Below are positions 1-64,000 of a stretch of 64,000 nt of DNA, piece after piece. Every line of letters starts with the position of its first letter. Position 1 is the first letter of the stretch. The stretch lies in NCBI GenBank assembly GCA_037447605.1, contig CM074804.1, forward strand, positions 1,488,001 to 1,552,000. Reading direction: 5' to 3'. Origin of the DNA: Zygnema circumcarinatum SAG 698-1b. Taxonomy: Eukaryota > Plantae > Zygnematophyceae. The notes beneath the pieces were generated by a model. It searched no databases. It saw nothing but the letters and a program-made list of their open reading frames with translations, and was not told where the DNA came from. The position numbers and the translations under genes were made by a program.

Positions 1-284
1 GACGTCGGCGAGTTTCAAACTTTGCGCAGAGTAGAAAACTCGGTTCGCGGGGAGGCGGCCCAGACCGTACGGACGGACAGCTGGCGCGCTGAGAGGGCTC
101 GGGCTTCGCAGGGTTCAAGGCGTCCTTTTCAGCGTTCAGGGCCGTACGGACGGCGGGCCTCTCGCTAGTGAGACCGACCTTCCTTGGACTTTTTCTTTTT
201 TTTGAATTGAGAGGCGCAGGGTGTGATTTTGGGGTTCAGAGCCCATTTTTTTTTTCTAATTTCAATTTAGGCCCCATCGAAGCC

Positions 285-4029
<3,745 letters not shown>

Positions 4030-5102
4030 AGGGAGAAAAAATAGAAAAAAAAAAAAAATGCAAAGTGGAAAATTGAGTATGGTAAATAGTGTTGTTTTTG
4101 CAAGATTTGTATGATATTTTTTTTGACTTGTATCCATTTGTCAAAAAAAGAAAGGGGGGGGGGGAGGGGGAATTTTTGTTACCAAACTAAGAAGGCGTGT
4201 AGGGTTCTTCCTATGGTGTAAGAGGAGATTAAAGCTTTAGAGTGTCTGTGTGCGTCTCCCTCTCTCTCTATCTCTCTCTCTCGCTCTTTCTCTCTCCCCT
4301 CCCTCTCTCTCCTCTCTCCCGTCGAGTCGCCTGCACAGAATTTGGCGGACAAAAGGCTTTCGGCGGACGGACAGTTCTGCACTGCGAGCGAAAATAGACC
4401 CACTGCGAGCCACCCGTCTTTGCTAAAAAAGAATAATTATAGTGGACAATATGATATGTGATTGAGCCACCGCAGAAAACATGCCTAGGAAGAGACACGT
4501 AGAGCTGTTGGCATTTTGCAGCTAAATGTTCGCAGTTTGTTATGACAGAAACTGCTTTCCTAAGGAAAATTAAACTAACTGCCAACAAAATTGTTTTGCC
4601 ATCAAAGCCTGACGTGGTTTTCCTTCACTTTCATATGAAAGAGGCGCAGTCGGTCCTCCCTCTCGTCCCTTCCCCCCTCTCGCCAATCCTTCCTGCCATC
4701 CTGCAGCTCTGCACTTTCAGCTCCTTCCTTCTCTATGTCCAAGAAGCCGCCTCCTGCTCATGTCCTAAAAGCACTGACAATCCTAATACATTTAAGAAAA
4801 GAAACCTTCTATTTATTTTTGAAGTAAGATAATTATTATTTAAAGACGCATTTATAGATCCATAAATTCCCGCATTTCGCGTAGAAAAATAGACGACGAC
4901 GACATAGACATAGTCATAGACATAGACATAGACGTTCCTAAAAATGCACATGTTCCGTGTACCAAGAGGCCAATACATGTAGGAAAAAAGGAAACAGACA
5001 GTACAGGTGAAAAAAAAGCGAACCCTTTAGGCCACGTAGTCAAAGCTAGTCTAATCAGAAGTAGTCAAGATCGGCCAACTTCAAGTAGCTACTTCTTCAC
5101 TC

Positions 5103-6351
5103 TCAACTCTGCTTAGGAAAGTATCTCTGGGCGAGATGGTAGACAAATTCTTTATCGTCTTGTATGGGAGCCTTCTTAAACTTCTTCTTTCCTGTGGTTG
5201 AAGGAGGGGAAGATGCCTTTGTCTCTATTTCAGGGACTTCTTTTTTGTTGCATGAGGTGTTGATGTGATTCTTCTGCTTGAGCCATCTCAGAGTCATCTT
5301 CATTTGGGTCTTGCTCTTCATACCGGCGGCCTGCACTTTTCCCGGGGGAGTTATTAGAAAAGCGAAGTTTGTAGGGGGTACAGTAAAGGGTCTTTCGGGA
5401 TCGCAAAGAAAGATTACTGCAATAGGGCTTCAGGAGGGTTCAGGAGCTTCAAGCACGTAGGGAGAGGAGGCTTGAGAGCTACGAATCCTCTCATACTAAA
5501 AAGAGAACCAGAAGGAGACCTGAAAATACGGAGGCGGTTAAGGGAGACCGGGAGAGAAGGCGACTTTGATAGAATACACAATAAGGCACATAGAAGCAGT
5601 TCAATGTTAATGTCATGTTAGGATAGTTATCTGAGGGCGAAATTTTGCATTTCAGGCGAAGATTCGAGGACTTCAGGGACACTCTTTTTCACTGAGCCAA
5701 AGTCAGATGCATAAAAAAGCGGAATCTTTGCCCAATTCTGCTTCATGCCGCTATCTCCTCTCTTCCACTTTCCTCTGCTCACCCTAGCCCCCTTCTTCTA
5801 CCCCCCCCTCTCCCCCTCACTCCGGTTCTTCCTCTCTTCTCCTTGACTCTTACATCCCTTCCTCTCACCTCCCTTCCCTCTCTCTCTCCCCATCCACTCC
5901 TTCCATTTCCGACTCTGCATCTTCCAGCTCTTTCCCTATCCCCCTTCCAATTCCCCTCTATCCCTCACTGACTCTTCCTCCCTCCCTCTCATTTCCTTCC
6001 CCCCCACTCTCTCCTCCTCCCCTCTCTCATCCTCACTCTGACTGCCTCTCCCTCCCTGACCTCCTTTCCCCTCCCTCGTCCCTCTCTCTCACTCCCTTCC
6101 CTTCCCCTCCCTCTGCCCTCCCTCTCACTCCCTCCCATCCCGCCCCGGCCCTCCTATGAACTCTCCCTGTCTCTCTCCCACCCCACCCCGCCCCTCTCCC
6201 TCTCTCTCACCTCCGCATGCTGCCATATGTCATGCTTGTTCAGCGTGCCGTGCTGCTTCAGAATCTTCACAATCACCGCCGCCGGTCCAATCTCCGCCGC
6301 CTCTCCGGTGTGCGCTTCGCGCACTGCGAGCCGCACCAAGGACCGAAACAT
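5103..6351 (-). CDS. Small basic protein (about 122 aa, 2 exons 6351-6211 and 5330-5103), possibly mitochondrial; resembles a plant family of small organellar ribosome-associated proteins
   Basis: MFRSLVRLAVREAH...IVKILKQHGTLNKHDIWQHAE|AAGMKSKTQMKMTLRWLKQKNHINTSCN...KEFVY. Phase-0 GT-AG intron and a presequence-like N-terminus. The family resemblance (I/VKEHGPL..TW..GL.SKRHMKIVLRWM..ICN..KQFLY) is from memory only. Confidence 0.7.
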
Positions 6352-7429
6352 AGCGCCCCTGTCGACGATTTTAGGGTTCAGGGACAACGCTCAGGGATGC
6401 TGCAAAACCCTAAGAGCCCTGCACACTCTAAACATGCGAAAATTCCAGCCCAAGTCCAAGCGAATGGAGGAGCTGAAAGTCATAGAGGGGTGCGAATTGA
6501 CGATTCTTTTTCTAAGGCGGAGAGGGAAAGGCTCTCATAGGCGTTTTGCAGAAGCGGCCATGGCGAATAAGAGAGGGAGAGATAGGAACGGTGGTGTGAG
6601 AGAGAGGGGGAGGGAGCGGGAGAGTTCTGGAGCAACGCAAACCCTAATCGGCGGCGACGAATGCGGCCGCGGAGGCGTTTTCGGTTTCTAGTTTTCGGTT
6701 TTTTGCCGTCGCCGCCGTACGGTAAACCGAGAATTAGGGGGAGTCAGACTTAGACCAGCGCCAAATCAATTCAGAAAGCCCCCGACCCTAATTCCGCGTT
6801 GTACGGCAGCCCAATTCCGCGAAAAGTGGACGTTCGACAGGCTCGGGCGTCACGAATTCCAGAGAGCAATTATTTTGCCTCCGTATCTCCGGGCCAAGTC
6901 TGACTCCCCCCTTTTCGCCCCCCCGCGCTCCCTCCGCCGCCTGCCGCCCGCCGCCCTCCGTTTTGTCGCTACGCGCGTCACCACCGCGCGAGCGGCGTCC
7001 CGCCGCGGCGCCTCGCGCCCGCCGCCTGCCCGCCTGCTCGCTCGCTGCGAGCTCATATCAGCTCGGGTTTAGGGTTTAGGGCTCCTCCCTCGCCATGGCC
7101 GAGCTATCCTTGCAGCGGAACGAGCAGAGCGTCCTCTCGCCTCACCCCAGTGAACGGTGAGCGGTGTGCCGTCGACCACGGCAAGAGCGCGATCGGTTTA
7201 TGGGGACGACGGCGGACTTGAGCAGCGGTGAGTCCTTGCCCTTGCCCCTGCCTCCCTTACCCTTGCCCCTGCCTCCCGTGCCCTTGCACCTGCCTCCCTT
7301 GCCCTTGCCTCTGCACCTGCCTTCCCTGCCCTTCCCCCTGCCTCCCTTTCCCTTGCCCCTGCCTCCTGTGCTCTTGCACCTGCCCCTGCCTCCCTCGCCT
7401 TTGCTCATGCATCCTTTGTCTCCCTTGGT

Positions 7430-8400
7430 GCTCTTTTTGCTACTGCTGCTGTTGCTGCTTTTTATGCTGCTGTTGTTGATGTTGCTCCTGCTTCTTATGC
7501 TGTTGCTTTTTTTGCTCTTGGTTTTTTTGCTGCTGCTGCTGCCTCTTCTTCTTCATCTGCTGTTTCTGCTGTTGTTGTTGTGCTGCTGCCGCTGCTACTG
7601 CTGTTGATACTGTTTCTGCTGCTACATCTCCTGCTGCTGCAGTTGATGTTGCTGTTGCTTTTTTTGCTCTTGGTTTTTTTGCTGCTGCTGCTGCCTCTTC
7701 TTCTTCATCTGCTGTTTTTGCTGTTGTTGTTGTGCTGCTGCCGCTGCTACTGCTGTTGCTGCTGTTTCTGCTGCTACTGCTGCAGCTCTAGTCGCTTCTT
7801 ATCCTGCTGCTACTGCTACAGCTCCTGCTGCTACTGTTGCTACTGTTGCTGCTGTTGTTGCTATTGCTGCTGTTACTGCTGTTGTTGTGTTGCTGCTGCT
7901 GTTGCTGCTGTTTCTGCTGCTGCTGCTGCTGTTGCTGCTGTTGCTGCTGTTGTTGCTTTTTTTGCTCTTGGTTTTTTTGCTGCTGCTGCTGCCTCTTCTT
8001 CTTCATCTGCTGTTTTTGGTGTTGTTGTTGTGCTGCTGCCGCTGCTACTGCTGTTGCTGCTGTTTCTGCTGCTGCTGCTGCAACTCTAGTCGCTTCTTAT
8101 CCTGCTGCTACTGCTACAGCTCCTGCTGCTACTGTTGCTACTGTTGCTGCTGTTGTTGCTATTGGTGTTGTTACTGCTGTTGTTGCTATTGTTGTTCCCG
8201 TTGCTGCTGCTGGTGTTGCTGTTGTTGCTACTGTTGTTCCCGTTGCTGCTCCTGTTGCTGCTTCTTTTTCTGTTGCTATTGCTATTTGTTGTTACTCTTG
8301 CTGCTGCTGTTTATGCTGCTGCTATTGTTGATGCTGCTGCTGCTTCTTTTTGTGGTGTTGCTTTTTCTGCTTTCGCTTTTATGTTGTTACTGCTGCAGCA
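7430..8400 (+). repeat. Degenerate (CTG/TTG)n low-complexity array with about 170-bp internal triplication (left arm)
   Basis: A block containing CTTCTTCTTCATCTGCTG...TGCTGCCGCTGCTACTGCTG recurs at about 7545, 7700 and 8000. Confidence 0.9.
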
Positions 8401-8635
8401 AAATTTTATTATTTTTTGGATGCTGCATTTGGTATTCTGCATTCTGCATTCCTCATTTCGCATTCCTTATTCCGCATTTTGCCTCCCTTGCCCATGCCCT
8501 AGCCTCCTTTGCCTTTGCCCCTTGCTGTGTTGCCCTTGCCTCTGTCTTCCCTTCCTTTTGCTTGTGCCTCCCGTTCCTTCGCTTATGCCATTGCTACGTA
8601 TATGAGTGTGTGCTATTCCTCCCCTTCCCCATTAA

Positions 8636-8706
8636 GTCAAAGTGGCGGATTGGTTACGCAACTGTTGCAAAACAGTCATAAAGGGGTTCAAATCCCCTCT
8701 TTGACT
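8636..8706 (+). pseudogene. tRNA-Cys(GCA)-like unit 1 with a 6-nt anticodon loop
   Basis: GTCAAAG/CTTTGAC acceptor stem, GCG/CGC D-stem with GGTTA loop, ACTGT-TGCAAA-ACAGT, AGGGG-TTCAAAT-CCCCT, discriminator T. Confidence 0.8.
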
Positions 8707-9038
8707 TGTAGTGTTTATTCATTCTTCTATTTTTATTTATTTAAAGTTTTTGTCTATTTGCTTCATATACCAAACATATGTTGTTATTTTTTCTAGTTGT
8801 TTTTATTCTATCTATCCATTCATTATTCTATATATTATTCTATCTGCTTCTGCTGCTGCTATTGCTGTCGCAGCATGCTTTTTTTTTGCTGTTACATTCT
8901 GCATTCCGCATTCCCTATTTGGCATTCCGCATTCCGCATTCTGCATTCTGCCTCCCTCGCCTCAGTCTACCGCCTCCAGTTCCTTTGCCTATGGTTGTGT
9001 TGTGTATGAGTGTATGTTATTCCTCCCCTTCCAATTAA

Positions 9039-9109
9039 GTCGAAGTGGTGGATTGGTTACACAACTATTGCAAAACAGTAATAAAAGGGTTCAAATTCCC
9101 TCTTCGACT
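9039..9109 (+). pseudogene. tRNA-Cys-like unit 2
   Basis: GTCGAAG/CTTCGAC acceptor, GTG/CAC D-stem, one mismatch in the anticodon stem and one in the T stem. Confidence 0.75.
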
Positions 9110-9942
9110 TGTAGTGTTTATTCTATTTTTATTCATTTATAGTTTTTGTGTTTTTGCTTCATATGTCAAATATTTGTTGTTATTTTTTTGTTGTCTTTTT
9201 TGCTTTTTACCTTTATTTGTTTCAATTGATGAGATTGTATAAATGGTTCTGAATCTTCCTTGTAGCATACACTACTACTCTTTCTTTGTTGTTATAAAAA
9301 CACATTAACGCAAATAATTTATGCACATATATACATACACACAAACATATATAAAAATACTTTTTGTGTACAAAATAAAAACCATGTCTCATTATAAAAA
9401 CTTGTACATTCATTCTCAATTTAGTAAGTACTGGCGTCACTATGACACCCCCCCTGGCCTCCTTCCCTCCCTCTCTTTGTGCACACACTTTTTTGAGTTC
9501 TCCTGTATTCTACTTTAAGCCATTCTAACTGCAAATAATATCATGTTTTAACATTAAAAGATTTTTTACGCTGCTCCAATAATGTGTAATCTTTGTTCTT
9601 CTTGAGAATCTTATATTTGTAATTTTTGTTCTTCTTCTTCATCTTGGATTCGCCTTGCCTCAGTAAACTCTCATTGTTGTTTCTCCCACTCCAGTCTTTG
9701 TCGTTGCATCTTCACTTGAGATTCCACACAAGCCATTACTTTGTGTTTCATTTGTACATTCATGGGAGAAGCGTATTCAATGTTCTAAATTGCGCTACAA
9801 CAACAACCCAATTCAAAGTTTTGAAGGAGATGGTAAAGAGCAATAAAAACAACTAAAAAAAATACCAACAAATGTTTGGCATATAAAGCAAAAACACAAA
9901 AACTTTAAATAAATAAAAATAGAAGAATAAAAAAACACTACA

Positions 9943-10021
9943 AGTTGAAGTGGGGATTTGAACCCCTTTATTACTGTTGCAATGTTTTGCAACGGTTGCG
10001 TAACCAATTCGCCACTTTGAC
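9943..10021 (-). pseudogene. tRNA-Cys-like unit 3 with an 8-nt insertion in the anticodon arm
   Basis: The reverse complement reads GTCAAAGTGGCGAATTGGTTACGCAACCGTTGCAAAACATTGCAACAGTAATAAAGGGGTTCAAATCCCCACTTCAACT. Confidence 0.72.
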
Positions 10022-10394
10022 TTAATGGGGAGAAGGAGGAATGACATACAATCATACACACAACAGTAGCATAAGCAAAGGAATGAGGGGCACAAGCAAA
10101 GGCAAGGAAGACAAAGGCAAGGGCAACACAACAAGGGGCAAAGGCAAAGGAGGCTGGGGCAGGTGCAAGGGAGGCAAAATGCGTATTGCAAAATGCAGCA
10201 TCAAAAACAAAAAAAAATGAATGCTGCAACAGCAGCAAGAGCAACAGCCGCAGCAGATAGGATAAAATATAGAATAAAGAATAGATAGATAGAGTAAAAA
10301 CAACTAAAAAAAAATAACAACAAATATTTGGCATATGAAGCAAAAACACAAAAAGTTTAAATAAATAAAAATAGAAAAGTGAATAAACACTACA

Positions 10395-10464
10395 AGTTGA
10401 AGAGGGGATTTGAACCCCTTATTACTGTTTTGCAACAGTTGCGTAACCAATTCGCCACTTCAAC
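10395..10464 (-). pseudogene. tRNA-Cys-like unit 4
   Basis: GTTGAAG/CTTCAAC acceptor. All four stems are perfectly paired and the anticodon loop TGCAAA is 6 nt. Confidence 0.8.
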
Positions 10465-10699
10465 TTAATAGGGAGAGGGAGGAATGACATACAATCATAC
10501 ACACAACAAAAGCATAAGCAAAGGAACGAGGGGCACAAGGCAAGGAAGACAGAGGCAAGGGCAACACAACAAGGGGCAAAGGCAAGGGAGGCTGGAGCAG
10601 GTGCAAGGGAGGCAGAATGCGGAATGCGGAATGCGGAATGCCGAATGCGGAATGGGGAATGCGGAATGCAGAATGCGAAATGCAGCAGCCAAAAAAAAA

Positions 10700-11290
10700 A
10701 TGAATGCTGCTGTGCAACAAAAAAAAATAATGAATGCTGTAGCAGCAGCAGCAAGAGCAGCAACCGCAACAGCAAGAGCAGCAACCGCAACAGCAGCAGC
10801 AGCAGCAGGAGGAGCAGGAGTAGGAGTAGGAGCAGCAGCACAGCAACAGCAGCAGCAAAAAAAGAAGCAGAAGCAATAGAAGCAGAAGCAGTAGAAAAAG
10901 CAGCAGCAAAAAAAACAGAAGCAATAAGAGCAACAGCAGAAGCAGAAGCAGCAGCAGCAGCACCAACAGCAACAACAACAGCAGTAGTAGCAGCAGCACC
11001 ACCACCAACAGCAACAACAACAGCAGTAGTAGCAGCAGCAGCAGAAAAAAAAGCAGCAGCAGTAGCAACAGCAGCAGCAGCAGTAACAACAGCAGAAGCA
11101 GAAGCAGCAGCCAGCACCAGCAGCAAGAGCAGCAGCAGCAATAGCAGCAGCAGTAGCAGCAGCAGCAGCAGGAGGAACAACAGCAGCACGAGCAACAGCA
11201 GCACAGCAATAGCAACAGCAGCAGAAAAAGAAGCAGCAAAAAAAAAACCAGCAGCAGCAGCAGCAGTAAGAGCAGCAAGGGAGACAAGGG
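10700..11290 (-). repeat. Degenerate (CAG)n array on + strand (right arm of the foldback element)
   Basis: AGC/AGC/AAC-rich run that is the reverse-complement counterpart of the 7430-8400 array. Confidence 0.9.
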
Positions 11291-12044
11291 AGGCATGGGC
11301 CAGGGCGAGGGAGGCAGGGGCAGGTGCAAGGGCAAGGACTCGCCGCTGCTCAACTCCGCCGTCGTCACTTCGCGTCCTCGCTGACCACTCTCCCGTGGTG
11401 CTTATGAGGTCCGTGAGGACGTGGTTGCCGCAAGGTGGGTGTTGTTGGTGGGAGAAAAAGAAACCCTAAATTGTGCCAGCCCTGCAACGCTGCTCTGCGC
11501 GGCGGCGGGTCGCGGCGTCCGGGCGGCGGCCGTGAGGCGCTCGCACGTGCGTGACGCGCATGGCGACAAGGCGGGGCACGATTCCTGATCGGCGGAAAGC
11601 TGGAATTTCGAAACGGGGGGCCTCTGGAGGCCCCCCGTTTCGGAGCGCGGAATTCTGAAATTTGGGGACATTTTTGTAGCCTATTCCGCCGTACGGACGT
11701 GACAGACAGGTTCGGGGGGAGCCGCGGTTTCCGATCCGAATTCGGAAATCGAAATCAATACCTTTCCGCGGTCGAAATCTTGCAATTCCGCGGGCGATGG
11801 TCAAGGTCTGACTCCCCCTATTACCATAGCACAGCATAGAAACGAAATTTAGGACATGTTTAGCTGATAGTAGAATTTCGGCATGTTTGAGGGCGACACA
11901 TTTAACTGCAAGCAGTCGTGATTGACACCAGGATGTGAATTTCGCACATAGAAAACAAAATTAGGAAACGAAATTGTGGTAGCAGGATTTGTGCTTTCAT
12001 TCGGAGAGCTTGCACTTTTGCATCCACGGAGTCGNNNNNNNNNN

Positions 12045-13322
12045 GCAGCAACCGCAACAGCAAGAGCAGCAACCGCAACAGCAGCAGCAGCAGCAGGAGG
12101 AGCAGGAGTAGGAGTAGGAGCAGCAGCACAGCAACAGCAGCAGCAAAAAAAGAAGCAGAAGCAATAGAAGCAGAAGCAGTAGAAAAAGCAGCAGCAAAAA
12201 AAACAGAAGCAATAAGAGCAACAGCAGAAGCAGAAGCAGCAGCAGCAGCACCAACAGCAACAACAACAGCAGTAGTAGCAGCAGCACCACCACCAACAGC
12301 AACAACAACAGCAGTAGTAGCAGCAGCAGCAGAAAAAAAAGCAGCAGCAGTAGCAACAGCAGCAGCAGCAGTAACAACAGCAGAAGCAGAAGCAGCAGCC
12401 AGCACCAGCAGCAAGAGCAGCAGCAGCAATAGCAGCAGCAGTAGCAGCAGCAGCAGCAGGAGGAACAACAGCAGCACGAGCAACAGCAGCACAGCAATAG
12501 CAACAGCAGCAGAAAAAGAAGCAGCAAAAAAAAAACCAGCAGCAGCAGCAGCAGTAAGAGCAGCAAGGGAGACAAGGGAGGCATGGGCCAGGGCGAGGGA
12601 GGCAGGGGCAGGTGCAAGGGCAAGGACTCGCCGCTGCTCAACTCCGCCGTCGTCACTTCGCGTCCTCGCTGACCACTCTCCCGTGGTGCTTATGAGGTCC
12701 GTGAGGACGTGGTTGCCGCAAGGTGGGTGTTGTTGGTGGGAGAAAAAGAAACCCTAAATTGTGCCAGCCCTGCAACGCTGCTCTGCGCGGCGGCGGGTCG
12801 CGGCGTCCGGGCGGCGGCCGTGAGGCGCTCGCACGTGCGTGACGCGCATGGCGACAAGGCGGGGCACGATTCCTGATCGGCGGAAAGCTGGAATTTCGAA
12901 ACGGGGGGCCTCTGGAGGCCCCCCGTTTCGGAGCGCGGAATTCTGAAATTTGGGGACATTTTTGTAGCCTATTCCGCCGTACGGACGTGACAGACAGGTT
13001 CGGGGGGAGCCGCGGTTTCCGATCCGAATTCGGAAATCGAAATCAATACCTTTCCGCGGTCGAAATCTTGCAATTCCGCGGGCGATGGTCAAGGTCTGAC
13101 TCCCCCTATTACCATAGCACAGCATAGAAACGAAATTTAGGACATGTTTAGCTGATAGTAGAATTTCGGCATGTTTGAGGGCGACACATTTAACTGCAAG
13201 CAGTCGTGATTGACACCAGGATGTGAATTTCGCACATAGAAAACAAAATTAGGAAACGAAATTGTGGTAGCAGGATTTGTGCTTTCATTCGGAGAGCTTG
13301 CACTTTTGCATCCACGGAGTCG
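12045..13322. other. Apparently exact 1278-bp copy of 10757-12034 directly after a 10-N gap; probable assembly overlap
   Basis: Constant offset of 1288 with identical ORFs in the track (11402..11671 vs 12690..12959). Copy 1 ends at the gap (12035-12044). Confidence 0.88.
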
Positions 13323-13801
13323 CAGTTCTATTTCCGTTCATTCCTTCCATTATAAAATGCGAATTGACTTGTGGAGAATTTTTCACTGCAAGCACTCCGA
13401 TGGCCTGTGAGTCTTCAACTGGAACTGTAACTGTAACCGAAATTCAAACTGCGACTGAGACTGAGACCAGGACATACTTTACGCGCTCAAAGAACTCGAG
13501 CAGACAAACTTTAACCAGAATTCCAATGCCACAGAAATAGACCATAGAGATCGAACACCACTAGTGAGCTGCCTATGTCTGCAGCCCTAGTTCCGTTCTC
13601 CCTACGAAGCAACAAACCCTGATGTTTTAAAGAATGCAGGAGCTCCAATATATGGTTCCACACAATAATTTACAAACGTGAATCCCTGCTAAACGCCGTG
13701 CTTCCTTGAAACGGAAATCCTGCAGCATGCAGGAAGGTCTAAAACCACCCAAAGAAAGCAGCGATGTGAACAAGTCCTAACATTCAGCCTAGCCTACTTT
13801 A

Positions 13802-15571
13802 CTATACAGAGACTGTCTGTCTTTCTGTGGCTAAAGACAAGCCATAGAGCTTAGAATACTTCCTGGTAATGTAGGAAATATAGCCGTCAGGGTCCAACTT
13901 TTTCCCAGTCAGTTTTTCCACAAGCTCGTCTGCAGTCGGATACAAGCATCCAACTGAATGCACATTCGTCCTTAGCCACTCCCTCAGCGGCTGAAATCTG
14001 CCCTTGCTAATATCAGAGTTAAGCCCCGGAAGCGCCTTTCCAGCAGCTTCAAAAATCTGGCAGGCATACACATTGCCGATCGTATACGTTGGAAAATACC
14101 CATACCCAATTGTCCAGTGAATGTCCTGCAGACATCCTTCGGAGGGCTTCTTAGGCACAACTCCCAAATACTCCTCCATTTTCTGGTTCCAAATGGCTGG
14201 AATCTCCTTCACAGAGAGGCTCCCCTCCATTAGGCCTCGCTCTATCTCATAGCGCAAAAGCACATGCAGAGTATAGGAAACCTCATCCGCCTCCACCCTA
14301 ATCAGGCTCGGCTTCACCTCATTCACAATACGGTGAAACTGCGAATACCCACTTTTTGGAAGCGATGAATATGAGCGAAGCATGACAGGCCAGTAGTGTT
14401 CCCAAAACGCTTCACTCATGCCAACTTGGCATTCCCACAGAAGAGATTGGCTCTCGTGAAGACCAAGACTTCGAGCTTTAGCAGCCGGTAAGCCCTGTGC
14501 CGCAAGCTCTGCATTCAAGCCTTGCTCATACAGACCATGGCCTCCCTCATGCATAACACCCAAAATTCCAGAAACGACATCAGTTTCCGAGAAGCGATCG
14601 GTGAGGCGCACATCATAAGGGCTCGCGATTCCTGAAGTAAAAGGGTGAGTTGATTCATCCAATCTTCCGCTCTCATAACAGAAGCCTATCTCTTCCGAGA
14701 ATCGCCTCGCCAGCCGTTTTTGCGTTTCTAAGGAGAAATGTCCGCTAAAAAGATCCATAGACTTCAGAAATTCACGATCTATTTCAGAAGATGAAGCCAC
14801 AATGCTGCGCAGAAGCTCCGTTAATGGTCCCTTGAGTTTTCCGAAAAGCAAATCAAGCTGAGACGATTTCATGCCTGGCTCATATATGTCAAGGCAGTAA
14901 TCATAGGGAGAGAGATGAGGCTCCACTACAGCAGCAAGCTTTTGTTGGATATCAACCCATTCCTGCAAAGCAGGTGCAAAAATGTCAAAATTTTCTGCAT
15001 TTCTGGCTTCCTCCCATAGAGCAGTCGAGCGGCTGGTCAATGAAGCTGACTGTGCTTCCAGCTCTAATGGTGTCCTCAATGCGCGCTGAAAATTTCGCAT
15101 AGCTTCACGAACAGAAGCAGTCTCCATGTCCGAAAATCCGGATTCCTGCAAGGGTTGATGAGCTAGACAGAGCTCATCAAGGAGATTTCCGAGAGAAGAC
15201 TCAGTTTTTTTTATATGGAGAGCTTTTGAAACTGCTTCAACCTGCCGCGCCCGAGCAGGAGCTCCCTTGGGAGGCATCATGACCTGCTGGTCCCAAAAAA
15301 GGAGATTTCTGACAGACTCAAGCGCTTCAATCTCAGTAAGCTTCTCCTTTAGCATATCAAATGGAACTCTCAGATCCTTCTTAGAAACGCCCTTGCTGCT
15401 GCTTCCTTCTTCAGACGTGCTTGCAGACGCCGAAATCCTGCATGAAAGACGGCTTTTCAAAGGGATCGGGGAAGCTCTAAGGCTTGGCAGGAATCCTGCA
15501 CAGCCTCCGGTCCACGCTGACGCCATCTGCAGAGAGAGGACGGCGGAGGCGGTCCTCGCGGCGGCAGCCAT
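13802..15571 (-). CDS. Intronless M32 family metallocarboxypeptidase (carboxypeptidase Taq-like) with a predicted plastid transit peptide
   Basis: HEGGH zinc motif, HESQS, IRVEADEVSY, GCLQDIHW and GYFPTY. The N-terminal 50 aa are Ala/Ser/Arg-rich (MAAAARTASAVLSLQ...RISASAS). Confidence 0.93.
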   Translation of the reverse strand: MAAAARTASAVLSLQMASAWTGGCAGFLPSLRASPIPLKSRLSCRISASASTSEEGSSSKGVSKKDLRVPFDMLKEKLTEIEALESVRNLLFWDQQVMMPPKGAPARARQVEAVSKALHIKKTESSLGNLLDELCLAHQPLQESGFSDMETASVREAMRNFQRALRTPLELEAQSASLTSRSTALWEEARNAENFDIFAPALQEWVDIQQKLAAVVEPHLSPYDYCLDIYEPGMKSSQLDLLFGKLKGPLTELLRSIVASSSEIDREFLKSMDLFSGHFSLETQKRLARRFSEEIGFCYESGRLDESTHPFTSGIASPYDVRLTDRFSETDVVSGILGVMHEGGHGLYEQGLNAELAAQGLPAAKARSLGLHESQSLLWECQVGMSEAFWEHYWPVMLRSYSSLPKSGYSQFHRIVNEVKPSLIRVEADEVSYTLHVLLRYEIERGLMEGSLSVKEIPAIWNQKMEEYLGVVPKKPSEGCLQDIHWTIGYGYFPTYTIGNVYACQIFEAAGKALPGLNSDISKGRFQPLREWLRTNVHSVGCLYPTADELVEKLTGKKLDPDGYISYITRKYSKLYGLSLATERQTVSV

Positions 15572-15903
15572 GGCTCCTGCTCCTACTGACTGCAGTTCCT
15601 GCAGGAAACCCACACCAAGAGGGCGAGCCAACCTTTGGCACTGCCGCCCGGACTTATACGACAATAGTACCTTCAGATCTCACTTTATTGTACGCTTACC
15701 GGAGGAACGCATGTACTGGTTCTGAACTCTGTTTCATCCGGACACCAATCGTTGGCACGCCCCCTGTGTTGGCGCCTCCCCGTTCATACAATGCCGCCGT
15801 CCAGTACAGGACACGTCACTGTATGGTTTCGTACACATTGCCGTACGGCCCACCACCATTGCAAGGCAATGGTCACGTTACACACGGTCCTCGGCATTAG
15901 TTA

Positions 15904-16051
15904 CAGTTCCAGTTCCAGTTCCAGTTCCAGTTCCAGTTCCAGTTCCAGTTCCAGTTCCAGTTCCAGTTCCAGCCACAGACATGTACAGCCGTGCACATAC
16001 ATGCTCATGGAGACAGAGGCCGCGTATAGGATATAGATGCGGGCAAACGAC
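15904..16051 (-). repeat. Dispersed repeat copy A: about 80-bp unique body plus (GAACTG)n tail
   Basis: (AGTTCC)n on + followed by GTGCACATACATGCTCATGGAGA...ATATAGATGCGGGCAAACGAC, shared with 19604-19725. Confidence 0.85.
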
Positions 16052-16808
16052 TCTTGATTGGATTTACTGAACGAAATGAATAGCGGGAAGTGATATGGTG
16101 AAGGCTATGAGTGAATGTTTCAGTCAAGACTTATTTCACTCTCAGTCCCATCTCGCATTTCTTTGATGGACGAAAACAACTCGTGCTTCCAATGGCTACC
16201 CATATTGCGCTACTTCGTTAATTCAGAGCTGAATGTTTCATCATCTAGGTGGTCTCGCGCTGAAATTCAAGCACTTGCGTTGAAGTTAGTAATTCGCATC
16301 ATAAAAGCAACCTACGTTGGGAATCGGGTAATCGCATCATGGTGAATCGCGCTCTGAAGGACCGAAGTCCGGAACACCCTCAAAGTTGTTAAGATTAAAG
16401 TGTGCGTCTGTTCCTCTTTACCAGATCAAACGACTCAGATATGATAAGTCTGACCAGCTCCAGCCAGCTGAGACTAAAACTAAACTTGGAACAGTGTGTA
16501 CAAATTCGCACAAATACCTCTCTTGAAATTTGACACTCCGATCAGCTCCTACTGCTTGCCCAACCTTAAGTTCGTTATGCCTCACGACCTAACAACTACA
16601 GGAACAGATAGACGTCCAGAGCCACACTTCTGCAACGAAACTGAAACCGAAACCGGAACACAAGCTCTGTAAACAAACACGCATACAAACTCCTCTTTCT
16701 GAAACACGAAACGAGCAGTGAAAATGAAAGAATGCAATTCAGTTCAGACAGTTTTCACCCAGATTGTCGTTGGAAACAATTGGCAAATTCTGAAGAGATG
16801 ACCAAAAA

Positions 16809-18621
16809 TCAGTCAGCCTGCTGCTCGGGGTCCATCTGCTCTTCCGACGGCGCGAGTGTGATCTGCACTTCCGGCAGCGCGAGTGCCGAACTCTCAACGA
16901 AGTGCAGGGTTGGATTTCTGCAGACGATTTTTTTTTCAACGAATGAATTTCAAGTTCTGCTGTAAAACCAAAAACGATTATCGAATTTATCTTGTCATAA
17001 CGACAAATTGAAAAATGTCTGCAGATATATGGGAGACTAACCGTGTAAGTTTCCTTGCCAAGTACAGGAAAGGCTTCTCAAAGTTGTACGTCGACTTCGC
17101 ATAAATTTCATAATACTGCATGTTCTTCTTGCAATGGAACGTCACTTCCTTTGCCTTCACGTTCCTGTTCTTCACATCCACCTTATTGCCACAAAGGACA
17201 ATAGGGATGTTCTCACAGACTCTGCACATAAGAACATGCAAACCCTGCTCAATAAAAAGGAAGGAAAGCTAAGGAAAGCTTGTTGAGCGACAATTGTCAA
17301 ACAAACTAACCTGCAAAGATCCCGATGCCATGTAGGCACGTTCTTGTAAGTCACCCGACAAGTCACATCAAACATGATGATGGCACACTGTCCTGCGACA
17401 CTGTAGAAACAACACCCCCCCGAATTAGACAAGAACGTCGCAACAAGGTCAAGTATACTTAAAAAGCCATCCAAGGAATGTCAGCCACCGTACATGCACC
17501 ACTTCTTTACGCTGCACCGTACATGCACCACTTCTTTACGCTGCAGTCAGCATGCTAGACGCTAACTGATAATAGTAAATTCCAAAAACAATAGATAAAG
17601 AATGGTACAAGAAAATTGAAGAGTCTTAAGAGATCAAATGTTAAGCTGGCACATAAAAACTCACTAGTAACCATCACGCAATCCTCCACACTTCTCCACG
17701 CCACTTGTATCCCAACAAAAGAATCTGATCTTCCCACAGTTTGTGAGGAAGTCAAGACGATGCACTTCCACACCCATTGTGGCTGCATTCAGGCAAACAT
17801 TCCTAGAAAAATCTAAGTAAGATTCATAAACATAAGGCTTGAGCACCAGAAAACAAATAAAAATCCTTTCTGCAAACAGGATTCTTACGTTCATATAGCT
17901 TCACAAACTCTCCCTTCACATGACGTTTCACGAACGTTGTCTTTCCTGCATCCACAAGTTGAGCAACTTTAATACCGGTCCAATTCCAACATCATGCCAA
18001 ACAGACGAAATCGACCCTTAGACATAAGAATTTCCCCTTTCACAAACCGTATGCTTACAAATCCTACGTCAAGAAAGAAGTATTTGAGTTTATCGATTAC
18101 AGGAAACCTGTAGTCGTCCAAAAAGTAGAGTGGTGGACCTACAACCCTGTCTAGTTGATTGGTGCAAACAAGAGACCTTCGACACCGACAGTGTCTTGCA
18201 AAGGGAACACCTAAGAAACCCTAAATACCACAGTTTTGAGTAACTAGGACGCCTTCCTCGTCACTCAAAACTGTGGTATTTAGGCCATGCAACCAATTTA
18301 ACCTGTGCGGAACACAGCAGTTCTGCATCAGTTAAAATCCAGCCCGGCCACCGTACCTGTTCCGCCATCCCCGACCAAGATGAGGTTGAAACTTGGACAA
18401 TCTCCAGAGATGTGCTGGCCTGGAAGCGCCTGCAAAAATGAAGAGACGCGTACAAGTCAACAAGCCGAAAACGTGCAACAACATAACAAAAAATATTTCA
18501 TCTCACGGCCTACTTAAAAATCAGCAAGCTCTGACAGAAAAGTCTTCCACAGGCAAGAGACAATGAGAACTGATGTCAGGATGATAGGCGGCCCCATGCA
18601 GGATGCAAAAAACCTCACCAT
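16809..18621 (-). CDS. RAN: Divergent Ran GTPase paralogue with Q69 replaced by V and no acidic C-terminal tail; intact frame, 7 exons
   Basis: M|[24 protein letters not shown]|[19 protein letters not shown]|[39 protein letters not shown]|[13 protein letters not shown]...HRDLCR|[15 protein letters not shown]...[22 protein letters not shown]|[19 protein letters not shown]...DPEQQAD*. All introns are GT-AG and in phase. Confidence 0.85.
18220..18284. repeat. Perfect 22-bp inverted repeat with a 21-nt spacer in a Ran-like intron
   Basis: CCTAAATACCACAGTTTTGAGT ... ACTCAAAACTGTGGTATTTAGG. Confidence 0.92.
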
Positions 18622-18819
18622 GATTATCTGTTCCCACGCCCTCGCCCTCGCCCGCCTCCCTCTAAGCAGCAGCAGCAGCAGCAGCAGCAGCGCCTTGCAG
18701 GGCAAATATTTCCTTTGGCGCGGGAACGAGCGCGCTCGGCGGGTTCAATTTTTTCGCGCGCCCAAGCGTTTGAAGAGGCAGGCGACGCCGAAACAAGAGC
18801 CGCTCCCTTCCAATGAAAA

Positions 18820-18995
18820 ACGCCACGTGGCTGTTTGTCCTGTACGGAATCGCCACGTGTTGACAAAAGTGTTTTTGCTGACAAAAACACTCTTTCAGTG
18901 GGGCGCGCTTTGACTGCGAACTAAACTTGTCGAGCACCTTCCAATGACGACAAGCCACGTGTACTCCACGGCCAGTGACAACGTGCCACGTATAG
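18820..18995. promoter_or_regulatory. G-box/ABRE-like cluster upstream of the Ran-like gene
   Basis: GCCACGTGGC, GCCACGTGTT, GCCACGTGTA and GCCACGTA occur within about 170 bp. Confidence 0.45.
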
Positions 18996-19363
18996 CGTGC
19001 AGCCAATGACGTCACGCCCCGTGTGTTTTGTGTTCCTGTCGATGGAGAGGCCTCGTCTTTGAAAAAGCGGCTCTTCGTGGTTTCACAAGCTGGGTCTGTC
19101 CATGTCCATCGACTGCAAGACTGGTTTCACATTGCATCGTTTCATAGAAGCCAGCAAAAACTTGAAATTTCATACACATCGTTGTAGTCAATCGCCAGCA
19201 TAATAGAGAAAGCAGACTTTCATTGTTGAGTCACTTTAAGTCTAAAACAGATAGGGTGAGGGCCCTTCACAGCACATGCTTTTCCCGTTCTCCCTCTTCT
19301 TCGGTCCTTTTTGCCAAGCGCGGAACAGCAAAGCACAATAGCTAAATTTTGGAAATTTTAAAC

Positions 19364-19571
19364 CTAAATCCCAAAAAGTGTTAAGCCTATCTTGAGAAAC
19401 GAATAAACAAGGGCTCCGGTAAAGACATAGCTGTATTCTCTATCCAATATTCCACCGTGTCCCGGAGTCAACCTGCCGGAGTCCTTCACTCCAGCGTCTC
19501 TCTTCATCATAGATTCCGATAAATCACCAAATAACGAAGCCATGAAGATGAGCACCGCCATGGTCGCAGCA
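19364..19571 (-). pseudogene. CDS: Orphan last exon of a plastid-type phosphatidate cytidylyltransferase (CDP-DAG synthase)
   Basis: After an AG acceptor: ...SLFGDLSESMMKRDAGVKDSGRLTPGHGGILDREYSYVFTGALVYSF...*. The conserved DRxD is changed to DREY, and no upstream exons are found before the sirtuin stop. Confidence 0.8.
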
Positions 19572-19603
19572 CTGCCATTCAGTTCAAGCATTCAAAGTTC
19601 CAT

Positions 19604-19725
19604 TCCAGTTCCAGTTCCAGTTCCAGTTCGAGTTCCAGTTACAGACACAGAACTGTACGGCAGTGCACATACATGCTCATGGAGAGAGTAGAGGTGCGTA
19701 TAGAATATAGATGCGGGCAAACGAC
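19604..19725 (-). repeat. Dispersed repeat copy B (homologue of 15904-16051)
   Basis: Same body and (GAACTG)n tail. Homology stops at the same point (GGGCAAACGAC) in both copies. Confidence 0.85.
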
Positions 19726-20078
19726 AGCAGTTGTTTTTCTTGAAAAATGCCACATCCCCTCTATACAGGAGAGATTTTGGAAAAGAGAAAATTTCCACTG
19801 CTGCCCGGAGCTTCCGTGCTGCCGTACAAAAAGTGTTTCATTCCTGGCCCGGTCAGCGGACTGTAAATTTGCAGGTCAGCAGATTGGACCAACCACTATT
19901 GGAATTAGGATTAGCATTGATCACTCTGTGCGTAGACAGAAGCGAGTGTGAACAGGGGCATTTCTGGGCGCGCAAACCCACGCAGCAGCAACATGGCGCA
20001 GACCTGCGGCCATGAGTCCATGACCCATGGACTCATGGACCCATGATGGCCATGGCCATGGCCATCCTCTTGATGACG

Positions 20079-22537
20079 TCAGAAGGAATGCGACCCTGCG
20101 CGTTCACACGGGGGGGCGGATTTGGGGAACGAGACACGCGTGCGAACGCTTCGAGACTTTTTGTCCTTTTTGGCGGCCCCCCGGCCGCGTCCTGCGCCCT
20201 CGCTTGGGCCCGCGCCGCGCTCTCCATCATCATCGTAATTTTTGACCTGTGAAAAAGAATAATCTCCCCGCCTTGGGATGGCTTTGTTAGGGACGACTTC
20301 CTGCAGCTCAATATGGCCTGCAGCCTTGAGCTTGACTAGATTCAGAAGGTGAAAGAAAGTCACGATAAGTCGTTATATTGGCAGCTTGTGCATCGGTTGG
20401 CGAGATATGGTTGATGAAATAACACGCATGCTGGTTTTGTGATGGGCATGCAAGCGGGAGAGAGGAGGGAGGGAGAGAGAGGGAGAAAGAGACCGTAAGA
20501 TTGAAAGGGGGGGTGGGGAGGAGAGAGACAGCGAGAGATAGAGGGCGCTCTACACAGAGGGAGATAGGGGGTGGGAGAGAGAGAGAGAGAGGGGTGGGGG
20601 GAGAGAGAGAAAGAGAGGCCTCCTGACCTGCCTGGAGAGAGGGCGGTAGGGCGGGAGCGGCACTTGTAGGAGGGCGGCAAGGCAGGGGAGGACCTGGTCG
20701 AGGCGCGCGCACACTTTGAGGGCGGCGGAGGCGTCGCGGGGAGTCCACTGGAGGTTCACTATGGCCACGCTGCGGGCCAGGCTGGGGAGCTGGTTGGCGG
20801 GGGGGACCTGAGGGAGGGAGGGAGGGAGGGAGGGAGGGAGGGAAAGAGGGAGGGGCAGAGAGGGGGGAAGAGAGGGAGACAGAGAGTGTGTTTGTAAATG
20901 TGTAAGGGAGAGTGAGGGGCAAGGCAAGGGCAGGGGAGGGAGAGACAGAGAGAGGAAGGAAAAAGGGTTCTATGGGAGGTGGAGAGAGGGGGGAGTCGTG
21001 GAGAACGGGAGAGAGGGGAAAGGGAGGGGAGACGGAGGGAGAGGGAGAGGGGGAGGGGGATGAAGAGGGGGAGGGTGGCGGGGAGTTGAGGGAGAAGAGG
21101 AACTGGAAGGAGAGAGAGAGAGAGTGGGGGCAAGAGAGAGGAGATGCAAGAGCAAGAAAACGAGAACAGAGAGAGGGAAGGGAGAAAGAGGGAAAGAGAG
21201 GAGAGAAGCTCGTACAGAGTCTAGACACGAGTCCGTGTCAATCTCCACGATTTTTTTCTTCTTCTTCTGAAGTTTAGGTTCTTGTCACTAGAAAGAAGTG
21301 CACACCTTTAATGAGGTCCCTAAGCAGATGGAAAGCCCTGCGCCGGTTGAAGCCTCTCTCGCTTTCTTCAGTACTTCTTCATCAATTCGCTCCCCAAAGT
21401 GGACTATGGAGTCCACCAGACGCCCCCCACAACCCCCAGACTTTTCCTCCTCGTTGTCGCTATTCGGACAAGACGGCTTCGAATAAAAAATTTCTTCTTT
21501 GTCACCTAAAATGTCCTCTACCTGCCACCTACGATCGGACCCATTTTCCAATTTTCTGGCCTTTTTAATCCTTGTCGGGATGCAACTTGGTTCTTGATCC
21601 GCTTCCGCTAAACAAGATGCCTCGTCTTCACTTCTGTCAGCTTCAGGTTTTACTTCGGCCTCGATTACCCCGAACTTTACGAATTCTTCCCTATTTTCCG
21701 TTCTGTTACCGTCACAGAGACGCCCCGTGTAGTGTCGGTGATAGGACGATCCTTGTGGCACAGTTACGTCAAACTGTCGAGAATATTTCTTTCCGCAAGT
21801 CGAACATTTCTCAACATATATACACCCGTGCAGTTCCGACAAACTTGCACATGGAACGCCGCTTCGAGTGTGAAGCCCATCCACTACACGACAAATCACA
21901 TCGGAAAATAAACCACCCATAACCCTAAAAACGCCGCAAACCCGAACAGCTTTCATCAACTTGAAAACCAAAACTAACACCAGTGATTCGATTTGAACTT
22001 AAGTTTAGATTTTTTAAAGTTTATTCAAGTTGAAGTCGTTCAAGAAACTCACCATTTTGAGTAACAATGTGTCGAACAATCCCACGTTTCACGAGCTCTG
22101 CAAGCGCCACGTGTGCTTCGGTGGGACAGGTGTCCTCATATCGTTGGTTCATTTTGACAGCCTGACCCTTTGCGCCAAGTGTCCACACGCCACGTGGACC
22201 TCGAAAATCCGGAATTCCCGCCGAGGTACTTATTCCGGCTCCCGTGTGCACTACAACTCCTCCAGAATTGATACCGTACTTGATCATTTCGCAGAGCTTT
22301 TGGAGCTTTTGTGTCAATACGTCAGGTGGATCCTCCACCTGTCCCCAATCAACTTTGCTCGAAGGGTGAGGGAGATCACTTGCAAGCTTTAAAGAAGGTA
22401 AATGCAAACCCAGATCCACCGGTCTCACTTTTCTAATGGGTTGTGGTGTTGCGTGAATTGCTGTTTGGAATGAGGTCTCAGCGCATGCACAGGGGGAGGG
22501 AAGAGGGGGGGGGGGGGGGGGGGGGGGNNNNNNNNNN

Positions 22538-22568
<31 letters not shown>

Positions 22569-22899
22569 GTTCAGGAAGAATAGGCACCTCTTGCGCCCTG
22601 CATTCCTTGATTTTTTTTTGGCGGACTCGTCTCTGCAGTTTTTCAGAAATCTGCAGTTCCCAAGAACCCGGCAGAAGGGAAGGAGAGGAATAGTGTTAGA
22701 GTATGGAGAGGAAAGACGAAATTGGGGAGGGGGAGAGTGAGGGAGAGAAAGAGGGGGGAGAGAAAGAAAGAGAGAGAGAGAGAACAGAGAAGGGAGAGAG
22801 TGAGAGCGGAGACATCGTGGAAGCACAGGGAAACGGATACTGTGAGAGAAGGAGTCAAATGAAGGAGCGAGAGACATAAGGATGAAAGGAAAGAAGGCT

Positions 22900-22979
<80 letters not shown>

Positions 22980-23278
22980 GAGCGAGAGCGAGAGAGAGGG
23001 AGAGAGCGAGGAGTATCTACTCAATCACAACCGAGAAATGCTAAGAAACGAAACGCTAAGACGTACAGAGCCCCCGCCCTCGTCCCCTTGCAGAAGCAGG
23101 CGCGCACCTCCGCAGCGAGGCCCGCGTGCGCGCTGAGAAGGGCCACCTCCGCCGCGCTGCGCTCGCCCGCCGCCCGCGCCACCGCCGCCGCCACGTGGCG
23201 CTCCTTCTCCCGCGCAGCCGCGGCAGCGTCGCTGCGCTCGCGCCACGCCCTCTTGCGGGCCTCGCGCGCACTCTGCAT
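20079..23278 (-). CDS. SIRT7: Class IV sirtuin, SIRT7-like (exons 23278-23108, 22650-22588, 22338-22053, 21883-21306, 20807-20628, probable last exon 20246-20079)
   Basis: GAGISTSAGIPDFRGPRGVWT, TQNVDGLH, ELHG, CSTC...QFDVT...HRHYTGRLC...CGGRLVDSIVHFGE, LGTSLKV and IVNLQWTP. N-terminal helix ...GERSAAEVALL...QEVEDPPDVL. The choice of last exon is uncertain. Confidence 0.85.
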
Positions 23279-24702
23279 TGGGGGGAGGGGGAGAGGGAGG
23301 GAGGAAGGGAGGGGGGGGGGGGAGAGAGGGAGGGAGGGAAAATGGGAGAGAGGGAGGGAGAGGGGGGGAGGGAGGGAGGGAGGAGGGCGGAGGGAGGGGG
23401 GGGGAAGAGAGGGAGGGAGGGGAAAGGGGAGAGAGAGAGGGAGGGAGAGGGGGACGAGGGAAGGAGCGGTGACGAGCGTGGGCTAGAGCCTTCTGTTCCC
23501 GCCCTTTTTCTAAAGCGCCACGAGAGGCCCTCCAACTTGCGAACTCCATAGTGAAGCATCATCGTACAATGGCGCTGCGCCACGTGCGAATTTCTGTGCA
23601 CGTGGCACGTCGCCATTGCGAGATGCTCGAAAATAAGTTGCGATGTGAGGCATGATGAGTTGTTGTCGTTGTCGTTGTTGTTACCATTGCGATTGTTACC
23701 ATTGCCAAAGCGTGTGGCTTTGCGATCCATACATGAGACTCGACATTTATGTTTGTGTTTGTGTTTTGTGCTTTAGTGCGTTTGTTCTGACCTTCCAATC
23801 ACAGCTCCCCTTCAGCTTCACACTTGGCAATCCCCGACTGGTTGTCATCTGGCCGTACGGCCGTCCCGCACGCGCGACCCAGTGCTTGTCGCCTCTGCCA
23901 GCGTACAGAGTGCCCCTAGCGGCGCTAAATCCACATCGCAATCTGCAGCTGCCACGTGACAAGATTCCTGCATTGTCCAATTACAGCGGCCGATTGCAAT
24001 ATCTTTAGAAAGATCTTCCTTTAACGGCGGGCCAATCCGTAACAGATTTTCTGCGTGAGGGAGTTCCATGCTCCGCTGAACTGTCCTATCAGGATTTTTA
24101 TCAAGCCCGTTCGGCATGTTCGCACGTGTCAGAAATATCGTCGTCGTGGTGTTCACACTGTGATAATGCGACGATCCGGTTATATAGGGACCAAAAGCGG
24201 CCAATGGCGCCATGGCCATGGTCATGCTGATCAGGGTGCTGGAAGGGGATGGATGGATGGATGGATGGGTGGGCAGGGAGGGGCCTGAGCAGCCATGGCT
24301 GCAGGGGCCATGGCTTTATCGCCTTGGCAGAGAGCTGCATGCAATAGTCAGCAATCTGCGCTAAGTTTTTAAGTTTTGCTTTGGGTCCTGCGGACGGCAT
24401 GGCAGGAATGTTGGATGAAGGAATAATGGAATCGTTTGATGAGCATGTTGAGGTCAACACTGCTTTCAAGTTTGGAGTCTGCCGGCGGCAGCTGCTTGAC
24501 AATGGCGGAAGGGAGGAGATGTAGGGCTGGCTGGTTTCAATTTCGGAAATTTAAAACGTTTTTTGTTTTTCATAAGCCGGTTTGCAGCTTGCAATTTGCA
24601 GTTTGCGGCATTCAACTGGTCTCCCTTTCCCTTTCGCCCCCCTTGTCAAAAAAAAATCAAGTCTGCTGAATTTTTCAGTGTTTGCTAAAGAATGAGGAGG
24701 CA

Positions 24703-27700
24703 ATGGGTGAAGAGCAGAGGGAGCCGAGGGAGGCACTGAGCAGTAGGCCGCAGAATGACGGAAACGGAAACTGGAAGGGGAACAGGAACGGAACTGTAAC
24801 TGAAGAGTTGGAAAATGTCGCCATGGAACCAGCAATTGATTCAAATTTCTACAAGAGAAATGGCGTTTTGGAGGCAGCTGAGAGAGAAACAAACAATTTG
24901 GGAGCGTTGGCAGCTTTTGACTCACAGGAGAATGCCAACGGAACGGAGGAGATAAAGCAGCACAACATGGAACCAGCAAGTCACTGCGACGGAACTGGTC
25001 GTGGAACTGCTGGAGCAGCTGCACATGGAACAGTCGGGGGCCCAGGAGTGGGAGGAGAGAAGAGACAAGAGCTTCAGTATGGCGCCAATGTCGAGATGAT
25101 TGAAAAAAATGGAATATTTCAAAATGGCACATTTAATCGGGGAATCGCAGGGAGCTGGAATGACATTTGCTTGCTCGAAAGTTATTTAAAGGACGCAGAG
25201 CTTCAACGAATGGGCACACTTGCTAAAATGAGAGGAGGTTTAAGAGACAATGGGGCTCGGATGCTCAGTGAGAGCTCGGACTTTCAGGTCAATGGAAGGG
25301 TGGAGGGAGAGAGAGGGGGAGAGGGGAAGAGGGAGGGAGAGAAGGTGGAGCTGAGAGTTGCCCTTGATCGGGAGAGGTCTCGGGTTCAAACCCTGCGAGA
25401 GCAACTTTCACAGTTGGAAGAAGTAACCGCCATGCAGAATGTTCATGAGGTGAGAAATCATGGCATTGTTTGAGGAGGAAATGAAGGTGATAGGTTGAGA
25501 CGGAGAGAGAGTGAGAAAGGAGAAAGAGAAAGTAGAGAGGGGGGGTAGTGGGGACAAGAGGAAGGAGTGAGGTGGGGGGGATTTGAGAGCCAAGGACAAA
25601 AGATAGAAGATAGGGAAGTAGTGGGAACAAGAAGAAGAAGAGAGGGGGGCGGGGGGAGGCGGAGAGACGAGGAGAGCCGAAGCAACGAGAGGGATGAGAG
25701 AGGGATAGTGGGAAAATGGGGAAGGAGAGGCGGGGAGGGGAGAGAGAGTGAGCAAGAAGTGAAGCAATTCCAAAGGAGAGGAATGTTAGTTTTCAGAGTG
25801 AATGGGTAGCGAACAGAACTGAGGATAGTATCGTTATTGTTTGCCAAGGGTAAAAAAAAACGAGGGTTACTTTCTGTGTGTAACTTCTCAGGAAAGGTAT
25901 TATGCATTTACATTTTATGAGTGCTCTGTTTGAGTTTAAATTTTTGCTGGGTATGCAGGCGGGAACTCAAGCGGAGCTCGCTCGGTTGCGAGAAGCCAAC
26001 AGTCAGTTAGCCCTGCGAGTAAGTTTTATGTCCTCGTGCTCTCTATGCAGTGACCCTGCGACTCTCTCCCTTTTTTCTCTCTCTCTCTCTGTTTCGTCCT
26101 CTCGTATACTACCTTTCTTTCTCCCGCACCTACACCGACTTTTTCTCTCAGACACATGCACATGCTCCCTCTCTCTCCCATTATCTCTTTCTCCGCCCAC
26201 CCTCCTCCTCTCTCCCTCATCCTCACTCTCTCTAATGCAGCTTCGTACATAATCAAATAACCGAAAGCCCCATTGTTAAAAATCCTAAAAGCCCAGAAAT
26301 CCAAGCACTACTCAGACTGTTCAGAACCCCGATAAACTGTTGATCTAATGCGAAGGTCTAGGGACTTTTCAGGTAGAAACTCTTCAAGATACTGTAGAAA
26401 AAATGGAGAATGAGAGGCGGCAGTTAAACTCTCGATTATCCGCGTTGCAAAGAGCCGTGCAGCAATTGGAGCGGGAGGCCTCTATTCGGGCCCGCGTACA
26501 GTATGATATGGCGGCAGCCACAGCTCAGTCTTCCAAGGTGGGCCTATTCAGCAAACCCTTATAGTATCTGCTAACAACAAAGAAGCTTGTAGACGGTTGG
26601 GCTCGCCCTTCCCATGTATAACCGAGTTCAAACAACATGTCTCGCTTCCTTGTGACTTGGATTTCCTGGGTTTGGGTAACGACAGCGAGAAAGAGGGAAG
26701 AGGGAGCTTTGTGGAGAGAGATAGGGAGAGGGAGGTGGAGGGGGAGAGGGAGGGAGGAGGTAAGGGACAAGGGGGAACACCCTCAAATCCGATTAGTCAA
26801 AATTCTTAACCTCTGAACCCTAGGGGCCCCCTCCTGCAGGGCTGGCTCGGGTGGGGCAGTAAGGACCCTTTGGCGGAGGCAGCAGCCATTGCAGAGGAGG
26901 CGAGGGTTCAGAAGGCGGCGGCGGCAGCCATGGTGGAGAGGCTGGTGGATGAGAACGCAGAGCTTATGGAGCAGGTGGGGGGGCTGTGGAGGGAGAGAGG
27001 GAGTGCTTGAGGGGAGGGAGAGAGAGAGAGAGAGGGCTTATGGAGAGAGACAGAGAGAGAGAGGGCTTGTGGAGAGCGGTAGGGCTTGTGGCGAGAGAGT
27101 GTGTGTGAGAGAGAGGGGGGCTCGTGGAGAGGGAGAGAGGGCACTTAGACAGCGGGAGGCGGCTCGTTTTGGAGTTTGAATTGTTTTGGAATGAGCTTGG
27201 ACTCGGTATGTGAGCGAAATTTTTATTTGTATTTGGTTTGAATTTGGATTTACGCCTTTCTGAGGGACACAGTGCACGTAGTTTTTTCATCTATCTTTCG
27301 CTTTTTTTGTTCTGTTGCTTTCTTTAGTTGGCGGATTCAAGTGGAACAGATCGATTCCTTCTTTCTCTCACTCCTTCTTAACGGGAGACTGGACAGCCTG
27401 TGAAAATCGAGGATCCTAGACATGTGATGACTGAGATTGACTCTAATTCTAGAAACCCACAAAACTCCGATACCCCAGTAACCAATCTCTTTTTTTTCCT
27501 CTTTCTTTCCCTTCGTTTTCCTCCCTCCCATGCTGTTCTACTTGCAGCTTAATGAACAAAGTGCCCTTATTGAGCGGTTGGCTCAAACATACGGGAATCT
27601 CGCACACCGACCAAATTGGGATTTCTCAGCAGAAGCTTCCTTAGCAGCTAAGGAAGACCCTCAGTCTCCAGAGAGGCTCGGAGCCTCTGATGTGGAAGGT

Positions 27701-28465
27701 TTTCTCTCAGAGAGACGATTATCGAGGAAGAATGGAAGTCAAAATTTCTCGGGAAGGGACCTAACTGACTCCGGGAGAATTGACGAAGGCGAATATGGGG
27801 TTGAAGTTCAAGCAAGTAAGGGAGGTGTGGGAGAGAGAGGTGTGGGAGAGAGAGGTGTAGGAGTGAGAGGGGCCTTTCTAAGCCATGATGGTGGAGACAT
27901 GAGTCCAAGTTTCAGTCTCGCAGGGAGTCCACGAGACTCTAGAGAGGAGAGAGGGAGTAATCACGGAACGGTTTTAGGGAACGGAGGAGAGCATGTAGCC
28001 ATTCCTATGTATGTGCCCGGAGCGATCGGATCGGCCCCAACATCATCATCATCACCCCATAAAGGGACCCATAACTCTAGTAATCCAACAACCCCTAAGG
28101 CCCCAAAATATCCTAAAGTTCATAGTCCCTTTAAGAGCCCTGAAAGCCCCATTCACTCTCCCAGGGAGGTCTATGGGACAGTGAATAATTCCCTGACTCG
28201 TGGTTTCTCTCCGCGGAAGGTCCCGCCAGGTGTCAGAATAGGAGTGGTCATGAGTCCGCGAGCTATGGCGGGGGGTCCTTCAAGAGGAGGAGGGGGCGGG
28301 AATCGGAACTTAGGGGGAGCGAGTTATGGAGGGAGAGGAGAGAGGGGAGTCGAATTGTCAAAGAAAGAAAAGAAGCTGTCAATAATTGGAGCCCCGTTTC
28401 GGTTTGTGTCTTATTTGGCGGAGTACGTGAGCGGGGCGGATTTGATAGAGAAGAATTTGGCGTGA
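24703..28465 (+). CDS. Coiled-coil protein, 5 exons, with a plant-type C-terminal motif YVSGADL; start codon uncertain
   Basis: In-phase exons at about 24703-25449, 25958-26017, 26373-26537, 26840-26974 and 27548-28465. Heptad segments (VERLVDENAELMEQ|LNEQ) and terminal FVSYLAEYVSGADLIEKNLA*. Confidence 0.72.
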
Positions 28466-28598
28466 TGGGAAGGAATGGTAATCCTCATATTAGTAGGGTT
28501 TGGGTTTTAGGGTTGCGAATAGTTTTAGCGAAACGGAGAGCGAGATCGGGGAAGGAGAGAGAAGGGTGGGAGGGGGCAGGTATGAAGTAGCTCTCGCG

Positions 28599-28654
<56 letters not shown>

Positions 28655-29777
28655 CCCCTCTCGCTTTCCCTCTTTTTTTCTCATTTTTTGTCTGTTAGTG
28701 GGGGCATCATTCCTAAAGAAGTGTGGTTGCAGGAAAAATTGGCTTCCGGACTTTCGAGTTTTGGAAGCTTGCGGTGTAGTGCGGTTTCCAAAGACTGCGG
28801 TTTAGTCAAGCCATGGTTAATCAAGCCACGGCTAGTCCATCCATGGTTAGTTGCAGTCAAGGCACAGCACAAGCCGCTTCGTGTACATACGACGGGCCTC
28901 CTTTTTAGTCAGTCGGGGCTGCTCGTCGCATAGAATAAGAGCTCTTCGTAGTTTCCGCCAAAAAACTTGGTTGTGTTTCGATGAGAGATTTGGTGATGTG
29001 GTGTTGTGGAATTTTATGGAGAATTGATTTGTGGCTAACGACATCGGGTTAAGATTAAATCTCAACTGTTTCAGATCATTGTCCAAGAAAATTTAGAAAA
29101 CCACCACGACAAAATTTTACTAGACAAATCAGGAAGTGTTTGTACAATTACATCAGCTTGCCAGCCATGGTTGGTTAACCATTCATTTCAAGGCGGTTCC
29201 GGCAAATTTGGTTTTGGGTCGAATTCGTGCACAAGCCTCAGTCAAGCATTGATTCGATGTACGGTTTTGCCGATACGATACGATACGGTACAATGACTCT
29301 GAGATATATCGCATGACGTCACTGCTCCTCGACTTTATTTCCACACCCCAGTTCTATGCATACAGTACTCCGAAACTCGCCTGAATCCCGAGCCCTGATT
29401 CGTCCAAATAAAGGAAAAACGGCCAGTTGACACGTGGGTAGTGGGAATAGGGCCGAGGGGTGTACGCAGTTACTAGCCTATACTGATATAATAGCGTATC
29501 GCGATATTTCGATATGTCTGTTGGGCAGGGGACGCGCTCACGCACGTGTCATCCCACAAACGGATTGGTCGTCGGGGACGGGCAGTTGCCCGAAATAAAA
29601 ATGTCTCAGCAAAAAAAAGATCGTCAAGGTCGATACGATAAATAGATGCAATATCGATACTGTATTTGGTGGCTGGTGGGCTTTCAAACCCTAAAATTCT
29701 CGTTTTTGAGTTGAGTAAATTTTTAAGATTTAAAACCTCTCTCCCACAATTCTCTCTCTCTCTCTCTCTCTCTCCGC

Positions 29778-30671
29778 ATGCTCTTCACATCAACCATAAT
29801 TTTCAGGGACGACTCTCTTCCCGACAATGACGGCAGCCCCTCTCTCTCCCCTCCTCCCTCAGAGCCTCTCCATGTCCATGTCCTGCAGAGCCTGCAGGAG
29901 CGCCATGGCCTCCACATCTGGCCCTGCAGTTACGCTCTCGCCCACAAACTATGGAGAGAGAGGGCTCGCCTGCAGAACAGCCATGTCTTGGAGCTCGGAG
30001 CAGGAACAGCTCTTCCCGGAATACTCGCAGCAAAATTGGGAGCGCGAGTGACTCTTACAGACGCAGAATGTTTTCCCGACATTCTCTTGAATATGAGAGA
30101 AGCATGCAAGATCAATAAAGTAGAGTGTGAGGTTCTCCCACTCACATGGGGAGCCTTTTCAGGAGGAGGAGATGCTGGTGCTTCTCCTGCAGAAGTTTTC
30201 ATTCATGGGGCTCCCGACCTAATTATTGGAGCTGATGTGTTGTATGAGAGCAGCTGCTTTGAGGACCTTTTCGCTACAGTGAGGTGGCTTCTTCGCGGCC
30301 ATGGCTCTGAGCGGAGGCGAAAGTCTTCTCCGCTCCCTCATTCTCTCCCTTCTACCCTTCCTCCATCCACTCCTTCTCTCCCTCTCCCTATTTCTCAAGG
30401 AACTCCTCTCTCCCTTTCTCCTCTACTTTCCTCTGTCTCTCTTGCTCACTTTCCCTCGCCCTCTCCCTCACCTGTTCCTTCTTCCTCTCCCACCCCTCGC
30501 TTCATTACGGCCTATCAGCACAGAAGCTCTCACCGGTCCATTGAGTTCCTCCTCCAGAAATGGGGTTTGAAGGTTGTGGCGATGGCGTCGGCTTCCGAGT
30601 ACGTCCCGGCAAGAGCTTTTGAGAAGCTGCAGGGCGCCTCTGTGCATGTGGTGGAGATCGAGCTCCAATAA
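29778..30671 (+). CDS. METTL23: Intronless Methyltransf_16 family (METTL23-like) SAM-dependent methyltransferase
   Basis: GLHIWPCSYALA, VLELGAGTALPGILAAKLGARVTLTD, DLIIGADVLY, FEDLFATV and HRSSHRSIEFLLQKWGL. Confidence 0.88.
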   Translation: MLFTSTIIFRDDSLPDNDGSPSLSPPPSEPLHVHVLQSLQERHGLHIWPCSYALAHKLWRERARLQNSHVLELGAGTALPGILAAKLGARVTLTDAECFPDILLNMREACKINKVECEVLPLTWGAFSGGGDAGASPAEVFIHGAPDLIIGADVLYESSCFEDLFATVRWLLRGHGSERRRKSSPLPHSLPSTLPPSTPSLPLPISQGTPLSLSPLLSSVSLAHFPSPSPSPVPSSSPTPRFITAYQHRSSHRSIEFLLQKWGLKVVAMASASEYVPARAFEKLQGASVHVVEIELQ

Positions 30672-31229
30672 ACGCCGTCGTCTTTTAGGGTTCCTCGCCT
30701 TGAAAAAGGAAATAAAATTGGAAACATACTTTATGAATAATGCACCTTTCATGATATTTAGTGCGGGCCAGACTCCTTCGGTTTACTCCTAATCGTGTAG
30801 ACAATAAGTAGGCACTGGCTCCACTAGATGGTTAGCGTAATAATGTAGAATACACTTCCTGAGATCTCTGGCATCTTAAGTTTTTTGTAGTTGCTTGTAT
30901 CCATGTTTCATGTAGGTTTTTTGCATACGGCGAATCACCCTCAGTAATTGGGCTGTAAGATTTTGGGCAAACAAACAATTATTGTGCGTTCACTAACTAA
31001 CCGCCCCCACACGTTGGAGTGCCCACACATGAAAGCATAGAACTGCCATCAGTTACAGAACCCGTTCCGCACAAGAACAAAAAATGGAGAGGCAAGACCA
31101 GCAGGAGAAAGCCAAACTTCGAATTACTGTAATGGAAACAGATCACGAAGTCCTCAGCCTCACTTGCCTCACTCTCTCTCTCTCGCTCTTTTTTTTCCCT
31201 CGCTCCCTCTCCCTCTATCTACCTCTCCC

Positions 31230-34200
31230 TTAGGCAGTAGCGCCGCTGCGGAGACGAGCCTGAGACTTCTTTGACCGCCGGGGCCCGCTGTCCTCATCCA
31301 CCTGCAGAAAGCAGCAGGGGCAGACATGTAACGAGAGTCAAAACCTTAAACGAAAATCACCTCAAACACAATATGCATTTCCCATACACTGTATGAAACT
31401 GAACAAGTCAAAAGTGACTTACTGCTAACTGTTCTTGGAAAGACAGTCGACTGAAACAGGACTAAATGAGCATAAATATATTCCCTAATAAGAACGACCT
31501 ATACGAGCAGTGATTTCAGATCTCCAAAACTTTTCTTAAGTTACTTTGTCAAATTCCTCAATTCGTTGAAAAAGTGAGTCAAGGAAATGAATCATGTGAG
31601 AAGTCTGTCACTCTCGCTCTCCTTCCCGCCCTCTTGTGTGTGTGTGGCTCTGTCTCTCCCTCTCAATAACCCACTTATGGGAACTTCAATTCCCTAACTT
31701 GACGAAATGGACTTCTTGACACTGCCAAAGCACATGGCATTCCCCATTTCCAAATACTGAGAGGTGACTCACCTCCTTCTTCACGGGAGCTTCCTTCTCT
31801 GCCAACGTCAGCTCAATGTGGCATGGGGCCGACATGTAGGCTGCCATGCGCCACATCACAACATATCACATCACAACCGTGACGAGCATCTGACATCACA
31901 TACCTGACATCACTTCTCTCATCTCACATCACACCCACATGCAATGGCACAACAGCTTGAAGTAACTTAAGCCCCTAAAACTGCCTCTGCAAAGATGTAC
32001 AAGAAGAAGAAGCCTTCTGCCAAAAGAACACGAAATAGTCTCCTGATACTTATAATACTACCAAAAAATGAGCTTTGAACATTCTCTCCTTCTCGTCATT
32101 CGGTTTAAGTGATAGGAAGCTCACGATTGATGCGACCGTGAGCGCGGTAAGTCCTGCGGCGCTGCTTCTGCGCTTGGTTCACCTGAATGTGCTCCACATA
32201 CAAAGTCTCGACATCCAATCCCTTCACCTGGACTCCCCAAAACCAGCATGGCAATATGTGAGAGCGGAACGAAGAAAGAGAGGAGAGGAGCAGGAGGTAA
32301 GACCTACAAGCGTGCGCGACGCCCCCCTCCTCTCTCTCTCTCTCCCCCTCTACCCCCACCCTTCCCTTTCTCCCCCTCCCAAAAGCTGCGTCTCTCCTTT
32401 CTCCACGCTCTATCTCCACTTGCGCTCTCTCATCCCATTCCTCTCTCTCCTCTCCATATCTCTTCCCCCCTCATCTCTGTTCCCCCCCCCCCACCCTTCC
32501 CTTCGCCTCCCTTCCACAGCCCCATCTCTCGCACGTCTCCTTTTCTCTCATACCGGCTTGCTCTCCCCCATCCCTCTTCCTCTCTCTGCTCTCCACCTCT
32601 CTTTTCCTCCTCACCCCTTTCCTCCCCTCCATCCACTCTCTCTCTCTTTTTAAGCTTTGACGACAAGCCTGCACAAAACTTACGAGGTATGACAACAGAG
32701 CCAAACTACACCAGTCCACCATAGCCGACAAAAGCACAGACGCAGATTTGCCCAACTTACCTCAATTCTACTGACAACAAAAGCATATCCCTTTTAAAAG
32801 CACCCAAGTACTCACCTCTGCGTTGCTCTCTGCATTCTTGAGCAGCCCCAGAAGGAATTGTGCGGACTTCACGGGCCAGCGACCCTGCCCATTGGAGTGC
32901 CGGTTCTTTGCTTGCGCAGTTCTACCGACTCCTCCACAGAACCGGCGAAACGGAATGGCCTGCTTATGAACCATCACATCCTCCAAATAGCGCTTGGCCT
33001 TGCTGAGTTCCATGCGCTTGATCGCCATGGCTGTTTCTCGGGTATTCTGCACGGAAAGAAACGGAACAGTTAGCACGGAAATTTGGGTGCTTAGTGTGTG
33101 ACCTGGGGAACTGGAATAGAATGGAACGGGAAAGACCCAAGGAGAGGATGCATGGAAATAGATCAGAGACATAATACAGGGAGCATTCTAAAGTGAAAGC
33201 TGCGCATAGTCCTCCATGCAGAGTCAGAGTTGCAAGATGCATCCTAAGGCTACGCAACTTCCCTGCTGACCCTATATTCCGAAACCGTACAAATAATGAA
33301 TTATATTGGAGCCAATAGTGTACGAGAACAAGGGGCATGAAAACCCTTAACCCTAAATCTCTAACTCGTCACCCTAACTTCTTGAACTGCTTGTCTCAAG
33401 AATAAGAGAAGTATAAATTGCGGTGTACCTTGAAGTGGACCCGCAAGTCGGAGCCCCTCGCTTTGCAAGCTGTCATAAGAAATAAAAAGAAGAAAAACAC
33501 ACAATTCAATATTTGCTCGAACTAGCGACCGATAGACGCGAACTGTAGTCAAGCATCCTCCAATGGCGAAACGTACACAATTTGTACAAGTGCCAGTCAC
33601 CATTGGAAGATGTTCGAATATTGTTCTCAATGGAGAAAGGGCCTAAGGGATTGACAGATATTGAAAGCACAATTCTCTACTTCTGCATCACTATCAATGC
33701 CTCTCCCCCTCTCCCCTTCGGATCTCTTCTCACTCTCCCATTCCCGTCCCCCCTCCCCCTCTCTCCTCAGTCTTCACCTCTCTCACTCTTCCCACACCTC
33801 CTGCCTCATCCCCACCCCCCCCCCCCTTCTCCCACTTCCCCTTCACTCCACCACCACCTCTACCACCTCTGCTCCCACTCGCATCACCGTTTTTTCCCCT
33901 CCGCCATTTCTCCTTCCCCTAACCCCTTCCACCACCTCTCTCCTCTGCAGTTTCTCGCTCTCCCTTATCACTCAATCTGTTCTCTCTCTATCCGCCCTCC
34001 TCTCTCTCCCCCCCACCCCTCTCCCGCTCGCTCCCAGCCCCTCTCTCTCCTCCCTCGCTTTCTCTACCCCCACACTCTCACTTCCGCCTTCTCTCTCTCG
34101 CCCACCCCTCCCTCCTCCCCATTACTGCCAGGGACATCAGCCGATGGGTGGTGATATATAGAGTAGTCGTCAAGGCTTGTTGGTAACCGCCATTACGACG

Positions 34201-35175
34201 AACGAGACCTTTCAAGAGTTCATCATCGTCCCTGACTTTTCCTCTCCGTCCTTCTCTCTCCTTCTCTCTCCGTCCATTCCCATATTATGTCAACCGAGAC
34301 ACCCTGAACCCTCCTGCCTCTCCCTCTCTTCCCACACCCACTCCGCTCGATGGCGCCTCCGCCATTCTCTCCACAGAGGCACCTCAACGACGCCCGCCTC
34401 TCTCTCATCCAGGCCGGTCCCTCTCCCTCTCCACTCCCTCTCACTCCTCCATCCCCTCCCACTCCCTTCCCCCCTCTCCTACCTCCTCCCTCCTCCCTTC
34501 ATTCCCCTCCTCCCCCTCTCTCTCCCTCTCCTGCTCCCACTCGCACTCCTACCTCCCAATTCCCTCCTCTCTCTCTCAATCATTCCCACCATCTCATTCA
34601 TCTTGCGCATGCTCCCTAACGGACCTCCACTCAAACTGTGAGCACAGAAACGGCGCCTGACGCATGAATGCAATATCTCCCCCGCCTTTTCATCTTACTT
34701 ATCCCCCCCTCAAATATGTATAAAGCTTCAGTAAACAGATTTTTCTACATGGAAACCCTAGCTGCCTGGAACTCACATTTGGTGGCATTCTCCGGCTCCC
34801 GCGCGTACTTCACCTGCACGTCAGCAAGGCCCGCATAAAACATTAAGAAAATAAACCAAAAAAGGGCCGTTTGATGTAATAAATAGCATGCTCTAAAACC
34901 CTAATCTCCACCTTGCACTCACACACTCCAATCCCTCAACCCTTGATACCATCACACCTTCAAATCTCAAACCCTAATCAGACCTCAGCCTCCTCCAAAC
35001 CCTAATTTCAAGGAACCACCCAAAGCTGCCCCTGAGCCCCAACCTATGCAACCCTAAACCTAGCCCTTAAGCCCTAGCCCCTCCCCCTCAGCCCTGAACC
35101 CTGAACTGCCGCCGAGTACCCAAAGCCCTGAGCCCTAAACCCTAAACCCTGGGTAGGCGCGGGGGCGCGCACCAT
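31230..35175 (-). CDS. RPL17: 60S ribosomal protein L17 (uL22), 7 exons
   Basis: M|[12 protein letters not shown]|[14 protein letters not shown]|[10 protein letters not shown]...AESNAE|[34 protein letters not shown]|[23 protein letters not shown]|[23 protein letters not shown]. Confidence 0.97.
34130..34233 (-). ncRNA. Intronic box C/D snoRNA with two guides, both apparently against 18S rRNA
   Basis: Terminal stem AGGGAC/GTCCCT, C box ATGATGA, C' TGACGA and D box CTGA. Guide AGGTCTCGTTCGT is complementary to conserved 18S ACGAACGAGACCT. Guide TCACCACCCAT is complementary to 18S ATGGGTGGTGG. Confidence 0.88.
34950..35150. promoter_or_regulatory. Telo-box (AAACCCTAA) cluster in RPL17 intron 1
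   Basis: Several AAACCCTAA/AACCCT motifs. Telo-boxes are typical of plant ribosomal protein genes, but they are also abundant elsewhere in this window. Confidence 0.45.
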
Positions 35176-35933
35176 GGCTGCCGCGCCCCTCGGGGGGGAA
35201 GGTCGGCGGAAGCGGTGAAAGAGGGAAGCAGAGTGGCGGGGACCCCGATTATACCCCGCGCGGAGGGTTCAGATTGCCTGAACCCTGCCGCGTTCCGTGT
35301 GCTCCGTTTCACGGATTGTGAAACAGCATGTCACAGAGTGGAAGTTTCTGTATCGTATCTTATGTATCGTATCTTCAAGGTATCGTATTGTTAGGGTACC
35401 GTGTTGTTAGTGTATCGTATTGTTAGGGTATCGTATCGCTGTGGTATCTTCTTGTATCGTTTTGCCTATCGTACGTAAGAGGGAACGCGTTGCCTGTCAC
35501 GGGACTGGAACTGGAGGGGAGTAGACGCTGGAACGCATATGACGTGTGAATGAGCGGGTGAAACGGGGGACCGAACTGGGAAAAATCCATAGAACGGCAA
35601 ACACGCTTGCAGAGCACGACTGTACGGATGGTTAACTACGAGAAAACCGTGGTCAATGTTTTGCTGTACGGGTGGTAACCAAATGGTTAGCTATATATGG
35701 GACAACAAATAGTTGGCCAGCACTGGGCTTGCGGCAACCGCCGGTCCTTCGTCAAATTTTGGCGAAATCGACCAGACCACATTTCGAGACTAATTTGCCT
35801 CCCCCTTGCATTCTCCCCACAAGAAAACGAAAAAGAAAATTGGGCGTCCGATTATTAACCTATATAAAGAAATCAGAAGAGGAAAAGAAGGAAATGAGGG
35901 AACATGCGAGAGTGGCCCTTCTCCTCCTCCCCC

Positions 35934-37241
35934 TCAGAACCACTTCCCTCCCTGCAGGTACTCGGCCTCCTCCGGGGTGCTTTCCCGCCCGAGCGCGCCG
36001 TTCCGGTGCGGGAAGCGTCCAAAGCGCCGTACGACCACGCGGTGCCGCTCCGCGAACTCGAGCATCGCCTTTGTCGCCTTCTGCACCGCGTCCGGCGAGG
36101 AGGAGGAGGAGGCGGCGGCCGCGGCTTGCGCAAACAATTTGACGGAGCGGTCCTGGTCGGCCAAATCTGCGAATGCAAATACTTCGGCTTGGACTTCAGG
36201 ACAAGAGAAATGATGATAGCGTTGGGGGCGTAGGGGGGAGGGTGGAGGAGGAGGGAGGGGGGAGGAGGGAGGAGGGAGGAGGAGGGAGAAGGAGGAGGGA
36301 GGGGAGAGGAAGAGGGAGGTGGGAGGAGGAGGGAGGGGGAGGAGGGAGGGGGAGGAGGGAGGGGGAGGAGGGAGGGAGGGGGAGGAGGGAGGAGGGAGGG
36401 AGGAGGGAGAAGGAGGAGGGAGGGGAGAGGAAGAGGGAGGTGGGAGGAGGAGGGAGGGGGGAGGAGGGAGGGGGGAGGAGGGAGGGGGAGGAGGAGGGAG
36501 GGGGGAGGAGGGAGGAGGGCGGAGGAGGGAGAAGGAGGAGGGGGAGGGGAGAGGAGAGGGAGGTGGGAGGAGGGAGGGGGGGGAGGAGGGAGGAGGGAGG
36601 GGGAGGAGGAGGGAGGGGGAGGAGGGAGGAGGGAGGAGGAGGGAGAAGGAGGAGGGAGGGGAGAGGAAGAGGGAGGTGGGAGGAGGAGGGAGGGGGAGGA
36701 GGGAGGAGGAGGGAGGGGAGGAGGGAGGGAGGGGGAGGAGGGAGGGGGAGGAGGGAGGGGGAGGAGGGAGGGGAGGAGAGGAGGGAGGTGGGAGGAGAAG
36801 GGAGGGTGGAGGAAGAGGGAGGGGAGAGGAGGAGGGAGGTGGGAGGAGGGAGGGTGGAGGAGAAGGGAGGGGAGAGGAGGAGGGAGGGGCGAGGAGGAGG
36901 GAGGGACGAGGAGGAGGGAGGTGGGAGGAAGAGGGAGGAGGGAGGGAGGAGGAGGAGGAGGAGGGAGAGGGAGGAGGGAGGAAGGAGGAGGAGGAGGGAG
37001 GGACGAGGAGGGAGGGAAAAGAAGGGAGGTGGGAGGAGGGAGGGAGGAGAAGGAAGGGGGGAAGAGGAGGGAGGGGGGGAGGAGGGACGGGGAAGGGAGT
37101 AGGAGTGGGAGGGTGGGGGAGTCCGCGAGGAAATGGGGGTGAGAGTAGGAGAGGGATGGGCGGGAGTAGGAGAGGGAAAGGGGGCGAGAAGAAAAAGAGT
37201 TTTGGTTGGAGAGGGAAAGTGCATTGGGGAGGAAGAGAGGA

Positions 37242-37298
<57 letters not shown>

Positions 37299-39284
37299 GG
37301 AGGGCGGAACAAGAGTGGTCCCACCTTCACTGTGCTCGAACGGAAAGTAGAAAAAAAGACGCATGGGAATTGGAAGCTGCTCATCGAAGCCTCGCTCGAG
37401 GGCTCTGCGCATCACAAATGACAGAAATAAAGATGGGAGAGAGAGAGAGGAGGAGTGAGGGTGGAGAGGACAGGAGAAGCAGGGAGAGACAAAGGAGCGA
37501 TGGGAGAGGGAGGAAAAGAGGAATGAAGAGATTGAGGGCGGAGGGGAATGGGGAAAGGAAAAGGAGGACGAAGAAAGATTGGGAAGACGGAAGTAAGATT
37601 GGAAAGATTGAGAGTAGAGGGGAGTGAGAGAGAGAGTCAGGAATAAAGGGGAGAAAGAGGGAGGGGAGAGTGGGTGGAGCTGGGTAGAGGAACAGGGAAG
37701 ACAAGGAGGATGAGAGAAGAGGGAAAAGTAGGAGAGGGGGGGAGGAACGGAGAAGGAACCGATAACAGTAGAAGGAAGGAGGAAAAAATAGAAGTGAAAA
37801 ATGGAGAAAGGGAGCAAGATATAGGGCAGACAAGAGAGACACAGGGGGAAAGGGACATAGGGGAACAGTGAGAGAGAAGGGGCGAGAGAGAGAGGGAGTG
37901 AGAGAGAGAGAGGCGCTATACCTCCTTGCGATATCTCTCGCCACGTGATCCTGCTCAACAAAACGATCCCTTTAACATATTTCTAAAAAAAAAGACAATC
38001 TTTTCCACATCCAAGTTTTTTTTAAGGATGCTTACAACAAAAAAACTTCAAATTTTAAGAAAGAGGCGAAGAGAAGAAATGAAAAAAGCTTTTTTTCAGA
38101 AGACAATGTAACCCAATATCCAATAGAAGACAAAATCTAATTAAAGGAAAAACATATAACGAAAAATAGAAAATAAGTCGACTTTCCATAAATAAAAAAG
38201 AATTGGGGCAGAAAATAGCGACAGAAAAACCCACCCTAGAAAAAGCCTCCCCGGAATCCCGGAAGCTGTTCCGTGTGAACTGGTCGAGCAGGACGACCAA
38301 TGAGAGCGCGCCACGTGGCGTCTCCTCCCAGGCCGCCAGCTCACCCCGTCCGGCCTTCAAAATTAGGTCTAAAAATTTCGCCCTTATAATGTTGTCAATT
38401 TCGGGCCCTCCGGAAAACCAAGTTTGCTGTTTGCTTAGCTGCTGCTCCGGCGAGGCGGCTCCCTGAATTTTTCTTTTCACAACATGAAAAAAAAAAAATG
38501 AATTGAAATTCAATTAGAATTAAGAAGGTATAACACATATATGTGAGGGTGTATTTTAAAAGAGAATTTACTTAATAAAAAATGAAAATTTCGATGAAGA
38601 AAGTGATTTTCTCTCTAAAGACGTCAAATTTCCTGACATGTCTAAGTGGCTTGAATCCTAAAACCCTAAAATCTCTCAAAGTTCGAAAACCATCCAACCC
38701 CAAAAACCACTACATCCCTGAACCCCGTAAAACTCTAACACCATAAAATATTAAAAGACTAAAGCCCTAAAACCCCAAATCCTTAAATTTTTAAATCCTA
38801 AAAGATAAGGGCGGGGGGGGGGGGGTTAAACAGGATATTTAAAAAAAATAGGGTTTCAAGGGTTTCTAGAGTTTTAGGGTTATTGAGGTTTCTAGATTGT
38901 TTGGAGTCTTTGGGGTTTAGGGTTTTAGGGTTTTATCAGGTTTCTAGATATTTCTAGGGTTTAAGCTGTAAATAAAGCGTTTAGGGTTTGAGGGTTCAGG
39001 GTTGCCTTTTCCCATGCCCATCCTCATTCCGAACCTTTCCCAGACCTAATCCAAACCGGTTTTTTTTTTAAACCCCAAAACCCAAAAGTGAGAACCTGAC
39101 CCAGACTGATTCCGAAACCATTCCGGACCTGTCCCGAACCTGATCCGTCCGTCCGTACCTCGTATCCGGGCACGGCCCACGGCCCGAACCAAAAGTCAAG
39201 GACGGCCGCGATGCCGTCCGATTCGCCCACCGACATTTCGTCCTTTTCAAAAACGCCAACCTCCGCCGAACCTCCGTCCGCCAT
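35934..39284 (-). CDS. DUF924 family protein, 5 exons
   Basis: [45 protein letters not shown]|DLADQDRSV and [24 protein letters not shown]. Confidence 0.9.
36232..37135. repeat. About 900-bp almost pure G/A (GGA/GGGA) degenerate array with higher-order repeats in the last DUF924 intron
   Basis: Nearly no C and few T on the + strand. The unit GAGGAGGGAGAAGGAGGAGGGAGGGGAGAGGAAGAGGGAGGTGGGAGG recurs. Confidence 0.92.
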
Positions 39285-40241
39285 GGCCGCCCGGTCGACG
39301 CCGCTGGATCTAAATCTGAAATTACTTCTCTCCGAAAAAAAATTTAAAAAATAAATTTGAGAAAATTTGGAGACGGAGGGAAGCAGCAGCCTCCTTTTGC
39401 CAAGTCTCACCCCCTCGCGTTCTATGTCCTCCGTTCCGTTCCCAGTTGGGCCGCAGTCGAGTCCGCATGTGAACAACGCTCCGACGGTAAACGGGCGCGC
39501 ATGTGTCCTGAGAAGGTATGTCGGCGCGCATATGTAGCGGCTGCTGCAGGCGTATGTCGCCGGGGCCGACATCACTCTCCAGAACGCCATTCAACAAAAC
39601 AAAGCTTCTGCGGATTTTTTTATTTTTTCGAAGGGCGAACGAGCCATTAGAGGGCAGATGCCACGTGTCGCGCAGGAAACGCAGGAGAGTTTCACGTGGC
39701 AGTGGGAGGACTAACGGCACAATCGACAGTCCACGTGTCGAGGACTGACTGGCGGATGGTGACGCGATTTGAAGGAGTGGGAAGTTTCGCGGAAGATGTG
39801 AGTTCGTCTGTGTACGGACGCGTACGGAAAGAGCCTTTGAATGCTTTTGTCGACTCGGGGGTGTCGGACTTTATCGAGCAATACAGTACCGTACCTCTTG
39901 TGAGAAGGTACTTTATCGAGAGATAAACGGCGCGAACCCTATTTTGAGCAGGTGAGAGATATATCGCGATACGATGGGGCCCGCAGGCGGCAACGCTGAC
40001 GTCACCCGCTGCCGCTGTTAGTCCTGTAGAACGCGCCTGGTTTGTGTTTAGAAGAGGGAGGAGGGTGTCGGGGGATTTACTTTTTTAAGAGGCTGAGGAG
40101 GGCGGGAGAATGGGGGGAAGAGGGAGGAGGGGGGACTAGTGAGAGAGAGGTGAAGAGTGATTGACAGAGAGAGAGAGAGAGAGTGTGAGTGAGAGAACCT
40201 TTCTGAGGGCCTATCGTGGAGTTTTACGGTGGATGTGACAA

Positions 40242-43200
40242 ATGGCATCTTCTCATTCGCCAAGCGAAGACCAAAGTAAGTCTGCATTCACTCCACTTCC
40301 CCCTCCCCCTCCCCCTCCCCNNNNNNNNNNCCCTCCCCCTCCCCCTCATAAATTCTGTGGAGGTTTCTTTCAGACCGGAAATTAGAAAGCGGTGTCACGT
40401 CACGGGGCCGTCAAGGGAGGTCCATTTGTCCTCAGGCTGGCTTTTGGAATTTGGGCAGGGGCGAAATTTATTTCAGACCTGCCCCTCTTCCGAGGAGTGG
40501 CTGGGGGCGCTCTGAAGGAGATTGCTAAAGCCCTCCAAGTGAAAGACTATGGTGAGAAAATTACGTTATAGAGGTGGGGGAGAGAACGAGAGGGGAAGGG
40601 GGGAGCGGAAGGGGAGGGAGAGAGAGAGAGGATGGGGGGAGTGGTAGGGGAGGGAGTTCGAGAGAGAGGAAGGGGAGGCGCGGTAGGGGAGGAGGTGAGA
40701 GTGTGAGGATGAAGGGAGCGGTGAGGGAGGGAGAGAGGACGAGAGAAGGAGAGCGACAGGACACGTGGGAGGAGAGCGAGATAGAGGGAGAGAGAGAGAG
40801 AATCGCAAGCCATGGACAGTAGACCACTGTTCAACCTTGTTTCATACTTGTGTTTATTCGTTTGTTCGTGTGTTTCTTTATATAATCATTTATTAAGTTC
40901 AAGTTTTTTTCGTTACGTATTTCTTTTCTTAGTTGTTTCTTTTTCTTTATTTTTTAGAAATTGGCGAGCAAGTGGTGAAAGATGGGTCCGAAGGCGACGG
41001 ACTTTATCTCGTGTGGCGGGGCAAGGTCAGGTCCAAAAGCTTTTTTTGGCCCAATTTTGAAATTATTTTAGGGGCAGTTTGGGCTGTTAACAGGTTTTTT
41101 TGTTTTTCCAGAGGGGACGGAAGCACAGTCCGGAAATGCCCATATATTTTTTTTTACTTTCTGTTTTTCTTTTTTGTAGTAAGCTTATTTTTATTTTTAT
41201 TTTTAAATATTTTGCTATTTCTCTTTCCCTTTTTCTCTTAAAGTCAGGCTGCTGTTCCGCCGGGCAGCGAAAATGGTTCCGATCGACCGACTCTCATACT
41301 TCACGAAGGCGACTTTTTCGGGCACCGTGAGTAAATTTCAAAACCTGCCCGCTGAATTTTCTTATTTTTCAAAAAATCCATATAGCCTTTCCTTTTACCC
41401 TTCCTATGCTTTTAGGATTCGAAGGGACGCGGTTCCATGAATGGTTGGTTTTCCGTTTCCCGTTGAAAGGCCGTTAAATTGTCATCAGCTATAGAACTGA
41501 AGTAAGAGCTCCGTTAAACTGCTGTTGACGTGCCATGAAACTTTGTTAAACTTTGTTAAAGTTTGTTGAACTTTGTTAAACTTTGTTAAACTTTTTTAAA
41601 CTGTCGTTTAAACTGCAGCAAATGTGGCTCCTCCAAAGGAATTACATCGTGCTGACGTCATCGCATTCAGTCCGTTGACTTGCTTGATTCTCCGTCACGA
41701 AGACGCGTCGCGATTGGCTGCTCTGATTCCCTGGGCGGCGCTGCCGGCCAATGAGGAGGAGCCACCTGTCATCGAAAAGATTCTGCAGCTCGAGAACTTG
41801 GAGGTGGGCCCCACCACACAAAGTGATGTCGCCGATGTCGTGTGCATCACCCTGAGCGTGATGTCACTTTGTCATTTCGGTTTTCTCGTCTAAACTGGTT
41901 TTTTGATAGGTCCTTTTTTTGGGGAGGGGGGCCACTGGGATGGTGCCAGGTTGACCTCACACGTGCGATCACTCCTGAGGAGGGGAACTTATACGCACGC
42001 GTGTTCGGTGGGCAGTTGCTCGGGCAGGTCCGGCCCTCATACAAAAAAAAAAAAAAAAAAAAAAGGGGGGGGGGGNNNNNNNNNNAAAAAAAAAAAAAAA
42101 AAAAAAAGGGGGGGGGGGAGAACTATTCCCTTTTATTAAAAGAGGAATTTCGTGATGAAAAACGTGAGCAACATTGAATTCTAATTTTGATGACATTTTT
42201 GCTTAATTTGGGCGGGCAGGCACTCGCGACTGCTTGCCGGTCCGTGGACCAATCGTTGGCGGTGCACAGCCTGCACTCGTACTTCCTCGTGGCGGGGGAC
42301 CCAAAAGGTAAATAAAATTATTGATTTGGAATCATGGGGTATGGAGGGAAAACGTATTGGAGTGATGTTGGGCATGCATGCATGGAGTGATGTTGGCAGT
42401 GCCCATCGTGTACCGAGTGAAGCGCACGCGTGACGGAACGTCCTTCGCAGTGCGACACGTGGCGGCGCTGCAGAAGGGCCGGACCATCTACAGCCTGCAC
42501 GCCTCCTTCCAGGTGCAAACCCCTCCAAAACCCCATCATCCATTTTCTAAAATATACATCTTCCTCCTCGCCCTTCCCCCTTCCCTTTTCCCCCCCTTTC
42601 TCTCCCTCTCTCTCTCTCACTCTCTCTCTTCCCCTCTTTCCCCCCCCTCCCTCCCTCTCTCTCACTCTCTCTTCCCCTCTTTCTTTCCCCCTCTCTTTCC
42701 CCCTCCTCACTTTCTCTCACTCGCTCCCCCTTTCTCCCCCCCTCTCTCTCACACTCTCTCTCTCTCTGACTCTCTCTCTCTCTCTCTCTGTCTCCCTCTC
42801 TCTCAGAGACCGGAGGAGGGGCTGGAACACCAAACAGCCATGCCAAAGGGCTGTCCTCCTCCCGAGAGCGTTCCCACGTGGGAAGCCCTCCAACGGCGGT
42901 ACCACTTCGACGGACGCATTCCCATGTCAGTTGCGACAGTTTCAGTTTCAGTGCTCCACTGTTCGATGCACTCAATTTACCGTTATGGAGCACGCACACC
43001 CTATACGTTGCTTCCATTAACTCTCGAAATGCTGCCAAATGGAAGCTGCCCCGCTCTATGCTCCGTTAGGGTTTCGAATAGAACGGCACCGCTAACGGTT
43101 CTGTAGCGCTCTCTGTGAATTGTATTTTCAATTCTCAGGGATATAAGACAACAGTATGTTGGAAGGAAGCTGCGGAAAATGCCAATCGATATACGGTTTT

Positions 43201-45487
43201 GTTCACCAGTGGATCGAGTTCAGCCCGGAAAGAGGGACCCCAGGTGGAGTTCTATGTGAAATTTGAAAGATTTAAATTTGAACGGATTCATGGAAACAGT
43301 TTTGTGGGGGGGGGGGGGGGGGGGGGGGGGGNNNNNNNNNNGGGGTGGGGTGTCTGCTGTTGGCGGTTCAGTTACAGTTTGACGGTGAACGGATTTTGAT
43401 GTTTCCACATGTGAAGGGAGGGAGCAGGCAGCTGGTTTGGATGAAGGCTCGGGGGAGGCTCGGGGATGGGCAGAGCTTGCACTCGTACGGACATGTCCCG
43501 CCTCTCCCTAGGATATGTGGGAGAGAGAGGGGAGGGGGAGAGAGGGAGAGGGAGAGGGAAGAAGTGAGAGTGGGGAGGGAGGGGACAGGGAGGATAGCGT
43601 CGAGGTAGAGATGGAGAGGGAGGGGAGATGGTGAGAGAGGGGAGAGGTGGTGGAGTGAGAGTGAGAAACGAGGAGGGGAGGACAGAGAGAGGAAGGAAAG
43701 GAGGAGAGAGAGAGAGGAAAAAGGTCCAATGCTGGAGAGGGAGCCCAGAGAAAGACGGGAAGAGGAAGGGATTTCAAGGGAAGAGAAAGCAGAAGAGAGA
43801 TAGAAGCAAAGCAGAGGGAGTTTGGGCGGTAGAGGTTGAGAGAGAGACAGAGAGAGAGAGCTGAGTGAGGAGCGTCAGAGGGAGAGCAACAGAGACGAGG
43901 TGGGAAAAGGGAACGGCAATTTCAAACTTCTTATAGTAAATGTACTTTCCTTATTAGTCTATCCTCTGCTTATTTTTCCACTCCCACCCCACCCCCTACC
44001 TCCCCACTTACTTTTTTTATTCGCTCTTGTCGTCCTTCTTCCCTTCCTTTTTCCTTTCTTCCTCTCCCCCTTCCCCCCCCCCCCTTTTCTCTCACTCATT
44101 TTGAAGGGAAGTGCAGCTGTGTATTGGCATATGCCTCCGACTTCACATTTTTAGAAACTGCGTTACTTCCACATGGAATCAGTTCTCCCAACCCCTCCAT
44201 GGTCATGGCGAGCCTCGATCACTGGTGGGCTCCCTCCCTCCCTCCCTCCCTCCCTCCCTCCCTCCCTCAACCATCTCGACCAATTTATAACACTTATGGT
44301 GCTTAATAGTTAACTTCATTTATTATGGCATAATAGTATGTTAATTTCGTATATGACGACTTCGAACTTTTACTGTTGATGTCCGCATTCAGTGATGAGA
44401 TGTGACGGGACGAGATGTCACGTGTGAAGAGTTTTTTGGGGGGGGGGGGGGGGTGTTCCATGTGCAGCATGTGGTTCCACCGACCGTTCCGTGCTGACGA
44501 GTGGCTGCTCTATGAGGTGCTGCCATGTGGCACCGCTGTTGGCACATAGAACAGGCCTCTAGAGATTCAAGTTTGGAACTGATGACGGAACGAGGGAGGG
44601 GGCTCAAAGTGGTGCAGAGAGGCCTTTAGAGAGTTGTGGTGAAATGAGAATCTCTCCCTCCCTCCCTCTCTCTCTGACTCTCTCACACCCTCTCTCTCCC
44701 TCCCCCACTCCCCCCTCCCCATCCTCTCCCTTCCCGTCCCCCTCACTCTCCTTCTCCCTCTCCCTCTCCCTCTCCTTCTTTCTCTCCCTCTCCCTCTCCC
44801 TCTCCCTCTCCCTCTCCCTCTCCCTCTCCCTCTCCCTCTCCCTCTCCTCTCCCTCTCCCTCTCCCTCTCCTCTCCCTCTCCTCTCCCTCTCCCTCTCTGG
44901 GTGGCAGATTGAATCTCCCCGCTCGTCCGGTTCACGGGGTTTCTGTTTTGGCCGATTTTACACGCGCAGTGGGGAGGTACGCGCGAGGACCAAACCCTAA
45001 CTCAAAAGGAACCAAGGAGAGGGAGAGGGAGAGGGAGAGAGAGGGAGGGAGTTGGGGTGGGAGGTCAGTGGGAGCTGGAGAGAGAGGACGGAAGGTGCAG
45101 GACGAGAGAAAGGTGAATGAGAGGAAAGAGGAGACAGAAAACGAGAGAGGGAGAGAAAGAGGGAGAGAGAAAATGAGGGAGGGAGAGGGAGGGGGATTTT
45201 TTTTTTTTTTAAATCAACTCGATGTCTCTCTTCCCTTCTCTTTTTCTTCACCTTTGGATGTGCAGCTCGTGGTTTCGGTAGCCCAAGAAGGTCTCATTCG
45301 AGTCTCCGGTCGGCCCAGACTCGAAACAAGTACCGCGCACGCCCCCAAGGCACCGCCACCTTCACTGCGTCCCAAGGAAACCGATACTGATTCCGATCTG
45401 AGGCAAAATCCGGCCGAAGGTCTTGTAACAAATACAACAAATGTTGAGGAGGGAGCGATGGGGGGGAGGGCAGTGGCGAAGTTATAG
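40242..45487 (+). CDS. ACH2: Peroxisomal acyl-CoA thioesterase II with an N-terminal cyclic-nucleotide-binding domain (plant ACH2/ACOT8-like), about 14 exons
   Basis: [34 protein letters not shown]|[48 protein letters not shown] and [11 protein letters not shown]-terminal PTS1 AKL*. Confidence 0.93.
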
Positions 45488-46932
45488 GGCCGAAAATATT
45501 TCGGTTTGGGACGCGGTGCAGAGGGGGAGAGGGGAGAGGGGGGAGGGGAGAGGGGAGAGGGGAGAGGAGAGGGGAGAGGGGAGAGGGGAGGGAGAGTGGG
45601 AGAAGGAAGAGGACAGAGGGGAGAGGGGAGTGGGGAGAGGAGAGACGGGAGAGGGAGAGAGAGGAGAGGGGAAAGAGGAGCGGGAGAGAGGGGAGAGGAG
45701 AGGGGAGACGGATTTCACGTGTGCGTGAGGGGGGGTTGAAAATCTGTGAGGCACTGTTCCTTTGAAGGTTGAATAGCAAAAACACACTCGACCTTCAGAG
45801 ATTTTTTTTTTAAGTCATTGGTCAGCCCCTTCTGAACTGAATTCTCGGATCACCGGCCTCCCCCGAACTAGAATCCGCGTTCCGGCCCTGCGGGAGAGGG
45901 CAGCGGGGAGAGAGGGAGTGGGAGAGAGGGGAGAGAGGGAGAGGGAGAGAGGAGAGAGGGGAGAGATGGAGAAGGGAGGGAGAGGGCAGAGAGGATGAGG
46001 GGCAGCGGGAGAGGGGGAGAGGGAGCGGAGAGAGAGGGAGAGCGATCGCTTATAGGGGAAGGAGGAGGCGCGGATGGCGAGGGTGATTCTGTAAATTGTA
46101 AAATAAAATAAAGTCTGAGTCTGAGTCTGAGTCTGAGTCCCCTTTTCCAAGTGCTTGTTCCAAGTATATGTCGCAAATTTATTAAAGTTTAAATGTTGCA
46201 TTTTTCACAAACGTTGCAACTTCAAATTTCACCGGGCCCGCGACGAATGGCAAATTTGGAGAGTTTGAATTCTGAATTTTATTTGATGTTATTCAATGTG
46301 GTGATTGATTACTAAACTTGGCCTGGTTAATGGCGGAATGGATGGCTGGCTAACACCATGACCAAGCCAATGGCTGGACGTCCAATAGTTGGCGGTCCGA
46401 TGGACTGAAGTTGTCCTCAAGACGCCTCCGTACTAGCCAAGTCAGAGAGCCGAGTCAAGTCAAAGCAAGAAGTCAAACATTGGTCAACATACACGACGGC
46501 TGCTGACTACTGGCGGCCAGATCCGTACGTATGAAACGCGTGTATAATAATAGCCCGTATAATACCACATTTTAAACTACAGTGTACTTTATATACATTT
46601 AACGTCTTTTCGTCGTTTTCTTGCTAGTCAGAGATTGATTATAAGAATTGAAGCCTCAGCCGTAAGGCAGCTCTAGAACACCTTATGCTAGTCTCAAAAT
46701 AGTCGTATTGAAAAATAGGTCTACAAAAGCAGTTTCAAGGGGGGCGGTCATGATGGGCCATGTGGTAGTGCTGCTACCTGCAGCGGTGAAGGCATCATGA
46801 GAAGGATGAGAGAAGAAGAGCAACAACAAAATGATGATGAAAACTCTTTATGCACACAACAAAAAAAGCCTCACCTTTTTTCTTCTTCTACTATTTGTAA
46901 TAATCACACCCGAAGAAGAAAAGTGAATATAA

Positions 46933-47232
46933 TGGAACGGTATAAATTGATTGTATGACTTGTGCCAGGAGGTCTACGGTTCGATTCCTGCGGAAGACAG
47001 GGCTCGCCACCTTGTTTCAGAACCTTAGAACTAGTATTTGTGATCCATCCCGAAAACACTGGGATATCCGAGCATGTTGGGCGTGTGGTGAAGGAGCTTG
47101 AACGCAGCTCGTGAAAACCCTTGAAACCCCGAGGACGAGCACGGTTTAGGTAGGGAGGAATGTAACGGGACGGTCTACAGGATTGTATGACCTAGTACCT
47201 ACATCTGCGGTTGCCTTTTAAAGCACAGGTGA
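46933..47232 (+). mobile_element. Older, degenerate copy of the same TRIM family in the opposite orientation
   Basis: Deleted 5' LTR with GGAGGTCTACGGTTCGATTCC, decayed PBS TTGTTTCAGAACC, internal GAAGGAGCTTGAACGCAGCTCGTGAAAACCCTTGA, PPT AGGTAGGGAGGAA, then TGTAAC...CATCTGCGGTTGCCTTTTA. Confidence 0.78.
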
Positions 47233-47270
47233 AGCACAGGGTGAGGCCCGGCCCCCTACAAGGAAAATGG

Positions 47271-48314
47271 CATTGAACTCATGATGGCGAGGCCATCAAA
47301 TGTACATGGACAAAAGCATGATGTGGAACCACGAGGGACTGGTCGCAAAGGACCGAAACACAAAAGAAAGAAGCTAGTGAATCGTGATAATCAAGATGAT
47401 GCTACAATTATTGAGATGAATCTGGTCAAGAATATCGTCATCAACGGCAGCACCCGAGGTGTCACCGAAGAGTGCACTATCGGGCATGCATGAGGTTTGC
47501 ATCGGCCAACAACCCATCGAAGTCCATGGAGCTAAACAACACTTCGTCGTCAAAGTTTTCATCGTCATGGGCGTCATTGCCATCAGCTCCTAGTTCAAAC
47601 CCTCGTCTTAAGGCACCCACTTGCTAAACACTCAACAAGTATGACTTGGCCTGTACAGTTTCGTACACCATGTCCGTGCGACTGTATGTCCCATTGTACA
47701 GATCCCATTGTATCTCTGTAACAAACCTGCCCACTGCAAGGTTCGAACACAGGACCTCCCGATACCCACACCGGTGCTTTACCATGAAAAGGCAACCGCG
47801 GATGTTAAGTACTAGGCTATACAACACATATATAGCGTTTCGCTACATTCCTCCCCACCTAAACCGGGCTCGTCCTCGAGCGCACTCAAGGGTTTTCACG
47901 AGCAGCGTTCAAGCTCCTTCAACACATGGACTACGGCCTTAGCCCCTCAGGCCACTAAGGAACGGGTTCCCGTACCATGCTCAGAGATCACGGTGTTTTT
48001 AGGGTGGATTACAAATACCGGGCACTAGGCTCTGATACCAATGTAACAAACCTGCCCACTGCAAGGTTCGAACACAAGACCTCCCGGTACCCACACCAGT
48101 GCTTTACCATTAAAAGGCAACCGCAGATGTAAGTACTAGGCTATACAACACATTTATAGCGTTTCGCTACAATCTCTCTGTATTGAACCTCAAGATTGAA
48201 GGAAATTTCATTGAACTCACGATGGCGAGGCCATCAAATGTACATGGACAAAAGCATGATGTGGAACCACAAGGGACTGGTCGCAAAGGACCTAAGCACA
48301 ATAGAACGAAGCTA
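47271..48314 (+). repeat. About 105-bp direct repeat (47271-47378 and 48208-48314) in the sequence that hosts the TRIM
   Basis: CATTGAACTCAYGATGGCGAGGCCATCAAATGTACATGGACAAAAGCATGATGTGGAACCAC...GAAGCTA occurs twice. Confidence 0.85.
47717..48171 (-). mobile_element. Intact TRIM (terminal-repeat retrotransposon in miniature), 455 bp, with tRNA-like LTRs
   Basis: LTRs at 48171-48042 and 47847-47717 (TG..CA, 6 substitutions plus 1 indel). PBS TGGTATCAGAGC (tRNA-iMet) at 48040-48029. PPT AGGTGGGGAGGAA at 47860-47848. 5-bp TSD ATCTC. Confidence 0.96.
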
Positions 48315-50950
48315 AGAGCGGAAAACTACGCCTAGGCACACAACGCAGCCCTAGAGCAGCCAAGGTCACCGATGTGCGGCACATCGCGAGGGAGTGGCGG
48401 AAGTCCCCGAGAACCCCCCGGAACCTCAAAAGTGTGTAGTACGGATCTGTACTGGCCACATCGCGCCTCGGCGCCGGTGCCCGCCACGCGTCGCGCCGTA
48501 TCAGACAAACTGAGTTGACTTGGTGTCCAAAAAAACACCGCCATACGACAGCGCCGACACATGCAGTTTCGCAAAGGACGAGACATTGATCTTACGAATG
48601 GTATGATGCCATGAAGTACCGTGTCGCTTTCGCTGACGGCCGACGGTTCACTAACCTGTCAGCCTCGGGTTCGCGTATGTTTACCAGGAAACGTTAAAAA
48701 GTTCCTTTGTCGTTTAATGTCTCGACAAAACGACGAACCTTTTGACCTGGCTCCAGCGTCGGTCCATGTCCCTCGCCGTTGTCGTATTCCGACGGTCAGC
48801 CTTCCGAAATTGGCGACTTCCAAGCGGACGAGGGCAAAGGGGCAGGCGAAGGGCCGTGGGGGGACTTGTGGCAAATATCCCGCCACGTGGCGCCGCCGCA
48901 TTGGGCCCCAAAGGGCGCCTGGTGAGGAAGGGGGCCGGGGATCGCGTGGCGGGGAGGCGGTCACGTGGTGGGGAGGGAAGGCTGCCACGTGGCGGGGAGA
49001 AGGAATCGTGTTTGTCTGACGCCGGGATTTGAGACTTTTGTCGTATTAGGTGGAACGATGGACAGAATCGCATATTGGGTTTATGGCGGGATGCGACAAA
49101 CGCGGCGGGAGCAGCGCACAAAGAAACGAATTAGAAAAATGGATGGATTTCTCACCATCCATAAAGCTATTTATGAACGTAAGGTTCAGATTTTCTTAAT
49201 TTCAATGCGATGATACCACGTAGCCCGTCCCGACCGTCCGATCGAGCGCGCGCTCACAAACGACGCACCGATCACTCAAGTCAACGGACATTTGCGTTTT
49301 GTCCTTTCCGCACAAAAATCGCATTTCGCATCGAGCCGGACAAATTGGCCCAGATCTGTTTCTGTCCATCCGTACTTTAATTGATGACCAACCGGTCGAT
49401 GCCAGATCCACCCCTCCGCAGTCCCTCCACGCCATCAATGCAAAAACGCCACGTGTCCTCCTCCAGCAGGCGCTGTCCGTCAGGCCAATGATTGCTGCCA
49501 AAGGTCAAAGTGGCCCTAGTGGCCCTGCTACCTTTTTTTTGTCCAAACCCCCGTGGCCTCCCCTCGGGGCGATCCACCTTCCGCCCTCGCCGACGGTCAA
49601 CCTCCCTCCCTTTGGCGCCCTCCCGCCGGCTCGCAACAGTCCAAACCGGAGCCCATTGTCAGACAAGCCGCAGTTACGTGCGCCCATTGGTGCCGCTGAC
49701 GGGGCAAGTAATCAGGACAAAATGCGAGCTTCCTATACGAAATTTATTTTGTCATATCTGAACGTTCACGCCATGTAGCCTTTCCTTACGAAACTTCCAG
49801 GAATTTGCATATGGAGGATACGTGGCCGCCCGTGGAGTGCACGCGCGGTGCTCGGTGCGAGGGCCACGTGGCAGTTGGCGTCAGGCGTGTACTTTTGGCA
49901 CGACAGAATCCCCACCAGATACGACGAGGGCGGCCGCCCAGGCTCGGAAAGGTGGCAAATCGCATGGCCACATTGCGCTGTGGGTCCAGCCGCGCAGTAT
50001 TCGGGCTGTGGAATCAGAAATGTGGGGTGTATCGCTAGCAAACTTTAAATTTAAAAATAAAGTGGCAAAATTATGAGAAACATTTGGTGGGGACCAATCG
50101 CAGAGTCCCAATACCGCTCAACGACAAACTGTTTCCGCTAATGACGTCACTCCTCCGTCAGGCCACTCGGCTCCTGCCCCCTCTGCCGCTGCCCGCCGCT
50201 CCAAAACGGCATTTTTACCCCACCGGCCGCCCCAAATAGTTCGATCCAAGCCACCTTTGACTTCTGCCGCCCGACGGGCCAAGTCCTTCGCACGCTCCAG
50301 TCCAAATCTGAGATCCGCTTGTCTGCTTCTCCGTGCAATTTTTAAATAAAAAGGACGAACGCATGTACGAATTCGTACCCTTTTCGACCGACCCAGCCGC
50401 CCGGCCCCTCCGCGAGCCCCCGTATGCTGCCACTTGTTGCCGCCCCCCGGCGCCAGCTGGCCACCGCGAGCTCCAATACGGTTCCGTACGGTCGTACACC
50501 CGCTCACGTCGGAGCGCCACTCGCCACAAAAGTTGCGGAAAGGACAAGAGCAGAATGTACGGCTCGTACAAACGTCCACCGGGCGCCGTACGGCATGGCA
50601 GGTTTCTGGCCGCGAACTGTACGGACGGCGGGGAGGGGCCCGTGTCGCATTGACCGCGGGAAGCGCGGCGGGGATAAAGGGCGGCGGGGGAGGGAGGGAG
50701 GAGAGAGAAGAACGGGAGAGAGAGCGGGAGTGAGAGTAACAGAGAGAGAGAGAGGGAAAGGGGTTGAAACAAAGACGTGGAGTGGGACGAGAGAGAGGTA
50801 GAGGGAGAGGAGTGAAACACAGACGTGGAGAGAGAGAGAAAAGGAGACAGACAGAGAGAGAGAAAGACAGAAAGAGGGTGACAATTCGATACATAGTAGT
50901 GGAAAGAAGTAGTAGAGGACGAGGAGAGAGAGAGAGTGAGCGAGATCGCG

Positions 50951-53667
50951 ATGGCCCTCGCCCCCTCATCCTCCCCCTTTGCCGCCTCCTCCTCCCGCAA
51001 GCCGACAGCGAGCCTCTCCCCAATGCCCCCCCGCCACGTGTCCCCCTCCCCCCCGGTCCTCGGCCAGGTCTGGGAGCCCCTCCCGGAGCAGCCCTCCTCC
51101 TCCTCCGCACGTGAGAGCGCGGCCCGCCCCGCGAAGGCTCCCCGCGGTGCGAGCGCGGCGCGGGCGGGCCCGGCGGTGCCCGTGAAGGCGGGGAAGCGGC
51201 CCTCGTGGAGCGCGGAGGAGGACCGCGTCCTGCTGCGCTACGTGGAGCGCTGCGGGCCGCGCCGCTTCAACGCGCTCAGGGAGAGGGGGCTGCTGCAGAG
51301 GGACGGGAAGAGCTGCCGCCAGCGATGGTCCTCGTGGCTGCGCCCGGATAGGCCCAACCAGAGGTGAGAGTGGGAGGGAGGGAGGGGAGGGAAGGAGACG
51401 GGGAGGGAGGGANNNNNNNNNNGGGAGGGAGGGAGGGAGGGGAAGGTGGAGGATGGGGGAGGCCCTTGGAGCGGGGGAGCCGATGTCAGGAGCGTTGGGA
51501 TGTGGATGATGTTGGGGTGGGGGGGGAGTGATGTTCGAGGGGGAGGGAGCCGTGGTGGAGGAGTGATGTTGGGGGGGGGGGGTGATGTAGGGGGAGGATG
51601 ATGATGATGTTGGGGACGGAGGAAATAGTTCAAGGAAAAGTTAGGGTATGGGTGAGTGCGGAATTGGGGGTAAATTTGGAGCTTTGGTGCATGAGGATGT
51701 GGAATTGATGTTGGGTGTGCAAGGTGATGTGGACGGTGTCCCTTGACCTGCCTTCACCTGATGCTTCCACCCTTCCTCGTCCTCCTCCCTTCTCTCCCTC
51801 TCCCTTCCCCTTCCCCACCCCATCCGCCTTCTTCTCTCCCTCCCTCCCTCCCTTCCCATCTTCTCTAGGCTTCCTCTCTCCCAACCACCTGTATTGTATC
51901 CAACGTTCCCAACTCATCCTTCCTTCTCTCTCTCTCTCCCCCGCAGAAAAAGCCGCAGCCGCATCGATTTGACCGCGGACGAGGAAGAGAGGCTCCGCTC
52001 CCTCCAAGCAACTATGGGCAACAAGTGGGCTCAAATGTCGTCCTTCTTCCCCCGCCACACCGCCCACGAAATCAAAAACCTATGGCACGGGAGGGTGAAG
52101 AAAAAACTTCTCGGGCTGTCGGCCGAAGAGAAGAAACCCTCTGAACCCTCAGAAAAAACGTCATCTCTCAAATCCTCTTCCAAACCCTCTCCCTCTTCCA
52201 GCAGCGCTCCCTCTAACCCTACTCCCCACTTCCACTCCTCCTCCTCGACCGGGGTAAGCTCCAACTCGTCCCCAGAAAACTCAAAATCTGTTCAGAATGA
52301 GACTCCTTCCGAGCCCTTTGAAAACAAGGCCGGCTCCTCTCCCCTTTCAAGCGCCCCTCCAACTTCAGACATAGAAATGACCTCGGAGGAGGACTCCGTT
52401 GAGAGCGGGTTTCCATGCACAGCGGCTCCAATCTCACCTTCCATTATCGTTCCCAAAACCGAAAATCCTCCTCTTGTTCTTCCTCCTCTTCGAGGAACGA
52501 GCTCCTCCTCCTCCCTCACTGAACTCGACCAGCTCGCGGGTCAAATCAGGAGGCAATTACGGTCTCTCGCAACGAGTTCCAACATGGGAACTGGAACTGG
52601 AACTGTGGGAGTCTCCCAACATGAGGGAGAGGTCCCTGGAATGCTCTCCCGCTCAAGTACCGCGACCACCCACACTGGGCATTCCTTTGAGCTCGATTCA
52701 ATGGCGGATGTGTCCTCCCTCTCCTTTTTTAGCATGCAATCCATGGCTGCGATCAACGCCAAACATGAAAGTGTGAGCCAACTTACAGATTCGATTCCGG
52801 ACTTTGGATGGCTGCCGGCTGCCGCTCCTCTCTCCTCTGTAAAGGTGAGTTTCTTATCCCACCTTTTTGATCCCTGCAATCTTCGCACCGCTTTTACTGC
52901 ATGCGTTATAGAAACTTCTCATCCTGCTATGGGATATAGGAACTTTTCGTAATCCTTTTTTTTTTTTCCTATTTTTTCAGGTTGAACATCTTGAGCATGC
53001 CACCAACTCTCTCCATCACCCCTACTTCCCTCCGGCTTCTCCCACTCTCCTCTGCCCTAAACCCTCGCTCTCCCCCTCCCTCATGTCGGCTCCAACGACG
53101 TTCCGTGCTCAGTCAGCTCTGGAAATTCTGAACGGAATTCCTCCATGTAGCCCCCTGTCCGTTAAGCATGTGCCCCCTCCCTCCTCCTCCTCAGCCCTCC
53201 CTCTCTCCACCGATGACATCTTTGAGCGACTAAAGCGCTTACATTCCTCTGGCGACAATAAAAGGATTCACCACTCTCTCCCCTCAAATTTCTCGTCCTC
53301 TCCCACTCCCTCTCCCTCCCCCTCACCCCCTCCCTCCTTCCCTCTCCTCGAGATCAGAACTTTCTCCAATCACTCCACTCCAGAGCTTTCATGTCGTGGC
53401 ATTAAGCGACCGCATATTCCGTTACATAGCACCCGGCACGGTCCCCTCTCCAATAAGAGTTTTTCCGCCATAGAGCACCCTTCAGAGGATTCCCTGCCTG
53501 TAGCTTCTCAGAAGTTTCAGGGTCTCAGCAGCTATATTTGGAGAGGGCCGGCGGTAGGGGAGAGAAAGGAGATGGCAGAGTGGGAGGGGGGGGAGGAGAT
53601 GGACGAGTGGGAGTCCGTATTGAACCTCTGGATGGATAATGGAATCATCTTGAGTACGGATGTGTGA
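50951..53667 (+). CDS. DUO1-like: Divergent R2R3-MYB transcription factor, DUO1-like (exons 50951-51362, 51947-52844, 52981-53667)
   Basis: R2 WSAEEDRVLLRYVERCGPRRFNALRERGLLQRDGKSCRQRW, an intron in the R2-R3 linker, and R3 LTADEEERLRSLQATMGNKWAQMSSFFPRHTAHEIKNLW. Acidic C-terminal EEMDEW. Confidence 0.8.
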
Positions 53668-53693
53668 GAGAGAGGAGGAAGAGAGAGCGAGAG

Positions 53694-53740
<47 letters not shown>

Positions 53741-55080
53741 TCGAGTACGCGCTACGCACAGGCGACGGAATCGGTAGCAGAGCTGAATACAACTTGTTTC
53801 AACAAGCGTCGAGGATTTCCCGCTCCTTACCTACCTTTGGGAGCTGTCCGACGATTCCTGGGCGTGTTGATGAATGCATAAGGATCGTAGATTGTCCGCT
53901 CTAAAGCCGCCGGCTTTGTTCTTCGCATGCACGCGCATGCAGCCACATGCAGTTCTTAGAAAGTCGAGTTGAAGGGTTTGGAAGGACGGCCAGGAGTAGA
54001 AATTAGGGTTAAGGGTTGTTCAAGCTGGCACCCCATCCGCACTGCACTTCCTTCCAGCTCTCATTCAGGGCGTCAGCAATGCAAATGGGGTACTTCAGTT
54101 TGGAAGAGGCTGACGTGAACTCCATGATGAAAAAAAAAAGGCAGAGTTCTGTAGGAGGTCTCCTGGCGTGACACGTGGCAGAGTCTGGAAGAAACACGTG
54201 GAGGGTCGACATGACACATGGCTGAATTAGAATAATTTGCATTGCTTAAAGCAGGAAGGAGTCCGAGAAGGCTTCAGGGTCTCATAGCATTAAACTACGA
54301 AGGGCGGTTCTCCATTCTATAGGTCGTTGTGAATAAGGTTTCAAGAAAAGCCGGAGTCTCATCTTTCTGTTTCTCATTATATAATACATTTTTTAAGTGC
54401 TCCTTCGGTCCTTCGGACGCAAAGTTTGCATGCTGAGAAATCTGCAACAATCATATGGCTGCTTCTCCGTCTGCTTCTGCTTCAGTTTCTACCTCAACTT
54501 CAACACTCCTGTTAGAGGATTCCAATGGAAGATGTGGACTGTACTTTTGAATCGTTTGATTCTGCATTGTGTTAAAAAAAAAAAAAACTGAAAATGAGTA
54601 AAACAAGCACGACAGTTCTGAAAGGTTTCTCCCTTCAACAAGGAAGAAAGGTTCTTGCAGAGGTGTTGAGGTGGAGAGGAATATATGCTTCACTACACAG
54701 ACTGATTGAAGGTCTCTAATTTCTTTGCAGTTGCGTTAATTGTAAGGTTCGTTGCATAGTTTTTTAACTCAGTCTTCAACTCCGCTTTACATGCAACGAG
54801 CAACTATAAACCAGGCGATGTTATTTTTTTGTCTGCACGTCTTCGTCACTATGCAGATGGCTAAGCTCGTCTGCGAGTGTGATTTTTTTTCAATTGCGAA
54901 GAAAGAAAGAAAGAAATAAATCCAGAAAGAAAACAAAGAAGCAAACTGAGGTATCTCTTATAAAATCTGTCCACTTCTTTAATTCTATTTCATTTTCTTA
55001 ATTCCACTTCACTTCCCCTATTTCATGTTGACTCGTAAAGGAAAGAGAAAAATACACCGCGAGAAGATGCGTTCCTGGAT

Positions 55081-55188
55081 GTATTGTCTGATTATGATGA
55101 TGCAATTTGAAGAGCCGTCATGCTCCCTCCCGCCCCCCCCCGTCGGAAGAGGGAGAGGGAGGGAGAGGGAAGGAGAGGGAATGGGAGG
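55081..55188 (+). repeat. 108-bp identical direct repeat, copy 1 (copy 2 at 56118-56225)
   Basis: GTATTGTCTGATTATG...GGAATGGGAGG is identical in both copies. Confidence 0.95.
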
Positions 55189-56117
55189 TTGGGTACAATA
55201 AGGGTATAGCCTAGAATTGTACGCTGTACGGTCCTTAGCCTTTTGTCGGCGGTCCTTAGGAGATTTGGTCACAGTCTGAACAGGGCGCTAGGGCGCTGTT
55301 CTTAGTGGGAACACGAGAAGTCTGAGTAGGACACGTGGAGGGCGGCGATAGGCCGCGCCACCACAGGAGTCTACTTAGAATTGATAAGTATAGTTTGGAC
55401 ACGTGGCGCGCAGCGATGGGCTGCGTGTCAGCTTTGTATTGCTTATTGCTTTAGTGGACGACCGTACGAAATGTCCGGAGCGTACGAGATGCATGGGTGT
55501 ACGGACGACCAACACTTAGGCGCTGGAGAAGCGCGCGCGTGGATGCGAAGCTTCGAGAAGGTCGGTGCGCCTTTGGAAGGAGGAAACTGTACGGACCTTC
55601 TCCCTCCTGGCCATGGCGACCATGAGGGTGAGTTCCAGCGCGGTGCGAGGCGAGCTCCTGGAGACGTGGAGCATCACCAGCGACATGGAGGTGCGCTGTG
55701 CGGTGGAGCGCGGTGGCGCGCGGCGGCGTGCAGTAGAACGTGGAGTAGTGCAGCGCTTAGTATTTAAGTAGGTGTTGATTAGGAGTTAATCAACCTGAGA
55801 GTTCAACTTAATTCAGCTGTAGCTTGGCTCGTGTTGCCGAGTGTAGTTGCCTGGCTGTATGGGCAGCAGGAAGTAGGGGAGTTAGTCAGAGCATAGGTGG
55901 AAGCCTGAGGGCTTGACATAAATGCTTGTTTCTCTTCATTTCTTTATTAAGGAGTTTTGAGGCCGAGGAGCTTTCTCCTTACTTATTCTCTTTCGGTGTT
56001 TGCTTGATTGGATCATTTGCTTTTCAGTGTGTGCACTTGAGGGTTGTATTGATTCAGACATTGCAAGCATGTCAGAGAGTGAGAGTAGTGGGAGGGACCA
56101 GGCTCAAATTGTCAACA
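55189..56117 (+). mobile_element. Probable solo LTR of about 930 bp
   Basis: Ends in TGTCAACA and begins (G)GTTGGG, resembling a damaged TGTTG..CAACA pair. TATA-like TATTTAAG at about 55761. No ORF. Bounded by the 108-bp repeats. Confidence 0.55.
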
Positions 56118-56782
56118 GTATTGTCTGATTATGATGATGCAATTTGAAGAGCCGTCATGCTCCCTCCCGCCCCCCCCCGTCGGAAGAGGGAGAGGGAGGG
56201 AGAGGGAAGGAGAGGGAATGGGAGGCGCCTGAGCACGCGTCGATCGAGTCCGCACATATATCGCAGTATTCGATACAGTATCATAATATCGTACCGGGTT
56301 ACATAATAGTATCGTATCGAACTTTCAAATTGTATCATATCGTATACATGAAACATATCGGTATTATCAGTTATATCGTGTCGTGCATATCTCTTCATAT
56401 CGTGTCCTTCGGCCCTTCATCGCAAAAAAAAAATCGTCCGCATGGAAACTCGCCGTTAGAGCGGTTCCATGTCCGGAAACTGGATGTAGAGCAGTTAAAC
56501 ACTTGGCAGTTAAACAAGCCCCTCCCGGAACGCTAACAGCGCGCATAGAGCGTAACAGGACAGGAACAGTAGCCCTTAGCCCTAACAAGCACAGTAACTG
56601 CCTGCTCTGCTCTCATCTGTGCTGCTCGCGGAATCAAATTTCGTTTCTGAAGGAAGAAGGGCAAGATTAAGGGTATCAGGCTTACCCTGAACCCTAATTA
56701 GCAGCCAGCAGGACAAGTTAAGCCGCTCCTCTTAACCGGCAGCTAACTCGGAGCAGCCATAGCAGACGCATCGGCGACAGAG

Positions 56783-57166
56783 ATGTATGATGAATCTACA
56801 AAAAGAGGTGCACTTCTTCAATTTTTTAACCCAATTTTTAAGTTTCGAAAAAACCTTACTTATTTTTCTTGTCAATGCCTTGTTCACATTTCACATCAAA
56901 CATGTCTATGTTTGGTTTTCCTTTGTCCATTGGTCTAACAAGGGGCAAGGTTTGGAAAATGTGCTTGCAGAAGGACCGCCACCTTCTGTGATTGAAAGCG
57001 ACGGAGATGAACGCTATACTGAATTTTTAAAGGGAGCGACGAGCTCTCAAAAGTACTCAGTTTGCACTGGTATGTGATCTCCTCTCTCTCTTGGATCTCC
57101 CGCTCCTTTCTCTCCTCCCTCTCCAGCTCCCTGTGCTTCTGCCTACTTGTTCTCTCTTTCTCTCTC

Positions 57167-57197
<31 letters not shown>

Positions 57198-59623
57198 TTG
57201 GCCTTCCTTGCCTCACCTCCCCTCCCCCCTCTCTCCTTCCCCCTCCCCCCCTCCTCTCCCTCCCACTCCCTCTCTCCTTCCTCTCCAGCTCCCTGTGCTT
57301 CTGCCTACTTGTTCTCTCTCTCTCTCTCTTTGGCCTACCCTGCCTCACCTCCCCTCCTCCCCCCTCTCCCCTTCCCCCTCTCCCCCTCCTCTCCCTCTCC
57401 CTCCCACTCCCTCTCCCGCAGAACATCTCCCATCCATGACTCATGTTATGCAGATTTCCTTTCCATCAATGACCGTTCATCCGAGTCTCCTTCACAGCGC
57501 AGCCGTCGGATTGGTCTCAGGAGACGCGTGGAAGAAGGTCTGCGGTCCCTCCTTCTGCACGATCCGGCCAATAGGAAGGAGACACGTGTTTGGCTTGCCG
57601 CCTCGTTGGCAAAGCTTCAACTTCGGAAGTCGCGGAAAAAAAAACTCTTTTTGGGTCTTTTTCCGTCTCCGAAAAGTCAGTCATCTGCAGAAGATGAAAG
57701 TGAAAAGGACCAGGTTTTGAAATCCAGGTACATTTCTTTTGTCGGTTCTTTTTTTTTGTTTCTAATTCTTCTTCCCAAGATTATTCCCTATGATCTCTTA
57801 CTTGCTTTTTTTTGTTTAATTTCTCTATGGCAGACTGTCATTGGCCAGGCAATTTTTGGTTCTGCTTTGCAGCAGTCGACCAGGTGACGTTGTAAAACTT
57901 TTAAATCGAGATGCCGAACTTATACGGCGATTCTTCAAAGGTCAGCAACGAGAGAGTAATCGCTCAAACACTTCCTTTGGCTCACTTTTCTCCTTCCCTC
58001 CTTCTCACTGACCCAAAACCCCTATATCTTTCTCTTTCTTACTGCCTCACTCTCCCCCCCCTCCTCTCTCTCTCGCTCTCACTCTTTCCTGTTCGCTTTC
58101 CCATTCATTCCAAAATTTTGGACACTGTGGCTGCAGGAAGTAGGAGGAGAACTACTCTTTTTTTTAGCCATTTTTCCACTTCGGGTGCGCATAGGTTAGG
58201 AGCGCGAGCTATATCGAGGTTCGCTTTCTCATACAGAAACGAATGTTGGGAGGAGCTTTCTTGGGCGGGGAAACATGCGCAGTCGCCAGTCAACGTAGCT
58301 TCAAAACCGCATTACTTTTGTGAATTAAACGTCGAAAAAACGGTGGAGAGTCTGATTGAAAGAGTTCCAACTTTTTGGACATCAGATGAGCTGTGGGAGT
58401 CGTTAGAAAGTGGGGAAGTTGTGAGTTTAGACCAAGGGTACTTCGCGGAGGAGCTTCTAGAGAGGATGGTGGGAGGGAGGGATAGAAGAGATGGGGAGAG
58501 AGGAGGGGAGGGAGAGGAGCGGGAGCGCGTGAGGGCGAGGGAGAGAGTGTGGGATGAAGTGGAGAAGGTTTTGGAGGACGAGGACTTTGGGGAGTTGTGT
58601 CGAAGACTTCTCCATTTGACAAACGAGAGGGATCTTTTGGAGTTCGTTAATGGGGTATGCCGGTGTTTAGAGAGGGAGGGAGAGAGTGAGGAGTTTAGGG
58701 GGAGAGAAAAAGGAGGTAGAAATGGAGGGGTCAAGGAGGGGAGGAGGAGGGAGGGGGACGTTATAAGGAGCGGATGGGAGGGAGACGAGGGGAGAAAGCT
58801 GAAGGAGGGGGAGTGGGAGTGCGTGAAGGAGAGGGTCGATGAAGCCGCATTCCGTGACGTAACTTGGGAAAACTTGGACACTGTACTTTTATGTTGTGCC
58901 TGTGCAAATTTCGGGCGTACAGTTGTAAAATTAGTTGAAGAAGAGGAAAATTTAGAGACAAAGAATAGCATAAGGGAAGCCATTAGGACATACGAGGAAG
59001 GAGAGGGAGAATGTGTTACGGCTGGAGAGAGGAGAGCAGAGGGAGGAGGCGAGAAAGGGAGAGAGAGGAGAGGAGAGAGAGGGAGCGCAAGGTGGAACAT
59101 GGTGATAGAGGCCTGGATACTGAGATACCGACTAAGTATGGTGAAGGGGAAGGAGGGGGAGCTGAAGAGGTTGTTGAAAGAAAGTAAAGTGAGCGTGGAG
59201 ACGGATGAAGGGGAAGAGGCGAGGAGAGGGGAGGAGAAGGAGAGGAAAGAGAGGGAGAGGGAGAGGAAGAGAGAGAAGAAGAGAGGGAGGAAGCGTGGGA
59301 GGAGTGAGAGGAGTGGGAGTGAAGAACTGCGAAGTGAAGGACGGTGGAAGGTTTCAATCGATGGTTGTTCCGCGGCCTGGACGATGGTACGGAAGGGCCC
59401 TGAACCCCAAGTTTGGTCCTAGCGAGGCATGAGGGTTGGTAGCGCATACGATTGTTCAACAAAACATGGAGGGTCTAGTGGTTGTACATGCATTCGATTG
59501 CGTGGGTTTTTGTTTCAAGGATTTGGTTTTTTTTTTGGGAGGTTGTAGGAGGAGGTTCCGGATGCCGTGGCCGACTTCGCCCTCTCGTCGCGACTCAAGC
59601 GGGAAACGGGTTGGCGAATTTAA
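56783..59623 (+). CDS. Conserved plant protein of unknown function, 6 exons
   Basis: In-phase exons at about 56783-56807, 56970-57068, 57453-57728, 57833-57940, 58137-59385 and 59549-59623. Motif WEELSWAGKHAQSPVNVASKPHYFCELNVEKTVESLIERVPTFWTSDE matches a land-plant unknown-protein family recalled from memory. Confidence 0.78.
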
Positions 59624-60203
59624 CAAGTGTCTAAGAAAAAAAAGAAAAAAAAAGAAAAACAAAGGGGAATGAGTGAATTTGTCTTGAGTCCGACCATCTC
59701 ATTGCGATCCAAAGCACACTGCGAATCTCTTCGAATGAGGACGGTTCTGCTCTGGGCTTGCCAACATATTTTCTTCCCTTTTCTTTTTTCCAATATAAAA
59801 AGTACAAAGAATCGATTTTCATGTATACAGCCGCGGAGACACTAGCGGCGAGGGACCCTTCGCTTTCACCTTTTCATAAGAAAATGCAAAACTCAGATTG
59901 AAGCATGCCGACGCCACATGCAGCGCTATCCCTCTCTTTAAGCTCTTGTTTTTGTTTCTTCTCGCATTGAATTTTTGAATTCATAATCAAATCTGAAGGT
60001 AAAGTTGTCCGCACGTCACGAGACGTGACAGTCAACGTGACGAAAAGTGGTTGTCACGTCGCGAACTGCGAGCGAGCGAGCGCGTTCGTCGCTGCCGACC
60101 ACCGACGTCAGCAGTTGCAATTAGGGTTTGGAACAGTGGAGGTGTTAGGGTTAGGGTTGGGGTTTAGAGTCAGGAAGCCTCGGGATTAGGGTTAGGATAG
60201 AGC

Positions 60204-62551
60204 ATGGCTGCCATGGCTGCCTCCAGTATGGCCGCTTCTTTGGCGCCACGTCAGCATCCAGGACACGTGGCAGAACACAGAAATCTTGACCATTGCAATG
60301 GCAGCCAAGGCACAGCCACGTGGCGGGCCTGGAGCTCGCCACGTATGTCTCAAACCCGCCGTGTCTCCCCTCCCTCATTGCAAACCGCTCCAGGAAATTT
60401 TCGAACCCTAAAACCCATAAAACCTCTACGAACATTTGTCATCTGCTGCGCTGCGGAGGAAGCGGTCGGCGATTCTATGGAGGGCGGAGGGAGGGAAGCC
60501 ATGGCTGCCGTAGTGGGAGGGAGCGCGGAAGGAGCTCTGACTTCATGGCTGCTTGCGGAGCAGGGATGGAGGGTGGCGCTCTTCGATTGCCGGAAGTGGG
60601 GAGTGAAGGGATGGGAGGAGGGAGGGAGAGGCGGAGAGGGAGAGGGAGAGGGAGAGGGAGGAGCGTTTAGGGCTTCGAAAGGAGGAGGAGGAGGAAGAGC
60701 TTCTGCTGCCGCAGTTAGGGTTTCTGCGCTTGGGCTTTGGGTCATGGAGGAGGCGGGGGCGCTGCAGGAGGTCGCACTTGCAGCCTCTCCTTGCAGGGGG
60801 AGGATGAGCTGCACCGGTGGGTAAGTGAGAGGGAGGGAGGGAAAGGAAAAGTGTTCTAATTATAGGGTATGTTTTTTGAGTGTGGGTCAATTAGAAAGTG
60901 ACAATTTCGGAGGATTCTGGGCTTTTTTGTGGCAAAGCTATACATGTCAATGCTCACATTTGCGTTTCATGATTAATTGTCGCAATGTATGTGCAATACA
61001 TGTCTCCTTACATGCATGCATGCGACATAGAAAATACTTCACATGGATTCATTGATTGATCGACCATGCTCCAATTGTTTCTAAAGTATTCCACTCTCAT
61101 TCTTTTGCAGGAAAAGACACTCCGCCCCACTACCGTCCGTACAGATACCCACTCCTCACAATCTCCGAAAGTGAGCTCTCCTCCACTCTCCTCCGAGGAG
61201 CCCTCCAACGCTTTCCGTTGAACATCTCTCTCTACGACGGGGCCGACATGGAATCGGTAGACTTCGAGTCAGGCCGCCTCACATGGAAGCAGCCTGCGGA
61301 TTCAGTTACACGGAAACGGCAACTGGAAGCAGATGTCATTGTTGGAGCCGATGGGATGCAGTCGTGGGTGAGGGCAGAGATGGAGAAGAAAGCTGAAGGA
61401 TTCTCTGTCACTATGAGCTGCTTACCAGCAGGCAGAATGTTCAGGTAAGGGCGAGATATTCAGGGGAGAGAAAGAAGATAACAAGAAATGCAAACACCAC
61501 CCTTCATATTAAGGACGCAGAATCTCCTTAGTAAATGCTAAGTCTAGAAAAAGCTAAAATTTGCCTCTAAATTTCTTTTTATTTCCAACGCAGGCTTCAT
61601 GTTCCTGAGCATCTCCGTATGGACAAAACAAAGTCGGTCGGCTCAGTAGAACATCCTGAAGAACAGAGAACCGTTGGACGTAACGGAGAAAACAAAGACA
61701 TTAAAAAGAATCGAGATGAAACTAGTAATGGACAAAGAGCTTCTGGAGAGCATCAACTATTTGGAGCTTTTCAATTGGCGATAGTTCGACATGGAAAGGC
61801 TTTTTTAGGTCTTCCGTTCCGTGATGGAAGCATGGGAGCAACTGTGCACGGAATCCGGAGCCGGAAAGAAACCGAAGTGGCGGAGGAGATTGGAAACTGT
61901 TTTCCGGAGGTAAAGAGTTTAGGGTTTAGGGATTAGGGTTTATAGGTTAAGGAATTTGAAGTTTTGCTGGTGTTGGATTCTGGGGGCTTTAAGGTTCCCA
62001 AGCCTTTAAGAAGTCGATTTTTTACCTACGAAAATTAAATTTGCATTTGGTGTCATTGAAAACGTTGAAAGGGGGACATAAAATATTTACTTGTAAGGGA
62101 CCCCTGTGGGGGGGCAATGCAGCTCGGGGAACTTTTTTCGGGCAGCTACGAAAATAGCAAAAAAATGGCGGCAGCGGAGGAGCAGCAGCACTGCACTGTT
62201 CGGTGTTCGACCTTTCATTACAAGAAGACGGTGAGAGTTAGGCTGCTTAAGAATTAGGGTTCAGGAATCCTAGGGTTCGTGGTCTCATGGAATTAGAGTT
62301 CATGGTTCTCATGGATTTTAGGGTTCACCACTGTTGTTATCAGCTATTTGAAAGGGAGCGAGAGAGAAAGGGAGAGAGTTCAAGAAGAGGAGTGGAGAGA
62401 GCGAGAAAGTGAGGGAGGGGAGTCAGAAAGAAAAAAGGAAGACAAGCGAGACAAGATAGGGAAGAGAGAAGGGGTCAGGCGCGAGAGAGTGAGAGAAAGG
62501 GGGAAGAGATAGAAAAGGAATGGAGAGGCATCATATAGAGGGAGAGGCGAG

Positions 62552-62586
<35 letters not shown>

Positions 62587-63388
62587 TGAGGAGCCTCTTC
62601 TCGTTTAACTCTCTTGTTCAAACCGTCCTTTTGCCCTTATTCCATGAAAGACTCTGCAACCCTAAACCCTACTTTTCATGTGCAGGTTTTGATAGGAGAC
62701 GCAGCCCATGCAGTGCTCAATCTTTTGGGGCAGGGCCCCTCCCTTGCGCTGGAGGATGCTCTTATTCTTTCTCGCCTGCTTAAGATTAAGAGGGAGGGGC
62801 CGTCCAAAGCGGTTCAAGGAGAAGGGAGAACAATTTTAGAGGCCGGACCGGCGCGGCGGGCAGTTGCAGCTGCTCTGCCGAAATTTACGGCTGACCGGAA
62901 GTGGCAGGCAGACATAGCAGCAGGGCTCGGAGAGAAAGAGGCTCGAAGGAGGAGGTGGGTGACGGAAATATTCCGAAAAAAAAAGAAAGAGAGGACCTCT
63001 AACTTCCACATTCGAAAACCCTAACAAAAAGTTTAAAAATCTTACTAACCCTAAAAACCCTAAAAAAAATCAGCCTTTCGATTCTCACTCAAACTTGATT
63101 CCTTGTTTTCCTATTTTTTCGTGTCGCAGTTTTTTGTCTCGAGCTCAATATGAGTTCATGACCTCCATTTCCACGAAGCTCCCCATGTTCCGGCCATGGC
63201 AGGCCTCCATGAGCGCGACCAGAGCCTCCATGGCAGTCGTCGCCTTCTGGCGATCCATGGAGACAGTTCTGTTCCGTATTGCGTTGGCTCTGACGGGACT
63301 GGTTTTGGCTCTACGCGTTTTGTTCGGAGTGAGGAACATGTGGCGCCTTGTTCGCCGAGTTGTGGGCACAATGCAAGTGGGGTTTTAA
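60204..63388 (+). CDS. FAD-dependent monooxygenase, kynurenine 3-monooxygenase-like, with N-terminal extension and C-terminal hydrophobic helix, 6 exons
   Basis: AAVVGGSAEGALTSWLLAEQGWRVALFD, ADVIVGADGMQSWVR, TVRCSTFHY..|VLIGDAAHAVLNLLGQGPSLALED, and C-terminal RIALALTGLVLALRVLFGV. Confidence 0.82.
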
Positions 63389-64000
63389 AGTAGAGAACAA
63401 TGTCTGTGTTTGTGATGGCATGGACATGGGGGGGACATGTATGTGATTATGTGTGGTGGTTCTAAGGCATGGGACATACATAGAACATGGCATGGCATGG
63501 CATGGTATGGCATATGTGTGACATCATGGCACATGACTTGTGAGGACTTTGCGCATTTCTTCAAGAAAAACTGTATGCTATGAAGTAATCTTATTCCGTC
63601 AGATCAGGATTGGTTATGTGTAAAGTAAAGCTCTGGAGGCTTCATCGCTTTCATGTTTCAAAATATCTCTGATTGCGTTGTGAGGTGCTATCACCACCCT
63701 GTACAGCCGCCCTGCTGGGGCAGTTTGAAAGTCTACGTAAGTTCAAAAATAGACAGTTTCGAATTTTCACTCCTCTTTTTCTTTTTCCAGCACCCAACCC
63801 AATTGTGGGGTTAATTGTGAAATGTGAGAGAGAGGTGTAAAGTAGCTGTAAGTGAGCTGCAACTGAAGTTCGATCGTGCATGCACGCATGTCCCCATTCA
63901 GACGAGCATCGCCAGAGGGCGGTCCCTTCATTCTGAAGGCGAGGGAGGGAGGGCGCTGCCATGGGGCTGCATTTCAGGCTCCGCAAAGCGAGAGCTTCAG

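Follow-up and report, generated by a model that had tools for sequence, protein, structure and literature searches.

A probable non-autonomous foldback transposon with tRNA-Cys-like inner modules in the alga Zygnema circumcarinatum

Foldback (FB-like) transposons have been described as FB, Galileo and Tetris in Drosophila, FARE in Arabidopsis and Tnr8 in rice, and their layout combines a flanking, a tandem-repeat and an inner domain in each arm with a middle domain between the arms (PMC4079207). We analyzed a 64-kb stretch of DNA from Z. circumcarinatum (the window), in which an inverted-repeat element of 5,084 bp occupies positions 6736-11819. Its left arm (6736-9215, 2.48 kb) and right arm (9825-11819, 1.99 kb), the arrays that TRF detects in them and the 609-bp spacer at 9216-9824 place it in the foldback structural class according to this layout (PMC4079207). 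As in FB-like elements, most of the element (about 88%) consists of its long inverted arms, the middle domain is short (here unique, 33.5% GC, with no ORF above 88 aa), coding capacity is lacking, and arm length varies through repeat expansion. However, the locus shows a flanking repeat of only 2-3 bp in place of the 8-10-bp duplication of those elements, and the repeats in its arms comprise a triplet microsatellite, a heptamer and 21-mers. The element is of a known kind, a foldback, and its inner domain is built of tRNA-derived modules, which we have not found described for FB-like families; our literature search likewise returned nothing specific on algal foldback elements that bear tRNAs.

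Window 6736-11819 is probably one copy of a non-autonomous class II (TIR) DNA transposon with foldback architecture, and the same core reading in the initial annotation is borne out by the internal evidence. It holds because the termini are conserved within decayed subterminal DNA, a motif is confined to the ends, the homology has a sharp boundary, direct repeats flank the element and its DNA is non-coding. The 13-bp TIR with TA on both flanks that had been reported is present, with a GGGGGAGTCAGAC core that is perfect at both ends, at 6737-6749 (+) and 11806-11818 (-), and that recurs at 6898-6910 (-), compared with 0.12 matches expected. The repeat extends to 22 bp, 20 of them identical between the left (6736-6757, +) and right (11798-11819, -) terminal inverted repeats (0.00 expected by chance), and the 100 bp outside each end show no similarity, so that the arm homology ends exactly at the termini. 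The repeated subterminal motifs also proved real: the 9-mer AATTCCGCG occurs at 6790, 6813, 11646 (-) and 11784 (+), giving four copies in 674 subterminal bp and none in the remaining 57.4 kb of the window. Two of them lie in the GC-rich left subterminal, or flanking, domain (6758-7065, +) and two in its right counterpart (11472-11797, -), which also contains a 34-bp palindrome at 11609-11642. The two subterminal domains (310-330 bp) give a weak but real alignment between the arms (score 30 versus -2 for shuffled sequences, sd 8.3), and, judged from this strong divergence, recent mobility is doubtful.

The extra inverted copy of the terminus, previously placed at 6896-6911, is present at 6898-6910 within the left subterminal domain; it has neither a clean counterpart in the right arm nor a target duplication of its own. 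A separate 174-bp MITE insertion at 6737-6910 was considered and ruled out, as no flanking duplication accompanies it. In the right arm, a diverged palindrome aligns with the inner end of this interval. We also ruled out that each arm holds a nested element of its own, since no inner TIRs occur close to the spacer.

The flanks of this single copy fit both an ATT/ATT duplication with a 14-bp TIR and a TA/TA duplication with a 13-bp TIR. On the first parse, the candidate target-site duplications are the ATT triplets at 6733-6735 and 11820-11822; on the alternative, they are the TA dinucleotides at 6735-6736 and 11819-11820. With ATT and a 14-bp A...T terminus, four flanking bases on each side are accounted for, versus two with TA, and, given TA, the extra ATT bases would match by chance about 1 time in 40, as estimated from base composition. 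A 3-bp duplication that begins with A and ends with T always looks TA-flanked beside an A...T terminus. The TA target that had been taken as a hint of Tc1/mariner is found on both sides, but the flanks are better parsed as ATT beside such a terminus. To judge from a 2-3-bp repeat in one copy, in itself weak evidence, the target duplicated on insertion was most likely the 3-bp ATT, with TA as the less likely choice. A Mutator-type duplication of 8-10 bp was ruled out because 6727-6736 and 11819-11828 do not match; with respect to superfamily, a foldback-type non-autonomous TIR transposon that is not Mutator-type appears to be the best reading. Should the duplication prove to be ATT/AAT throughout the family, these foldbacks would stand apart from the Mutator group to which such elements usually belong.

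Other TIR families offer partial parallels. Non-autonomous PIF/Harbinger elements (Tourist, mPing) also make a 3-bp duplication in AT-rich targets, and the G-rich terminus seen here, which contains AGTCA, may resemble the mPing/Pong end. However, their canonical TWA (TTA/TAA) abuts the TIR, whereas here the triplets next to GGGGG read TTA (left) and TAT (right), and the only 3-bp repeat is the ATT located one base further out, beside an A...T terminus; moreover, those elements measure a few hundred bp and this one 5.1 kb. The MITEs of the Tc1/mariner group (Stowaway, pogo-derived) share the TA on both flanks and the lack of coding capacity. In contrast to them, the TA here is equally given by the ATT parse, and the element has a foldback build and ten times the size of a MITE. 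Its terminus is presumably also unlike the Stowaway consensus.

Self-BLAST of 6000-14500 against the whole 64-kb window returned low-complexity matches only and no second copy, and TIR-pattern searches of the window recovered this element alone, together with a chance match in an (AGTCTG)n microsatellite at 46113-46140. Scanned against metagenomes, the tRNA-like core had 0 matches and the 21-bp TIR had one (L001), in a bacterial-looking coding stretch of 41-46% GC, which we treated as chance. The ORFs of the element are of low complexity only, with zero Pfam matches and zero homologues, so a transposase gene of its own was not found; neither the right-terminal ORF (11469-11837, -) nor a module ORF (9816-10349, -) yielded a protein homologue at E<=1e-3. 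We infer that a transposase acting in trans and recognizing the 14-22-bp termini would have moved the element, and that the subterminal AATTCCGCG sites would probably have been recognized as well.

Alternatively, the locus could be a static local palindrome that was never mobile as a unit and that arose where it stands through inverted duplication of a tandem tRNA-like and microsatellite locus, as could happen during fold-back repair of a break. Repair can yield palindromes of tandem repeats, and the single copy in the window, the old and unequal arms and the failure to find either a transposase or a proven target duplication all agree with such an origin. However, this explanation predicts neither a terminus better conserved than its surroundings, nor a 9-mer restricted to the ends (4 versus 0), nor homology that stops exactly at an inverted 22-mer with a direct ATT/TA, and we consider it unlikely.

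The arms themselves follow the description in the initial annotation of two homologous halves facing each other across an AT-rich spacer, with the module order mirrored: the outer modules pair with each other (M1-M4, 84.7%) and the inner modules share an end sequence of their own. The arms are 75-89% alike (differing by about 11-25%), with a length difference of about 490 bp and arrays of unlike structure. A telomere-like motif had been noted in each arm, and such motifs do lie at 7068-7081 (within a telo-box-like TTTAGGG tract of 2.3 units at 7066-7082, +) and at 11464-11470, just inside the right subterminal domain; however, the heptamer is about 4-fold enriched across the whole window (40 versus 10.75 expected) and is thus not specific to the element. 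Together with a snoZ43 match, the TTTAGGG enrichment points to a plant-lineage context. A motif common to both arms is recovered as a 40-bp island at 7206-7245 (+), which matches 11326-11365 at 38 of 40 positions. In the left arm, this island is followed by 6.9 copies of a 21-bp tandem repeat found by TRF (7234-7395, +) and by a (TGC)n-based array (7426-8400, +) with 152/298-bp higher-order repeats, the 298-bp unit being present 2.2 times at 90%. In the right arm, 2.3 copies of the 21-bp repeat and the island together occupy 11285-11365 (-), next to an (AGC)n array of 179 units (10741-11277, -). The trinucleotide arrays and heptamer repeats claimed earlier are thus present, TRF reporting a TGC array at 7528-8344, the AGC array at 10741-11277 and CATTCCG heptamers. 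After insertion, the arms would have drifted, and their lengths would have changed by slippage and unequal exchange within the arrays, for which we regard the 298-bp higher-order repeat of the left arm as direct evidence.

A long hairpin RNA or a cruciform had been proposed for these arms. A single long hairpin is computed for the inner 1.5 kb, with an energy of -514 kcal/mol, and a hairpin RNA is thermodynamically plausible; a DNA cruciform is unlikely, because the spacer measures 609 bp and the longest perfect match between the arms is 33 nt. If the element were transcribed across, the arms could pair as a long imperfect hairpin, a plausible source of siRNAs, and these mirrored arms adjoining a promoter make the locus a reasonable one for candidate hairpin-derived siRNAs.

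The duplicated tRNA-like module of about 400 bp that had been seen in each arm resolves into four modules of about 400-450 bp with four tRNA-Cys-like units. The left outer module M1 (8401-8845, +) comprises heptamers, 21-bp repeats, a unit at 8636-8706 and an AT-rich tail with T runs, and the left inner module M2 (8846-9215, +) comprises 7.7 copies of CATTCCG (8895-8948), a decayed unit at 9039-9109 and an AT-rich tail. On the right, the inner module M3 (9825-10262, -) carries a unit at 9941-10021 with an 8-nt insertion and two acceptor-stem mismatches, and the outer module M4 (10263-10740, -) a unit at 10395-10464 and 9.9 copies of GAATGCG (10615-10683). Rfam passes the units at 8636-8706 (+, 49.6 bits) and 10395-10464 (-, 52.1 bits); those at 9039-9109 (+) and 9941-10021 (-) are decayed, with 6 unpaired cells, the 8-nt insertion and a lost B box between them. 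The units retain the cloverleaf, U73 and Pol III A/B boxes, and in three of them the A and B boxes are accompanied by T runs downstream. The 7-nt loop with GCA of a functional tRNA-Cys was found in none of the units, whose loops are of 6 nt, or of 8 nt with a broken closing pair, and ARAGORN assigns them a 4-base anticodon; with a 6-nt anticodon loop, they cannot decode.

Tentatively, the whole locus might be a domesticated or functional RNA locus, serving as a hairpin-RNA/siRNA source or encoding selected Pol III tRNA-like RNAs. The folding energy of the inner arms and the A/B boxes with T runs in three units are in line with this, as are compensated double changes in 3 of 20 stem pairs among the four copies (a level that 24 of 500 shuffles reach) and a tRNA segment that is 90% identical versus 83-85% for its flanks. 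Nevertheless, all four units share the non-decoding anticodon loop, two of them show clear signs of decay, and the excess of conservation is small and comes from four related copies. We regard the functional locus as quite unlikely. It is just as improbable that the tRNA-Cys-like units are processing signals, or structure-selected RNAs transcribed by Pol III, on which the family depends or which the host exploits; as such, they could be RNase P/Z cut sites freeing arm-derived small RNAs, or boundary elements. The compensated stem changes, the intact A/B boxes and the slightly higher conservation of the units are compatible with such roles. Were they functional, the family would represent, among cut-and-paste elements, the counterpart of tRNA-headed retroposons. 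On the transposon reading that we prefer, the units would be inherited cargo of the element. Similar to the tRNA-derived Pol III modules of SINE heads and to Cassandra TRIMs with their 5S modules, they have A/B boxes and downstream T runs and ride a mobile element, multiplied along with it. Unlike those, they form inward-facing pairs inside a cut-and-paste element rather than the 5′ end of a retroposon, and they derive from a tRNA-Cys whose anticodon loop is shortened.

The assembly contains an error at the right end of the element. Positions 10757-12034 equal 12045-13322 at 100% over 1278 bp, across an N gap at 12035-12044, and only this one of the six gaps in the window has such an overlap. 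We interpret the interval 12035-13322 as the 10-N gap plus an artefactual second print of 10757-12034, an unmerged contig overlap and not biology, and a fourth TIR match at 13094-13106 is an artefact, since it lies inside this duplicate. The gap and the duplicated right end were absent from the initial annotation, and flagging them identifies a concrete assembly error in which 1278 bp are printed twice. The contig break and the unmerged overlap show that the assembler had trouble here, and the inverted arms might accordingly be suspected of arising from a mis-join or a chimeric read. However, artefactual foldbacks have near-identical arms, whereas these are 75-89% alike, about 490 bp apart in length and unlike in their arrays; the gap is located outside the palindrome, at 216 bp from the right TIR, and the overlapping copies have direct rather than inverted orientation. 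The inversion is not an assembly chimera, given that the arms differ in sequence and length, and such an artefact is very improbable.

The notion of two convergent low-complexity protein-coding genes, suggested by long stop-free ORFs that begin with M(G)TTA(D/E)LSSGESLPL in the conserved 40-bp island of both arms (about 7199, +, and 11368, -), is hardly credible, as triplet arrays alone keep several frames open, the right-arm ORF has no ATG, the array lengths differ two-fold and Pfam or homologue support is absent.

The ends, the domains and the likely 3-bp target are now defined for a candidate foldback family in a plant-lineage alga, which is mainly of annotation value; such a family could pass for tRNA genes, for polyglutamine- or leucine-rich genes or for palindromic mis-assemblies. 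The element lies in an intergenic space of about 1.1 kb. On its right is an M32 carboxypeptidase gene, and, once the assembly duplicate is removed, the element lies about 0.7 kb past the stop codon of this gene. On its left, a host gene had been predicted to start about 400 bp from the element, and a minus-strand ORF does offer a candidate ATG at 6351, 385 bp from the element, with a GT about 150 bp downstream; however, a Pfam search of the candidate exons of this gene returned nothing significant, leaving the gene itself without Pfam support.

After the stretch was read directly and then examined with repeat, pattern and RNA tools, we identified the 5,084-bp feature at positions 6736-11819 as a genuine copy of a foldback-type, non-autonomous transposon with terminal inverted repeats (TIRs). 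This assignment relies on four internal features: well-kept termini, a 9-mer confined to the ends, flanking direct repeats and the absence of coding content. The outer TIR pair (6736-6757 and 11798-11819) is 22 bp long with 20 of 22 positions matched, which had no equal in shuffled sequences. These terminal 22 bp are much better preserved than the neighboring subterminal 310-330 bp, in which the two arms align weakly (score 30 versus -2, sd 8.3, for shuffles), and the 100 bp beyond each end yielded no alignment between the two sides. The 13-mer GGGGGAGTCAGAC was found at 6737-6749 (+), 6898-6910 (-), 11806-11818 (-) and 13094-13106 (-), against 0.12 occurrences expected. The 9-mer AATTCCGCG lies at 6790, 6813, 11646 (-) and 11784, so that all four occurrences fall within the 674 bp adjoining the two ends and none in the other 57.4 kb of the window, as expected for transposase-binding subterminal repeats. 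An (AGTCTG)n microsatellite at 46113-46140 imitates the TIR core (TCAGAC) and produced a false TIR match.

Nothing in the element codes. Its ORFs, present solely because the triplet arrays are stop-free, had no Pfam match and, in protein searches with two of them, no homologue; metagenome scans with the tRNA-like core and the 21-bp TIR returned no match apart from one judged to be due to chance. Foldback transposons consist of flanking, tandem-repeat, inner and middle domains, usually without ORFs (PMC4079207), and the element has the same domain layout. The foldback transposon Tetris has termini in common with DAIBAM (PMC4079207).

The initial annotation of this foldback proved correct in each structural detail, as its termini, motifs, arms, arrays and modules were all located. 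The left arm (6736-9215) and the right arm (9825-11819) face each other across a spacer of 609 bp with 33.5% GC. Reading inward, each arm passes from a GC-rich subterminal domain through a short TTTAGGG-like motif and a 40-bp island into 21-bp repeats and then a triplet array, which is (TGC)n at 7528-8344 in the left arm and (AGC)n at 10741-11277 in the right. CATTCCG heptamers come next, before two modules of 370-480 bp that each carry a tRNA-like unit together with an AT-rich tail. The islands (7206-7245 and 11326-11365) are identical at 38 of 40 positions (95%), and their surroundings are far more diverged; the left-arm island contains a GGTGAGT donor-like site, and the islands mark the start of long low-complexity ORFs. 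The module order is mirror-image across the arms. The outer modules, M1 (8401-8845) and M4 (10263-10740), are the closest pair (84.7%) and have a common junction sequence, while the inner modules, M2 (8846-9215) and M3 (9825-10262), have another junction common to both. Therefore, the tandem duplication of the module either preceded the inverted arrangement or was inherited with it.

Could the palindrome have been created by the assembly? There are six 10-N gaps in the window, and at one of them (12035-12044) the preceding 1278 bp (10757-12034) are printed again directly afterwards (12045-13322) with 100% identity; no such flanking repeat was found at the other five. This repeat represents overlapping contigs that were joined by Ns and not merged, so neither the fourth TIR match (13094-13106) nor the AGC array's second appearance reflects biology. 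The foldback as such is no artefact, because the gap lies outside the palindrome and the arms differ in sequence, length and array structure. Divergence between the arms is approximately 11-25% depending on the domain, their lengths differ by approximately 490 bp, and their arrays are organized differently: in the left arm, a higher-order repeat with a unit of 298 bp is present in 2.2 copies at 90%.

Short direct repeats flank the ends of the transposon copy, and we favor a 3-bp ATT duplication as the probable target site, judging from this one copy. An A precedes the GGGGG of the left end and a T follows the CCCCC of the right end, which lengthens the perfect part of the inverted repeat to 14 bases; the triplet just outside this pair is ATT at either end (6733-6735 and 11820-11822). 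The TA previously noted on both flanks is indeed there, but it is not the favored duplication: if TA were the true one, the extra ATT matches would arise by chance approximately 1 in 40 times, as estimated from base composition, whereas an ATT duplication beside an A...T terminus would make the TA flanks automatic. The PIF/Harbinger rule, in which a TWA triplet abuts the TIR, does not fit, since TTA is found on the left and TAT on the right. The element flanks also lack the duplication of 8-10 bp that characterizes the Mutator/foldback type.

The inner TIR copy (6898-6910) is the left terminus inverted, 148 bp inward of it. In the arm alignment, the right-arm sequence facing it is a diverged palindrome of 34 bp (11609-11642). 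We read the inner copy as belonging to the subterminal structure of this family, where it may be a secondary binding site. An independent MITE was rejected, as the copy lacks a target duplication of its own and its counterpart is that right-arm palindrome.

We consider the tRNA-like units to be tRNA-Cys-derived, non-decoding modules that have decayed. The Rfam tRNA model matched 8636-8706 (+) with 49.6 bits and 10395-10464 (-) with 52.1 bits, and ARAGORN assigned both a 4-base "anticodon". Alignment of the four units revealed a GCA anticodon, a U discriminator and a normal T arm, with an anticodon loop of 6 nt in all four. The unit at 9941-10021 additionally carries an 8-nt insertion and two acceptor mismatches, and the B box has been lost from that at 9039-9109. 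Matches to the A and B boxes followed by T runs 14-25 nt downstream were present in three of the four, and the units may still be Pol III-competent. Compensated double changes affect 3 of 20 stem pairs, a level reached in 24 of 500 shuffles, with six unpaired cells in the same comparison, and identity averages 90% over the 72-nt unit versus 83-85% over its flanks. Across these four related sequences, there is a weak hint that the units may be under structural constraint.

By folding, the inner 1.5 kb (8781-10280) forms one long imperfect hairpin (-514 kcal/mol), and 23 perfect inverted matches of at least 18 nt were found, the longest being 33 nt. A read-through transcript could thus yield double-stranded RNA. 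Of the hairpin RNA and cruciform proposed initially, the former is possible; in duplex DNA, a cruciform is unlikely to be extruded when the spacer measures 609 bp and the arms are so imperfect.

On the right, with the duplicate removed, the element ends approximately 0.7 kb past the stop codon of an M32 carboxypeptidase gene that has no introns and lies on the minus strand (13805-15571; Pfam E 5e-157). On the left, a host gene had been placed approximately 400 bp away. A minus-strand ORF does begin there at the ATG of position 6351, followed approximately 150 bp downstream by a GT; its candidate first exon (6157-6351 (-), MFRSLVRLAV..., then GT) lies 385 bp from the element, and the telo-box AAACCCTAA (6639-6649) lies approximately 290 bp upstream of this exon. 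Because the exon has no family support and no Pfam match, the host gene counts as plausible but putative. TTTAGGG/CCCTAAA occurs 40 times in the window versus 10.75 expected, a four-fold enrichment, and some occurrences form small clusters (38664-38986 and 35052-35146). Its background is telo-box-rich or interstitial-telomere-like throughout the window; therefore, the telomere-like motif of each arm belongs to the genome and not to the element specifically.

Elsewhere in the window, the plant C/D snoRNA family snoZ43 has a full-length match at 34132-34231 (-), with 62.4 bits versus a gathering score of 43, in keeping with a streptophyte alga. At 3032-3690, (GA)n/(CT)n dinucleotides form a very long array of approximately 600 bp, which gives poly-RE/poly-LS ORFs in all frames, and CT-rich (CCCTCT-like) low-complexity sequence extends for approximately 450 bp at 5760-6215, with like blocks at 36230-37010 and 44650-44900.

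What the first reader, a model, noticed from the sequence alone, without database searches (positions are those of the whole stretch)
16809..18621. Intact Ran paralogue predicted GTPase-deficient (Q69 to V) and lacking the acidic tail
Seen: all 7 exons and splice sites are preserved with no frameshift, yet switch II reads DTSGVEKC instead of DTAGQEKF. G5 reads EIYAK instead of EISAK, FHC replaces FHR, and the protein ends DPEQQAD* without the DEDDD-like tail. Known: Ran is extremely conserved, Q69L locks Ran in the GTP state, and the acidic tail is needed for RanBP1 interplay. Inference: either a young pseudogene, or a neofunctionalised dominant-active Ran that could perturb nuclear transport or spindle assembly.
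Basis: partly seen in the sequence, partly recalled or inferred. Interest (0 to 1): 0.7.

Follow-up and report, generated by a model that had tools for sequence, protein, structure and literature searches.

The report
Cycle-dead, oddly spliced Ran gene duplicate
A plant-lineage alga carries an extra, expressed copy of the nuclear-transport switch gene Ran that has lost the residues needed to switch off and recycle, but its RNA often skips the exon carrying those changes, so it looks more like a duplicate drifting out of use than a proven new "always-on" Ran.

Summary
On the minus strand, 16809-18621, a 7-exon, 209-aa open frame with GT..AG at every intron encodes a plant-type Ran. It is about 80% identical to canonical plant Ran. 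Switch II reads DTSGVEKC (A67S, Q69V, F72C). Also present are R140C, S150Y and P49R, and a short tail without the acidic end.

It is a paralogue. RNA contigs of the same organism include a far more abundant transcript reading AGQEKFGG.

The gene is transcribed and spliced in four runs from four studies. However, exon 4, which carries switch II, is skipped in two of the three runs that resolve that junction. One skip shifts the frame; the other removes 42 residues in frame. The codons for SGVEKC were covered in none of the four runs.

Two tracts are (near-)identical to the parent transcript and sit beside strongly diverged sequence, which suggests gene conversion.

A frame and splice sites this intact are unlikely under pure neutral decay. 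Yet the replacements are no more conservative than random ones.

No relative with these changes was found, but the searches were limited. dN/dS could not be computed because the parent coding sequence was out of reach.

Verdict: a lineage-specific Ran duplicate under relaxed constraint, cycle-dead if translated. A dominant-active role is unproven. The scan had already noted a Ran-derived hairpin elsewhere in this genome.

The parts
18619..18756 (-). Exon 1: 5' UTR (includes a CTG/CAG repeat at 18664-18690) ending with the ATG at 18621-18619
   Evidence: In all four runs, contigs run from exon 2 into the sequence starting at 18619/18620. They were reported as loose ends of 78-138 nt because the repeat was masked. 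The 5' limit is a minimum.
18357..18429 (-). Exon 2: N-terminus and start of the P-loop (GDGGTG)
   Evidence: Model. The joint 17944|18356 (equivalent to 17945|18357) is seen in all four runs.
17889..17945 (-). Exon 3: end of the P-loop and first half of switch I (T32K, E36V, K38L)
   Evidence: Its donor joins three different acceptors in different runs.
17665..17782 (-). Exon 4, which behaves as a cassette exon: T42, P49R and switch [10 protein letters not shown]. Codons are S67 at 17705-17703, V69 at 17699-17697 and C72 at 17690-17688.
   Evidence: The exon 3-4 joint 17782|17889 appears only in run X17. The exon is skipped in X15 and X8. No contig in any run covers 17665-17706, and the 17665|17400 joint was never seen.
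17311..17400 (-). Exon 5, with an alternative acceptor at 17392 used when exon 4 is skipped in run X8. That combination removes 42 residues in frame.
   Evidence: Joints 17400|17889 (X15) and 17391|17888 (X8). The translations give a 56-aa truncated product and a 167-aa product.
17042..17221 (-). Exon 6: NKVD (intact), FHC (R140C, codon 17133-17131) and EIYAK (S150Y, codon 17103-17101)
   Evidence: Joints 17221|17311 (2 runs) and 16917|17042 (4 runs).
16650..16917 (-). Exon 7: rearranged short tail, stop codon at 16811-16809, and a 3' UTR reaching at least 16650
   Evidence: Contigs run on to the edge of the laid stretch in all four runs.
16834..16885 (-). In-frame 27-nt tandem duplication inside exon 7 (LALPEVQIT / LAPSEEQMD). 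It replaces the canonical tail helix, including the Tyr197 equivalent.
   Evidence: Direct-repeat family D1, 88% identical with 27-nt spacing. Alignment to canonical tails.
17177..17221 (-). Tract identical to the abundant parent Ran transcript; a candidate gene-conversion tract
   Evidence: A 50-nt contig at depth 502 covers 17177-17226 without mismatch, against depth of about 5 for the paralogue. The same tract is only 78% identical to another alga's Ran coding sequence. Fisher p = 6e-5 against the diverged 25 nt.
17708..17782 (-). Second tract (near-)identical to the parent transcript, ending just before the switch II codons
   Evidence: A contig at depth of about 2480 in run X7 fits 17707-17785 at 95% or better, then continues with 25 nt reading T-AGQEKFGG. 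Those 25 nt differ at 8 positions (read by hand). Fisher p = 4e-4.
18810..19025 (.). Upstream region with four CCAAT-N9-10-CCACGTG-like modules (G-box/ACGT cores, one TGACGTCA); the likely promoter
   Evidence: Direct-repeat family D2 and motif positions. Promoter function is inferred.

Best explanation
This is a lineage-specific, DNA-level duplicate of the alga's own plant-type Ran gene, with all six introns kept. It is transcribed from its own promoter at a few percent of the parent's level and has left the Ran cycle. If the full frame is translated, the product keeps the P-loop, Thr42, DxxG and NKVD. It lacks the catalytic Gln69, so RanGAP could not switch it off. It lacks Phe72 and Gln69 for NTF2 binding, so GDP-form import would fail. 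It also lacks Arg140 of the basic patch, and the Tyr197/acidic tail that autoinhibits Ran and binds RanBP1. Its G5 Ser is replaced by Tyr, which probably weakens guanine binding. It would therefore be a non-cycling pseudo-GTPase, not a working Ran. The gene appears to be evolving under relaxed constraint. Replacements hit invariant sites and are random in kind, parts are overwritten by gene conversion from the parent, and splicing is leaky, with exon 4 (the switch exon) often skipped. The most likely status is a duplicate that stayed protein-coding for much of its history and is now marginal or on its way out. Shown here: the structure, the substitutions, expression, splice forms, the existence of the parent, and the mosaic similarity. 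Inferred: the biochemical consequences, the relaxed selection and the present status.
For: The 209-aa intact model and its motifs come. It is 79-80% identical to canonical Ran of moss, flowering plants and a zygnematophyte-like alga, with 47 differences. These include sites that are 93-100% invariant in 43 full-length canonical Rans: K12N, T32K, E36V, P49R, A67S, Q69V, F72C, I81V, R140C, S150Y, N154T, G170R, P184L and D190T. The parent transcript reading AGQEKFGG has depth of about 2480, against about 58-66 for this gene. Spliced contigs occur in 4 runs from 4 studies. Exon 4 skipping is seen in X15 (frameshift, 56 aa) and X8 (in-frame loss of 42 aa), at the same depth as the rest of the gene. 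Inclusion is seen only in X17, at about 40% of the 3'-exon depth. Intron-retaining contigs are also present. The replacement spectrum is not more conservative than simulated neutral change (mean BLOSUM62 -0.32 against -0.54 +/- 0.31, p = 0.26). Similarity to the parent is mosaic, and a 33-residue run carries no change (p = 0.03). GC3 is 0.58, against 0.41 GC in its introns and 0.80 GC3 in another alga's Ran. The tail is rearranged by a 27-nt tandem duplication. The consequences of Q69L, tail loss and Y197A in human Ran are described in PMC8607414.
Against: The open frame, the ATG and all 12 splice dinucleotides are intact. In simulations, neutral change sufficient for 30-40 replacements leaves no stop in only 11-19% of runs. 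The splice and ATG bases stay untouched in about 6-13%, and no frameshifting indel occurs in about 0.6-16%. Jointly that is roughly 1e-3 or less. The 19 core nucleotide-binding residues counted carry only one change. This points to selection for a protein for at least much of the gene's history. Contigs cannot show that the full-length form is absent, and the conditions sampled are unknown. dN/dS was not measured.
Confidence: 0.5

Rival explanations
1. It is a maintained, neofunctionalised atypical Ran: a protein kept by selection that binds GTP but cannot hydrolyse it or cycle. It would act by abundance, or by regulated inclusion of exon 4, for example as a stage- or stress-specific modulator, a decoy of importin-beta-type receptors, or a player in a genetic conflict.
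For: The frame and splice sites are intact beyond the neutral expectation. The P-loop, T42, DxxG and NKVD are intact. Changes cluster on regulator contacts: switch I, switch II, the basic patch and the tail (PMC8607414). The gene is expressed in four studies. The upstream region carries repeated CCAAT/G-box modules. One exon-4-skipped form restores the frame through an alternative acceptor. There are precedents: AtRan4 lacks the acidic tail and effector domain (PMC2814108), and Drosophila Ran-like copies evolve under purifying and positive selection (PMC8645118).
Against: No orthologue with these changes turned up among the protein fragments, the 305 fetched Rans or the metagenome contigs, though these searches were limited. 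S150Y in G5 is expected to hurt nucleotide binding. The replacements are random in kind. The switch II codons have no RNA coverage in 4 runs, and exon 4 is skipped in 2 of 3 informative runs. The 42-residue deletion removes core strands of the G domain, so that form cannot be a GTPase.
Confidence: 0.3
2. The locus now matters only as RNA. Its transcripts would be targets, sources or sponges of small RNAs from the Ran-derived hairpin noted elsewhere in this genome, or a donor/acceptor partner for gene conversion with the parent. The protein would be irrelevant.
For: Contigs in X15 and X7 carry a 34-nt Ran-like piece (17176-17209) flanked by unrelated sequence, with a 5-nt insertion relative to this gene, so further transcribed Ran-derived fragments exist. 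This locus produces several unproductive splice forms and retained introns. A strong hairpin sits in intron 2.
Against: No small-RNA data were available. The hairpin's sequence could not be compared with this gene, and the by-sequence look-up was blank. An RNA-only role does not explain why the frame stays open.
Confidence: 0.12
3. It is the organism's only or main Ran, or an assembly artefact.
For: None beyond the gene being intact and expressed.
Against: An abundant transcript with canonical AGQEKFGG exists in the same RNA run. Six DNA runs from three studies hold 92-94% of the locus's sampled words. Ran with these replacements is unknown among the 305 fetched relatives.
Confidence: 0.02

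Closest known systems
Arabidopsis AtRan4 (At5g55080), the divergent fourth Ran of Arabidopsis
   Same: It is a plant-lineage Ran paralogue that sits beside near-identical canonical copies. [quoted passage not shown]
   Different: Orthology was not tested, because AtRan4 was not among the fetched proteins. From memory only, AtRan4 keeps the catalytic AGQEK. Here Q69 is Val and G5 Ser is Tyr. This copy is about 80% identical to canonical Ran and looks lineage-specific.
Drosophila Ran-like genes (recurrent Ran duplicates)
   Same: They are extra copies of an otherwise ultra-conserved Ran that evolve much faster than the parent (omega about 0.5 against about 0.01). Their expression is restricted, and some are becoming pseudogenes (PMC8645118).
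   Different: The fly copies are intronless retrogenes with testis-biased expression, and are linked to meiotic-drive conflict. This copy kept all six introns, so it is a DNA duplication. No stage bias or conflict has been shown for it.
Engineered RanQ69L, Ran(1-210) and Ran(1-179) mutants
   Same: The same residue or region is hit. Q69L is insensitive to RanGAP and does not bind NTF2. Removing the DEDDDL, or disturbing the tail (Y197A), raises the preference for GTP (PMC8607414). The best PDB matches to exon 4 are in fact Q-to-L Gsp1 constructs.
   Different: Those are single laboratory changes in an otherwise perfect Ran. This is a natural gene with about 45 further changes, including G5 S150Y and R140C, and none of its biochemistry has been measured.
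Atypical small GTPases and pseudoGTPases such as Rnd proteins and RhoH (own knowledge, not checked here)
   Same: They are Ras-superfamily members that lost the catalytic residue, do not cycle, and are controlled by expression level.
   Different: Those are conserved families with shown functions. No conservation or function has been shown here, and no Ran-derived member of that class is known to me.

Membership tests
Ran family by descent (homology) | Ras-fold G domain whose best matches are Ran/Gsp1; P-loop GDGGTGKT; NKVD; no C-terminal lipidation box | tested here: met
   Pfam Ras matches exons 5 and 6. Ran/Gsp1 are the best PDB matches, far ahead of Rab7. It is 79-80% identical to canonical plant Ran. 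The protein ends ...QQAD, with no Cys box.
Ran family by descent (homology) | Plant Ran exon-intron layout | tested here: met
   Genomic exon-ORF fragments of many plants start and end exon 6 at the same residues (RVCEN...KLAG) and show the same exon 5 limits. Only these boundaries were compared.
Canonical cycling Ran (function) | Catalytic Gln69 in switch II DTAGQE | tested here: not met
   The motif reads DTSGVE. Codon GTG is at 17699-17697, against CAG in the parent transcript. All 174 readable switch II motifs among 305 fetched Ran proteins and fragments read AGQEK.
Canonical cycling Ran (function) | Phe72 and Gln69 for NTF2 binding | tested here: not met
   F72C and Q69V. The role of these residues is taken from PMC8607414 and its citation of Stewart et al. 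1998. Binding itself was not assayed.
Canonical cycling Ran (function) | G5 motif SAK | tested here: not met
   The motif reads YAK (S150Y), while this site is 100% Ser in 43 full-length canonical Rans.
Canonical cycling Ran (function) | Basic patch HRKK and an autoinhibitory tail ending in an acidic DEDDDL-like run | tested here: not met
   The patch reads HCKK. The tail is 14-20 residues shorter, is rearranged by a 27-nt duplication and has no acidic run.
Canonical cycling Ran (function) | GTP/GDP binding, RanGAP-stimulated hydrolysis, RCC1-driven exchange | not testable with these tools
   This needs recombinant protein.
Pseudogene (non-functional duplicate) | Stops, frameshifts or broken splice dinucleotides | tested here: not met
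   There are none in the 630-nt frame or at the 12 splice dinucleotides. The tail is truncated relative to canonical Ran.
Pseudogene (non-functional duplicate) | Unproductive or aberrant transcripts | tested here: met
   Exon 4 is skipped with a frameshift in X15 and with a 42-residue loss in X8. Contigs retaining introns 2, 4 and 6 are also present.
Pseudogene (non-functional duplicate) | dN/dS near 1 on its branch; disabling variants among strains | not tested
   The parent coding sequence of the same genome and orthologues could not be fetched. Proxy tests disagree: the frame is intact beyond the neutral expectation, but the replacements are neutral-like in kind.
AtRan4-type divergent plant Ran | Orthology with AtRan4 (shared derived residues, tree position) | not tested
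Only the shared loss of the acidic tail is known, from PMC2814108.

The most novel reading that the evidence does not exclude
A natural 'atypical Ran': a selection-maintained Ran-derived protein that cannot be switched off by RanGAP or recycled by NTF2. Its dose would be set by low transcription and by alternative splicing of the switch-encoding exon, and possibly by siRNAs from a Ran-derived hairpin. It would act as a conditional brake or decoy on nuclear transport or spindle assembly in a close algal relative of land plants.
Probability: 0.22. Interest if true: 0.7.

Novelty: new variant of a known kind. Interest (0 to 1): 0.38.

Why it matters
Ran is among the most conserved eukaryotic proteins, and natural copies without the catalytic glutamine are, as far as I know, undescribed. 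If this copy makes protein, it would be a built-in RanQ69L-like molecule. It could show how a cell tolerates or uses a non-cycling Ran, and it would give plant biology a second case, beside the unexplained AtRan4, of a tail-less Ran.

If instead it is decaying, it is a well-resolved snapshot of how a duplicate of an essential dosage-sensitive switch is disarmed. The steps visible here are loss of cycle residues, a leaky exon, low expression and patchy gene conversion. Together with the Ran-derived hairpin and a further Ran fragment, it points to birth-and-death turnover of Ran copies in this genome.

Tried and rejected
1. The joined 209-aa model was never sent to any search, fold or look-up tool, because it has no reference. 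It was built and used only inside scripts from window coordinates. Consequently there is no full-length search, no exact-sequence look-up and no structure prediction of it.

2. The word search with the 84-aa ORF around exon 6 returned only canonical fragments and no copy of the window's own ORF.

3. Profiles built from a database Ran fragment plus exon rows given by reference (A3, A6) were swamped by canonical Rans. A paralogue-like full-length protein ranked below the best 120 would have stayed hidden. MAFFT misplaced short exon rows in A2, A4 and A5, and those alignments were discarded.

4. I tried to reach the parent Ran of the same genome. The Logan contig L001 is another alga (75% DNA identity). 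An exact look-up of the neighbouring intronless M32 peptidase found nothing on record. The 80 metagenome loci are all 87% DNA identity or less and canonical in sequence. dN/dS was therefore not computed.

5. I looked for a relic of the acidic tail after the stop codon in another frame. QNLPIVSNDN against QALPLPDDDD gives p of about 0.015 in 2 of 18 tests, which is not significant after correction.

6. A retrogene origin is rejected, because six introns sit at the plant positions.

7. An apicomplexan or parasite context is rejected. The sequence is plant-type, and earlier notes call the genome a streptophyte alga.

8. There is no second Ran copy in the window.

9. The big representative search was not run. 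Clusters at 50% identity cannot separate an 80%-identical paralogue from canonical Ran, and the operators asked for restraint.

10. The by-sequence look-up in earlier findings was blank, which is uninformative according to the operators.

Full report
**What is in the sequence**

The finding lies on the minus strand. Rebuilding the gene from the window gives seven exons: 18621-18619 (the ATG alone, at the end of a 5' UTR exon), 18429-18357, 17945-17889, 17782-17665, 17400-17311, 17221-17042 and 16917-16809. All six introns are GT..AG. The frame is 630 nt and 209 codons with no internal stop.

Exons 5 and 6 match Pfam Ras. Exons 6 and 4 match solved Ran/Gsp1 chains with E 2e-28 and 2e-12, far ahead of Rab7. 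Those alignments place exon 4 on human Ran residues 42-79 and exon 6 on residues 111-168, so human numbering equals model numbering minus 4.

There is no other Ran copy in the window.

**What kind of Ran it is**

Earlier notes of this scan call the genome a streptophyte alga. The protein fits that description. Its N-terminus and many residues that looked odd against animal Ran are the normal plant state.

A local BLASTP of the joined model, built inside a script, was run against 305 fetched Ran proteins and fragments. It gives 79-80% identity to canonical Ran of a moss, of flowering plants and of a zygnematophyte-like alga alike.

Against 43 full-length canonical plant and green-algal Rans it differs at 47 positions. 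Many of these are 93-100% invariant: K12N, T32K, E36V, P49R, A67S, Q69V, F72C, I81V, L96V, Q130N, R140C, L144M, S150Y, N154T, G170R, P184L, D190T and Q194S.

The P-loop GDGGTGKT, Thr42, Asp65/Gly68 and NKVD are unchanged.

The tail is not merely cut. A 27-nt in-frame tandem duplication (16834-16858 and 16861-16885) repeats the LALPEVQIT segment as LAPSEEQMD. It is followed by six residues and a stop. As a result the Tyr197 equivalent and the acidic run are both missing. A possible relic of the acidic run in another frame after the stop is not significant.

**It is a paralogue**

Contigs of four runs from four studies were laid on 16650-18750.

- Run X7 has a contig at depth of about 2480 that fits 17707-17785. 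It then continues with 25 letters that, read on the gene's strand, encode T-A-G-Q-E-K-F-G-G. This gene's own contigs have depth of about 58-66 in the same run.
- A 50-nt contig at depth 502 in X15 fits 17177-17226 exactly, against depth of about 5 for this gene. Depth of about 2900 is seen at the same place in X8.

So a canonical, far more abundant Ran mRNA exists in the same organism.

Within those 25 letters the two genes differ at 8 positions:
- three are synonymous;
- two lie in GCT>AGT (Ala>Ser);
- two lie in CAG>GTG (Gln>Val);
- one lies in TTT>TGT (Phe>Cys).

The contrast with the (near-)identical tracts beside them is significant (p = 4e-4 and 6e-5). Those tracts are not conserved across species at the DNA level. 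They are 78% identical to another alga's Ran coding sequence, and 40-67% of the identical codons there carry synonymous differences.

The simplest reading is patchy gene conversion from the parent. A 33-residue stretch without any replacement (human 97-129) fits this (p = 0.03). One caveat applies: a de Bruijn contig may be partly chimeric, so the 79-nt tract could be shorter. The 50-nt tract is solid.

**Expression and splicing**

No run is on record as RNA, but the contigs are spliced.

- Joint 16917|17042 is seen in four runs.
- Joint 17221|17311 is seen in two runs.
- Joint 17944|18356 is seen in four runs.
- In all four runs, contigs pass from exon 2 into the exon that ends with the ATG.

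The region around exon 4 behaves differently:
- The exon 3-4 joint (17782|17889) is seen only in X17, at depth 3.8 against 9.2 for exons 6-7.
- X15 joins exon 3 straight to exon 5 (17400|17889), at depth 6.7 against 4.8.
- X8 joins exon 3 to an acceptor 8 nt inside exon 5 (17392), at depth 58.9 against about 57-71.
- In X7 the contig stops exactly at the end of exon 3.

Translation shows that the X15 form shifts frame and ends after 56 residues. The X8 form stays in frame but lacks 42 residues, from just before Thr42 to just after switch II, giving 167 aa. A G domain without those strands cannot be a GTPase.

The exon 4-5 joint was never seen. No contig in any run covers 17665-17706, the part that encodes [14 protein letters not shown].

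Contigs retaining parts of introns 2, 4 and 6 are also present.

Contigs show presence, not absence, and the conditions sampled are unknown. Still, the only RNA evidence for the variant switch II is one junction in one run.

**Selection**

A proper dN/dS was not possible, because the parent coding sequence of this genome could not be fetched (see the limits below). Two proxy tests were run.

- Neutral survival of the frame. In simulations, neutral change sufficient for 30-40 replacements leaves the frame free of stops in 11-19% of runs. The 24 splice bases plus the ATG stay untouched in about 6-13%. A frameshifting indel is avoided in about 0.6-16%, depending on the assumed indel rate. Jointly this is of the order of 1e-3, so the copy was probably kept as a coding gene for much of its history. 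The figure is rough, and gene conversion can also repair a copy.
- Kind of replacement. The replacements are not more conservative than random mutation would give (p = 0.26), and they hit invariant residues. GC3 is 0.58, which lies between the intron GC content (0.41) and the GC3 of an expressed algal Ran (0.80).

Together these point to relaxed constraint rather than either extreme.

**What the protein would do**

For human Ran the following is reported in PMC8607414, which also cites Stewart et al. 1998:
- Q69L is not deactivated by RanGAP.
- Q69L fails to bind NTF2 in either nucleotide state.
- Removing the DEDDDL raises the preference for GTP.
- Disturbing Tyr197 or other tail contacts also raises the preference for GTP.
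- A complete tail is needed for RanBP1/2-assisted disassembly.

By inference, the full-length product here could not be switched off, re-imported or efficiently stripped from transport receptors.

From general knowledge of the G5 motif (not tested here), Tyr in place of the small G5 Ser should disturb guanine binding. The protein may therefore bind nucleotide poorly, which would make it a pseudoGTPase.

**Searches for relatives, and their limits**

- The joined model was never sent to a tool. Exons were searched by reference.
- The word search around exon 6 could only see proteins of 46-147 aa. It found only canonical fragments.
- Two profile searches mixing a database Ran with exon rows were saturated by canonical Rans. 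A full-length orthologue scoring below the best 120 would be invisible.
- A metagenome scan used the peptides [16 protein letters not shown] and NVKAKEVT among its patterns.
- The organism's own proteins seem not to be in the collections.
- Absence of relatives is therefore weak evidence.

**Comparison with known cases**

- AtRan4 of Arabidopsis is reported as the one plant Ran without the acidic tail and effector domain, with an unknown role (PMC2814108, PMC4766155).
- Drosophila repeatedly gained fast-evolving Ran-like retrogenes, some of which are decaying (PMC8645118).
- This gene is a DNA duplicate with introns. It additionally lacks the catalytic Gln, so it is a new variant of the divergent Ran duplicate.

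The scan had already noted a transcribed hairpin made from a piece of a divergent Ran-like gene elsewhere in this genome (s1-387195). In my data, low-depth contigs in X15 and X7 carry a 34-nt Ran piece (17176-17209) with foreign flanks and a 5-nt insertion. More Ran-derived fragments are therefore transcribed. Whether the hairpin derives from or targets this gene could not be tested.

**Verdict**

- Most likely (about 0.5) this is a lineage-specific Ran duplicate under relaxed constraint, cycle-dead if translated, leaky in splicing, and marginal or on its way out.
- A maintained atypical Ran remains a serious rival (about 0.3).

Noticed in passing
window 18220-18284 (intron 2 of the Ran copy): A near-perfect 30-bp hairpin with a 5-nt loop. 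As RNA on the gene's strand it folds at -46 kcal/mol (z = -8.2). It is unique in the window and is covered by an intron-retaining contig in run X7. It could be a tiny foldback element or an intronic small-RNA precursor.
   Followed up: partly
window 17486-17543 (intron 4): An exact 29-nt tandem duplication. Contigs in X7 and X8 cover 17363-17544 contiguously with exon 5, which indicates either a retained intron part or an internal transcription start.
   Followed up: no
window 18810-19025: Four spaced CCAAT-N9-10-CCACGTG-like modules (G-box/ACGT cores, one TGACGTCA) sit upstream of the Ran copy. CACGTG is frequent in the whole window as well: 41 sites in 64 kb.
   Followed up: partly
window 17176-17209, seen in contigs of runs X15 and X7: Low-depth transcripts carry a 34-nt Ran-like piece flanked by unrelated sequence, with a 5-nt insertion relative to this gene. 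This indicates a further transcribed Ran-derived fragment elsewhere in the genome, possibly the hairpin of note s1-387195.
   Followed up: no
window 17917-18012: In run X7, a 96-nt unspliced intron 2/exon 3 contig at depth 52 differs at three letters, including C>G at 17976. It may be a second allele or a near-identical second copy.
   Followed up: no
window 13802-15664 (minus strand): An intronless 589-620-aa ORF for a carboxypeptidase Taq (M32) metallopeptidase (Pfam E 5e-157), with an N-terminal extension that looks like a targeting peptide. It lies 1.1 kb downstream of the Ran copy.
   Followed up: partly
window 11466-11837 and 12754-13125: Two identical 123-aa ORFs lie 1288 nt apart, next to long CAG/CTG runs.
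   Followed up: no
locus L001 (Logan contig of run ERR12684110) and proteins P0243/P0245: The canonical Ran of another streptophyte alga is 97-98% identical to two Spirogloea-style gene models (SM000...). One of these (P0245) is a Rab-Ran fusion model that is probably an annotation merge.
   Followed up: no
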